Made by a program: the position numbers and the translations under genes. The notes beneath the pieces were generated by a model. That model was not told the origin of the DNA. It saw nothing but the letters and a program-made list of their open reading frames with translations, and did no database searches. A stretch of DNA of 64,000 bases from Neoechinorhynchus agilis. Taxonomy: Eukaryota > Animalia > Acanthocephala. This document shows, in pieces, positions 1-64,000 of this stretch. Within the stretch, counting starts at the first letter, position 1; each line of letters begins with the position of its first letter. The stretch covers positions 1,522,797 through 1,586,796 of the forward strand of contig CM121342.1 in the NCBI GenBank assembly GCA_051530055.1, in the 5' to 3' direction.

Positions 1-538
1 TAATTAGGAAATGATTTTAAATCCTAAATTTAATTATAAGAAATTTTAAAACTGACGACGGAATGCATTTAATGCATCTCGTAGAAATAAATACTATCAG
101 GTTAATTGATGAAAAATACTACGAAAATAAAATTTTACATTTACGACAATAATACTTGAATATATACTCGTTTATCTGTGTTAAAGATATATATTTTATG
201 TTTAATAATTTGCAATTTAATTTTTTATAAAATGAAAGACACATGCTTTCTAGATTTGTGCTGAACTCTTTTCTATACGTGAAGAATTATTCCTGATTTT
301 TGTCCTTGATAAGTTTGGGTTGAATGTTTAGGTTACCGAAAATTCTAATCAAGATGCCGTCTTTTTATCTAACAACTTGACTCAGTAGCTTCACAGTAAC
401 TGGCCCAAATAGAAATCTACGCTTGCGTTTACCTCTGTGACGAATTTACGATGAATAAATAAAATTTAATATTCAATAAATCTCCTTTTTTTAAATACGG
501 GTTTTAAAAGTCGTCGTCTGTGCATCCTCCGTTCCATA

Positions 539-1198
539 ATGTTTTCAATATTCATTCCTGACTGTAGATCAACTATGCCTTCACTCGCCTTACTAGCGAT
601 ATTACTCTCATCCTGTGCCTTAGCGACAACATTTTTTTTAAAAATCCTAAAGCATGATCTTCAAAAAGTGTTCAAAACATGTCTTCAGGACCTCAAATGG
701 AAGATCGGACGTTTGCCGGAGTTTCCAGAGCTGCAATTTATGGAAGAGGAAGGTCAATATAAACCGGCGCATTCAATAGATCTTAAAGAAATGGATTTTA
801 TCACATGCATATACTATTTCAACCCGTGTTGTTCGTCGATATACGCCCGCGGTGGAGGTCCGTATGCGGTTCTATGGTTTGATTCCGATAGTTCAAAAGG
901 ATTTCGTCTACCTCAGAAAGGATATGGAATTTTCGTAAAGTTTAAAATTCCAGACAATCTATTTTTCAAATATTATGTATGTAAATACATTGCCCATAGG
1001 GCTTATAAATTCGTTAATTCTTTGATTGCGGTAAGACATTCAGCGATTTGCGCTTCAATTTTTTATCTTTTCTAGGAAAATGCTTTATGTGCTTATCCGT
1101 TCATTGAAGTCGTGTGGAATGATGAACTGTGGTTCATGGTTCCTCTATCTAAGCAGCTTGAATACTGTGTACCGACAGCTAAGTGGCGATATGAATGA
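539..1198 (+). CDS. Hypothetical protein, probably two exons (539-934, 1076-1198)
   Basis: ORF 539-1075 has a phase-0 GT donor at 935 (TTC|gtaaag). The AG acceptor at 1074-1075 opens a phase-0 40-codon exon (ENALCAYPFIEVVWNDELWFMVP...) ending at TGA 1196-1198. Family not recognised; the start codon is uncertain. Confidence 0.45.
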
Positions 1199-1438
1199 TG
1201 AAGCTGACCTGCAGCTGTAAAAATTGTTTTTAAAGAAATAAAATGCGCATTTTTTCTGTTTGATCGCTAACGGAACTTGTTGATTTATTAGGCAAAAATA
1301 TAGATAAACAATTGTGCAGAATGATATCTCATCTTCATCCTGAGCTGTTGATGTATTCATACGAAGAGCTTTTCACATTAAAAATGCATGTTCGTTTTAT
1401 CCGACCATTTCGATTTCATTTAAATTTTCTTATAACAG

Positions 1439-3023
1439 TCAATAAGCATTCATAGTGCCTAATTTTCCTTTATGTGATTGAAATGCTGTTTTGTATTGTT
1501 TGGACGTGAGCATTATCATCATCGAGCAAATGGCTGGAATAGATTCAATAAAATACCTCAAAATGTCATAAGCCGACTTTAAGCTTAGCAACATATCATT
1601 TTTTCCATTTTGAACATTAATAAGCGCAAGATCCACCGTGTTCATATGAATCGAAAACGCAGCCATTAGTAGTCCGATAAGGATTCGAAAAATGATTGAA
1701 TACATTAAGTGTATTTTATACTGATTTCCACCAGTCACCTTTTTCGGTATGATCTTTAGCTTAGTGTCAACGGTCTAAAGTATATTAATGCCTTTTAGAG
1801 GAAAGTAATTAAACTATTATACCAATTTTCTAGAACCATTTCAGCTATCGATGCTTATAGACATCCTATCAAGATGCAAACGTTTTAGTTCTCTTTAATG
1901 TAACTTAGCGCGCATTTTTTAAGCAGTTAAGCCATTAAATGATCCACTTAAGTTCTTAATTCATAAAATTTATAATGATTCCTTAACATGAATTACGCTT
2001 AATGTCTTAAGGGCATACGGGAATTTTTTTTATAGAACTCTAAGAAATTACATCGTTCTAAATAGCTCTAGTAGGCAACCGTCTTTTAATCAAGCATATA
2101 AAAATCAGTATTTCTGCAATAAAAATTGCTTGAGGTAGTCTATCCATTTTCTACGAGCCTTAAATCGTGAAAAGTTTTCCCACTTTTATTAAGAAGCTTA
2201 AACTTTAATTCTAATTTCTCGCGATAAAATCAAGGTGGAAAAATTGGCTAATCGGTTTGATAGAGTTTCCTTTTGACTAATCGCACTTTATATTAGGTTT
2301 TAACCCACAAATTTATCAATTAAACCCTTGATATGTAAGCCAAATCCTGGTAACAGAGGCGGCAACGTAAATAATTGAAACTCCTATCCCAATAAGAATC
2401 GATATTGATATCAGCGTGTCTCTTAATAAACCATTATTTACACCGCAAATAGTGAGATTTTTAAGCAAGCACCGATCTTCTATCTTGACATTTCGATTTG
2501 CGGTCCCTAAGCTGAGATCCTGGCGTTTTAATCCGATTGAACTTTGCAATCCAATAAAAAACATACAAATCATTGCGCAAAATATGGCAACAATCATTGT
2601 GACTTTCGCTTTTTTCTTTTGAATTTGTCGTTGTTTTAGCCACACGCCTAGCAAACGATCAAAAGAGATGCTGAATAGAAAGCAATATAGGACATTGTAG
2701 GAAATAATCGCCAATATTTGATTTATTGTGCATGATAAATTATTAATTAGTCTTACGTGAACGTTAACGACATCGGCGAGCCACAATTGAAGGAGTACAG
2801 TGCTGCAATAAAAGAACATTAAAGGAATGAATACCAGCATGTATTTGTGGAAAAGCGAGGAGAAACGGTAAGGATTACTGACAAACAGAACGACATTGAA
2901 GATAATCCAACCATAGTTTATGAGAAGGATAATCGTTCCGAACGTCTTTGCGAATGCGATGGGCAATGTGCGATTAAGACATTGCCTCATGGATGTCTTG
3001 ATCTTGGATGAGTCAGGCCACAA
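1439..3023 (-). CDS. Divergent class-A-like 7TM GPCR / chemoreceptor-like protein (spliced)
   Basis: ORF 2316-3023 has five hydrophobic helices with SFDRL (DRY-like) after TM3 and Cys in the loops. ORF 1439-1738 supplies two more helices and a helix-8-like SKQYKTAF. The splice junction between them was not resolved. Confidence 0.55.
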
Positions 3024-3654
3024 AGGCTAAAAAAAGCTATTACTCTCGTAACATTTATAGTCTACGGAAACTTTAGTTTTAAGAATCACTTGAAGTTATT
3101 AAAAATCGCGATCATTTAGGTTCGTTTAGAAATGTACCTAGGTATTGTTCGAGTATTTTGCCATCGATGCCCTCCACTTCCGCCATTATGTTCTTCAAAG
3201 CAAATGAATTTTTATAAGTGCTGCCGGCACATTGGCATTGACTTTTTCTGTAGCTGCACTAGCATATTCCTCCCTCGTGTATACTCTTTAGCCTCCTTCC
3301 TATCGCCGGCGCCATGAGGTGCCATGCATTAAAGTGCACTTTAACGACGACGCAGCCTTTCTTCGTCTAATTTTTCACTGAATTCCGTGACTTCCACGAT
3401 TTGTCTGCTTGGTTTTAATAGCAATGTCCGTGTCCGGCGGTTAGTATATCATTCACGGAGTTTATTTGCGAGCTCCTATTGTTACTTGTATGTGTGGGTG
3501 TATTTACGGAGTAAGATTATATCATATCCTATGCACAGACAACATTGCCGCTGCTCTACTTCTTTGCTATCAGGTGTTTACGTAGTTCAGCCACGAGAAC
3601 TTCTTTGTCTTACACCCAGCTTAATTATCTAAGAGAAAATATATTCTATACGTT

Positions 3655-4065
3655 ATGGTCGGTAAGTGAGAGCTCGCTTGCAAAGCCCCGGGTATATAAT
3701 GTTTAAAATATATGAAAACACGCCGAATCGGGGTTTAATTTTTTAACAGGAATCCTCTACGTTGGCGGTTCGTGTTCGTTTGTTTATCTTACCAAGGTTC
3801 CTCGCTATAATCCATTTGCCATTGTATTCAACATACTTGGTTGCTTACCACTTTAGAACGTGTAGTGAATAATCTTGCAACTCAGAAAAAGATCCTCAAT
3901 CAATTACGTTTGGAGGCCAATATCGATAGACAAAAGGTGTCCAAAGTCTGCAAAGATATAATCAAGTATTGCCAAGAAAACGAGGCATCTGATATGCTCG
4001 TTCATGGGTGGACCAACATGAAAGAGAATCCATTCAAGGAAAGCTCTCATTGTTGTGCAATTTAA
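3655..4065 (+). CDS. GNG: Heterotrimeric G-protein gamma subunit (exons 3655-3661, 3857-4065)
   Basis: GGL-domain pattern QLRLEANIDRQKVSKVCKDIIKYC...DML...ENPFKE and C-terminal CAAX (CCAI). ATG GTC G|gtaagt donor joins in frame to ttag|AA CGT, giving MVERVVNNL. Confidence 0.9.
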
Positions 4066-4393
4066 GACATCATTGTGGTGCTTTATGAGTTACAATAATC
4101 TTTAGAAGGCGTCAAATTGTTTGAGCTATTATTAAATGAGTAATTGTTATTTGAATCGTTGATTACAGCAAATGGAAAAAGAATAAGGAAATTTAGAAAC
4201 TTGTGATTTGTGCTAATATTGGAACGAAGCAAACAAAGTTTTCACAAAATGTTTGAAGCGAAAACTCCGGCACACAGTTTTAAACGACAAAATTTTTGTA
4301 AAAATATCTTTCAAAATTCATCGTAGCAGAAAATGCAAAAGAAGAAATAATGCCACTTATTTTAAGAACAACTGCAATGTTCTTGTAACCGTT

Positions 4394-4663
4394 TTAGAGA
4401 TATTTAGCTATCGTGGTTAAAATAAAATCCAGCACATAATCAAACATTGTTTGAGCTCTTAGTCGCTTCTCGCTGAAGTAATACAAAATTTTAAAATGAA
4501 GGTAAAGACATGCCAGTGGATCTGTCACGAGTTTAGGCCGAAATCGGACTAGTGAATGGTGTACGGAGTCGACTGCTTTCAATAAGTCCATTTGAATGAG
4601 ACAAGTGATGTGAGATGGTGCAGTTTTTTGTAGAGAAGTGAAAGACGACGAGTTTTGAAGCAT
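4394..4663 (-). mobile_element. Possible highly decayed non-LTR reverse-transcriptase relic
   Basis: CLIQMDLLKAVDSVHHSL resembles the RT motif hhxhDhxKAFDxVxH; nothing else is convincing. Confidence 0.3.
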
Positions 4664-6859
4664 TCTTCGATGATTTAAAAAGAACGGATGGAATGCATAA
4701 TGGGTGGATTCTGGAATGATTCATCTGTCGAAGCGACGATCAATAACAAGATATCGATAAACGAAGCTTTTATGGAATAGTTTTTAATGGATGACAAGGA
4801 TTTAGAAATTATAACATTACATGTAGATAGAGTGAACGTCGAGGATAAAGGCATGAACTTCCTTATAAAGTCATTAGTAAACAGTAACGTAGAGATTCAA
4901 GTGGTCTCCATTACAGAAAAACTTTGCCATCGCAAAAGATTATCTGTAGCGAGAGGTCAATTTGATTGTGCCACCAAAAATCGTGCAACGATCAACATTT
5001 TCGACTGGATGTATCCGTACTTTCGTCAAATAATCAATGCGTGGAACACTGATTATCGCAATTCAGTCATAAAATCATCTTATACTACAAAATTAGTACA
5101 TTGAACAAATTCAAAACCATAGTTTTAGGAACACCAGCTTTCAGAAGCTTCCTTACGCTTTAAAACATGATCATGAATTTGCTATAGACTATGTATGGAC
5201 GTGTTAATTTTAATAGCATGAATCATTCCACCTTTATTTTGGTCACGTAACTTTATAACTGAATCAATATGATATTCTTAAGCAATATGCCTCTTTAAGT
5301 AATCAAGATTCTATTAATCCCACTTTTTTCCCATTGCTAAGCTTCACTGCTGCTCTTTCGCTGGAAAAAGAGAGTGCTAACAACTTCGTCATTGTCTTTG
5401 AAGATATTAATATCTCAAAGTTTTATTGTCTGCTTTATTGATGATGATGTAGTTTCTATTTCCTTAACTTCTGAAGGAAGCACTTATTTAAATGTTGAAC
5501 ACATAGTTAAGGAGGATTTATTACGGATGAGTCAGAAAATGTACGTTGCTGAATTAGTTACTATAGAAGATAAGAGTGCAGAAACCACGAAGAACAAAAG
5601 AAAGGAGAGAAACGTATTTAAGGCAAAAAGATATTAGAGTTGTAGCACGATGAATGATGAATTGAGAAGCGTAAGAAGTTTTTGCTGCTGCGCGGTTCCT
5701 CAAGGTTAACTCCCGGAGGAAAATCTGAAATGTTACAATCACCTATTAGTTTCGTTGTATAATGGTTCCTTTAAGTTCTATCTTCCTCTTAAGCTATTCC
5801 GATTCATCTCGCCAAAAGCATACAAGATTATCTTGATACCTGAGGTACTTCATCCGGTGGCTTGTATTATCCCCTCTCAAAATAAAAGGTGCTATCATTA
5901 ATCTCCCCCATTTCCAATCGATATTGATTATAAACCAATAAGTCCAATCAACTGAATTTCACTGCCAATATTTCCCTTTGTAGATGATCCGGAACGTAAT
6001 AATTTTGCATGTCCGCAAATGTAACATTAACTTCTTTTGACTAAAATGATAATATTTCAGGATCCTTCCATTGCTTTGCACAAATCAAGACGCTTTTCGA
6101 CAGTTTATCTGACGCACGGATAAGAAAATTAGAACATCACCATCGATAATCGCTTTTTTGTTGATCACCATCACAAATAGATTCGATTACCAGTTGATTT
6201 GATGTTGGGTCAATGGCTAAAACTTCTTAAATTTAGAGCAAATTACCATCGGAATTCCAAATCTAAAATTTTCGGGGATAACACCCAGTACCTTTTTCCT
6301 GCAAAATTTCCGTCTTTCTGCGTCATAATTTGAACATTGTGAGGGTCGAACTATTACGCCTGAAATTTTAATGAAATCGATCTTTGCGAAAAATTTTTAT
6401 TGACATTTATAACTTTATCTCTAGAAATAAAAAGCAAATTCCTAACATGACTGAAAGACTAAAATCACATTCAATCCGTTGAATCGATTTTTCTTATGAG
6501 CTCACATTTGTTTTCTCTAATCATGAAGACATTGACCAATTTTTAATTATTTACTTAATAGCCATTTGAATGTTGTCACACATTTATAAACTTACAAGCA
6601 ATAATTGACTGAAGAAGTACAGCGTGACCAGACGAAATATTTCAATTAAAGTGATTCTTGGATATATAATTTTTCTCCATGACAATTTTTTATTATCAAC
6701 GAGTCATTTAAAATGTGACCGGCTCATCTTGGATATTAAATCACTGTTATGCGAATTGTCTGATCAATCAAACGAAGCTGCTACTGGTGAGTTATTGAAA
6801 GTTGCTAATAATAAAATTCTATAATTCAAGTTTAGCCACCAGGAATGCAAAAAGACAAA

Positions 6860-7100
6860 ATACAGAGACCTGAGTCGAAATCACTATTTTGTTCCTTTGG
6901 CGCCGAGACACTCGAATCGTTTGGTACAGCGGTGCAGGACCTGGTCAAGTAATTGTCTAAGAGACTGAGGCGAATCACTGGCGATTCGAGATCAGAAGCA
7001 TTTCTCCTACAAAACATAAGTTTGGATGTGCAACGAGGGAAACTGCATCCGTCCTTTCGACCGTTACACCAGGACGGCAGCAGAGTGATACAGGGCGGTG
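6860..7100 (+). mobile_element. CRE-clade non-LTR retrotransposon 3' fragment
   Basis: LSKRLRRITGDSRSEAFLLQNISLDVQRG matches the C-terminal motif (L.QxISxAVQRGNA) seen in the other CRE copies in this window. Confidence 0.7.
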
Positions 7101-7546
7101 GTGTGAATGATTTTATGACATTTATCTCAGCCTACATAAATGCTTAAATGAATTCATAAAAGACACCCGAATACAAGGCTGCTAAAATACCACCTTCAAT
7201 CTCATCCTAAGACCATTGCGCAATAATCCTCTCTCCCTCCGCTCCTCCCCGACGTGCCCGGTCATCCCTCTTTACGGGTTTTGATGAAAGAGATTAGCAC
7301 ATTTTCACATTTATCAAATTAGTCTTGCGTAATCTATCTTCACACAGAAAATCTATTTTTTTACCCAAACCTCTCGGAGGCTATGCTTTCTCTAACTAAT
7401 ATACTCTCTTCTTGCAAGACTACAGTTATTCTTAGGAAAACAATTCGCCTTTCCAGCCGAGATCCACTTTGGATGCCCCCTTTCTTAAAAATGCTCCAAA
7501 TAAAGGTGAATAAAGCATACTACGAATGTAATCCTGATTTCCCCCC

Positions 7547-7678
7547 GCCTTCAATCCTCCATTGCTCATCGCAATTTACGCAAGACCTTCGCCTTCAATC
7601 CTCCATTGCTCATTGCAATTTACGCAAGACCTTCGCCTTCAATCCTCCATTGCTCATCGCAATTTACGCAAGACCTTT
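7547..7678 (+). repeat. 44-bp tandem repeat x3
   Basis: gccttcaatcctccattgctcatcgcaatttacgcaagaccttc repeated three times, nearly identical. Confidence 0.85.
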
Positions 7679-7811
7679 GTTGCACATAAACTTGAATCCT
7701 CTCCCACTCACCTCTGGTGAAAAACAAGAAAAGTGCCCTAGGAATCGAAATACAAAATCCTGGGAATATAAAGCCTTCTCCTTGCAGCCAGCAACATAAA
7801 ATTCGCACCCT

Positions 7812-8330
7812 ATGGGGGTACCAGAACATATAGTCACGGATAACGAACCGCAGTTTGTGGCAGGAGAACTCGCAGAGTTCTGCGAAAAAAACATGATTAC
7901 CCACTGCCGCAGCTTGGTATTGAGATGTTCGCCACGAAAGGTGAATAACAGTGTTCGTGGCCGAACGAAAAGGGCCGCTGTACTACAAAGTAGAAACGAA
8001 CCAGCAGATCAAGAAAGCTCATACTGACCACTTAAAGCACAGGGAGATTGGGAAATGCTGTTCAATTAGGTCTGAAAGATTAGGTAGGAGAAGAAGTGGA
8101 AGACGCGCTTCCCATGTGGAACAGTGAAAAGAAAAAAGAGAAAAAGGTGGGCGGACGAAGTTAGTGAGCAGAATGAACTCTTGGGTCACAAAGTAGAACA
8201 TAATGAAGATGAATTGACGGATCGGAAGGAGGATATGGTTTTCCGACCAAGACGAATCACGCGAGTACGATCGAAACCCGTCTTCCTTTAAACAAAGAAG
8301 GGGGAACGAATGTAGTAGATATCTTATGGC
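7812..8330 (+). mobile_element. Decayed Ty3/Gypsy integrase and pol C-terminus
   Basis: GVPEHIVTDNEPQFVAGELAEFCEKN is the rve core motif. Downstream RRITRVRSKP is a typical pol-end motif, followed by a polypurine tract and TGT. Confidence 0.75.
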
Positions 8331-11300
8331 GCACAATGGGCTAATCAACAATGTTGGTTTGTACAATGAACAGGAAGTATTTTGCAGATACGAAAGGGGT
8401 TGGCGTTGATTAGCGAATAAAACAAGTTGGTTTCAATCATGACAGTTAGCTTCCGCGCAATATCAACATTTAGGAGAATCGAAGATGAATTGACGGATCG
8501 GAAGGAGGATATGGTTTTCCGACCAAGACGAATCACGCGAGTACGATCGAAACCCGTCTTCCTTTAAACAAAGAAGGGGGAACGAATGTAGTAGATATCT
8601 TATGGCGCACAATGGGCTAATCAACAATGTTGGTTTGTACAATGAACAGGAAGTATTTTGCAGATACGAAAGGGGTTGGCGTTGATTAGCGAATAAAACA
8701 AGTTGGTTTCAATCATGACAGTTAGCTTCCGCGCAATATCAACATTTAGGAGAATCGAGTAGAACATAATGAAGATGAATTGACGGATCGGAAGGAGGAT
8801 ATGGTTTTCCGACCAAGACGAATCACGCAGGTACGATCGAAACCCGTCTTCCTTTAAACAAGAAGGGGGAACGAGTGTAGTAGATATCTTATGGCGCACA
8901 ATGGGCTAATCAACAATGTTGGTTTGTACAATGAACAGGAAGTATTTTGCAGATACGAAAGGGGTTGGCGTTGATTAGCGAATAAAACAAGTTGGTTTCA
9001 ATCATGACAGTTAGCTTCCGCGCAATATCCACATTTAGGAGAATCGAGGTAGAACATAATGAAGATGAATTGACGGATCGGAAGGAGGATATGGTTTTCC
9101 GACCAAGACGAATCACGCGAGTACGATCGAAACCCGTCTTCCTTTAAACAAAGAAGGGGGAACGAATGTAGTAGATATCTTATGGCGCACAATGGGCTAA
9201 TCAACAATGTTGGTTTGTACAATGAACAGGAAGTATTTTGCAGATACGAAAGGGGTTGGCGTTGATTAGCGAATAAAACAAGTTGGTTTCAATCATGACA
9301 GTTAGCTTCAGCGCAATATCAACATTTAGGAGAATCGAGTAGAACATAATGAAGATGAATTGACGGATCGGAAGGAGGATATGGTTTTCCGACCAAGACG
9401 AATCACGCGAGTACGATCGGAACCCGTCTTCCTTTAAACAAAGAAGGGGGAACGAATGTAGTAGATATCCTATGGCGCACAATGGGCTAATCAACAATGT
9501 TGGTTTGTACAATGAACAGGAAGAATTTTGCAGATACGAAAGGGGTTGGCGTAATTAGCGAATAAAACAAGTTGGTTTCAATCATGACAGTTAGCTTCCG
9601 CGCAATATCAACATTTAGGAGAATCGAGTAGAACATAATGAAGATGAATTGACGGATCGGAAGGAGGATATGGTTTTCCGACCAAGACGAATCACGCGAG
9701 TACGATCGAAACCCGTCTTCCTTTAAACAAAGAAGGGGGAACGAGTGTAGTAGATATCTTATGGCGCACAATGGGCTAATCAACAATGTTGGTTTGTACA
9801 ATGAACAGGAAGTATTTTGCAGATACGAAAGGGGTTGGCGTTGATTAGCGAATAAAACAAGTTGGTTTCAATCATGACAGTTAGCTTCCGCGCAATATCA
9901 ACATTTAGGAGAATCGAGTAGAACATAATGAAGATGAATTGACGGATCGGAAGGAGGATATGGTTTTCCGACCAAGACGAATCACGCGAGTACGATCGAA
10001 ACCCGTCTTCCTTTAAACAAAGAAGGGGGAACAGATGTAGTAGATATCTTATGGCGCACAATGGGCTAATCAACAATGTTGGTTTGTACAATGAACAGGA
10101 AGTATTTTGCAGATACGAAAGGGTTTGCGTTGATTAGCAGATAAAACAAGTTGGTTTCAATCATGACAGTTAGCTTCCGCGCAATATCAACATTTAGGAG
10201 AATCGAGTAGAACATAATGAAGATGAATTGACGGATCATAAGGAGGGTATGGTTTTCCGACCAAGACGAATCACGCGAGTACGATCGAAACCCGTCAGAC
10301 CGTACGATGTCTTCCTTTAAACAAAGAAGGGGGAACGAATGTAGTAGATATCTTATGGCGCACAATGGGCTAATCAACAATGTTGGTTTGTACTTTGAAC
10401 AGAAAGTATTTTGCAGATACGAAAGGGGTTGGCGTTGATTAGCGAATAAAACAAGTTGGTTTCAATCATGACAGTTAGCTTCCGCGCAATATCAAAATTT
10501 AGGAGAATCGAGTAGAACATAATGAAGATGAATTGACGGATCGGAAGGAGGATATGGTTTTCCGACCAAGACGAATCACGCGAGTACGATCGAAACCCGT
10601 CTTCCTTTAAACAAAGAAGGGGGAACGAATGTAGTAGATATCTTATGGCGCACAATGGGCTAATCAACAATGTTGGTTTGTACAACGAACAGGAAGTATT
10701 TTGCAGATACGAAAGGGGTTGGCGTTGATTAGCGAATAAAACAAGTTGGTTTCAATCATGACAGTTAGCTTCCGCGCAATATCAACATTTAGGAGAATCG
10801 AGTAGAACATAATGAAGATGAATTGACGGGATCGGAAGGAGGATATGTTTTTCCGACCAAGACGAATCACGCGAGTACGATCGAAACCCGTCTTCCTTTA
10901 AACAAAGAAGGAGGAACGAATGTAGTAGATCTTATGGCGCACAATGGGCTAATCAACAATGTTGGTTTGTACAATGAACAGGAAGTATTTTGCAGATACG
11001 AAAGGGGTTGGCGTTGATTAGCGAATAAAACAAGGTGGTTTCAATCATGACAGTTAGCTTCCGCGCAATATCAACATTTAGGAGAATCGAGTAGAACATA
11101 ATGAAGATGAATTGACGGATCATAAGGAGGATATGGTTTTCCGACCAAGACGATTCACGCGATTACGATCGAAACCCGTCTTCCTTTAAACAAAGAAGGG
11201 GGAACGAATGTAGTAGATATCTTATGGCGCACAATGGGCTAATCAACAATGTTGGTTTGTACAATGAACAGGAAGTATTTTGCAGATACGAAAGGGGTTG

Positions 11301-13981
11301 CCGTTGATTAGCGAATAAAACAGGTTGGTTTCAATCATGACAGTTAGCTTCCGCGCAATATCAATATTTAGGAGAATCGAGTTGAACATAATGAAGATGA
11401 ATTGACGGATCGGAAGGAGGATATGGTTTTCCGACCAAGACGAATCACGCGAGTACGATCGAAACCCGTCTTCCTTTAAACAAGGAAGGGGGAACGAATG
11501 TCGTAGATATCTTATGGCGCACAATGGGCTAATCAACAATGTTGGTTTGTACAATGAACAGGAAGTATTTTGCAGATACGAAAGGGGTTGGCGTTGATTA
11601 GCGAATAAAACAAGTTGGTTTCAATTGACAGTTAGCTTCCGCGTAATATCAACATTTAGGAGAATCAGTAGAACATAATGAAGATGAATTGACGGATCGG
11701 AAGGAGGATATGGTTTTCCGACCAAGACGAATCACGCGAGTACGATCGAAACCCGTCAGACCGTACGATGTCTTCCTTTAAACAACGAAGGGGGAACGAA
11801 TGTAGTAGATATCTTATGGCGCACAATGGGCTAATCAACAATGTTGGTTTGTACAATGAACAGGAAGTATTTTGCAGATACGAAAGGGGTTGGCGTTGAT
11901 TAGCGAATAAAACAAGTTGGTTTCAATCATGACAGTTAGCTTCCGCGCAATATCAACATTTAAGAGAATCGAGTAGAACATAATGAAGATGAATTGACGG
12001 ATCGGAAGGAGGATATGGTTTTCCGACCAAGACGAATCACGCGAGTACGATCGAAACCCGTCTTCCTTTAAACAAAGAAGGGGGAACGAATGTAGTAGAT
12101 ATCTTATGGCGCACAATGGGCTAATCAACAATGTTGGTTTGTACAATGAACAGGAAGTATTTATCAGATACGAAAGGGGTTGGCGTTGATTAGCGAATAA
12201 AACAAGTTGGTTTCAATCATGACAGTTAGCTTCCGCGCAATATCAACACTTAAGAGAATCGAGTAGAACATAATGAAGATGAATTGACGGATCGGAAGGA
12301 GGATATGGTTTTCCGACCAAGACGAATCACGCGAGTACGATCGAAACCCGTCTTCCTTTAAACAAAGAAGGGGGAACGAATGTAGTAGATATCTTATGGC
12401 GCACAATGGGCTAATCAACAATGTTGGTTTGTACAATGAACAGGAAGTATTTTGCAGATACGAAAGGGGTTGGCGTTGATTAGCGAATAAAACAAGTTGG
12501 TTTCAATCATGACAGTTAGCTTCCGCGCAATATCAACATTTAGGAGAATCGAGTAGAACATAATGAAGATGAATTGACGGATCGGAAGGAGGATATGGTT
12601 TTCCGACCAAGACGAATCACGCGAGTACGATCGAAACCCGTCTTCCTTTAAACAAAGAAGGGGGAACGAATGTAGTAGATATCTTATGGCGCACAATGGG
12701 CTAATCAACAATGTTGGTTTGTACAATGAACAGGAAGTATTTTGCAGATACGAAAGGGGTTGGCGTGATTAGCGAATAAAACAAGTTGGTTTCAATCATG
12801 ACAGTTAGCTTCCGCGCAATATCAACATTAGCGAAGATAAAACAAATCAATCAACATCCGCGAACAGGAAGTATTTTATCAACGGAGAATCGAGTAGAAC
12901 ATAATGAAGATGAATTGACGGATCGGAAGGAGGATATGGTTTTCCGACCAAGACGAATCACGCGAGTACGATCGAAACCCGTCAGACCGTCGATGTCTTC
13001 CTTTAAACAAAGAAGGGGGAACGAATGTAGTAGATATCTTATGGCGCACAATGGGCTAATCAACAATGTTGGTTTGTACAATGAACAGGAAGTATTTTGC
13101 AGATACGAAAGGGGTTGGCGTTGATTAGCGAATAAAACAAGTTGGTTTCAATCATGACAGTTAGCTTCCGCGCAATATCAACATTTAGGAGAATCGAGTA
13201 GAACATAATGAAGATGAATTGACGGATCGGAAGGAGGATATGGTTTTCCGACCAAGACGAATCACGCGAGTACGATCGAAACCCGTCTTCCTTTAAACAA
13301 AGAAGGGGGAACGAATGTAGTAGATATCTTATGGCGCACAATGGGCTAATCAACAATGTTGGTTTGTACAATGAACAGGAAGTATTTTGCAGATACGAAA
13401 GGGGTTGGCGTTGATTAGCGAATAAAACAAGTTGGTTTCAATCATGACAGTTAGCTTCCGCGCAATATCAACATTTAGGAGAATCGAGTTGGGGGTAGTA
13501 TTTGTGCAGTGGCAGCGAGAAGCGAATCTCAAAGCAGTTGAATGCAGAGGACTATCAGAAACATAATCTCTAACGTGGACAGAGGCTTCCAACATAGCGA
13601 TTGAATTAGGCTGGCCTGATTTTCGAGCTTCAATGCTGAACTTTTTAGCAGTTTTTTATGCAACACCTTAGAATGCGAGTAAAATAGCTGTTAATTCAAA
13701 AAGACTTCGAGCATAAAGATTGCATGGCCACTTTTCGCATACTATTTTTTGAGATAAAAAATGACGACAAAAATTATAACTCGCGCCAAATCACTACACT
13801 GGCAGTAAATTCTTCTGTTTTTTCGTGCCTTCCAAAGCGTCGCCAACTTTCTATCGCTGCATTCGTATTCCTCTCATCGCTCTGTTTTGTTCTCTGATGA
13901 ATCGAGCGGCTTTGGAGCCGGTGGTAGATTTGTACAAAGTGGAGAGGTTTGATGTAAGTAATTTTTCTCGGAATTATTGGA
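7996..13981 (+). repeat. Left arm of a large inverted repeat (partner 23713-25608)
   Basis: 7996-8192 is the reverse complement of 25411-25608, and 13488-13981 is the reverse complement of 23713-24205. The satellite lies between these blocks in both arms. Confidence 0.9.
8193..13487 (+). repeat. ~290-bp satellite, ~18 copies; unit = Gypsy pol end + PPT + 158-bp LTR + 14 nt
   Basis: Unit starts gtagaacataatg recur about every 290 bp. Each unit contains aaagaagggggaacgaa followed by TGTAGTAGAT...AATAAA...ATCAACA (e.g. LTR 9167-9324). A 14-bp segment is present in some units (near 10287, 11757, 12984). Confidence 0.95.
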
Positions 13982-14087
13982 AGCGTCGTGTTTCCAATTT
14001 GGTTCTTAAAAATATACTGCATTATGGCCATAGTCTCGGAGTGCTTTAAATCAAACCTTTACTTAAGTAAAGTTTTGTGGTGGCTGG

Positions 14088-14172
14088 TGTCGGCATGCTT
14101 CTGCTAACGCTCTGTTTTACTCTAAGTGTCAAACCACAATGTTCAAATACGTATCGCTGACGTTCTACCACA
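14088..14172 (-). repeat. 3' LTR (85 bp) of the chimeric element
   Basis: TGTGGTAGAACG...GCATGCCGACA, immediately after the polypurine tract. Confidence 0.75.
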
Positions 14173-14418
14173 TCTCCTTCTCCTCTGCGACCCAAGTACT
14201 CGTCATAATGTCTGATGGTTTGTCTTCGTATTCGTGTCCCGCGTCTCAATTCCGTTGGTTTCGGTTCGTTTTGTTCCCCGCCTATGATCCTTGGTTCTTC
14301 TTTGACCCTAGATTCATCGATTGCTCGAGTCTTGTCGCACTTATCTGGTTCTTGCTTCTCCTTGCTGATTGAGATTTCTCGTTTTCGGATATAGTCACCA
14401 TGACGTCGTGGTCTCCGG

Positions 14419-15285
14419 TTAGTATAAAAGCGTTTTATTTATGGGAAAATACAGGATCCACATGCTGAAGGTGTCTAGATGACGGATGTTGAAGGCAAGG
14501 GAGGTGGGACTTATTTTTGAAGGGGTGCTAATGTGCGATCGGAGGCTTTGTACAGGATATGGCCGATTAGGAGTCTTTCCTTGTTCTCCGGATATTAAGG
14601 AAAGATTGGGCTTGGGGGAAGAAAGATTTTTGGTAGAGGGTGGTACGAGCGAGGAAAGATGAAAAAGGTTCGGGTTACGGGTGTTTACGAAGGAAGAGTA
14701 TTTAGAGATGAATGAAGAAAATTGTGGAGGGGGGTTGAAGAAGACGGAGGGCGTTTTTGGAGAAAATGGAGTGGAGGTGGGCGTCGAGGGGAGGGAGTGA
14801 AGTCCCGCATATTCTAGCTGCTCTCTTACATGCTCGGTTACTCTTTGGCGAAGTGGCCTTTCTGTTTTGCCCACATACTTGACCAAGTGGCCACGGTCAA
14901 TCCGACACCGTTCACACCGGATCTCGTAAACCACACTGCTCTGATCGCACATCTTCCAGTCACGATCAACTGCTTGCTGACGCTCCTCGTCCATCCTCGC
15001 ACCTGCTGCGTATCTGCACATTAGGCACGACCGAGGGTATTCCTGATGATCCTCATGATGCCTCGTTCTCGTCAGCATCCTCCGCAGCGTTCTACACCCT
15101 CTGTGCACGATACGCCCATTCAATCCCGCTTGCCTGAGCAGTACTTTGACTCTCTTCGTGAACATTTCACTCACGTACGGAATTCGTAGGATCGGCCTAT
15201 CGTCCTTTCGTACACTCATGGGTCCAACGTTCCGTCTAATTCTATTTTCCACTTCTCGCTGGAACCCCTCGATCTCCTCTGTCGA
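14419..15285 (-). pseudogene. Penelope-like linker + N-terminal half of GIY-YIG endonuclease, then a Pro/Ser-rich tail
   Basis: LRIPYVSE linker, CxxC, and VVYEIRCERC...YVGKTERPLRQRVTEH. In frame with the 962-aa ORF across a single TAA at 15286-15288 (NG*ST where NGY is typical). The C-terminal Glu/Asn part of GIY-YIG was not found. Confidence 0.85.
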
Positions 15286-18174
15286 TTATCCGTTGTCCGC
15301 GAAGATCTTGTTTACTGCTTCCACCGCTCCACGCTTCGCTTCCAACGACGATGAGCAGGTGGTTGCCGATTTATGCATACCAGCGTATATCGCCGCTTTC
15401 ATCGCCCAAAGATGGTGAGAATCTCGGTGCATCACAATCGACTTCCTGCATGGCTTTCGATACCAATTAAAGTTGGATACATCGTCGGATTTGAAGCGGA
15501 GATTGAGGAATGGCAGGTAGTCCGAAGGTTGGTCTCTCGTAACCCGAATCCTGCTATTCGAGTCCATTGAATTTAATAGTGACTCAATGGTATCGACCTC
15601 ATCATCCTCGGTGAAGGTCAGCAACACATGGTCAAAATCAACATCCACCACTGTATTTGGAAGCATGGCGACGTGAGCACGGGCTCTTGAAATGATCGCC
15701 GTCTTAAGTTGAGCCTCACTTGAAATACCGTGGCAAGCACTGATCATGCCCATCATCAATGGATCATTGACATAAGTCAAATAGCGTTCCAGTCTCAGTA
15801 CTGTACCAGACGTCCTGACCAGTAAATCGTCTGGAACATCCTTCTGCCGCTTCACAACTATGTAGTCTTCTGTTTTGATCGGCCGTAATGCTGATATCAT
15901 TGCAAATACATTCGGGGTCGCAATTGCGGACGTCTTCCAGAGTGTATTGAATGATTCGGAAACTAATGCGTGTTCATTTTCTGTCACCTCATTGACGTAG
16001 GCCGATATGGCTAGTGATTCCACTATCCGAGCCGCTGATATATTGACCGAACTTTGATATTGGCCATGCGGGGATAGGTATGGCAGGAGATTTGGCACTC
16101 CGGGAAGATACTTCAAAGTCACGAATGACGAGCCGTATCTCTCGATGACGTGCAGGTCTCTTTGTGTAGATTCGAGACGCTGAGTTATAGATTGGGTGGC
16201 CTTCTTGCTAACTTTTGCCGCTTGGATGTTCATTTCTGTTTTCTGAAGCATTCTTCTAAACATGCTTCTACCTCTACCTCTTGATGGACCGGTGTATGGG
16301 GGTGGACCTGATAGATTCCGATATTCATCCGATTCCATGAATCTCGCATTTCTCATCCCTCGATAAGCGTCGAGTCGTCGCTGTCTTGTCCTCTCGTAGC
16401 CTGGGTGATGATAATCGTTTGGATATTCCATCGCATAGCTCGAGTAGTAGAACTGTAAATGTGTGTTAGCACAATATGTGCTTGATTTGATGCTCTCTGC
16501 AGAAGTTTTGGAATCAGAGGCGATCGAATGTGGCACTCCAAATCGTGCAAACCACTCCTTGAGTTTCACTATAACGCTCCTGGTCGTCGTTTCTTTTTCC
16601 ATCTTCCACGCCTCTGGCCACTTTGTGCAAGCATTGACACACACTGAAGCACGCCCCGATCCGCGTCCCGCACGCTGTCGTGTGCGCGTTCTGCTGCCAC
16701 GCCTGCTCGGGAGAGTTGATCCCCGAGAAGCGCTCCTCGAAGCTGCAATTCTGGGTGATCTCCGCCGTGCCACCTCCAGGGGTGGGGGCTCCTCCGCAGC
16801 AGCGGTCTGCGATTCCTGGGGGACGGTCTCGACCGCGGAAGAAGCCCCAGGCTGAAAACCCGCTGGCTCCCCCGCTTGTGTCACTGCGCCTAGAAGATCC
16901 TCACCTGCCTTCTGCAGTTCAGGTGTCAGGAGGCCCAACTCAGCCAAGCGCTTATCCATATTCACTAGCCGCAATTTGAGCGCGTCCACGAGGCCGCCCA
17001 TGCCTGCAGTCAACTTTTCCATCTCCTCAGGGGATAGCACACTGGCCTTCATGGTGAGGCTAGATATCAACGCTTCTCTGGAAAGCGCCTCCAGTGCTTC
17101 TCGCTCCTCCTGTGGAACTGTTTTAATCGCTATCTCCGCCATCATGTTTTCGGCCTTTAGTGCCGCACGTCTTGCATTCCTGGGATATTCCGCTATAGAG
17201 CCCGGGTTGTGGTTGAGCAACCACGTGAGAATGGAGCGCCCGCCAGAGAGCGTGTCCACGCATTCCTGCTGATTCGGTGCCCTGGCCACCGTCCATTTTG
17301 CGCATTTCTTCTTGTTCTCCTTCCCCCAACAATGCCAATCCGTGAAGTCTAATGCCGGACAATGCTCCAGTGCCATTGCAGCACCCTCAAGCGCTCGCAC
17401 TGCCTGCTCGTTCAGTCGTGTCTGATGTGCATTTGGGTCATTCCACCTGACGTTCCTAAGACAATTAGCCATGAGGCGGGCTGCCGCGGGTCGCTGATCA
17501 TAAGGCACCGGTTTGAGCAATTTCGTCCAATTCGAACCATGAAAATGCTCCATTATAGCTACCTCCGCTGAGGTCTTGGCTGAATCCACGAAGGCCGTGG
17601 TTCCCCTGGCGCGCATTGCGTCGCGGAACATGATCACACAGGACTTGTCTATTCCGGGGCAGTCCTCAAGCTTGTCCAGCTGCACCCGCGAGAACAGGGA
17701 CAAGTTTTCCATAGCCTCACTTGAACGCCCGATATCTTGCATTCCGCCCGGTGCCACCACTTGCTTGGGGGGGGACTCGAATAGAACGGACGAGTCGTCC
17801 GGATCATCGAGGGCCTCGTACTCGTCAGTGAGTTCTGAGAGCAGTTCCTTTTCCCACCTACTCTGTGGGGTTTGCCCCTCTTTCGATTCATGAGTGACCG
17901 CCTGTTCACTCAGAAATCCACTCCTCCATGCTAGGCTCGTCGCGTCGTTGCTCCCGTCCAGAACTGGAACCCTGCCCAGGTCGCGGCCGCTTGCTGGGAG
18001 GGTCCACATCACTCGCAGACCTGGGAAGCCCCTTCTTGCCAGCTGCCGGTGGAGGGCCGGGTGGACTGTTCCCCTCATCTCTTCCGTCGCCCGGCCTGGC
18101 AACGAAGAAGTCATCTGGGGGGCCACGGTATTCCCAATCATCGGGATTGACATCCCGGCCAAGGACCTCATCAC
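15286..18174 (-). CDS. 962-codon chimeric ORF: unknown helical domain, R/S-rich linker, Gypsy integrase fragment, degenerate Penelope-like RT and thumb
   Basis: Integrase-like NACTKWPEAW...TTRSVIVKLKEWFARFGVPHSIASD. PLE-like LLNSMDSNSRIRVTRDQPSDYLPFLNL and WYRKPCRKSIVMHRDSHH...KIFADNG. The true start is probably upstream via a frameshift near 17910. Confidence 0.75.
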   Translation of the reverse strand: MMRSLAGMSIPMIGNTVAPQMTSSLPGRATEEMRGTVHPALHRQLARRGFPGLRVMWTLPASGRDLGRVPVLDGSNDATSLAWRSGFLSEQAVTHESKEGQTPQSRWEKELLSELTDEYEALDDPDDSSVLFESPPKQVVAPGGMQDIGRSSEAMENLSLFSRVQLDKLEDCPGIDKSCVIMFRDAMRARGTTAFVDSAKTSAEVAIMEHFHGSNWTKLLKPVPYDQRPAAARLMANCLRNVRWNDPNAHQTRLNEQAVRALEGAAMALEHCPALDFTDWHCWGKENKKKCAKWTVARAPNQQECVDTLSGGRSILTWLLNHNPGSIAEYPRNARRAALKAENMMAEIAIKTVPQEEREALEALSREALISSLTMKASVLSPEEMEKLTAGMGGLVDALKLRLVNMDKRLAELGLLTPELQKAGEDLLGAVTQAGEPAGFQPGASSAVETVPQESQTAAAEEPPPLEVARRRSPRIAASRSASRGSTLPSRRGSRTRTRQRAGRGSGRASVCVNACTKWPEAWKMEKETTTRSVIVKLKEWFARFGVPHSIASDSKTSAESIKSSTYCANTHLQFYYSSYAMEYPNDYHHPGYERTRQRRLDAYRGMRNARFMESDEYRNLSGPPPYTGPSRGRGRSMFRRMLQKTEMNIQAAKVSKKATQSITQRLESTQRDLHVIERYGSSFVTLKYLPGVPNLLPYLSPHGQYQSSVNISAARIVESLAISAYVNEVTENEHALVSESFNTLWKTSAIATPNVFAMISALRPIKTEDYIVVKRQKDVPDDLLVRTSGTVLRLERYLTYVNDPLMMGMISACHGISSEAQLKTAIISRARAHVAMLPNTVVDVDFDHVLLTFTEDDEVDTIESLLNSMDSNSRIRVTRDQPSDYLPFLNLRFKSDDVSNFNWYRKPCRKSIVMHRDSHHLWAMKAAIYAGMHKSATTCSSSLEAKRGAVEAVNKIFADNG

Positions 18175-19162
18175 CCACCGTGACCCACTTTTCTCCAGAA
18201 CCTAACCTCTTGAAGTACTTTAATAATGTCGAGAGGAGTCCTAAGTTTGGTAGTTTTACCATCAATCTGTCGGCGTACCCATGGTCAACGAAAGTATTGG
18301 GCAGATAGGGCACGAAGTGTTACCAATACGAACGGAATCTCGCATGTACCACTGGCCGGAGTTGAGTCTCACCGGTCACCCCGTTCGTGCGCCTGAACTT
18401 CACCTCCTGGCCAATAGCCTGAGCTACGAGAGAAGCTAGTTGGGGGCTCCCTTGACCCAGTGAGGTTGCTGGCACCCAGCGCCGTTCAAATTTGTCCGGC
18501 TCTGGCACGTTCACCCCTGCGAATATCAAATATGCCGACGAGTATTGCGGCACAGCAAAGCCTACCATGGCCGAGAGATGCCATGGGAGATAAGCGTTCC
18601 AATTGCCGCAGTCCACCGCCTGCTGGGCCACTGTCCGCAACGAGCGCAGGAGATGGAGTCCGGGTAGAGCATTTTCCCAGCCAGCGCGCTTACAAAGTTC
18701 AGAGGCCACTCGCGGGACAACGTTCCCCTGAGAACAATTGTAGTCTCTTAGTAAGAGTGGGTTCAAGAACCTCTCGCCCATCCCAAGCGTGATGTGAAGG
18801 TACCCGCTGCACTGCTGCCTCCCCATAAGCCGAAGAGACGAGAATGTGCCGAAGCACCGCTTCTCTAAACAATGCCGACGAGTCTGGAGTCGAGGTACTC
18901 TCCCCTAGTTCAATTCCCTCCATGAGGGGGCCTAAACCTAGCGCCCGCAGGTCTGAGGGTGGCAGGCGCTGCACATAGTCGTTTACACCTCGGTAAAACG
19001 GCTTCCCCTCAATTCGTATAGCATCAAAGAACACAGTTCGCACTATATTATCAAAAAGGTCGAACCAACCGTAGAAGTGACATAATCTGGAGTAAATATC
19101 CCAGAGTACTGCCGAAGGGAGTTGCAGGTCCTCGACGTCCTGATCCACGTCGAGGTTCCGGT
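17906..19162 (-). pseudogene. Upstream coding segment of the chimeric element (three ORF pieces, unknown protein)
   Basis: ORFs 18699-19205, 18320-18826 and 17906-18313 tile the region. The last two are in frame across one TAA (SYW*HFVPYL). Confidence 0.55.
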
Positions 19163-19277
19163 TGTAGGCATGCCTCTGCTCACTCTGTTTTATTCTAAGT
19201 GTCAAACCACCATGTTCAAACGTTCATGCACTTCACACTATCGATCGTACTATGCGTATCGCTAACGTCCTATCACA
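19163..19277 (-). repeat. 5' LTR (115 bp) of the chimeric element
   Basis: TGTGATAGGACG...AGAATAAAACAG...GCATGCCTACA; contains AATAAA. Confidence 0.75.
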
Positions 19278-19699
19278 GTGCCTATTGAATACTAGCTGCC
19301 AATCGCTACAGAATCAGACTTCTCGCCACCGTCCGCTAAGCGTTCACCAGTACACGAGGCATTTGACTAAAATCTAATTCATTTAATTTTTACAAATTTA
19401 AGTTTTTTCTCAATCCAAATTTATTATAAAAATCATTTACTTAAAAACCATCTTCCAGGCAATTTCCGAGAATTCTTTATCGTTCCAGTTTTTTCAAGGA
19501 TCAAGTCTTTTTCTGCGATGTTCGAATATGTGATGTATGCATCTCAGGAATCCGAAAGAGGTCGTAGCCACATTTTCTTTTCCATTTCCAATTTTTTCAC
19601 ATGAAAGCATATATCACTTGAATTCCCTACTTGATACTTTCGTTCATGCACTGATATCCATCATTATCATAACCAATTGATTAGTAATTCGGGATCTGT

Positions 19700-21100
19700 A
19701 AGATGAGCTCTTCTACTTAAATTGCAGATTTAAATATTTAGCCAGATACAATCACCACCGTCCGAAAAATTGGAGCTTCTTTTCTTCCTCGGATGTTGCT
19801 ATCACGCTAGCAGCATTGCCTCGTTGTACTGCAAGCGAAATATTTTGTCGCAGGAATACACCTGCTCGTGCGTCGCCGGTCGTTTCTCTCAATTTCTTCG
19901 AGAGATCCTGGAGCAGAGTGAGTGCCAAGCTGCCGAGCGCTCCATACGTCTCTACCCGGAAGGGGACAAAATAGTGGACCCTTGCTAAATCCCTATATTT
20001 TCGTACCTTCCTCCGTTCCGCTGCACCTCCAGAGATTTCGAGAGAGTAGGGAATGTTGCTTACTGCGAGGGTGTCCACACACGTGGCGTCCCAGAGAAGG
20101 TATTTGCACTCCCGTCAAGGAAAGACCGAAATTCCGTCAGGTTCTAGTCGACAAAGATGGGCGGGTTCCAAGATGTTGGGGAAGTTCGCCGTTCTCAAGA
20201 CGCGAGAAATTATACTATTGATCTCAGAATGGCATGCGAACCTTCCTCCTGACTTTCGGCAAACGAGACCATGTGGGACGTGCATATCGGGAGACCAAGT
20301 CTTAAGGACACTGCGATCCTCGTTACCTCATCATAGAGAAGAGTTTCCGCAGATGCCAGAAGAACAGCCTCCAATCAAGCCCCAATTCTCGTGTCAAAAC
20401 TGCAAACAATCTACCTCGGACGACCCCATCGCGAAAACCTGAAAGTAGAGAGCTGTGAGCTCTTGCGACAAGAGGTCCGTCCCAGATCGACTGTTTGGGG
20501 CCATTCACGGGAACATAGTTAGCGTCTGTCTGCTGGCACCATTCTTCAACTGCCACCACAAAGTCTTGGTCAAGACAAAACTTTTCCCTCAGAATTTTCT
20601 TCGCTATTGGTCGACTCCCCTCATACGATCCAAGAATGGCTGGCAGGGCAAGGTCTAATAGCGCCCGAATATCCAATCCCCCAAATGATATGGGAAATGA
20701 AGCTTATTGCCACGCCTCATCTGAGAGCTGGACATTTAAAATACGCTCGAGACAAGCCCTCACCTCGTCGTCGAGCAAAGTCAATCCTTCCTTATGTTTG
20801 AAGAATGTTGCTGTGCGGACCTTATATAACAATTTGGGGATATAGAGTGCGTTCTTTATCAGAAATAACGCCCCGTGAGCCGAGAGAGCGCTCACTCTAT
20901 CGCACAGCAACGAAAGTTTCGGTATGATACGGCCAATCTCAGCTTCCATACTTGAATCAAAGACGCAACTACCTAGGAGGCTGAGTTGCTCTGGAGTCAC
21001 GAGTTTCAAATCACGTCCATTCTTATACCTCCTTCCCTATCTCCACAGTTCCAAGTACGCTTGCGCCATTTTCTTTTTTGCATGGCAAGCGATATATATT
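19700..21100 (-). mobile_element. 5'-truncated, frameshifted CRE-clade non-LTR retrotransposon
   Basis: Post-RT segment LLGSCVFD...LFLIKNALYIPKLLY, EP..L..DGIS.FPW..G, DTLAVS, K.RKY, VETYG and ISLAVQRGNAASV. Confidence 0.9.
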
Positions 21101-21219
21101 GTAGGAGATAGCAGGGAGCTCTAACCGCTTACTTAGCTGACGCAAGTGCAATAAATTGGTTATCGATAGAGAATCGTCGGTAAAGATCGAAAGGGGTGTT
21201 GCTGAAAGCAATTAAGGAA

Positions 21220-22420
21220 GGGGACCCCATGAAATACGTAGGTGGTACTTCCTGGAAAGAGACCACTCTAGACGAAGGAATGCGTTATTAAGCACCCTCT
21301 TTGAAGCGACAAAACGGGTACAACTCTAACCGATTCATGCCGCCCACCTGCTGAACGAGTATGCAATGCCATCCCTGGTAGCAAGGCTCAAAGTCTCCTG
21401 GGACATATCGTCGACCAATCTTAGGCGTCTTGACGAGCAGTGGAGGTAAAAGCTGAAGAAACTTTTTATGCTGCCAAGCAATCTCAACGAAGGTACATTC
21501 ATTCTACCGCTTTCAAAAGGTGGACCAAGGTTTCGCTCTCTTGTATATGAAGCAGAAACTACGAGGCTCGGAGCCGTGAGAGCGGTCATTGACAAGTTGG
21601 CTGCGCCATTGACCTTCACAAAGAGATCGGCCAATTGATAGACCACTTCGGCAAAATAGGAGATCAACGTGAGCTGCATCAAATCTCTCCAAACGAAACT
21701 TTTATTGACCATCGCGTGAGAGCATGGAGAGGCAATAAAGCAATCGCAAGGGCTTGAATGCTTCACGGATGGTTGGGTGGATGGTAGTCTGATAACGTTT
21801 CGTAAACGTCAAGACCGCCACAATTTGTACGTGGAGCATGTTAAGTTAAGGTTGCAATTGCTGGAGGTCGGTTTGGTTTTTTTCTTGAATGGACCAGTTG
21901 GGCACTTGTAATATCCTGTGTTCACGTTCTTAAGGGATGTAATTATACTATTTCCGCAATTACCTGACGAGCTTTGTATGAACGTTAGGGAAGAGACCCG
22001 GAGTGCATTATAAGTGTAGGGAACAAAACCGATTTCATGATGAAAAAGGTAACGTGTTCAAACCCGACCTCATTTTGAGCGGCAAGAACTCAGCGAAGGT
22101 GTATAATTGCGGACGTTACAGTATACTACGAGACAAGCGAAGACCGTGTGGAAGCCGTGATGAAGAGTAAAGAGGACAAATACGCACCCATTGTGCCGGT
22201 AATTGCGAGAGAACTGAATGTACCTGAGCGTGAAGTCTCCACAATCGGTCTTGCCGTGGGCTCGCGTGACGCTTATAGCAACTCTTCACTTCGCTGCCTG
22301 AAGTTCCCCCCCAATTGGTCAGCGAACAGCGCTTAACATGGCTAGAACTGCTGCCAAGCAATCATTGATGGTTTTTTATTTATTTTCGGGCAGATGGTGG
22401 TGCCAGAGGCAACAGTTACG
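21220..22420 (+). mobile_element. Decayed R2/NeSL-like non-LTR retrotransposon (thumb + RLE), 3' part
   Basis: Across frameshifts: LPLSKGG (thumb), RHNLYVEHV, KPDLIL, ADVTVYYE, KEDKY and GLAVGSR. This RLE signature differs from the CRE type. Confidence 0.65.
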
Positions 22421-23712
22421 AAAACGTGGAAACTACATGGATTATACCCAGTACAGGAATAGCGAAAAACAAAGGGTTCTTAAAAACGGGCAACAGCAAA
22501 CGAATAAAGGACCAAACCATAAAGGGTTCTTCAAAATGGTGTACAACGAATTAAAAATAGAAGAGACTCAACTCTTAGAGAAATATCTTATAATAACAAC
22601 ATTGTAAACCGTTTAATAATAATACAGCTTTATTCATCATGTGGCAGTATGAGAAGAGGAACCAAAACAAGAAACTAATCAGTATCGTCCAACTAGACCA
22701 TCTCATAAGTCTACTGTTGCAGAAGATCCCCAATTCTCCGGCCCAGGAGAAAGACAGGGTATTAAGGTTATCACAGAACGTTTTGATGAATAAAGCCTTT
22801 TATTGCAGGGGCGACCTCGAGAAAAAAGACAAGGCCAGGAATGCTCCAGCTTTTGTAAATAGTTTGGCATTGATTAGCGTTTGACCCGAGAGTAACGGCG
22901 CGCTTCGTCTTTTTCGATGCTAAAGTGAGCTTTTTTTTCATTTTATTCAAATCTAATCTAGGCGAGAGATTAGCAGTAAAGGTGTGACCCAATATTCGTG
23001 AAACCTTCCAAGGTACAAGGGCTTTCTTCAGGCGAAGAGAGAAATCCTTCGTCGATCGGATGGAGCTGCGAGATTCTTACCGGAAACCGTATCTACGACA
23101 AGCAAGGTCACCTCCGAAAACCGGATCTTATACTAATAGATCGTGCGAAAAAAAGGCAAATATCATAGATTTTGCGGCGCACTTTGAGACGACAAAATAT
23201 CTTCCTGAGATGTCTGCTAAGTTCGCCAGGAAATATGGCGCCAACATATGGGAATTGAAGGAGAATAATGACAAACCTGGATCTGATCGTGCTATTAAGT
23301 TGGAAATCGCTCGTAAGTTTCCATGGGACCAGTCCAAGTCAGAAGAGATAGTGGAGATTCTACATAAAGTTATAAAAAAGTATTGAGGAGTACGATCCTA
23401 TTGAGAAGAGACTACGATCTAGTAAGAGGTTGGCAGATATATGAAAGGTTAAAAAAACAATCGGGTGGGTAGTCGGAAAGACTACGCGTGTTCAGTATAT
23501 CGGAATAGACCACGTTAACCACGACAATAACGGCAGCGAAGAAATCAATATAATTACACAACTACTTCATGGGGCAACTTGTTCTCTGCGATCGTCAAAA
23601 ACAAACTATATGCTGAAACAACAACCGAGGAATATCACTAACAAAACCAGATTGAAATAATAAAGAAATAAAAAAATAACTTTAATTTGCCGATTCTGTA
23701 GCGATTGGCACA

Positions 23713-25608
23713 TCCAATAATTCCGAGAAAAATTACTTACATCAAACCACTCCACTTTGTACAAATCTACCACCGGCTCCAAAGCTGCTCGATTCATCAG
23801 AGAACAAAACAGAGCGATGAGAGGAATACGAATGCAGCGATAGAAAGTTGGCGACGCTTTGGAAGGCACGAAAAAACAGAAGAATTTACTGCCAGTGTAG
23901 TGATTTGGCGCGAGTTATAATTTTTGTCGTCATTTTTTATCTCAAAAAATAGTATGCGAAAAGTGGCCATGCAATCTTTATGCTCGAAGTCTTTTTGAAT
24001 TAACAGCTATTTTACTCGCATTCTAAGGTGTTGCATAAAAAACTGCTAAAAAGTTCAGCATTGAAGCTCGAAAATCAGGCCAGCCTAATTCAATCGCTAT
24101 GTTGGAAGCCTCTGTCCACGTTAGAGATTATGTTTCTGATAGTCCTCTGCATTCAACTGCTTTGAGATTCGCTTCTCGCTGCCACTGCACAAATACTACC
24201 CCCAATCGATTCTCCTAAATGTTGATATTGCGCGGAAGCTAACTGTCATGATTGAAACCAACTTGTTTTATTCGCTAATCAACGCCAACCCCTTTCGTAT
24301 CTGCAAAATACTTCCTGTTCATTGTACAAACCAACATTGTTGATTAGCCCATTGTGCGCCATAAGATATCTACTACATTCGTTCCCCCTTCTTTGTTTAA
24401 AGGAAGACGGGTTTCGATCGTAATCGCGTGATTCGTCTTGGTCGGAAAACCATATCCTCCTTCCGATCCGTCAATTCATCTTCATTATGTTCTACTCGAT
24501 TCTCCTAAATGTTGATATTGCGCGGAAGCTAACGGTCATGATTGAAACCAACTTGTTTTATTCGCTAATCAACGGCAACCCCTTTCGTATCTGCAAAATA
24601 CTTCCTGTTCATTGTACAAACCAACATTGTTGATTAGCCCATTGTGGGCCATAAGATATCTACTACATTCGTTCCCCCTTCTTTGTTTAAAGGAAGACAT
24701 CGTACGGTCTGACGGGTTTCGATCGTACTCGCGTGATTCGTCTTGGTCGGAAAACCATATCCTCCTTCCGATCCGTCAATTCATCTTCATTATGTTCTAC
24801 TCGATTCTCTTAAATGTTGATATTGCTCGGAAGCTAACTGTCATGATTGAAACCAACTTGTTTTATTCGCTAATCAACGCCAACCCCTTTCGTATCTGCA
24901 AAATACTTCCTATTCATTGTACAAACCAACATTGATTAGCCAATTGTGCGCCATAAGATATCTACTACATTCGTTCCCCCTTCTTTGTTTAAAGGAAGAC
25001 ATCGTACGGTCTGACGGGTTTCGATCGTACTCGCGTGATTCGTCTTGGTCGGAAAACCATATCCTCCTTCCGATCCGTCAATTCCATCTTCATTATGTTC
25101 TACTCGATTCTCCTAAATGTTGATATTGCGCGGAAGCTAAACATCATGATTGGAAACCAACTTGTTTTTATTCGCTAATCAACGCCAACCGCTTTCGTAT
25201 CTGCAAAATACTTCCTGATCATTGTACAAACCAACATTGTTGATTAGCCCATTGTGCGCCATAAGATATCTACTACATTCGTTCCCCCTTCTTTGTTTAA
25301 AGGAAGACATCGTACGGTCTGACGGGTTTCGATCGTACTCGCGTGATTCGTCTTGGTCGGAAAACCATATCCTCCTTCCGATCCGTCAATTCATCTTCAT
25401 TATGTTCTACTTTTGTGACCCAAGAGTTCATTCTGCTCACTAACTTCGTCCGCCCACCTTTTTCTCTTTTTTCTTTTCACTGTTCCACATGGGAATCGCG
25501 TCTTCCACTTCTTCTCCTACCTAATCTTTCAGACCTAATTGAACAGCATTTCCCAATCTCCCTGTGCTTTAAGTGGTCAGTATGAGCTTTCTTGATCTGC
25601 TGGTTCGT
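23713..25608 (-). repeat. Right arm of the large inverted repeat
   Basis: Reverse complement of the 7996-13981 arm, with fewer satellite units. Confidence 0.9.
24206..25410 (-). repeat. ~290-304-bp LTR-derived satellite, ~4 copies, inverted relative to 8193-13487
   Basis: Same unit in reverse complement; three of four units keep the 14-bp segment. Confidence 0.95.
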
Positions 25609-25789
25609 CTATGTCCAAAACGCCTATACAATATAGAAAGTTATAGTTACCTCTGTTGCATGCTCGCTAAAAAGCCGTCCTAAATTTCTCAAATTAAAAC
25701 GAATGCTCATGCATTACCTGCTGATGTTGCTTAATCAACAAGCAGGAAAACAAAACCGACTGCAGTTTTTAGTGCTGCTTCTACTTTGT

Positions 25790-26870
25790 TGTTATTTATA
25801 TCGAAAACATGTATAGCCCAAAAAAGTTTCATGATTATGTTCATGGAAATAGTTTTACTATGTTTACGGACCACAAACCATTGCAGTTTATTTTCGGTCG
25901 AAATCGAGTTCTGTCCATGGTAGAAAATATACGCCTTGTTCGTTGGGCCCTAGCATTGTCATGTTATGAGAATGATATCGAAGATGTTCCTGGTAAAATG
26001 AAATTTTACGCTAACATATTGTCCAGGATGCCAGTGATAGAAGAAGGTGAAAAGAGAAGCAATGGGGTGTAAAGGAGCGAATTCATTACATTGCGAGTGA
26101 AAACGAAGCTGCTCTACATTCCACAAAAAATTCTGTGTAAAAACAGATAAGCAAATGTCCATTTGGAAAAGGTTTCTGAAATCAGGATGGCCATTTTCGG
26201 TGGAAGATACGGATATTGTTTTTTGGAGGCGCCGTAAGGAATTATCAATTCAAGGCAGCATCATACTGTGGCGGGGTTGAATCGTTATTCCGGAGGCTCT
26301 GCGATGAAAGGCTCTATCAAATTACATGAAGGACATCCTGGCATATAAACGATGAAGGTCTTGGCGTGCTATTATTGTTGGTGACCAGGAATTTGCCAGG
26401 GCATCGAGAAGCACATCAGAAGATGTTACGACTGCCAATCTTAAAGATCAGCTATGAGAGAGATGCCACCTTTCTCTTGGGAGCCATGAGACGAGCTTTG
26501 GAAGATGATCCATTTTGACTTTGCTGGGACAATCGGTGGTTCTACGTGAAAGCGACCGACGCACTTTCTCAGTAGCCCAAAGTTTGTATTATACCTTCTT
26601 TCAATGTCAAAAACACAATTGAATATTTGAAGGAAGCGTTTGCTGTTCCGGGTACCAGAACGGATAGTAACGGACAACGGACCGCAGTTTTTGGCAGGAG
26701 AGTTCGAAGAGTTTTGCGAAAAAGCGGGATTACCCTTTGCCCCAGCTCGATATAGAAATGTTTTTCACGAGAAGATGATACCAGCGTCCGTAGTCGAACC
26801 AAAGGGACCGCTGTCCTACAAAACAGACTCAAAAATTGAAAGACGAGTTATCGCAGATCTATAAAAAGAT
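25790..26870 (+). mobile_element. Decayed Ty3/Gypsy pol fragment (RNase H + integrase)
   Basis: KKFHDYVHGNSFTMFTDHKPLQFIFG (RNase H), LHEGHPG and C..CQ zinc-finger relics, HFDFAG, and VPERIVTDNGPQFLAGEFEEFCEK; many stops. Confidence 0.9.
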
Positions 26871-26959
26871 TTGAAATCAGCGCGTCGAGAAGATGTATGC
26901 AAGTGAAATCAGCATTAAAATTTGATCAATAAAAAGCAATTAATTATTAAACTTTTTAT

Positions 26960-27302
26960 TTTTTAAAATTTACAAGTTTTGGTGGATAATGTTCTGTGGA
27001 GCCGCGGTTTTCCTCACGCTGGCAGCATAACTTCGTTGTACTGCGAGGGAGATGTTTTGTTTAAGGAATGCTGTCGCGCGCGGGTGCCTTTTCATCGCCA
27101 CTCCTTTTCCCATGCTGCCCAATCTTATCGAATACCAGAACTTGAAATGAACCTGAGGAAAGACCAACCTTATAAGCGCTCCTGCAAACAATCACCAACA
27201 GTTCCCACCAGGACGGACCTTGCAACCCAACCGGATATTCTCGAACGGACACATTCTCACCCGAGCGAACCTCCCACGACTGGATATTCCCTTCCTAAGG
27301 GA
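26960..27302 (-). mobile_element. CRE-clade 3' fragment at the left edge of the segmental duplication
   Basis: ATAFLKQNISLAVQRSYAASV. Confidence 0.7.
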
Positions 27303-27649
27303 TGTGTTTTTTGAACAATGTGAGCTCGAATGCTTTGTGAATTCGAATGCTTATGAAGACCCAAAAGTAAATGGGTCCTCCTATTCTTTCTTTGTATTTT
27401 TCAACAATAAACGTTTTGTTATTATTACCTAAGAAGAATTCCGATAGCTTGCAACAAAAATATTATCGTTGTCAACAACAAGTATTTGTAGTTAGCAAAT
27501 ATTTGTGCATAACGCGAATAATGGCTAAAGAAGTGCTGTAAATTTGCTGCTACAAATGCCAACATTTTGACAGCTTTTACGCTCCTTGTTAGCCAATCGG
27601 TGTTTATTTATTTTCGATTTTGATGTTTCGAGAGAAGTTTCACGTTTAC

Positions 27650-29430
27650 AATATCGTTATTACAGACCCATACGTTATGATTGTTCGGCAGCTCCGCGCT
27701 TATTCGCTGCAGCAAGAATCTGCTGGAGCGCATGTCGCCGGTGGCATGTTTCAGCATTTTTCCCAGTCAAGGAAGGAAATAATCGGCTTCTTTTCCGAGG
27801 TATCCCAGCGTTTCCACCGCAATCCGGATGAACATCTATTGATGCCCATCGAGCGAGGAGTGCTTATGCCGCTTCTTTTAATCGCTGAGGCTGGTGATTG
27901 CTACCGCTTTTGAGGTAGCATCCCGTAAATGGGATGCTGTGAGCGTGTTGGGGCAAGTAAAATCCCAAACCAGTATTTTCCCGGAGCACCAAGGGGAGAG
28001 TGTCTCCATCAGGGCGTTTACCGTCGTTCCGGGAGAGTCCAACTGGTTCGAGTCGAGCTGGAAAACCGGCCGTTGAGATGGCTTCCTTGATTATGCGGTT
28101 GACTGCTGAGTGCCGTGCGCAGCGAGCATTTGAACTCTTGCAGTCAAGGTCGTGAGTTCCCGACCTATTCACTGTCCCACCGCACCGACATGTATATGAG
28201 CCTGAGAATTCGATGCCCAACCGAAGTCCCACAGCGACGGTGATGGCTTGGTCATCCAGCCTCGTGGCAACAATCGTGACCGGGAAAACCTTCAAGAAGT
28301 CGCTTGAGTGAGGAGCTGAGACTGACAGGAGACGAACTCTATCGGTGAGAGATGAGCATGAGTTGAGAAGCTGTTGATAATACGCAGTGTGGAGCAAGGC
28401 AGTCCAACGTTTTTGGGAGTTTGTTTCCGTTGGAACGACCTGCCCGAACACTGATGTCCATTGAGCGTGCGTTTCAATCAGTTCAGGTGGTGGATACGAC
28501 TCTAGTCGAATGTGTGGTGGGATGATTCTCAGCACCAGGTCTGAAGAGACCGAGATCGACGACGAAAAGGCAGGAATTGCTACTTCGGTGGTACTCTGGA
28601 TGCCAAGACCGCCGAATCGAATGGGAAGGATCGCCTGTTTCCATGCTGTGTCGGACAGTCGTAGGTTAAGTACTTCTGACAGGGTTGATCGAACGCAGTT
28701 GTCGAAATCCCTGGTGAGCACTGACTTGAAGCATGGAGAAGTCCTCAGAAGGTACGCAATCTTCGGAAGCGACAGACATCGTGATAATATGAACAGAGCG
28801 TCGTATCGCGCGATGTGCAAGAGCCTGGAGGCAGTGAGCCGCATTTGATCGATAGCTTTTGAGAGGAACGTTTCCAGGTTGGACAGGTTACCGATTGGAG
28901 ACTCAAGAATGTCAGCTGAGTCGATTGCAGTTGTGTTTGCTCCAGGTAGTACGGTGAGCAGTCTTGATGATATCGGCACCCATTTCGGAGATGTTTTTGA
29001 TGTCGCGGATGAGTTGGTCGATCTCCCCTCCAAAGCAACAGTCGTCAAGGTACCAGATCGATAACTCTGACGAAGAGCTGTGGGCAAGATGATTGATCGT
29101 AAATGCGAACAGCAGAGGACCTAAAGGATTACCTTGTTGAACGCCCTCTGCTGATTCGACCTGGAACTCGCCGAACAGCAGCATGATGGCCTGGTCGTAG
29201 CACAATGACACGTTCTGGTAGATTTCTGGTAGGTGCTGGTGGACAACCTCTGTTATCGCGGAGCGGCATATTGAATTGAACGCACCATTCCGACTATACG
29301 CTCGTGCTGCATGTACGGCCGCCTCGGCTCCAGCAGGAACTCTGACTCCTAATTGAACCGGCAAGAGTTGATCGATCAATTGATCGGTGGCGAACTTACA
29401 CGCGGCTTTGGATGCCAACCGACGATAGGT
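27650..29430 (-). mobile_element. 5'-truncated CRE-clade retrotransposon (RT + RLE), copy A
   Basis: PVQLGV, GVQQGNPLGP, YLDD, WKQAILPIRFGGLG, CRCG..HDLDC, RHSAVN, EPVGLSRNDGKRPDG; frameshifted. Confidence 0.92.
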
Positions 29431-30983
29431 TTCGACTAAAGGTAAAAAAATTTATGTTAGGAGAATTAATCAATTTTAATCCGATTTTCCAGTATTCTAA
29501 AGATAATTTCAAGCAGGCGTTCGGGCTCAAAAATTGATTGGGCGTTTCTATTTTCCTGGACGCCTTCTGTACATCTTCTTGAGGAACAGCTTCCTTTATA
29601 GAATTGCTCTTACTTGATTGTGATAAATTATCCGGAATCGATTGAAGCACTTTGTCTACATTATAACAACTTAATTTGTTATCTGTGAATAAAGTTGGCA
29701 GATATTCAACGATGCAGTTTTATTCAACTTCTAAGGTTTTAGTAGGTTCAACTTGTTAATTTGATTGATTTCTTTATGTTTGGATGCCGGCACTTCTTTA
29801 ATTTGAATCCTTTGCGATCGAAGTCTTGCCATTTTTGGCTACAATTTAATATCGCAATTATTATTCATTTTCTTTATAAGAGGTCGTCGTTGGGGTTTCT
29901 CTGTATTACATTTTTTTCTAAATTTGTTTGTAAAAAATAAAACTTCGATAATATGCAATTAATTGCAGCTCGAATTGTCTTGGAAAAATTATGTAACATC
30001 AATTGATAATATAATTTGTTCGTTGATTAAAAAAATATTTGTTGTTGGATAAAATTTTTTTGGAACATGTTTGTATTTTTAGAGCAATTGTTTAAACATT
30101 GACATTGAATCGAATTTTTGTTTTCTTTAATGATAAATCGGCTGCACGAAGTGATGCATTATTTCTGCTTAAAATCGAGACCATAAGTTGATCGAAAGCA
30201 TAAGCAAGACTACAAGATCGATTTCTTCGAACCGAATTCCTTTGATGTAAAAATCAATCGCATTCCCGCCGGTGCGAGCGTAACGAGGTATTTTATGCCA
30301 AAGCACTCTAAGTAATCTTTATACGAATTAGAAGCGCGTTTGCTTGATACAAAAACTCAAGCAACCTTTCGCATTTTAGCTTTCAAGAATTGCCTCATCG
30401 CACACTAAAAAAAGCTCCCAAATCACAGAGGGCGCTCACCGAAACGCGGTTCGATTCCTAATTTCAAACATATTTCCTGATTTCCCTGATTGTTTAATGT
30501 CGTTTTGCAAAACAATTCAAAAAATATATTTGAATATATTCTAAAAAATTCATATCTTCTTAACTTTTAATATATAGACATTAGTTTCTTTAGATGTTCT
30601 AAGATCTTATAAAGGTTCACTTAATTTCGGAGCAGAGATCATTCACACCATCGCTTTTGGGTAGATAGTTTAATAAAATTTTTATTCCTTTAACTTTAAT
30701 TCTTCTTTTAGTTGTAACCTTTTTAACGTATAAGTATTTTTTTACCTAAATGCATACAACACAACTTCTTTGGCCGTTAGATAGCCTTATAGTATTTTTT
30801 TCAAATTCTTTATATATATAATTTATCCAAAAATAGGATATCAGTTTTTAATTTTAAACAATATTGATTCCTTTAAATAGTCGCTCGATATTTCCACTTT
30901 GTTAAATTTTTATATTTCTGCGTAGCGCGGTAGATTCTATGGCAACGAGATAAAGAAAAAAGAAATGTACATTTGAAGACGTT

Positions 30984-33029
30984 ATGAATAACAATGAATC
31001 ATTGAAGCAGTGTCCAATTTGCAGTCGCAGATTCTCGTCCAAATCATTTCAGCGCCACTACAAGGGGTGTGAAGTGTCAGGATTAAGAACCAGGCAGCCT
31101 TTTGAACGTGGAAAGGAACGTGTAATTCGCATTGGTGATGCATCCTTCAAAGTGAGCGTGGAAGTAAATGGATACGACGAAAAGAAGGATTTTAAAAGGA
31201 TTACGGCATGGCGTAAGAATTATGAGAATTTCGCAGTAGATCTAAAAGGAATTAACGAACAAGTGGAGGATTTAGTGAAGGATAAAGACCAGGAAAGTAA
31301 CGATGACGATCGGGTTCGCTGCCCGCATTGCTGCCGTCGTTTCTTTAAAAGTTCAGCGGGCCGCCACATTCCACCTTGTGCGAGGAGATTTGCCGAAATC
31401 AAATTGAAAAAGAAACTCGACGAGAGAACGAGTGTATATTGTGGTTCGCCTCAAAATGCAAATGATATGAAAAAAACCAAAGTTCGCCAAGGGGTTATCG
31501 GAGGCGCTGAGCGAAAAAGAGCACAAGGTAAGTGGGTGGAGATATCATCGACGAATGCGCGAATACAACAACTTCAACGGAATGGGACACCAGTAAGCGA
31601 AAAGAAAGATCTGACAAATAATTTGCGATTGGTTATTCCGTCGAAGCAGAAGGTAGAAAGAGTAAAAGCGAAAAATAAGAATTTTAATACCTTATTTCCA
31701 CCGAAAGCACAAAATTTTCAAAAAAAGAGGACGACAAACGAAGAGGTGAGAACAGCGAATGGATTTCATGGGCAAGTTCTCAATAGCAGCAAAACCGTTA
31801 TAAAGGGAATTAATCGGATTCGTACTGAAATGACGAATAAAAAGAACTGCATCATAAAATTTGATAAGGAAAGTAGATGGAGAAAAAACGAAGAAACCGT
31901 TTTAGATAATCGCAAAGGAATAGGACCTATTAATTCTGAACATATGTCGTTAGAATCTAAATCACCGCCCTGTGAATTAAATTACGACTTTATTCAAAGG
32001 AAGAAAAAATTGCCATATAATCAGAATGGAAGTACGAATAAAAGGATTAAAAAAAGCAGTCAGAAGAGCATGATCGGACTAGCCAATAAATTTAAAAAGA
32101 ATAGTGAGATTGTTGGTGTTGGTTGCCTCGAAACGTCAAAATGTTATTGCGAAAACAATAGCGGGTTTCCTCAAGAACGTAGTGAAATAGTGAATTTCGA
32201 TCGAGATTTAAAGATGTTGAACATAGTGAAAGTGAAAGGTCGAAAGTCAGAAGAGTCCAAAGTTAGGATTCGGAATGGTTTAGGAGTTTCTTTGGAGAGA
32301 AATTTCGGTGAAAACAAAGCGAATGGATTTCATGGGCAAGTTCTCAATAGCAGCAAAACCGTTATAAAGGGAATTAATCGGATTCGTACTGAAATGACGA
32401 ATAAAAAGAACTGCATCATAAAATTTGATAAGGAAAGTAGATGGAGAAAAAACGAAGAAACCGTTTTAGATAATCGCAAAGGAATAGGACCTATTAATTC
32501 TGAACATATGTCGTTAGAATCTAAATCACCGCCCTGTAAATTAAATTACGACTTTATTCAAAGGAAGAAAAAATTGCCATATAATCAGAATGGAAGTACG
32601 AATAAAAGGATTAAAAAAAGCAGTCAAAAGAGCATGATCGGACTAGCCAATAAATTTAAAAAGAATAGTGAGATTGTTGGTGTTGGTTGCCTCGAAACGT
32701 CAAAATGTTATTGCGAAAACAATAGCGGGTTTCCTCAAGAACGTAGTGAAGTAGTGAATTTCGATCGAGATTTAAAGATGTTGAACATAGTGAAAGTGAA
32801 AGGTCGAAAGTCAGAAGAGTCCAAAGTTAGGATTCGGAATGGTTTAGGAGTTTCTTTGGAGAGAAATTTCGGTGAAAACAAAAAAGAACCACGAAATTGC
32901 ATCATGAGAATTTCAAACACAAAGAAAAATATTCGAATTTGTAAAAGATGTAAACAAGAATTCTCTGATGAACAAAACTATGTGAAGTTTTGCATGTTTT
33001 GCGGATTTGCTTGTAATTTTAAACATTAA
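30984..33029 (+). CDS. ZC2HC1: ZC2HC1/FAM164-like C2HC zinc-finger protein, intronless, with a 188-aa internal tandem duplication
   Basis: CPICSRRF...RHYKGC, WRKNYENF, CPHCCRRF...RHIPPC and C-terminal CKRC...KFCMFCG. The 564-bp repeat starts at 31755 and 32319. Confidence 0.75.
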   Translation: MNNNESLKQCPICSRRFSSKSFQRHYKGCEVSGLRTRQPFERGKERVIRIGDASFKVSVEVNGYDEKKDFKRITAWRKNYENFAVDLKGINEQVEDLVKDKDQESNDDDRVRCPHCCRRFFKSSAGRHIPPCARRFAEIKLKKKLDERTSVYCGSPQNANDMKKTKVRQGVIGGAERKRAQGKWVEISSTNARIQQLQRNGTPVSEKKDLTNNLRLVIPSKQKVERVKAKNKNFNTLFPPKAQNFQKKRTTNEEVRTANGFHGQVLNSSKTVIKGINRIRTEMTNKKNCIIKFDKESRWRKNEETVLDNRKGIGPINSEHMSLESKSPPCELNYDFIQRKKKLPYNQNGSTNKRIKKSSQKSMIGLANKFKKNSEIVGVGCLETSKCYCENNSGFPQERSEIVNFDRDLKMLNIVKVKGRKSEESKVRIRNGLGVSLERNFGENKANGFHGQVLNSSKTVIKGINRIRTEMTNKKNCIIKFDKESRWRKNEETVLDNRKGIGPINSEHMSLESKSPPCKLNYDFIQRKKKLPYNQNGSTNKRIKKSSQKSMIGLANKFKKNSEIVGVGCLETSKCYCENNSGFPQERSEVVNFDRDLKMLNIVKVKGRKSEESKVRIRNGLGVSLERNFGENKKEPRNCIMRISNTKKNIRICKRCKQEFSDEQNYVKFCMFCGFACNFKH

Positions 33030-33066
33030 AAATATATCATAGAGAATTGTCGCCGGGGTGAATTTG

Positions 33067-33127
33067 ATTCGAGTTTGGCGAGGTTTTTCCCTTAAAAATC
33101 CTGGGGAAAACCTCACCAAACTCGAAT
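33067..33127. repeat. Strong hairpin just 3' of the ZC2HC1-like stop (also 46438-46498)
   Basis: attcgagtttggcgaggtttttccc ... ggggaaaacctcaccaaactcgaat; ~25-bp arms. Confidence 0.8.
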
Positions 33128-34037
33128 TAAAAATATATGTATTATTTAGTAATTCAAAGTAGAAACATTGACTGTTTAATCAGGTTATCTTTTATAAGGG
33201 CACGCAAAATCAATCGCAATGTATTTTAAATTTTATAATAAGCAATTGGTAATTCGGTACATTTTATTCGAGAGTAACTTTTCAATAAAATGATTCTTTT
33301 AATTTTTTAAATACTAAGAAAACGACGGGATCCAAAAAAAAATTTGTGAATATTTTTTATCAGAATCAAGAATTTTATCCAAAATTCTCCAGAATAACAA
33401 ATTTTCTTAAAATAAATTAGCTACACATTAAAAGACTTTTTCTTTAGTTTCCATGTTTAGGAATTAAAGTCACGGATCTGCTTCCTTCAACTGATTCGTT
33501 TACAAATTTTGAAGATGGAAAATTCTTCACGCAAATATCCACTGACAACACCAACAAGAAGGATTTAAAAATTAGATAAATTAAGCGAAATCAACTGCAT
33601 TAATAGGTGTAAATCCTTCTGAAACAGCCTAAAAGATGGACGTTTTTGGAATGCAAATAAATAATACTCAATACGACGACAGATATTGCAAGATTTCGGT
33701 ACCAGAATCGGTCGGTAAATAATGATATGTAATTAAACATAAAATTGGTTGAAAGATAATGCAAGTTTTGAGCGCTACAGATTCCGAAACTTGTTATAGT
33801 GTTAGAGAAGAAATTTGATATTTGCTCCACGAAAATACATATTAACTACACCTTGCAAATTCCCTTTCGAGTCTATTCATTTGTTTCTTCTTTAAATTCC
33901 ACTAACATTTAAGTGACTACTTTTTAAGCATTTTGGTTTTGTACTGATCTCTGAACTAGACATTTTGGGGGAAATCAAAGCCTCGAGTATCTTTACATAA
34001 TCTCGCTTTCTTCATTTTCATAACATTAACCGTTTCG

Positions 34038-34219
34038 ATGACCACATTTTTACCTTGCGAGTTATTGGAACAAGGAATCACTTCATGGCTCTCGCAGACG
34101 GGACTCCAACAAACTCCAGCCAACGCGCACGATCAATCGGCTTGGGATAAACCCTTAATCCTGACGGCTCACAACAACGGTGGTGGCATCGTTGACGGCG
34201 GTGGTGGCATCGTTGACGG
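34038..34219 (+). mobile_element. CRE fragment fused by deletion to two copies of the 21-bp repeat
   Basis: HDQSAWDKPL matches CRE. In copy B the same sequence runs on into an intact CRE 3' half (47549 onward). Confidence 0.8.
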
Positions 34220-36164
34220 TTGAATTTTGTTCAATCTTCCGCTATTTTTAAATGACCATTAATATGGGTTATACAGATTTTTTACTAAACGCTTCTTAGA
34301 ATAGCAACACAGTTTCTGAGTGTATTTATGAGCGAAAAATGAATTTATTGTATCGCTCAAGTAATTCGCGCGCATTTTTATATTTTGATTCTCTTAAATG
34401 ATAGATATACTAAAAGGTTTAAAGTCAATGTTTTGTTAACAGAATCGAACACAAATGGCTAACTTAAGATCTCACTTGTTCAATATCGACGCTGGTTAAA
34501 CTCTTGAATTAATGCTTTTAGTTCAGGGTTATTAGTCTTCTTTACATCTGACATTAACTGATTATTTTAATATGTTCGATTTCCTACGGTATCTGTAATT
34601 TTCACTGATTCTAGGACGAAGTGAAACGACGCAGTACGGATTAATGCTACCTTTGTTAAACAAAAGCAGTTATATTTCCATAATACAATTTGTATCAACG
34701 GCAATAAAAGCCTACAAATAACCCTCAACGAATTAAAGTCGTAAAATAGTAGCACGTTCGATGAAGGTAGTTCGAACTATTACATAATGATCAGTGGTTA
34801 AAATACAGAATTGTTAATTCTACAATATAACTTGTAAAAATGAAATTTTAACGATCTGATGAAAAACTCCACTTATTGAATATTATATACTAATCTTTTA
34901 AGTACACGCGTGTTTTATCAGTAAATTTTCGGGCAAATCGTTTAATCATGTAATTTTAATTGAAAACTAATACCCAATGTATATATTTCATCTTAACATT
35001 TTTCCTTTTTGTAAATCCTTGCCAGCCATTGGAAACTCTTCAATAAAAGTTTAATTGTCGATATCTTGCCATTGTTCGACCCTTCGGCAAGTGAACCATT
35101 CTAGAATTTCCTGTTCCTTTTCTGCCTGATGGTTTATGACAACAAATTATTCTTGTTGCAATGGCATCCCCTTATCGCGTTCTAACGCAGAGACAATGTC
35201 TCCGACCTTGTTTTTGTTTATCTTTTCTATTTCAATTTTTAACAGTATTCAGATTGATCCATGGAAATGATTCGGTCCGAGTTGATGCGGTGGTAGATTA
35301 ACTCTCAAACATTCGAGCTTTGCTGTTCATTGGTATTATCAGTCGTTGGGAAAAACAATATTCCGATCGACGTTCCATCTCCTCGCTGGTGACTCGAAAT
35401 ACAATATTTCCCAGTTCTTGAATCAAGTTTAAAGTCTTCTGTCATCTTAATAAGAGAAAAAAGATTAAGTTGATCGTGTGTATTTTTTCCCAAAAAAGAT
35501 GGATCAGTATGATACGAGTATTGGCACGTTGGGATTTACGTTTTCCGGTCTTAATTCTGCTTTTAAACTGATGGGTTAGTCAAAGGCTGAACAGTTAATT
35601 TTGGTCGAGCAACCAAGTTATGCAAGATATACACAATTCGAGTTTATTTGCACATGCTGAATAGTGCACTGCAGTTATTTGTTCAACCAGTCAGTGAACG
35701 ACGTCAGGCCTATTGAATTTATGTAGCCAATCAAAGAACGAGTTTTATGAACCGCTTTTTATCTGCTATTCTCGGCTTCAATTAAGTACTCTGCAGTTCA
35801 GTATCGGGTTCAATTAGGTCAGCAATCGTATTTAAATAACGGTTTAAATTTGTGGGGCTTTAGAGGCAAAAAGGACCGAAATTAATTGAAACATGGAATT
35901 GACGACCTTCTTCATAGCTTAAATATCTCGCAGTCGATTCATTTGAACAAATTTGACAATTTTTCGAAGTTCCGATAGGCGCAAAAAGCTCTATGTACAG
36001 GCCATAGATCTCGGTAGCGTTTCCCGGCTAAATTTCTTCGTTAAATTATTAACTGATATGAAAGGACGCATCTACGAACCAAAACTCTGCAATCCCAAGT
36101 TTTTGAAAGTAAAGATCTGTAATTTTTATGAAATTTGACGTTATAGGAAGAAAAACTTCTGTTG

Positions 36165-37300
36165 AGCACTCTTTATCCCGAAATTGTTATGGGGTCCGCA
36201 CAGCAACATTCTTCAAACATGAGGAAGGATTGGCTAAACTCGACGGCAAGGCGAGGGCTTGTCTCGAGCGTATTTTAAATGTCCAGCTCTCAGATGAGGC
36301 GTGGCGACAAGCTTCATTGCCTGTGTCGTCCGGGGGTTGGGCATTCGAGCGGTAGCAGGCCTTGCCAGCTTTTCTTGGATCGTATGAATGGAGTCAACCG
36401 ATAGCGAAGATAATTCCGAGGGGAAAGTTTGTCTTGACCACGACTTTGTGGTGGCAGTTGAAGAATGGTGCCTGCAGACAGGCGCTAACCGTGTTCCCGT
36501 GAATGACCTCAGACAGTCGAACTGGGACAGACCTCTCGTCGCGCGAGCTCGCAGTTCTCTACTTTCAGGTACTCGCGATGGGGTCGTCCGAGCTAGATTG
36601 TTTGCAGTTTTGACACGAGAATTGGGGCTTGATTGGAGGCTGTTCTTCTGGCATCTGTGGGAACTCTTCTCACTGATGAGGTAACGAGGGCTTGGTCTCC
36701 CGATATGCACGCCCCTTCGCTGTCGATGTGGGTCTTTTTCGGGCGACACGGTCTCGTTTGCCAAAAATCAGGAGGAAGGTTCTCACGCCATTCTGAGATC
36801 AACAGCGTAATTTCGCGGGCGTTGAGAACGGCGAACTTCCCCAGCATCTTGGAACCCACCCATCTTTGTCGACTAAATGGTCGTCGACCTGACGGAATTT
36901 CGGTCTTTCCGTGGCGGGAGGGCAAATGCCTTATCTGGTACGCCACGTTTGTGGACACTTTCGCAGTAAGCAACATTCCCTACTCTCTCGAAATCGCTGG
37001 ATGTGCAGCGGAAGGGAGGAAGGTATGAAAATATAGGGATTTAGCAAGGGTCCACTATATTGTTCCCTTCCGAGAAGAGACGCATCGAGCGCTTGGCAGC
37101 TCGGCACTCTGCTCCAGGATCTCGAAGAAATTCAGAGAAACGACCGGCGACGCACGAGCAGTTGTATTCCTGCGGCAAAATATCTCGCTAGCAGTACAAC
37201 AAGGCAATGCTGCTAGCGTGATAGCGATAGCCGAGGAAGGAGAGAAGCTCCAATTTTTGCGGACGGTGATGATTGCACATTTTGTGCTTTATTACTGTAA
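36165..37300 (+). mobile_element. 5'-truncated CRE-clade retrotransposon (same family as 19700-21100)
   Basis: [39 protein letters not shown] and ISLAVQQGNAASV. Confidence 0.9.
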
Positions 37301-37550
37301 AACCCCGAGAAATAAAAAATATTTACTACAAATTTTTTTTAGAAAATTCAACAATCCATATCGAGCGGAAAATCGTTAAAATACAGGAGTGTAGATTTGT
37401 GTAAATTTACAATGTTTTTGGTTTGATATAATAGGGATTTAAGAGCAAGTATAAGAACATTACCTAAGAATAATTTTGTATCTTTTACTTTTTTAAGCAT
37501 AAAATACCTTTACAGTCGAACTTCTTGATACAATAACAAAACAGTTTCTA

Positions 37551-37713
37551 TTTGGGTCGCTTGTCAACACCAAAGAGGGATCATTGAAGAAGAATGTGTA
37601 TTTTGACTGGTTGCATCAGTCATTTTATCATTGTTATTGCTTGTAAGTTTTTGGAGTTCTAGAAAATATATTCTTCTTTAATGGTCCCTCTTGGGTGTTG
37701 ACAAGCGACCAAA
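37551..37713. mobile_element. MITE-like foldback, ~50-bp terminal inverted repeats, TA on both flanks
   Basis: ta|tttgggtcgcttgtcaacaccaaagagggatcattgaagaagaat ... attcttctttaatggtccctcttgggtgttgacaagcgaccaaa|ta. Confidence 0.75.
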
Positions 37714-37873
37714 TAACAACATATGCGGCTAGCATTTTGGCCAGCGCCGATGAATGGGAGCGTTGATGAAACTATAAATTATGTATGCTTGCTTAAAAAA
37801 CTCTTTCGTTCTAACCAACAGGAATGCAATCCTGGATAAAGTATTTAATTTCAGCGCGCCGATTTATGTACGG

Positions 37874-38956
37874 TCAATTTTTGGGAATACTTTTATGGTA
37901 CCGTTTTTCATCTATTTCTTTTACACACTCAGTTACTTTTGTTTTGGTGGTGACAAGATAGTCGAGTTCCTTTTTGAGTCCCTGTCGATGACACGATGAA
38001 AAAAATAAACTAGCGAAAACTGACCCTGATTCGATTAGCGTCTTGATCGAGAATCAACTGATGTTCTTCTATCAGTGAATGTATATAACGGCCAATATTT
38101 TTTCGTTTCGTCAATTCATCATGCAACAATGCTGAGTAACGGTTTACGATATCTTTTGACTCGGTAAACAGTCTTCTAGTTGTTTCTGTCCCACTGGATT
38201 CTAAAATGAAAAGTTATGCATTATAAAATCTTTACTTTTCAACCGTACATTCCGACGGCATTGTAAACTTCATCGCTCTGAAGCTCAAAATGAGCAGATT
38301 TTGTGATTTTTTGGACACGTTCGTCACAAGAAGGACAGTTCTCCATTTCTTGAAGTTGATCCACAAGAACATCAACCGAAGTAGTAAACTCTGAAGAGCA
38401 CTCAAATTCATCCATTGCTTTTGCGATATCAGCAGAAAGTTGATCCGAATTTTGTTTATAATCAGCGTCAAGGATCACCTGCCAAAACTTGTTCATTAAT
38501 TCGTCTTCGTAAATATGGCGATCAGTCCATATTTGTAGCATTCGTTCAGTACCATTCAAGGTCTCTTCGTCTGAGAAACTCACTATCTTTTCCAAAGCGC
38601 CAACTATGACGATGGAAAACGGTTTGGAAAACTCAGATCCACGGCGAAAACTGTTTTGAATAATATCATTGGCTAAGTAGAGGAGAGATAGATGCTGACC
38701 CATGGGAGCTGAAGTTTTCACTGAAAAACTCTCGTAACACTTCAATGATCTAACCTTTAAGGAAATACTGATACCATGTTTGTACTATAGATTGCGCGGA
38801 TTCGCGATTAGCAATGCACCAACTTGACAAGCTCTCAATTGCATTCCTTGAATCGTTGACGAATTTTAACAACTTTTGAAACTCGAGCTCGGAGTATTCA
38901 GAAGTATCTTTAAGTATATCACTCATTTTGATCTTTTTTGTGGAACACGGCGACAT
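37874..38956 (-). CDS. RPRD1: RPRD1/Rtt103-like CID + CREPT-domain protein, copy A (four exons)
   Basis: LKFVNDSRNAIESLSSWCI, LLYLANDIIQNS and LQIWTDRHIY (CID). Spliced 3' exons give YSALLHDELTKRKNI (CREPT-like). A 34-bp GT-AG intron joins ORFs 38750-38956 and 38239-38745 in frame. Confidence 0.88.
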
Positions 38957-39987
38957 ATCTTTAACAATATACAGTTATGAGTAAAGATAAGATATTTCCA
39001 AACTCATAACATTCACAGAAAAAACAATTGCAATTTTCAGAAGAAGCTTTCAATATTATGGTTGAAATACTTTGAATCAATTATATTAAGTATTTAGATC
39101 GGATCTTTGCCTATCTTGAGTAAAATTGTGTTAAATGGGTATAAAAAACGATGTTCAGAACTATAACTTATCTTGACGACACCAAAGTGAGATTATTTAG
39201 GTTACACGAAAATTATTTGATTTTCTAATGTCAGTCACGAAATCGAATCCTGCTCAGGGTTAAGCGTACAAAACATTTACGAACTTCGCTTTCACGATTG
39301 GCGCAATCAATTGTAGATCTAGCAATTGTAACAAATATCTTGATTCTATTTTCACAGTTCGGAAACGACATTCCTGATGTTCTTTTAAACTTAATGCAGC
39401 TAGAGATATCCAGGACGTGACCAATAAATCAATTTTTAAGTTCATAAAATTCAAATTTCTCAAAATCATAAAATGCGTCTCTCAATCTGATGATTTCTTC
39501 AGCCGCGATAACCTTAAATATTTGATGATTTCTTCAGCCGCGATAACCTTAAATATTTGATTATTGTTGTAAAACCAGGAAATAGCGCTACAATTTGAAC
39601 CATCTATAGAATTTCTCACCTACGTTAGTCGAGTTTTCGCCGTCGGTAAAAGCTCGATTACAAAGGCTCTCGGCAGCGTCAATTTAAAAACCAAAAAACT
39701 TGATCAACCACGCGGCTGAAATGAATCGCCAAAAAGGTAAGCGACTAAGCCGTGTTGTAGGACAAAAAATTTTTGCAATCGAAGCGATTTTCTTTTTTCA
39801 TAAAAAACAACAGAAGCTTTGTATGACCGGAATATTATCTGATTAAATCGCAAATGGAATTAAAACAAACTCCCCCCGCCGCTACCATGAAAATAATTAA
39901 AATTGAGCTACGAATAAATTGCTAAACTTCGATCCGCTGCTTTCTATTTGTGAAAAACCAGCATTAAAAGGAAATTGCAAAATAGCT

Positions 39988-40673
39988 TTAATGAATCCCG
40001 TATTTGGATTTTTTTAAATTCACTCCTTGCATCAATAACCAAGCAGCAACATCGGCGCATTCCTCGTGGTGTTTACGGTCGTGATGATATTGGAATCGGC
40101 CATAAACACTCGCCTGGTAGTTCGTTTCAATGTTTGCAATTTGTACAGCTGAATCGACAGTGACCTTTTTAGCGGTCTTAATACCTTCCATTAGCCAGCA
40201 AGCAATAACTGACGAAGCTAAACGACTGCTTAATTTACTGAGAATGAATAAATCCTCCGATGTTTTGAATTCGTTACAGAGGACTTTAGACACGTTAGAA
40301 CGGTTAACCGTCTGCTGTTTTAGCGAAAACAAATCCGTATTTTAGCCCGTTGGATTTGTGTTCTTCTTCACAAGGTCATAACTAGGTACGAGGTTGCATC
40401 CAAACTTTTGATTGAACCACGAAACAAGAGGATCCCAATTCTTTGCTTGGCACTTGGACAAATTTTCCGGAGATCGAATCCTGTGAAGGAGAGTATCACT
40501 GTTCTCGAGAATGGAAATAATGTTCGCCAAAGAGGTGGAAATGCGGCACTCGGTGTCGTCCTCAAATGCAGCGTTGAATTCACGAATCACACGAGATAAT
40601 GGACTGTCCTTTCCGAACAAAGAAAGCTCCTCAGTTGTTAATCTTGCCAATAAAGCACTCCTGGTCCAACCGT
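39988..40673 (-). pseudogene. ATPAF2: ATP12/ATPAF2 F1 assembly chaperone, 5'-truncated by the duplication junction
   Basis: DTLLHR...Q...WDPLVSWF and AVQIANIETNYQ...YGRFQYHHD match ATP12. Probable 57-bp intron. Sequence upstream of GWTRSALL is replaced by the start of copy B. Confidence 0.8.
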
Positions 40674-41020
40674 TGTGTTTTTTGAACAATGTGAGCTCGA
40701 ATGCTTTGTGAATTCGAATGCTTATGAAGACCCAAAAGTAAATGGGTCCTCCTATTCTTTCTTTGTATTTTTCAACAATAAACGTTTTGTTATTATTACC
40801 TAAGAAGAATTCCGATAGCTTGCAACAAAAATATTATCGTTGTCAACAACAAGTATTTGTAGTTAGCAAATATTTGTGCATAACGCGAATAATGGCTAAA
40901 GAAGTGCTGTAAATTTGCTGCTACAAATGCCAACATTTTGACAGCTTTTACGCTCCTTGTTAGCCAATCGGTGTTTATTTATTTTCGATTTTGATGTTTC
41001 GAGAGAAGTTTCACGTTTAC

Positions 41021-42801
41021 AATATCGTTATTACAGACCCATACGTTATGATTGTTCGGCAGCTCCGCGCTTATTCGCTGCAGCAAGAATCTGCTGGAGC
41101 GCATGTCGCCGGTGGCATGTTTCAGCATTTTTCCCAGTCAAGGAAGGAAATAATCGGCTTCTTTTCCGAGGTATCCCAGCGTTTCCACCGCAATCCGGAT
41201 GAACATCTATTGATGCCCATCGAGCGAGGAGTGCTTATGCCGCTTCTTTTAATCGCTGAGGCTGGTGATTGCTACCGCTTTTGAGGTAGCATCCCGTAAA
41301 TGGGATGCTGTGAGCGTGTTGGGGCAAGTAAAATCCCAAACCAGTATTTTCCCGGAGCACCAAGGGGAGAGTGTCTCCATCAGGGCGTTTACCGTCGTTC
41401 CGGGAGAGTCCAACTGGTTCGAGTCGAGCTGGAAAACCGGCCGTTGAGATGGCTTCCTTGATTATGCGGTTGACTGCTGAGTGCCGTGCGCAGCGAGCAT
41501 TTGAACTCTTGCAGTCAAGGTCGTGAGTTCCCGACCTATTCACTGTCCCACCGCACCGACATGTATATGAGCCTGAGAATTCGATGCCCAACCGAAGTCC
41601 CACAGCGACGGTGATGGCTTGGTCATCCAGCCTCGTGGCAACAATCGTGACCGGGAAAACCTTCAAGAAGTCGCTTGAGTGAGGAGCTGAGACTGACAGG
41701 AGACGAACTCTATCGGTGAGAGATGAGCATGAGTTGAGAAGCTGTTGATAATACGCAGTGTGGAGCAAGGCAGTCCAACGTTTTTGGGAGTTTGTTTCCG
41801 TTGGAACGACCTGCCCGAACACTGATGTCCATTGAGCGTGCGTTTCAATCAGTTCAGGTGGTGGATACGACTCTAGTCGAATGTGTGGTGGGATGATTCT
41901 CAGCACCAGGTCTGAAGAGACCGAGATCGACGACGAAAAGGCAGGAATTGCTACTTCGGTGGTACTCTGGATGCCAAGACCGCCGAATCGAATGGGAAGG
42001 ATCGCCTGTTTCCATGCTGTGTCGGACAGTCGTAGGTTAAGTACTTCTGACAGGGTTGATCGAACGCAGTTGTCGAAATCCCTGGTGAGCACTGACTTGA
42101 AGCATGGAGAAGTCCTCAGAAGGTACGCAATCTTCGGAAGCGACAGACATCGTGATAATATGAACAGAGCGTCGTATCGCGCGATGTGCAAGAGCCTGGA
42201 GGCAGTGAGCCGCATTTGATCGATAGCTTTTGAGAGGAACGTTTCCAGGTTGGACAGGTTACCGATTGGAGACTCAAGAATGTCAGCTGAGTCGATTGCA
42301 GTTGTGTTTGCTCCAGGTAGTACGGTGAGCAGTCTTGATGATATCGGCACCCATTTCGGAGATGTTTTTGATGTCGCGGATGAGTTGGTCGATCTCCCCT
42401 CCAAAGCAACAGTCGTCAAGGTACCAGATCGATAACTCTGACGAAGAGCTGTGGGCAAGATGATTGATCGTAAATGCGAACAGCAGAGGACCTAAAGGAT
42501 TACCTTGTTGAACGCCCTCTGCTGATTCGACCTGGAACTCGCCGAACAGCAGCATGATGGCCTGGTCGTAGCACAATGACACGTTCTGGTAGATTTCTGG
42601 TAGGTGCTGGTGGACAACCTCTGTTATCGCGGAGCGGCATATTGAATTGAACGCACCATTCCGACTATACGCTCGTGCTGCATGTACGGCCGCCTCGGCT
42701 CCAGCAGGAACTCTGACTCCTAATTGAACCGGCAAGAGTTGATCGATCAATTGATCGGTGGCGAACTTACACGCGGCTTTGGATGCCAACCGACGATAGG
42801 T
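41021..42801 (-). mobile_element. 5'-truncated CRE-clade retrotransposon, copy B (identical ORF translations to copy A)
   Basis: Same as 27650-29430 at offset 13371. Confidence 0.92.
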
Positions 42802-44354
42802 TTCGACTAAAGGTAAAAAAATTTATGTTAGGAGAATTAATCAATTTTAATCCGATTTTCCAGTATTCTAAAGATAATTTCAAGCAGGCGTTCGGGCTCA
42901 AAAATTGATTGGGCGTTTCTATTTTCCTGGACGCCTTCTGTACATCTTCTTGAGGAACAGCTTCCTTTATAGAATTGCTCTTACTTGATTGTGATAAATT
43001 ATCCGGAATCGATTGAAGCACTTTGTCTACATTATAACAACTTAATTTGTTATCTGTGAATAAAGTTGGCAGATATTCAACGATGCAGTTTTATTCAACT
43101 TCTAAGGTTTTAGTAGGTTCAACTTGTTAATTTGATTGATTTCTTTATGTTTGGATGCCGGCACTTCTTTAATTTGAATCCTTTGCGATCGAAGTCTTGC
43201 CATTTTTGGCTACAATTTAATATCGCAATTATTATTCATTTTCTTTATAAGAGGTCGTCGTTGGGGTTTCTCTGTATTACATTTTTTTCTAAATTTGTTT
43301 GTAAAAAATAAAACTTCGATAATATGCAATTAATTGCAGCTCGAATTGTCTTGGAAAAATTATGTAACATCAATTGATAATATAATTTGTTCGTTGATTA
43401 AAAAAATATTTGTTGTTGGATAAAATTTTTTTGGAACATGTTTGTATTTTTAGAGCAATTGTTTAAACATTGACATTGAATCGAATTTTTGTTTTCTTTA
43501 ATGATAAATCGGCTGCACGAAGTGATGCATTATTTCTGCTTAAAATCGAGACCATAAGTTGATCGAAAGCATAAGCAAGACTACAAGATCGATTTCTTCG
43601 AACCGAATTCCTTTGATGTAAAAATCAATCGCATTCCCGCCGGTGCGAGCGTAACGAGGTATTTTATGCCAAAGCACTCTAAGTAATCTTTATACGAATT
43701 AGAAGCGCGTTTGCTTGATACAAAAACTCAAGCAACCTTTCGCATTTTAGCTTTCAAGAATTGCCTCATCGCACACTAAAAAAAGCTCCCAAATCACAGA
43801 GGGCGCTCACCGAAACGCGGTTCGATTCCTAATTTCAAACATATTTCCTGATTTCCCTGATTGTTTAATGTCGTTTTGCAAAACAATTCAAAAAATATAT
43901 TTGAATATATTCTAAAAAATTCATATCTTCTTAACTTTTAATATATAGACATTAGTTTCTTTAGATGTTCTAAGATCTTATAAAGGTTCACTTAATTTCG
44001 GAGCAGAGATCATTCACACCATCGCTTTTGGGTAGATAGTTTAATAAAATTTTTATTCCTTTAACTTTAATTCTTCTTTTAGTTGTAACCTTTTTAACGT
44101 ATAAGTATTTTTTTACCTAAATGCATACAACACAACTTCTTTGGCCGTTAGATAGCCTTATAGTATTTTTTTCAAATTCTTTATATATATAATTTATCCA
44201 AAAATAGGATATCAGTTTTTAATTTTAAACAATATTGATTCCTTTAAATAGTCGCTCGATATTTCCACTTTGTTAAATTTTTATATTTCTGCGTAGCGCG
44301 GTAGATTCTATGGCAACGAGATAAAGAAAAAAGAAATGTACATTTGAAGACGTT

Positions 44355-46400
44355 ATGAATAACAATGAATCATTGAAGCAGTGTCCAATTTGCAGTCGCA
44401 GATTCTCGTCAAATCATTTCAGCGCCACTACAAGGGGAGTGTGAAGTGTCAGGATTAAGAACCAGGCAGCCTTTTGAACGTGGAAAGGAACGTGTAATTC
44501 GCATTGGTGATGCATCCTTCAAAGTGAGCGTGAAGTAAATGGATACGACGAAAAGAAGGATTTTAAAAGGATTACGGCATGGCGTAAGAATTATGAGAAT
44601 TTCGCAGTAGATCTAAAAGGAATTAACGAACAAGTGGAGGATTTAGTGAAGGATAAAGACCAGGAAAGTAACGATGACGATCGGGTTCGCTGCCCGCATT
44701 GCTGCCGTCGTTTCTTTAAAAGTTCAGCGGGCCGCCACATTCCACCTTGTGCGAGGAGATTTGCCGAAATCAAATTGAAAAAGAAACTCGACGAGAGAAC
44801 GAGTGTATATTGTGGTTCGCCTCAAAATGCAAATGATATGAAAAAAACCAAAGTTCGCCAAGGGGTTATCGGAGGCGCTGAGCGAAAAAGAGCACAAGGT
44901 AAGTGGGTGGAGATATCATCGACGAATGCGCGAATACAACAACTTCAACGGAATGGGACACCAGTAAGCGAAAAGAAAGATCTGACAAATAATTTGCGAT
45001 TGGTTATTCCGTCGAAGCAGAAGGTAGAAAGAGTAAAAGCGAAAAATAAGAATTTTAATACCTTATTTCCACCGAAAGCACAAAATTTTCAAAAAAAGAG
45101 GACGACAAACGAAGAGGTGAGAACAGCGAATGGATTTCATGGGCAAGTTCTCAATAGCAGCAAAACCGTTATAAAGGGAATTAATCGGATTCGTACTGAA
45201 ATGACGAATAAAAAGAACTGCATCATAAAATTTGATAAGGAAAGTAGATGGAGAAAAAACGAAGAAACCGTTTTAGATAATCGCAAAGGAATAGGACCTA
45301 TTAATTCTGAACATATGTCGTTAGAATCTAAATCACCGCCCTGTGAATTAAATTACGACTTTATTCAAAGGAAGAAAAAATTGCCATATAATCAGAATGG
45401 AAGTACGAATAAAAGGATTAAAAAAAGCAGTCCGAAGAGCATGATCGGACTAGCCAATAAATTTAAAAAGAATAGTGAGATTGTTGGTGTTGGTTGCCTC
45501 GAAACGTCAAAATGTTATTGCGAAAACAATAGCGGGTTTCCTCAAGAACGTAGTGAAATAGTGAATTTCGATCGAGATTTAAAGATGTTGAACATAGTGA
45601 AAGTGAAAGGTCGAAAGTCAGAAGAGTCCAAAGTTAGGATTCGGAATGGTTTAGGAGTTTCTTTGGAGAGAAATTTCGGTGAAAACAAAGCGAATGGATT
45701 TCATGGGCAAGTTCTCAATAGCAGCAAAACCGTTATAAAGGGAATTAATCGGATTCGTACTGAAATGACGAATAAAAAGAACTGCATCATAAAATTTGAT
45801 AAGGAAAGTAGATGGAGAAAAAACGAAGAAACCGTTTTAGATAATCGCAAAGGAATAGGACCTATTAATTCTGAACATATGTCGTTAGAATCTAAATCAC
45901 CGCCCTGTAAATTAAATTACGACTTTATTCAAAGGAAGAAAAAATTGCCATATAATCAGAATGGAAGTACGAATAAAAGGATTAAAAAAAGCAGTCAAAA
46001 GAGCATGATCGGACTAGCCAATAAATTTAAAAAGAATAGTGAGATTGTTGGTGTTGGTTGCCTCGAAACGTCAAAATGTTATTGCGAAAACAATAGCGGG
46101 TTTCCTCAAGAACGTAGTGAAGTAGTGAATTTCGATCGAGATTTAAAGATGTTGAACATAGTGAAAGTGAAAGGTCGAAAGTCAGAAGAGTCCAAAGTTA
46201 GGATTCGGAATGGTTTAGGAGTTTCTTTGGAGAGAAATTTCGGTGAAAACAAAAAAGAACCACGAAATTGCATCATGAGAATTTCAAACACAAAGAAAAA
46301 TATTCGAATTTGTAAAAGATGTAAACAAGAATTCTCTGATGAACAAAACTATGTGAAGTTTTGCATGTTTTGCGGATTTGCTTGTAATTTTAAACATTAA
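44355..46400 (+). pseudogene. ZC2HC1: Second ZC2HC1-like copy with three clustered indels (-1, +2, -1) that disrupt the first zinc finger
   Basis: Relative to copy A: gtcaaatc vs gtccaaatc (~44410), ggggagtg vs ggggtg (~44437), gcgtgaag vs gcgtggaag (~44532). Otherwise nearly identical; could be sequencing error. Confidence 0.65.
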
Positions 46401-47409
46401 AAATATATCATAGAGAATTGTCGCCGGGGTGAATTTGATTCGAGTTTGGCGAGGTTTTTCCCTTAAAAATCCTGGGGAAAACCTCACCAAACTCGAATTA
46501 AAAATATATGTATTATTTAGTAATTCAAAGTAGAAACATTGACTGTTTAATCAGGTTATCTTTTATAAGGGCACGCAAAATCAATCGCAATGTATTTTAA
46601 ATTTTATAATAAGCAATTGGTATTTCGGTACATTTTATTCGAGAGTAACTTTTCAATAAAATGATTCTTTTAATTTTTTAAATACTAAGAAAACGACGGG
46701 ATCCAAAAAAAAATTTGTGAATATTTTTTATCAGAATCAAGAATTTTATCCAAAATTCTCCAGAATAACAAATTTTCTTAAAATAAATTAGCTACACATT
46801 AAAAGACTTTTTCTTTAGTTTCCATGTTTAGGAATTAAAGTCACGGATCTGCTTCCTTCAACTGATTCGTTTACAAATTTTGAAGATGGAAAATTCTTCA
46901 CGCAAATATCCACTGACAACACCAACAAGAAGGATTTAAAAATTAGATAAATTAAGCGAAATCAACTGCATTAATAGGTGTAAATCCTTCTGAAACAGCC
47001 TAAAAGATGGACGTTTTTGGAATGCAAATAAATAATACTCAATACGACGACAGATATTGCAAGATTTCGGTACCAGAATCGGTCGGTAAATAATGATATG
47101 TAATTAAACATAAAATTGGTTGAAAGATAATGCAAGTTTTGAGCGCTACAGATTCCGAAACTTGTTATAGTGTTAGAGAAGAAATTTGATATTTGCTCCA
47201 CGAAAATACATATTAACTACACCTTGCAAATTCCCTTTCGAGTCTATTCATTTGTTTCTTCTTTAAATTCCACTAACATTTAAGTGACTACTTTTTGAGC
47301 ATTTTGGTTTTGTACTGATCTCTGAACTAGACATTTTGGGGGAAATCAAAGCCTCGAGTATCTTTACATAATCTCGCTTTCTTCATTTTCATAACATTAA
47401 CCGTTTCGA

Positions 47410-48240
47410 TGACCACATTTTTACCTTGCGAGTTATTGGAACAAGGAATCACTTCATGGCTCTCGCAGACGGGACTCCAACAAACTCCAGCCAACGCGCA
47501 CGATCAATCGGCTTGGGATAAACCCTTAATCCTGACGGCTCACAACAACTAAAAGGCAAGATGGACGAGATGTCTCAAGCTAGACTTGTGGCCAGTTCGT
47601 CGAAGGAGTCGGGCGCATGGTTGAACGTTTTGCCAATAGGTAGCCTGGGAACGCTACTGGACAACGAGACCGTTCGAATAGCCATCGCTTTGCGGTTAGG
47701 CCTTTCAATGGGTGCCCCACACCAATGCCTTGGACTATTCCGCAAGAGGTCGAGTGGTCGTTTTGTGAGGCACGCGGAGCTCGATTATTGGCAAAGCTCT
47801 GAAATCGATACACATTCCACCGTCCTGGAGCCAAATCATCTACGTCGCTCGGATGGTAAGCGCCCGACGGTATCACCGTTTTCCCTTGGAAAGAAGGGAA
47901 AAGTCTAATTTGGAATGCGACGTGTGTCGACTCACTTGCCCCGTCCAACCGACAAGAGGCCCTAACTGAGACGGGAGGAGCAGCGAGTGCGGCCGAAAGG
48001 AGGAAAGTAGATAAATACAAAGAGCTACGACAAAATTATATATTCCTCCCTTTCGGCGTGGAAACGCAAGGGGCACTGGGATCGTCAGCACAAAACTTCT
48101 GCGCTGAACTCGGACGGCGGCTCACATCCTGCACAGGAGAGCGGCGCGAGAGGACTTTCCTAATGCAAAGGATTAGCCTCGCAATCCAACGAGGAAATGC
48201 CGTCAGCGTCCGATGCACGATCCCAGCTTAAAATATTAAC
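47410..48240 (+). mobile_element. 5'-truncated CRE-clade retrotransposon 3' half
   Basis: ARLVASSSKESGAWLNVLP, EPNHLRRSDGKRP, WNATCVDSLA, KVDKY, GVETQG and ISLAIQRGNAVSV. Confidence 0.9.
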
Positions 48241-48547
48241 AACAAATGATTTTAGCCTTAAATTTTTTTTAATAGTTTAAGTTTTAATAAAAAGCAGTAT
48301 ATTATGCAAGTGGTATCAAAAATAAAATATATTAAGAAAAAATGCAATCATTATGTTTAATCTTAGATGATAACAAAGGCTGCGTCAACCTTTTACACCC
48401 TTCAATATTTCCAAGAATGTGATATTTTATATTTTACCAACCGACCAATACATTTGAAACGTTTATGCTTAATTTTTTTTACCAAAATATCGGATTTAAT
48501 AAATTCTTTTAATTTTTACGCTGGTTTATAGTTTCTTCGACGCCCCT

Positions 48548-51500
48548 ATTCATCGGCGCAGGCCAAAATGCTAGCCGCATTGCCCCGCTGCACCGCAATG
48601 CTTATTTTTGGGCTAGGAACGAAGTCGATCTTGGCTCTCCAGTCGCTGCGTAAATTCGTTTCCCCAAGTCCTTTAGGAGGGCTAGTGCCGACCCTCCCAA
48701 GGTCCCATACGTTTCCACACCGAAGTGGACAAAATGGTAATTTCGGATTAGCTCCCTGTATTTTGAGCATTTCCGATCCTCTGCAGCCGTCGCCGCTCCT
48801 CCTGGACCTTTTTTCGAGTGACCGATGTTGGAGTTTGCCAACGTGTCCACACACGTTGCATCTCACAACAAACATTTTCCCTCCCGCCAAGGAAATACGG
48901 TCACGCCATCAGGGCGTCTTCCATCTAATCTACAAAGATTAGTGGGTTCTAGAATGTTTGGAAGGGAAAGCGTTTTTAGGGTTCTACTCAGGATGGCATT
49001 GATTTCAGCACCCCTTGGGAATCGTCCCGATGACGTCCTGCATATGAGACCGTGTCTCCCCGAAGAGTCCACTATAGTGCCGCAGCGGCAGCGATGCGGG
49101 ATGCAAATCGGTAGGCCTAATCTCAAGGATACTGCGATCCTGACGACTGAGTCAGCAAGGAGAGTTCCAAGTTTCCCTACAGGGAGAGCATTCAACCACG
49201 CTCCCGACTCCTTCATGGAACAGGCTACCAGCCGGACCTGAGACACCTCATCCAGAAGATCTTTGAAAGAGTTGTGAATCTTCTAAACAAGAGGAATGTC
49301 CCAAGACGACTGTTTGCACTCATTTGCGGGGAGCTGGTTGATGCCTGTCAATTGATGCCATTGATATAATCCTGTTTCAAAGATCGCATAATTCAGTGAT
49401 GTGCCTAAAATGGCATCGACATAGACTTTACTTGCCCGGCAAGAGGAGAGGAAGGCAGGTAAAGCGACGTCTGAAGTGGTGCGAACTCCCAAACCACCAT
49501 AAGCCGTGGGAAAAGTAGTCTGTCGCCAACCTGTGTCAGAAAATTTGACATTCAATATATGTCCCAGCTGCTTACGAATTACCCCGTCGAGCTCTCCTAA
49601 CAATTTGTCTTCTCCGAAACATGGAGCTGCTCTTAGCTTATGAAACAATTTCGGCATATAGAGGCAATTCTTGATCAAGAAGAGACCCTCATGTGCCGAA
49701 AGCTCAGAAGTTCGGCCGCAGAGCAACTCCATTTTCGGGATTTGTGCGCGCAGGTCCTTCGCAACATTCTCAGCAAGAACGCAGCTCCCGAGGAGTGTGA
49801 GCTGGTCAAGGGTGATCAAACCTAGACCAGGAGCAACTGATTCAAAATCGTTAGAGATTTGAGAGCGCTCGTTTTCAGTTGCGTTCAGGATGAGAAGTTC
49901 GCATTTTTTGGGATTTATTTCTATTCCCAAGCGGTCCGCTTCATTCACGATCCTTTGAAGGTCGCTCAAAACAACACTTGGATCGCCACCGAGTGTGGCA
50001 TCGTCCAAGTACCAAGCGTTGAAAGAAGAAACCATTGAATGGGCAAGATCATTTACTGCGACGGAGAAGCCTATGGGGCCTAGTGGATCTCCCTGTTGTA
50101 CACCACTCTGCGACTGAATTATTTTGTCGTTGTACAGCAGTGGCGTATGGTTAGCATATGCTCTCCAGAAATAGGAGTAAGCCTCTGGGACGACATCCTC
50201 AATCGCTTTTAACATTATTTCCTTTTTTAAGGTATTGAAAGCATTTTTAAAATCTACTTTCAGAATTGCTGTTGGCTTTGTTCTTTGGGGGATAAATTTT
50301 CGCAGAGCATGCACGACCGCTTCAACTCCACAAGGAGTGCAGCAACCTAACTGACAGGGTCTCAAAAATTCTCCCGTTTTATCGGAGATTCTCCTGCATA
50401 AAACTTTCGCGGCTAACCTACGCAAAGTGCAGCCAATGGCGATGGGACGAATCCCACCATCTTTCTTGGACAAAGCACACAAAGAGGCGCCGAAGAAAAG
50501 ATGTGTAGCTAAATTGCCAATGGAGCCCTCGATGAAAATATCAACTATTTTAAGCAAAGCAGTTCCGAGGGCTATTCCCGAAGCACCTGTAGAAAAAGAC
50601 ATCATGTCTTTGAGGTGCTGTGGACGCAAGCCATCCGGCCCGTGTCCTGAGCCATTGGCGAAGGAAGACACAGCTTTCCTTATTTCTAAACTATTTGTTC
50701 GGAAAGCCTGAGTAGTTGGTGTAAAATTGGTGGAGTTCGACTCCGATGACGGATGCAACTTTAATAGAGCCTCAAAAGTAGTGCCATGGTTTGGCGCAAA
50801 ATCTTCAGTTGAGGCTAGAAGCCGAACCGCGCCGCGAACATCCCCGTCTGCGAGCTTCGCCGATACGCGTTGACCCAGTAGCCGAACTGTGCCTTGTTTA
50901 CGGCTTTTACTAGACGAATTTTCGGGAGTCGCTGAGGATTCGGTCATTCTCTTAAAATTCGCGTCGAACTCCACTAGCCTATTTTTAATGTTGGATGTCA
51001 AATTCCCCGATATTGAGTTGCTAGAGCTGAGAACAAGGCGGGAAAAAGCAAAAAGTTTTACCCAATCAATATCCTCATTGTTCTCAGCACAACGTTGCAA
51101 TAGATTTGTGTATGATTGTGCCACCTGGGTTCTTGCCCCCTTGGGAATGTGCTTTAAAATTGTTGTTGGTAAAACCCGGGAAAGGGATTCCAAAGATGGG
51201 GTTTGACAGTTTGGCGACAAGCTCTCGTTAGGTTTAGCCGGTCGTGATAAAGATAAGGATGCAGGAATGCTCGGCCGAGATGGGAGAGGTTGGTACGAGC
51301 CAGGACATCGGGAACCAATGGGCCCATGCACCCTAAAAAGGCCAACCTTTGTTAAATGTATTTCCCGTTCGCAGAAGGGGCAAATCGTGGGAACGTATGG
51401 GGCATGCTGGGAGGTTCCAACTTGCATCAAAGTTGTAGGCGGTGACTTCGGGGTGGTCGGTACTTCGTCACGTTGCGTAGAGGAAGCGGTGCTGGTGATT

Positions 51501-51755
51501 GATGTGGGGTTGGTCGTCACTGGGTCGTCTGTTTGGTGATCGATTTCGGCCCGAGCGAAGCGAGGGGACGGCGGTGGTTGGCATCGTTGACGGCAGTGGT
51601 GGCATCGTTGACGGCAGTGGTGGCATCGTTGACGGCGGTGGTGGCATCGTTGACGGCGGTGGTGGCATCGTTGACGGCGGTGGTGGCATCGTTGACGGCG
51701 GTGGTGGCATCGTTGACGGCGGTGGTGGCATCGTTGACGGTTGAATTTTGTTCAA
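48548..51755 (-). mobile_element. Near full-length CRE-clade non-LTR retrotransposon (N-terminal Zn finger, RT, CCHC, RLE)
   Basis: CPFC...RVHGP...CPGS; IRPIAIG, DFKNAFN, GVQQGDPLGP, YLDD; CRCG..HGLIC; RPDG..FPW; VETYG. One ORF broken only by TAG (49283), TGA for Trp (48863) and a 1-bp deletion in an A-run near 48602. Confidence 0.95.
51572..51740 (-). repeat. 21-bp tandem repeat x8 at the 5' end of the CRE element
   Basis: (ggcggtggtggcatcgttgac)n; reads as (PPPPSTM)n on the element strand. Confidence 0.95.
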
Positions 51756-53140
51756 TCTTCCGCTATTTTTAAATGACCATTAATATGGGTTATACAGATT
51801 TTATATTTTAAAAACTTCTTAGAATAGCAACACAGTTTCTGAGTGTATTTATGGGCGAAAAATGAATTTATTATATCGCTCAAATAATTCGCGCGCATTT
51901 TTATATTTTGATTCTCTTAAATGATAGATATACTAAAAGGTTTAAAGTCAATGTTTTGTTAACAGAATCGAACACAAATGGCTAACTTAAGATCTCACTT
52001 GTTCAATATCGACGCTGGTTAAACTCTTGAATTAATGCTTTTAGTTAAGGGTTATTAGTCTTCTTTACATCTGACATTAACTGATTATTTTAATATGTTC
52101 GATTTCCTACGGTATCTGTAATTTTCACTGATTCTAGGACGAAGTGAAACGACGCAGTACGGATTAATGCTACCTTTGTTAAACAAAAGCAGTTATATTT
52201 CCATAATACAATTTGTATCAACGGCAATAAAAGCCTACAAATAACCCTCAACGAATTAAAGTCGTAAAATAGTAGCACGTTCGATGAAGGTAGTTCGAAC
52301 TATTACATAATGATCAGTGGTTAAAATACAGAATTGTTAATTCTACAATATAACTTGCAAAAATGAAATTTTAACGATCTGATGAAAAACTCCACTTATT
52401 GAATATTATATACTAATCTTTTAAGTACACGCGTGTTTTATCAGTAAATTTTCGGGCAAATCGTTTAATCATGTAATTTTAATTGAAAACTAATACCCAA
52501 TGTATATATTTCATCTTAAAATTTTTCCTTTTTGTAAATCCTTGCCAGCCATTGGAAACTCTTCAATAAAAGTTTAATTGTCGATATCTTGCCATTGTTC
52601 GACCCTTCGGCAAGTGAACCATTCTAGAATTTCCTGTTCCTTTTCTGCCTGATGGTTTATGACAACAAATTATTCTTGTTGCAATGGCATCCCCTTATCG
52701 CGTTCTAACGCAGAGACAATGTCTCCGACCTTGTTTTTGTTTATCTTTTCTATTTCAATTTTTGACAGTATTCAGATTGATCCATGGAAATGATTCGGTC
52801 CGAGTTGATGCGGTGGTAGATTAACTCTCAAACATTCGAGCTTTGCTGTTCATTGGTATTATCAGTCGTTGGGAAAAACAATATTCCGATCGACGTTCCA
52901 TCTCCTCGCTGGTGACTCGAAATACAATATTTCCCAGTTCTTGAATCAAGTTTAAAGTCTTCTGTCATCTTAATAAGAGAAAAAAGATTAAGTTGATCGT
53001 GTGTATTTTTTCCCAAAAAAGATGGATCAGTATGATACGAGTATTGGCACGTTGGGATTTACGTTTTCCGGTCTTAATTCTGCTTTTAAACTGATGGGTT
53101 AGTCAAAGGCTGAACAGTTAATTTAGGTCGAGCAACCAAG

Positions 53141-54780
53141 TTTTTTTACAAGCTTATTTTTATTTGTAGAACATAATAAAGCACAAAACGTGCAATCACC
53201 ACCGTCCGCGAAATTGGAGCTTCTTTCCTTTCTCGGCTGTCGCTAACACGCTAGCAGCATTGCCTCGTTGTACTGCGAGCGAGATATTTTGCCGCAGGAA
53301 TACACCTGCTCGTGCGTCGCCGGTCGTTTCTCTGAATTTCTTCGAGATCCTGGAGCAGAGTGCCGAGCTGCCAAGCGCTCGATGCGTCTCTTCTCGGAAG
53401 GGAACAATATAATGGACCCTTGCTAAATCCCTATATTTTCATACCTTCCTCCCTTCCGCTGCACATCCAGCGATTTCGAGAGAGTAGGGAATGTTGCTTA
53501 CTGCGAAAGTGTCCACAAACGTGGCGTCCCAGAGAAGGCATTTGCCCTCCCGCCACGGAAAGACCGAAATTCCGTCAGGTCGACGACCATTTAGTCGACA
53601 AAGATGGGTGGGTTCCAAGATGCTGGGGAAGTTCGCCGTTCTCAACGCCCGAGAAATTACGCTGTTGATCTCAGAATGGCGTGATAACCTTCCTCCTGAT
53701 TTTTGGCAAACGAGACCGTGTCGCCCGAAAAAGACCCACATCGACAGCGAAGGGGCGTGCATATCGGGAGACCAAGCCCTCGTTACCTCATCAGTGAGAA
53801 GAGTTCCCACAGATGCCAGAGGAACAGCTTCCAAACACGTCCCGATTCTCGCGTCGAAGCTGCCAACAATCTAGCTCGAACGACCCCACCGCGAGAACCT
53901 GAAAGTAGGGAGCTGTGAGCTCTCGCGACAAGAGGTCTGTCCCAGATCGACTGTCTGAGGCCATTCACGGGAACACGGTTAGCGCCTATCCGCTGGCACC
54001 ATTCTTCAACTGCCCCACAAAGTCGTGGTCAAGACAAACTTTCCCCTCGGAATTATCTTCGCTATCGGTTGACTCCTCTCATACGATCCAAGAAAAGCTG
54101 GCAAGGCCTGCTACCGCTCGAATGCCCAACCCCCGGACGACACAGGCAATGAAGCTTGTCGCCACGCCTCATCTGAGAGCTGGACATTTAAAATACGCTC
54201 GAGACAAGCCCTCGCCTTGCCGTCGAGTTTAGCCAATCCTTCCTCATGTTTGAAGAATGTTGCTGTGCGGACCTCATAACAATTTCGGGATAAAGAGTGT
54301 GTTCTTTGTCAGAAATAACGCTTCGTGAGCCGAGAGAGCGCTCACCCTATCGCACAGCAACGAAAGTTTCGGCATGTTACGGCCAATCTCAGCTTCCACA
54401 TTTGAATCAAAGACTCAACTACCCAGGAGGCTGAGTTGCTCTATAGTCACGAGTTTGAGACCTGGAGATACGGCCTCAAACCCATCCATTAGGTCCTGGA
54501 CTTTGCCGGTGTCTTAGATATTTAATACTAGAAGCTCACATTTTCCCGCATTGAGCTCAATGTCCATTCTCGCGGTTTACCTAATCAGCGTCTCCAAATC
54601 GCGCAGTACAACGGAGGGATCACCTCTGAGCGTAGCGTCATCCAAGTACCAAGCTTTGAAGCTGGAATGGAGAGAGAGTGCACTATTGGATTTACTGTTA
54701 GGGAGAATGCGATTGGATTGAGAGGATCTCCTTGCTGCACTCCTCTTTCGGACCATTTTCTAAAATACATTTCAGCACGA
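53141..54780 (-). mobile_element. CRE-clade copy with 3' A-tail, inverted relative to the copy-A element
   Basis: ORFs are nearly identical to those at 36165-37270 but on the minus strand. T-run at 53141 (caaccaag|tttttttac). Carries more 5' RT sequence (GVQQGDP near 54730). Confidence 0.9.
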
Positions 54781-54899
54781 TAAAATTAGTTTTTCATGAA
54801 TTGTGCAAAAAATGAACTTGCAATTATACACGCGGACGATAGTTTTGACCATGTTTGTTCGGTCTCTTAGATTTAACTCGATAATAATCTCAATTTCGA

Positions 54900-55620
54900 G
54901 TCTAAAGAACATCATTTTTTGCATTTACTACGATTGTTGGCAGTTTCGAGACGAGAATCAAGGCGTGGTTGGAGGCTGTTCCTCTGGCATCTGTGGGAAC
55001 TCTTCTCACTGATGAGGCAACGAGGAACTTGGTCTTTGGATATGCACACCCAATCGTTGTCGATGTGGGTCCTTGGTTGATGCTTTCGGGCGACACGGTC
55101 TCGTTTGCCTAAAGTCAGGAGGAAGGTTCTCACGCCATTCTGAGATAAATAGTATAATTTCTCGGGCGTTGAGAACGACGAACTTCCCCAGCATCTTGGA
55201 ACCCACCCATCTTTGTCGACTAAATGGTCGTCGACCTGACGGAATTTCGGTCTTTCCGTGGCGGGAGGGCAAATGCCTTCTCTGGGACGCCACGTTTGTG
55301 GACACTTTCGCAGTAAGCAACATTCCCTACTCTCTCGAAAAAGCTGGAGATGCAGCCTAACCAGGGGCCCACTATTTTGTCCCCTTCGGATTAGAGACGT
55401 ATGGAGCGCTTGGCAGCTCGGCACTCACTCTGCTCCAGGATCTCGAAGAAATTCAGAGAAACGACCGGCGACGCACGAGCAGTTGTATTCCTGCGGCAAA
55501 ATATCTCGCTAGCAGTACAACAAGGCAATGCTGCTAGCGTGATAGCGATAGCCGAGGAAGGAGAGAAGCTCCAATTTTGCGGACGGTGATGATTGCACAT
55601 TTTGTGCTTTATTACTGTAA
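54900..55620 (+). mobile_element. Internally deleted CRE-clade 3' fragment
   Basis: [21 protein letters not shown]...ISLAVQQGNAASV; the 3' flank matches the flank at 37270 onward. Confidence 0.88.
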
Positions 55621-55869
55621 AACCCCGAGAAATAAAAAATATTTACTACAATTTTTTTTAGAAAATTCAACAATCCATATCGAGCGGAAAATCGTTAAAA
55701 TACAGGAGTGTAGATTTGTGTAAATTTACAATGTTTTTGGTTTGATATAATAGGGATTTAAGAGCAAGTATAAGAACATTACCTAAGAATAATTTTGTAT
55801 CTTTTACTTTTTTAAGCATAAAATACCTTTACAGTCGAACTTCTTGATACAATAACAAAACAGTTTCTA

Positions 55870-56032
55870 TTTGGGTCGCTTGTCAACACCAAAGAGGGAT
55901 CATTGAAGAAGAATGTGTATTTTGACTGGTTGCATCAGTCATTTTATCATTGTTATTGCTTGTAAGTTTTTGGAGTTCTAGAAAATATATTCTTCTTTAA
56001 TGGTCCCTCTTGGGTGTTGACAAGCGACCAAA
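55870..56032. mobile_element. MITE-like foldback, duplicate copy
   Basis: Same sequence as 37551-37713. Confidence 0.75.
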
Positions 56033-56192
56033 TAACAACATATGCGGCTAGCATTTTGGCCAGCGCCGATGAATGGGAGCGTTGATGAAACTATAAATTA
56101 TGTATGCTTGCTTAAAAAACTCTTTCGTTCTAACCAACAGGAATGCAATCCTGGAAAAAGTATTTAATTTCAGCGCGCCGATTTATGTACGG

Positions 56193-57275
56193 TCAATTTT
56201 TGGGAATACTTTTATGGTACCGTTTTTCATCTATTTCTTTTACACACTCAGTTACTTTTGTTTTGGTGGTGACAAGATAGTCGAGTTCCTTTTTGAGTCC
56301 CTGTCGATGACACGATGAAAAAAATAAACTAGCGAAAACTGACCCTGATTCGATTAGCGTCTTGATCGAGAATCAACTGATGTTCTTCTATCAGTGAATG
56401 TATATAACGGCCAATATTTTTTCGTTTCGTCAATTCATCATGCAACAATGCTGAGTAACGGTTTACGATATCTTTTGACTCGGTAAACAGTCTTCTAGTT
56501 GTTTCTGTCCCACTGGATTCTAAAATGAAAAGTTATGCATTATAAAATCTTTACTTTTCAACCGTACATTCCGACGGCATTGTAAACTTCATCGCTCTGA
56601 AGCTCAAAATGAGCAGATTTTGTGATTTTTTGGACACGTTCGTCACAAGAAGGACAGTTCTCCATTTCTTGAAGTTGATCCACAAGAACATCAACCGAAG
56701 TAGTAAACTCTGAAGAGCACTCAAATTCATCCATTGCTTTTGCGATATCAGCAGAAAGTTGATCCGAATTTTGTTTATAATCAGCGTCAAGGATCACCTG
56801 CCAAAACTTGTTCATTAATTCGTCTTCGTAAATATGGCGATCAGTCCATATTTGTAGCATTCGTTCAGTACCATTCAAGGTCTCTTCGTCTGAGAAACTC
56901 ACTATCTTTTCCAAAGCGCCAACTATGACGATGGAAAACGGTTTGGAAAACTCAGATCCACGGCGAAAACTGTTTTGAATAATATCATTGGCTAAGTAGA
57001 GGAGAGATAGATGCTGACCCATGGGAGCTGAAGTTTTCACTGAAAAACTCTCGTAACACTTCAATGATCTAACCTTTAAGGAAATACTGATACCATGTTT
57101 GTACTATAGATTGCGCGGATTCGCGATTAGCAATGCACCAACTTGACAAGCTCTCAATTGCATTCCTTGAATCGTTGACGAATTTTAACAACTTTTGAAA
57201 CTCGAGCTCGGAGTATTCAGAAGTATCTTTAAGTATATCACTCATTTTGATCTTTTTTGTGGAACACGGCGACAT
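56193..57275 (-). CDS. RPRD1: RPRD1-like protein, copy B
   Basis: ORF translations are identical to copy A. Confidence 0.88.
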
Positions 57276-58292
57276 ATCTTTAACAATATACAGTTATGAG
57301 TAAAGATAAGATATTTCCAAACTCATAACATTCACAGAAAAAACAATTGCAATTTTCAGAAGAAGCTTTCAATATTATGGTTGAAATACTTTGAATCAAT
57401 TATATTAAGTATTTAGATCGGATCTTTGCCTATCTTGAGTAAAATTGTGTTAAATGGGTATAAAAAACGATGTTCAGAACTATAACTTATCTTGACGACA
57501 CCAAAGTGAGATTATTTAGGTTACACGAAAATTATTTGATTTTCTAATGTCAGTCACGAAATCGAATCCTGCTCAGGGTTAAGCGTACAAAACATTTACG
57601 AACTTCGCTTTCACGATTGGCGCAATCAATTGTAGATCTAGCAATTGTAACAAATATCTTGATTCTATTTTCACAGTTCGGAAACGACATTCCTGATGTT
57701 CTTTTAAACTTAATGCAGCTAGAGATATCCAGGACGTGACCAATAAATCAATTTTTAAGTTCATAAAATTCAAATTTCTCAAAATCATCAAATGCGTCTC
57801 TCAATCTGATGATTTCTTCAGCCGCGATAACCTTAAATATTTGATTATTGTTGTAAAACCAGGAAATAGCGCTACAATTTGAACCATCTATAGAATTTCT
57901 CACCTACGTTAGTCGAGTTTTCGCCGTCGGTAAAAGCTCGAGAATAAAGATTTTCTATATCATTACAAAGGCTCTCGGCAGCGTCAATTTAAAAACCAAA
58001 AAACTTGATCAACCACGCGGCTGAAATGAATCGCCAAAAAGGTAAGCGACTAAGCCGTGTTGTAGGACAAAAAATTTTTGCAATCGAAGCGATTTTCTTT
58101 TTTCATAAAAAACAACAGAAGCTTTGTATGACCGGAATATTATCTGATTAAATCGCAAATGGAATTAAAACAAACTCCCCCCGCCGCTACCATGAAAATA
58201 ATTAAAATTGAGCTACGAATAAATTGCTAAACTTCGATCCGCTGCTTTCTATTTGTGAAAAACCAGCATTAAAAGGAAATTGCAAAATAGCT

Positions 58293-58991
58293 TTAATGAA
58301 TCCCGTATTTGGATTTTTTTAAATTCACTCCTTGCATCAATAACCAAGCAGCAACATCGGCGCATTCCTCGTGGTGTTTACGGTCGTGATGAGATTGGAA
58401 TCGGCCATAAACACTCGCCTGGTAGTTCGTTTCAATGTTTGCAATTTGTACAGCTGAATCGACAGTGACCTTTTTAGCGGTCTTAATACCTTCCATTAGC
58501 CAGCAAGCAATAACTGACGAAGCTAAACGACTGCTTAATTTACTGAGAATGAATAAATCCTCCGATGTTTTGAATTCGTTACAGAGGACTTTAGACACGT
58601 TAGAACGGTTAACCGTCTGCTGTTTTAGCGAAAACAAATCCGTATTTTAGCCCGTTGGATTTGTGTTCTTCTTCACAAGGTCATAACTAGGTACGAGGTT
58701 GCATCCAAACTTTTGATTGAACCACGAAACAAGAGGATCCCAATTCTTTGCTTGGCACTTGGACAAATTTTCCGGAGATCGAATCCTGTGAAGGAGAGTA
58801 TCACTGTTCTCGAGAATGGAAATAATGTTCGCCAAAGAGGTGGAAATGCGGCACTCGGTGTCGTCCTCAAATGCAGCATTGAATTCACGAATCACACGAG
58901 ATAATGGACTGTCCTTTCCGAACAAAGAAAGCTCCTCAGTTGTTAATCTTGCCAATAAAGCACTCCTGGTCCAACCGTACTCATAGTCGGT
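58293..58991 (-). CDS. ATPAF2: ATP12/ATPAF2, second copy; 5' exons unresolved (abuts the 90-bp satellite)
   Basis: Same motifs as copy A. The frame continues ETDYEYGWTRS into the satellite. The conserved N-terminal KRFY/LKTP region was not found. Confidence 0.7.
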
Positions 58992-60410
58992 TTCCTTAAA
59001 AACTGCAAAGAGTTGTTTTAATTGCAAAAACAACAACAGGATTCCGAGTCAACAAAATTAAATATTCAGTACTATTAGTCGTGTTCCTTAAAAACTGCAG
59101 AGTTGTTTTAATTGCAAAAAAAAGGACAGGATTCCAAGGCAACAAAATTAAATATTCAGTACTATTAGTCGTGTTCCTTAAAAACTGCAGAGTTGTTTTA
59201 ATTGCAAAAAAACAAGGACAGGATTCCAAGGCAACAAAATTAAATATTCAGTACTATTAGTCGTGTTCCTTAAAAACTGCAGAGTTGTTTTAATTGCAAA
59301 AACAACAACAGGATTCCGAGTAAACAAAATTAAATATTCACTACTATTAGTCGTGTTCCTTAAAAACTGCAGAGTTGTTTTAATTGCAAAAACAACAACA
59401 GGATTCCGGGGCAACAAAATTAAATATTCACTACTATTAGTCGTGTTCCTTAAAAACTGCAGAGTTGTTTTAATTGCAAAAACAACAACAGGATTCCGGG
59501 GCAACAAAATTAAATATTCACTACTATTAGTCGTGTTCCTTAAAAACTGCAGAGTTGTTTTAATTGCAAAAACAACAACAGGATTCCGGGGCAACAAAAT
59601 TAAATATTCACTGCTATTAGTCGTGTTCCTTAAAAACTGCAAAGAGTTGTTTTAATTGCAAAAACAACAACAGGATTCCGAGTAAACAAAATTAAAAATC
59701 CCGTACTATTAGTCGTGTTCCTTAAAAACTGCAAAGAGTTGTTTTAATTGCAAAAACAAGAACAGGATTCCGAGGCAACAAAATTAAATATTCACTACTA
59801 TTAGTCGTGTTCCTTAAAAACTGCAGAGTTGTTTTAATTGCAAAAACAACAACAGGATTCCGGGGCAACAAAATTAAATATTCACTACTATTAGTCGTGT
59901 TCCTTAAAAACTGCAGAGTTGTTTTAATTGCAAAAACAACAACAGGATTCCGGGGCAACAAAATTAAATATTCACTACTATTAGTCGTGTTCCTTAAAAA
60001 CTGCAGAGTTGTTTTAATTGCAAAAACAACAACAGGATTCCGGGGCAACAAAATTAAATATTCACTGCTATTAGTCGTGTTCCTTAAAAACTGCAAAGAG
60101 TTGTTTTAATTGCAAAAACAAGAACAGGATTCCGAGGCAACAAAATTAAATATTCAGTACTATTAGTCGTGAAAACTGCAGAGTTGTTTTAATTGCAAAA
60201 ACAAGAACAGGATTCCGAGGCAACAAAATTAAATATTCAGTACTATTAGTCGTGAAAACTGCAGAGTTGTTTTAATTGCAAAAACAACAACAGGATTCCG
60301 GGGCAACAAAATTAAATATTCACTGCTATTAGTCGTGTTCCTTAAAAACTGCAGAGTTATTTTAATTGCAAAAAACAACAACATGATACTGAGTCAACAA
60401 AATTAAAAAT
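58992..60410. repeat. 90-bp minisatellite, ~16 copies
   Basis: Unit ttccttaaaaactgcagagttgttttaattgcaaaaacaacaacaggattccggggcaacaaaattaaatattcactactattagtcgtg. Confidence 0.95.
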
Positions 60411-60943
60411 TTACAAACGTTTAAAATAAAATGCCCTAAATACTCTGTGCAGTTATAGATCGTTGAATTCCACCTGAACGCAGAAGGATTCTATAAAGAC
60501 GAGGTTGAACTTTTTGAAACCATACGAGCTTCCCAATGAACGCCATTTCAACAGTAGTGATTGGTTCCATAATGAAAACAATGCATATCTGAGAAATTCT
60601 TTCTTTTCTTTCATTGTATTCTTGTGGCCATTAAATCGGTGAAATTCGAAAACAGTAATCTAAATACTTTGTTCATGATTACGAGTGTTATTTTTATGTT
60701 CATTTCTTAATTTGTTGGCCGGAACCGTCTTTAATTAGACTTTCCCGGCACCTTCTCACATACCGGCACGTTTTTATAATCCATAATTGACAGAAAAATT
60801 CAACTTATTTTATTGGATGGCGTTGAATGATTGGATATTGAACCTCAATAAAAATTGACAATTTCTGGTTTACACATAAACAATTAACCATGGCAACAGA
60901 ATTTTACCGTACAGCTTTATCCCGGAAAACTTTTTAAATTGCA

Positions 60944-61585
60944 ATGGATTTCAACGATGATGTTGAGAATGAGGAGGAGGATTCAGTGCATATATTGAGC
61001 GCAATCGGTTGTTCTGATAGTGGAGAAGATTCGAGTGATAGCGTGAGTTCCGATTATTTACTCAAACATCACTCATTTTATTTTGAACAATCCGTCCGGA
61101 GAAGACGCCTAAGTCGTCTAAAAAGGAGGATTGCTGCTGCCGAAGCGGAGAATATCTTGATTAATAAAGGGCTGAAAAAATTTCATGGGGAACAAAGAGA
61201 TTACAAAAATATCGATACCAGAATTGAGTGCAATCGAAAAAGAATCTTGACAATAATCAAATCGTGCTCAAGTTTCTCGCCAAAAATCGAAGAGCTACTA
61301 ACGAATGATTATAATGCTTACCGGGATTTTAAATCGCGGGTAGAGTTCTTTAAAGAAATTAAAAAAATCGAAATGTATCTCATGCACGCTGTAAAAAGAA
61401 CCAAACGCACTTCCAGGCTAATGTACACTCGAGCTTCTCTACTGAAACGATTAAATGATGCAAAAAAGCTTATTGATGAATCGGAACTAAACGTGCAAAC
61501 AAGACTTTTGTTGAATCGAATCGAAGCGAAAATTGATGAGCTGGAAAATCAACGAAAAAACCCTAAGAAAATGCTTAATATTTGA
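60944..61585 (+). CDS. Hypothetical protein: acidic N-terminus, basic coiled-coil C-terminus
   Basis: 213-aa intronless ATG ORF in AT-rich DNA with heptad-like composition; no family recognised. Confidence 0.55.
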   Translation: MDFNDDVENEEEDSVHILSAIGCSDSGEDSSDSVSSDYLLKHHSFYFEQSVRRRRLSRLKRRIAAAEAENILINKGLKKFHGEQRDYKNIDTRIECNRKRILTIIKSCSSFSPKIEELLTNDYNAYRDFKSRVEFFKEIKKIEMYLMHAVKRTKRTSRLMYTRASLLKRLNDAKKLIDESELNVQTRLLLNRIEAKIDELENQRKNPKKMLNI

Positions 61586-61796
61586 GATACAATGATGAGT
61601 CAATATTTCTTGTCATAAATGTATTGATTTTCATTGAATTGCCTTCAATCGTTGGTAATAGTGTAATTTTTCGATGAAATTGGCAATACACTTTATGTTT
61701 GAAGAGGGTGAATTGTTCTTTTTTTAGAATTTTTATATGTGGTTCAGCCAGTAGTATTTTGATAGATATTTTATTATTCCATACACGGCTACAATT

Positions 61797-62602
61797 CACC
61801 GGTCTTGGGGCATGGAGCGCAGACCAGCGCTTCCCAGACCGAAATCGATGGACTGCAAGTGTCCATTCGGCCGTGTATGGAATAAAAGGAATGATGAAAA
61901 GAAAAAAAAGAAAATATCTATCAAAAGACTACCGGCTGAGCCACATAAAAATTCTATTAAAAAAGGAAAGCTTATCCAGGCTAAAGTGACGAAGTTTGTA
62001 CATTCCGTAGTGTGCTGAGGTGATCGCTCCAGATTCTAGTTAAGGATCAACGGGTTCGAATCCGTTACCACCAATGACGCACAGCCAAAGGGGACGAAGT
62101 ACCGCTGAAGGGAGGAAACTCACTGATGAGTCCCGCCTCCCCGGGAGGTATCTCAGAATCCGGAGGGATGTACAAACTCATACCGTGTGGCTCACGATAT
62201 TAAGTGATTTTATGCGATTCCCTGAACAAGATCAGTGGGCTGTGTGCCCAAAGAAAATAGTCAGCAGTGATAAAAGGCCACACATTGATATTTAATAAGT
62301 TACCGGCTGGCCAGTCTTCAGAAATTCAATGGCCTGGAATTAAAATAAAAAACCGGCTGAGTTTGACATTCCATAGTTGTGTCGAGGTGGTCAAGTGGAC
62401 TAATGCTCCTGATCCCATTTTGAGTTAACTGGTTCTAATCCGTTACAGCCAATGACGCACGTCAGAGGAAACTAAATACTGCTGAAGGGAGGAGGAAACT
62501 CACTGATGAGTCTCGCCTCCTTGGGAGGTATCTCAGGCCCATACCAGGCGCTTCCCAGACGAAACCGGTGGACCCTGTGTCCCCATTCGACCGTGTATGG
62601 AA
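61797..62602 (+). mobile_element. tRNA-derived SINE-like repeat: one full copy (~62367-62602) and two partial copies (~61797-61885, ~62000-62170)
   Basis: A-box-like gtggtcaagtgg and B-box ggttcgaatcc / ggttctaatcc. Shared body ccaatgacgcac...ctgaagggagg..aaactcactgatgagtc..gcctcc..gggaggtatctcag and shared tail gcgcttcccagac.gaaa...gtgtatggaa. Confidence 0.65.
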
Positions 62603-62626
62603 AATTTTTTGTTAATTGTTCATGTT

Positions 62627-62770
62627 TTATATGGCGGAAAAATTAAAAGAATTTATTGACTCCGATATTTTGGCACGCGAATAAAACACTTAAACAACCT
62701 TGATAAAGGCACAAGATTGTGCCAAAATATCGGAATCAATAAATTCTTTTTATTTTTCACCGGCATATAA
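62627..62770. mobile_element. MITE-like foldback
   Basis: aaaagaatttattgactccgatattttggcac (62644-62675) is inverted at 62719-62750 with one mismatch; weaker outer arms. Confidence 0.7.
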
Positions 62771-63036
62771 TAACAATACATTTTATTTTGGAGTTGTGAG
62801 GATCATAATCCCCCGGATAAAACATATTGAGATATTTTGAAAGAGGAGGGAGACAAAGTTGAAATCTAAAGTTCTATATAGTTTTTGAAAGCTCGGTCTA
62901 TGCGGGACAAATTAAGCGCGAGAATGAATTCTTAAATTGTGAATACTTTTAGATAAATGTGGCTAATTTATATAATTTTCTCTTTACGAATCGATTTTAA
63001 TTTTCCAAAATGATGACACGGGCTAATATTGAGATT

Positions 63037-64000
63037 TTAGAGTTGATCACTACTTTTTCTGTTCTCCTTTTTCTCCAAAAGTTCCATTACATGTTCCACC
63101 GGCTTCGGTTTACCATCAGATCCCGTTGTTGCAGGACGAATAATTCCTTGCCTATGATAAAGTTCAAGATTTTTCCTTTCACGCGATTCAGGTTTTTATT
63201 CACCTTGTCATTTTATCCATTTGTTCAACGAGTTTCATTGCTTCGTATTCCTTTTGTTCTTCGGTCATATTATCATTCGGCTGGGGCTTGTTTTCCACTC
63301 GACCAGTGACAGGGTTGACATCCCGAGCCAATTCTCGATACACCTCGGTCTCAGAATCTTCGGAATTATTTGAAGCATCGCATTCATTTCGAGCTGATAG
63401 AAATCCGAGATCTGCTAGTAATCCTGCTGAATTGCCATATCCAGCATATTTTATGAGTCGTGATACTATCAAGACAGTATTTACGCACATAGCCCAAATC
63501 ATCCACATTACCGTTTTCTTTGCAAAGAATATAAAGCACATTCGAGGCTAATGTCTTCAGCTCTATATCAGGACATGTCATACACCGAGCGAGTCTACTC
63601 GAAATAAACTACTTTGACAATGATAATTACTTACATATTTCTGAGAGAGTTTCCTTCTGTAGGTAGTTTCTTCACTTCTTCTCCCAATGGTGGTAGTATT
63701 ATTCCTCTTACGTATTTTCTTATAGATGGATTAAATCGGCACAGCATGTAGAAGAGATGAAGAACTGAATTGGACGTAGCTTGAGTTACCATTGTCGAAT
63801 CAAGCTTTATAAACGCAGTTAAACTTTCTAAAGATTGATAAGAAAAATACTTCATGCCCGGTTAAAGTGTTCTGTAACAGCTCGATCAGTTTATCCATTG
63901 CGCCAAAGTTCACCTGATTGGAATCTTGCCTTGCTGCTGGATTTATAAGAACATGCGGTGCGTCTGTTTGACTTTTAATCTTATCCGCATATTCAATTTG
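63037..64000 (-). CDS. RIC8: Ric-8 / synembryn G-alpha GEF-chaperone, 3' exons (gene extends beyond the window)
   Basis: LYILCKEN|VSRLIKYAGYGNSAGLLA, VNPVTGRVE, MTEEQKEYEAMKLV and a spliced last exon RQGIIRP...DGKPKPVEHVMEL; introns of ~37-52 bp. Confidence 0.93.

What the first reader, a model, noticed from the sequence alone, without database searches (positions are those of the whole stretch)
14088..19277. LTR-bounded element carrying a Penelope-like RT/GIY-YIG module: candidate new hybrid retroelement
Seen: short TG...CA LTRs, a PPT and a Gypsy-type pol-end motif enclose a Penelope-type RT-thumb-linker-GIY-YIG arrangement. Established: PLEs normally lack true LTRs and a PPT, and Gypsy elements do not carry PLE RT or GIY-YIG. 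Inference: this may be a non-autonomous LTR vehicle that captured a PLE module and moved as a unit using Gypsy enzymes in trans. The simpler alternative is a one-off PLE insertion into a dead Gypsy element, but the frame staying open across the integrase-to-PLE junction argues against that.
Basis: partly seen in the sequence, partly recalled or inferred. Interest (0 to 1): 0.85.

Follow-up and report, generated by a model that had tools for sequence, protein, structure and literature searches.

The report
Virus-like genes trapped in LTR shell
This is not a new LTR/Penelope hybrid transposon but a dead, patchwork DNA copy in the thorny-headed worm Neoechinorhynchus agilis, where two short LTRs enclose probably virus-derived genes and small broken pieces of an integrase and a Penelope-like element, the kind of chimera already known from mosquitoes and a nematode.

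Summary
The window is Neoechinorhynchus agilis (Acanthocephala) chromosome CM121342.1. The terminal repeats are real: 85 and 115 bp, TG..CA, 75/83 aligned bases identical. The element's longest purine run abuts the 3' repeat.

The interior is not a Penelope-like element (PLE) inside a Gypsy. All coding is on the minus strand, as a chain of pieces:
- unit A
- unit B
- an arginine-rich linker
- a ~50-aa integrase-core fragment
- a ~800-bp internal PLE fragment
- two unassigned segments

The PLE fragment starts only at the YxDD position (here DFDH). Its GIY-YIG domain is cut after 'EH'.

A, B and C are multi-copy in N. agilis, and C also occurs in Pomphorhynchus laevis. Copies differ at dN/dS 0.04-0.07, with synonymous sites near saturation. 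At another locus an A copy lies 264 bp downstream of a nodavirus-like replicase.

There is no primer-binding site, because A abuts the 5' LTR through a microhomology. No second copy and no junction-spanning protein was found.

Best reading: a one-off LTR-retrotransposon/viral cDNA chimera made by template switching, comparable to eBxnv-1. Interest is moderate to low.

The parts
19163..19277 (-). 5' LTR-like repeat (115 bp; TGTG...TACA; contains AATAAA)
   Evidence: Direct repeat of 14088-14172. Its last bases overlap the start of unit A.
17818..19169 (-). Unit A: orphan coding unit, decayed. It has a frameshift near 18814, a TAA at 18322-18320, and a second frame change between 18201 and 17909.
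   Evidence: 84% DNA and 91-93% aa identity to L006:10091-10585. That copy lies 264 bp downstream of a nodavirus-like replicase ORF on the same strand. dN/dS is 0.04-0.05. The sharp 5' boundary is shared with L006.
16804..17817 (-). Unit B: orphan gene with its own ~75-nt leader and ATG at 17742
   Evidence: 73-76% aa identity to P0001/L003:9950-10795. Also matches P0006, P0060, L009, L010 and, distantly, a JGI metagenome protein. The sharp 5' boundary is shared with L003:9927.
16654..16803 (-). Arg/Ser-rich, GC-rich linker of unknown origin, in frame
   Evidence: No homolog in any search.
16477..16653 (-). Integrase (rve) core fragment, ~50 aa, profile positions 25-75 of 102, in frame
   Evidence: Pfam rve E=0.0014, below the cut-off. 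phmmer hits to Ty3/BEL-type integrases at 38-42% identity, E 7e-6 to 1e-3.
15622..16476 (-). Unit C: leader, ATG (16431) and the first 272 of 442 codons of an orphan, arginine-rich-N-terminus protein
   Evidence: 85% aa and 78% DNA identity to the intact gene L003:948-2276. Copies are present in L001, L002, L004, L006, in P. laevis and on a Logan contig. All copies lose homology to the window at 15622. dN/dS is 0.066.
14824..15621 (-). Internal fragment of a Penelope-like element. It has DFDH at the YxDD position, the thumb (LPFLN, WYRKP, H..S.H), a TAA at 15288-15286, the linker with CxxC, and the first half of GIY-YIG (VVYEIRC...YVGKTERPLRQRVTEHVR).
   Evidence: Alignment with N. agilis and nematode PLE proteins. 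93% DNA identity to L002:4118-4188, where the GIY-YIG ORF continues normally.
14639..14827 (-). Segment E, unassigned, pyrimidine-rich on the sense strand
   Evidence: 92% DNA identity to L004:5802-5990, an unrelated locus.
14187..14638 (-). Segment F, unassigned. It may be the 3' internal region of the LTR element that supplied the shell.
   Evidence: No match in loci or Pfam.
14173..14186 (-). Polypurine tract AGAGGAGAAGGAGA abutting the 3' LTR
14088..14172 (-). 3' LTR-like repeat (85 bp; may start at 14085)
14080..14084 (.). Possible imperfect 5-bp target-site duplication, GTGGC, paired with GTGCC at 19278-19282. It holds only if the LTR is taken to start at 14085.
   Evidence: Read. It matches 4 of 5 bases and was found post hoc, so it is weak.

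Best explanation
The region is a single, dead chimeric retro-copy.

Shell. An LTR retrotransposon supplied the outer parts: two short LTRs and a polypurine tract.

Interior. During reverse transcription the enzyme left its own RNA and copied a chain of other RNAs, all in sense orientation.
- Three of these (A, B, C) are discrete coding units, each copied up to its own 5' end. They belong to a multi-copy gene set that evolved under strong protein-level constraint and is linked elsewhere in the genome to a nodavirus-like replicase. They are therefore most likely endogenous viral elements.
- The remainder are short internal scraps: ~50 aa of a Ty3/BEL-type integrase core, ~265 aa of a PLE polyprotein, and unassigned pieces.

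Integration and decay. The product integrated once and has since decayed by two frameshifts and two stop codons.

Shown: the segment map, the shared sharp unit boundaries, the truncations, the unfused parents, the constraint among copies, and the LTR/PPT.

Inferred: viral origin of A-B-C, template switching as the joining mechanism, and integrase-mediated insertion.
For: Segment map and parents:
- The segmental homology map shows no hit crossing a junction.
- Unfused parents of C and of the PLE fragment exist.

Unit boundaries and junctions:
- The 5' ends of the units are sharp and identical to those of independent copies: A at 19169 = L006:10091, B at 17817 = L003:9927, C at 16476 = L003:900. 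This is what is expected if a reverse transcriptase ran to RNA 5' ends and then jumped.
- Short, imperfect microhomologies occur at LTR/A (TACAACC), C/PLE (around VDxD) and PLE/E (AGA).

Viral link for A, B and C:
- dN/dS is 0.04-0.07 with dS about 1 or saturated among genomic copies, so they diverged as functional genes before integration.
- In L006 the same strand carries the C 3' part, D, a replicase (Noda_Vmethyltr E=2.6e-48; RdRP_3; PDB 8fm9 E=3.5e-31) and then A.
- C units share a ~100-nt 3' UTR without poly(A).
- In L002 and L003, B copies sit directly after LTR-retrotransposon gag/PR/RT fragments on the same strand.

Shell:
- LTRs with TG..CA plus an abutting PPT.

Precedents:
- eBxnv-1, a nodavirus-like EVE inside a BEL/Pao element with 132-nt LTRs (PMC5177903).
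- Same-strand EVE-LTR association in Aedes, with template switching proposed (bioRxiv 10.1101/127498).
Against: - No viral hallmark gene lies in the window itself. A, B and C have no Pfam or PDB match. The AlphaFold model of C is poor, with pLDDT 44. The viral label therefore rests on synteny at one locus plus constraint.
- There is no clean TSD. Only a 4/5 match appears, and only at a shifted LTR boundary.
- The LTRs differ by ~10% plus a 32-bp indel. That is high for an interior with so little damage, although the confidence intervals overlap at about 2-3% per copy.
- Four or five in-frame junctions in a row are unlikely by chance (roughly 1-4%).
- Segment E may be antisense to its source.
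- Microhomology junctions could equally arise from DNA repair.
Confidence: 0.58

Rival explanations
1. DNA-level patchwork. The locus is a TE/EVE graveyard in which separate insertions, deletions and end-joining events over time put the fragments side by side. No single reverse-transcription event made the chain, and the two repeats are what is left of an older LTR element.
For: - The locus sits in a repeat-rich, rearranged region. This includes a 99.3% inverted repeat flanking it, satellite arrays, LINE fragments and common interspersed repeats.
- LTR divergence is higher than the interior decay suggests.
- There is no PBS and no clean TSD.
- Microhomology junctions are also typical of end joining.
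- Other N. agilis loci show different mixtures of the same units.
Against: - All assignable pieces are co-oriented.
- Three units begin exactly at their natural 5' ends.
- There are no leftover flanks of the supposed separate insertions.
- The frame is open over 3.8 kb, which independent old insertions and deletions would rarely give.
Confidence: 0.2
2. This is a non-autonomous LTR element family that captured a PLE RT/GIY-YIG module and is mobilised as a unit by Gypsy enzymes in trans, i.e. a new hybrid retroelement.
For: - LTRs, a PPT and a possible 5-bp TSD are present.
- A long open frame crosses the junctions.
- LTR elements with captured cargo are known, for example eBxnv-1 (PMC5177903).
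Against: - There is no PBS.
- The PLE piece lacks RT motifs 1-4 and half of the nuclease and makes up only ~15% of the interior.
- No other copy is present in the 64-kb window or in ~180 kb of other N. agilis loci that are rich in the same units.
- No junction-spanning protein is present in two protein libraries.
- The parents occur unfused.
Confidence: 0.06
3. A PLE-made structure. The repeats are pseudo-LTRs, meaning an upstream 5'-truncated copy of the element's own 3' end, produced by the tandem-forming PLE integration mechanism. A PLE reverse transcriptase made the chimera.
For: - PLEs regularly form pLTRs and have been mistaken for LTR elements (PMC8557442).
- A PLE fragment is part of the chain.
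- There is no PBS.
- The upstream repeat ends exactly at the repeat's 3' terminus.
Against: - The PLE fragment lacks its own 3' end. The same family's 3' region, in L002 after position 4434, does not match the window's tail or repeats.
- No hammerhead ribozyme or any other Rfam hit is present.
- TG..CA ends plus an abutting 14-nt PPT are unexpected for a pLTR.
Confidence: 0.05
4. The mechanism is the same as in the best explanation, but the cargo is not viral. A, B and C would be lineage-specific host genes or genes of an unrecognised mobile element, and the nodavirus-like replicase next to A in L006 would be a coincidental neighbour.
For: - A, B and C have no hit to any virus family.
- Intact, annotated C and B genes exist.
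- The replicase was seen in only one of seven loci holding these units.
- The model of C is mostly helical and of low confidence, not a recognisable capsid fold.
Against: - Packing is tight and same-strand in the order C-D-replicase-A in L006, with gaps of only 260-430 bp.
- Synonymous sites are saturated among copies within one genome, with dN/dS about 0.05.
- There is no poly(A) at C unit ends.
- Units repeatedly abut LTR-retrotransposon fragments, as EVEs do.
Confidence: 0.25

Closest known systems
eBxnv-1 of Bursaphelenchus xylophilus: a nodavirus-like EVE captured inside a BEL/Pao LTR retrotransposon (Cotton et al. 2016, PMC5177903)
   Same: Both have short LTRs (132 nt there, 85-115 nt here) and a PPT. 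Both keep integrase remnants between the LTRs and carry non-retroviral, nodavirus-related cargo plus an ORF of unknown function. Both are single or few-copy, and template switching is the proposed origin.
   Different: eBxnv-1 has identical LTRs, a PBS, and the RdRp itself inside the element. Here the LTRs differ by ~10%, there is no PBS, and the replicase is not in the element. The viral link comes only through unit A at another locus. The chain also holds a PLE fragment.
EVE-LTR retrotransposon associations and virus-retrotransposon hybrid cDNAs in insects (Aedes aegypti Aag2 genome, bioRxiv 10.1101/127498). From my own knowledge, also Flock House virus-retrotransposon chimeric DNA in Drosophila (Goic et al. 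2013) and the LCMV-IAP recombinant (Geuking et al. 2009).
   Same: Viral pieces and Ty3/BEL pieces share one strand. Fragments are mosaic, and template switching during reverse transcription is the proposed mechanism.
   Different: Those cases involve recognisable viral ORFs. A PLE piece in the chain has not, to my knowledge, been described.
Penelope-like elements with pseudo-LTRs (PMC8557442)
   Same: The thumb, linker and GIY-YIG sequence is of clear PLE type. Direct repeats flank a unit that lacks a PBS.
   Different: There is no complete RT, no complete nuclease, no PLE 3' end and no hammerhead motif. The repeats have LTR-type ends and a PPT.
Non-autonomous LTR elements (LARD/TRIM) and LTR elements carrying captured host sequence (own knowledge)
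   Same: LTRs plus a PPT enclose an interior without gag-pol.
   Different: Those families have a PBS and many copies. Neither is seen here.

Membership tests
LTR retrotransposon (autonomous Ty3/Gypsy or BEL, or non-autonomous LARD/TRIM) | Two direct LTRs with TG...CA ends | tested here: met
   14088-14172 and 19163-19277; 75/83 aligned bases identical; TGTG...ACA ends.
LTR retrotransposon (autonomous Ty3/Gypsy or BEL, or non-autonomous LARD/TRIM) | Polypurine tract directly upstream of the 3' LTR | tested here: met
   A 14-nt purine run at 14186-14173. It is the longest in the element, and such runs are rare in the window.
LTR retrotransposon (autonomous Ty3/Gypsy or BEL, or non-autonomous LARD/TRIM) | tRNA primer-binding site just after the 5' LTR | tested here: not met
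   Homology to the independent A copy (L006) starts within the last bases of the LTR, and the following bases are A coding sequence.
LTR retrotransposon (autonomous Ty3/Gypsy or BEL, or non-autonomous LARD/TRIM) | 4-6-bp target-site duplication | tested here: inconclusive
   None at the 14088/19277 boundaries (GCTGG vs GTGCC). GTGGC vs GTGCC match 4 of 5 if the LTR starts at 14085.
LTR retrotransposon (autonomous Ty3/Gypsy or BEL, or non-autonomous LARD/TRIM) | gag and pol (PR-RT-RH-IN) coding, or for non-autonomous families many copies sharing the LTRs | tested here: not met
   Only a ~50-aa rve fragment is present. No further copy of the LTR lies in the window or in ten fetched loci. A genome-wide count was not possible.
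Penelope-like element (EN+ PLE) | Complete RT with motifs 1-7 and catalytic YxDD | tested here: not met
   PLE homology starts at ORF residue ~848. DFDH stands where relatives have YADD/YIDD, and motifs 1-4 are absent.
Penelope-like element (EN+ PLE) | PLE-type thumb and linker (LPFLN, WYRKP, H..S.H, NGY, PY..., CxxC) | tested here: met
   Alignment with N. agilis and nematode PLE proteins at 29-55% identity.
Penelope-like element (EN+ PLE) | Complete C-terminal GIY-YIG endonuclease | tested here: not met
   The domain ends at 14824 after '...RVTEHVR'. The same family continues ~80 aa further in L002:4126-4434. Pfam GIY_YIG_2 gives only E=0.076.
Penelope-like element (EN+ PLE) | pLTR equal to the element's own 3' end, often with a hammerhead ribozyme | tested here: not met
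   No Rfam match in 13000-20500 at E<=1 apart from a chance miRNA hit. The tail and repeats are unrelated to the PLE 3' region in L002.
Endogenous viral element of a non-retroviral RNA virus (nodavirus-like) carried in an LTR shell | Sequence homologous to a viral hallmark gene inside the element | tested here: not met
   No RdRp or capsid family hit in the window element.
Endogenous viral element of a non-retroviral RNA virus (nodavirus-like) carried in an LTR shell | Units collinear with a viral replicase elsewhere | tested here: met
   In L006 the order is C 3' part, D, replicase (Noda_Vmethyltr E=2.6e-48; 8fm9 E=3.5e-31) and A, all on one strand. This was seen at one locus only.
Endogenous viral element of a non-retroviral RNA virus (nodavirus-like) carried in an LTR shell | Copies diverged under purifying selection before integration | tested here: met
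   dN/dS is 0.04-0.07, with dS about 1-1.5 or saturated.
Template-switch chimeric retrocopy | Co-oriented segments that end at donor RNA 5' ends, with microhomology at junctions | tested here: met
   The 5' ends of A, B and C are shared with independent copies. Microhomologies occur at three junctions. The orientation of E and F is unknown.

The most novel reading that the evidence does not exclude
A, B, C and D, together with the nodavirus-like replicase, are the gene set of an unrecognised, unusually large noda-like virus lineage of acanthocephalans. Under this reading:
- it carries orphan genes;
- it has been endogenised many times in two acanthocephalan classes;
- intact, strongly constrained copies such as the 442-aa C gene at L003:948-2276 are now expressed host genes, or an exogenous virus still circulates;
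- the window element is a snapshot of how LTR-retrotransposon particles, with PLE and other RNAs co-present, capture it.

A bolder variant is that LTR shells like this one have amplified the viral units as cargo.
Probability: 0.2. Interest if true: 0.65.

Novelty: new member of a known kind. Interest (0 to 1): 0.33.

Why it matters
The claimed novelty, an LTR/Penelope hybrid retroelement, does not hold, so nothing here changes how retroelement classes are drawn.

What remains is a detailed example of a known process: capture of foreign, probably viral, RNAs into an LTR-bounded cDNA by template switching. Three donor units are copied exactly to their 5' ends, and a PLE scrap sits in the chain.

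A by-product is that N. agilis carries a nodavirus-like replicase EVE together with a family of co-located orphan genes that is shared with Pomphorhynchus laevis. In the papers I could search, only mononegavirus-like EVEs had been noted for acanthocephalans (PMC12548735). This could guide virus discovery in these fish parasites.

Tried and rejected
Searches that gave nothing useful:
- Word-indexed protein searches with the 962-aa ORF and with a junction-centred 192-aa query returned nothing. The tool missed even 73%-identical N. agilis proteins that exhaustive phmmer found, so these negatives are weak.
- PDB sequence searches with the ORFs and with a profile of C gave no usable hit.
- Pfam on every A, B, C, D, E and F piece gave nothing beyond the weak rve and GIY-YIG hits.
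- The AlphaFold2 model of C, with 8 sequences, had pLDDT 44. I ran no fold search because it would be meaningless.
- The Rfam scan for hammerhead or other RNAs found none. No tRNA genes are in the window.
- The gene next to the metagenomic B homolog (L008) is not detectably C-like.

Ideas considered and dropped:
- Five 168-aa ORFs in the window looked like extra copies. They are unrelated LINE and host-gene duplicates.
- An early mis-assignment of BLAST hits to L002 arose because one file held three loci. It was corrected.
- Reading C as a mononegavirus nucleoprotein was dropped, because D has no L-protein signature and the gene order does not fit.

Limits:
- No tool searches eukaryotic assemblies by DNA, so the copy number of the LTR and of the junctions in the N. 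agilis genome could not be measured.

Procedural note:
- In one search I used one contiguous 10.7-kb slice of L006 as a BLAST query before I recognised it as a replicase-bearing EVE cluster. The temporary file was deleted. Later comparisons were made unit by unit.
Full report
**Source and strand**

The window ORF 30984-33029 is found, exactly, in Neoechinorhynchus agilis assembly GCA_051530055.1, chromosome CM121342.1 at 1,553,780-1,555,825. The window is therefore acanthocephalan nuclear DNA. It is repeat-rich, with LINE RTs, a 290-bp satellite and segmental duplications. Everything coding in the finding lies on the minus strand.

**The observation**

The terminal repeats are real.
- 14088-14172 and 19163-19277 align with 75/83 identical bases plus a 32-bp and a 2-bp indel.
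- They start TGTG and end ACA on the sense strand.
- The 14-nt purine run AGAGGAGAAGGAGA abuts the 3' repeat. It is the longest in the element, and only 24 such runs occur in 128 kb of both strands.
- TG..CA ends plus this tract make an LTR-retrotransposon origin of the shell likely.

Other LTR hallmarks are missing or weak.
- A clean TSD is absent. GTGGC and GTGCC match 4 of 5 only if the LTR is started at 14085.
- There is no primer-binding site. Homology to an independent copy of the first internal unit starts inside the last bases of the 5' LTR.

**The interior**

An exhaustive phmmer search of the 962-aa ORF against 1.8 billion representative proteins gave strictly segmental hits, and none crosses a junction. 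Combined with locus comparisons, the sense-strand map is:

| Part | Window coordinates (sense order) |
|---|---|
| 5' LTR | 19277-19163 |
| Unit A | 19169-17818 |
| Unit B | 17817-16804 (own ATG at 17742) |
| Arg-rich linker | 16803-16654 |
| Integrase-core fragment | 16653-16477 |
| Unit C | 16476-15622 (own ATG at 16431; 272 of 442 codons) |
| PLE fragment | 15621-14824 |
| Segment E | 14827-14639 |
| Segment F | 14638-14187 |
| PPT | 14186-14173 |
| 3' LTR | 14172-14088 |

Further copies lie in L001, L002, L004 and L006, in Pomphorhynchus laevis and on a Logan contig.

**The PLE part**

Alignment with N. agilis and nematode PLE proteins shows that homology begins only at the YxDD position.
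- The window reads DFDH where relatives have YADD or YIDD.
- RT motifs 1-4 are absent.
- The thumb and linker are typical: LPFLN, WYRKP, H..S.H, NG(Y), PY..., CxxC.
- The GIY-YIG domain stops after '...YVGKTERPLRQRVTEHVR' at 14824.
- At that point the window is 93% identical to L002:4118-4188, where the nuclease ORF runs on normally. The window instead switches to a sequence 92% identical to an unrelated place, L004:5802-5990.

The 'module' is therefore an ~800-bp internal scrap with neither a working polymerase nor a working nuclease. No hammerhead ribozyme is present.

**The integrase part**

About 50 residues match the rve profile, positions 25-75 of 102, at E=0.0014. That is below Pfam's cut-off. 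Integrases are hit at 38-42% identity. It is a fragment, not a pol end.

**What A, B and C are**

They have no family or structure match, and the model of C is poor. Four observations point to a replicating, probably viral, source.

1. Linkage to a replicase. The closest A copy (84% DNA, 91-93% aa) lies 264 bp downstream of a nodavirus-like replicase in L006. That replicase scores Noda_Vmethyltr E=2.6e-48, matches RdRP_3, and matches the RNA-dependent RNA polymerase chain of PDB 8fm9 at E=3.5e-31. The same strand there reads C 3' part, D, replicase, A.
2. Co-occurrence. A, B, C and D co-occur on one strand in five loci.
3. Constraint. Copies within this one genome differ at dN/dS 0.04-0.07, with synonymous sites at dS about 1-1.5 or saturated. 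They diverged as working genes, not as decaying pseudogenes.
4. Unit ends. C units share ~100 nt of 3' UTR without poly(A).

In L002 and L003, B copies follow LTR-retrotransposon gag/PR/RT fragments on the same strand. This is the usual company of EVEs (bioRxiv 10.1101/127498).

**How the chain was probably made**

- Each of A, B and C begins at a sharp boundary that is the same in an independent copy: 19169 = L006:10091, 17817 = L003:9927, 16476 = L003:900.
- B and C carry their own short leaders and ATGs.
- Where parents are available, junctions show short, imperfect microhomologies.
- All copies of C lose homology to the window at exactly 15622 and continue for ~160 more codons of their own.

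This pattern, co-oriented pieces each copied to a donor's 5' end and then a jump, is what template switching during reverse transcription produces. With LTRs and a PPT at the outside, the simplest source is an LTR-retrotransposon particle. The nearest precedent is eBxnv-1, a nodavirus-like EVE inside a BEL/Pao element with 132-nt LTRs (PMC5177903).

**The open frame**

Damage is light: a frameshift near 18814 relative to L006, a TAA at 18322-18320, a second frame change between 18201 and 17909, and a TAA at 15288-15286.

Simulated neutral decay gives at most one new stop in the 3.78-kb frame with these probabilities:

| Per-copy divergence | P(at most one new stop) |
|---|---|
| 1% | 0.56 |
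| 2% | 0.20 |
| 4% | 0.03 |

The ~10% LTR difference corresponds to about 5% per copy, with a 95% range of roughly 2-9%. That is somewhat high, but it overlaps the range implied by the interior at 2-3%.

The frame is thus open mainly because recently intact coding RNAs were joined. Segment E is pyrimidine-rich on the sense strand and so is poor in stop codons anyway. Three to five junctions all being in frame remains mildly surprising, at roughly 1-4% by chance, and I leave it as unexplained.

**Is it a mobile family?**

- No second copy of the LTR or of any junction occurs in the window or in ten other loci (~150 kb) that are rich in the same units.
- No protein in either library spans a junction.
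- The unit has no PBS.
- A genome-wide DNA search was not possible with the tools at hand, so copy number is the main open point.

**Verdict**

The interpretation as a hybrid retroelement is not supported. The best reading is a one-off, decayed LTR-retrotransposon/foreign-RNA chimera whose main cargo is probably an endogenous nodavirus-like gene set. That makes it a new member of a known kind. The more interesting by-product is the EVE family itself.

Noticed in passing
L006:6076-9827 (N. agilis CM121341.1:9675027-9695623): Nodavirus-like replicase EVE in two ORFs separated by one stop. It scores Noda_Vmethyltr E=2.6e-48, matches RdRP_3, and matches PDB 8fm9 at E=3.5e-31. On the same strand it is flanked by the C 3' part, orphan family D (upstream) and A (downstream). 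I found no report of noda-like EVEs in acanthocephalans in the searchable literature.
   Followed up: partly
window 12885-13981 vs 24809-23713: Inverted repeat with arms of at least 1.1 kb at 99.3% identity. The arms continue outward into 290/305-bp satellite arrays (8481-12829 and 24406-25411). The 9.7-kb spacer holds the element and a LINE 3' part. This may be a real palindrome or an assembly artefact.
   Followed up: partly
window 27694-33029 vs 41065-46400; 38239-38745 vs 56558-57064: Near-identical segmental duplications. They carry a LINE fragment, a zf-C2HC gene with internal repeats, and a CID-domain exon.
   Followed up: no
L003:948-2276: Intact 442-aa copy of orphan gene C, with ATG, stop and an Arg-rich N-terminus. 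It is annotated as a hypothetical protein and could be an expressed or domesticated EVE gene.
   Followed up: partly
L003:13877-17995, L004:9866-11536, L006:2565-5607, L010:111-548 and 5007-5414: Large orphan family 'D' (more than 1000 aa in pieces). It always lies on the same strand as A, B or C units and has no Pfam hit. In gene model P0003 it is fused to CCHC zinc knuckles and then to C.
   Followed up: partly
window 13654-14026 and 23715-24040; L002:13862-14024; L003:11735-12010 and 17987-18227; L004:15800-16083; L006:16111-16286: Common interspersed repeat of ~280-370 bp at 73-79% identity among copies, lying 60 bp from the element's 3' LTR. Its class is unknown.
   Followed up: no
window 19145-19120 (minus strand), also L006:10104-10129: A 9-bp perfect inverted repeat, CCTCGACGT...ACGTCGAGG, lies ~12 nt from the 5' end of unit A. 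It is conserved with one transition in the L006 copy and may be a terminal stem-loop of the donor RNA.
   Followed up: no
L001:12814-12979: A second PLE thumb fragment (51-60% aa to the window's) lies 1.5 kb downstream of a full C copy. This is probably coincidental in TE-rich DNA.
   Followed up: no
window 19749-21009 (minus strand): The 3' part of a CR1-like LINE ends 470 bp upstream of the 5' LTR. Copies of it at 79-86% identity also lie at 36166-37275, 53193-54456 and 54932-55595.
   Followed up: no
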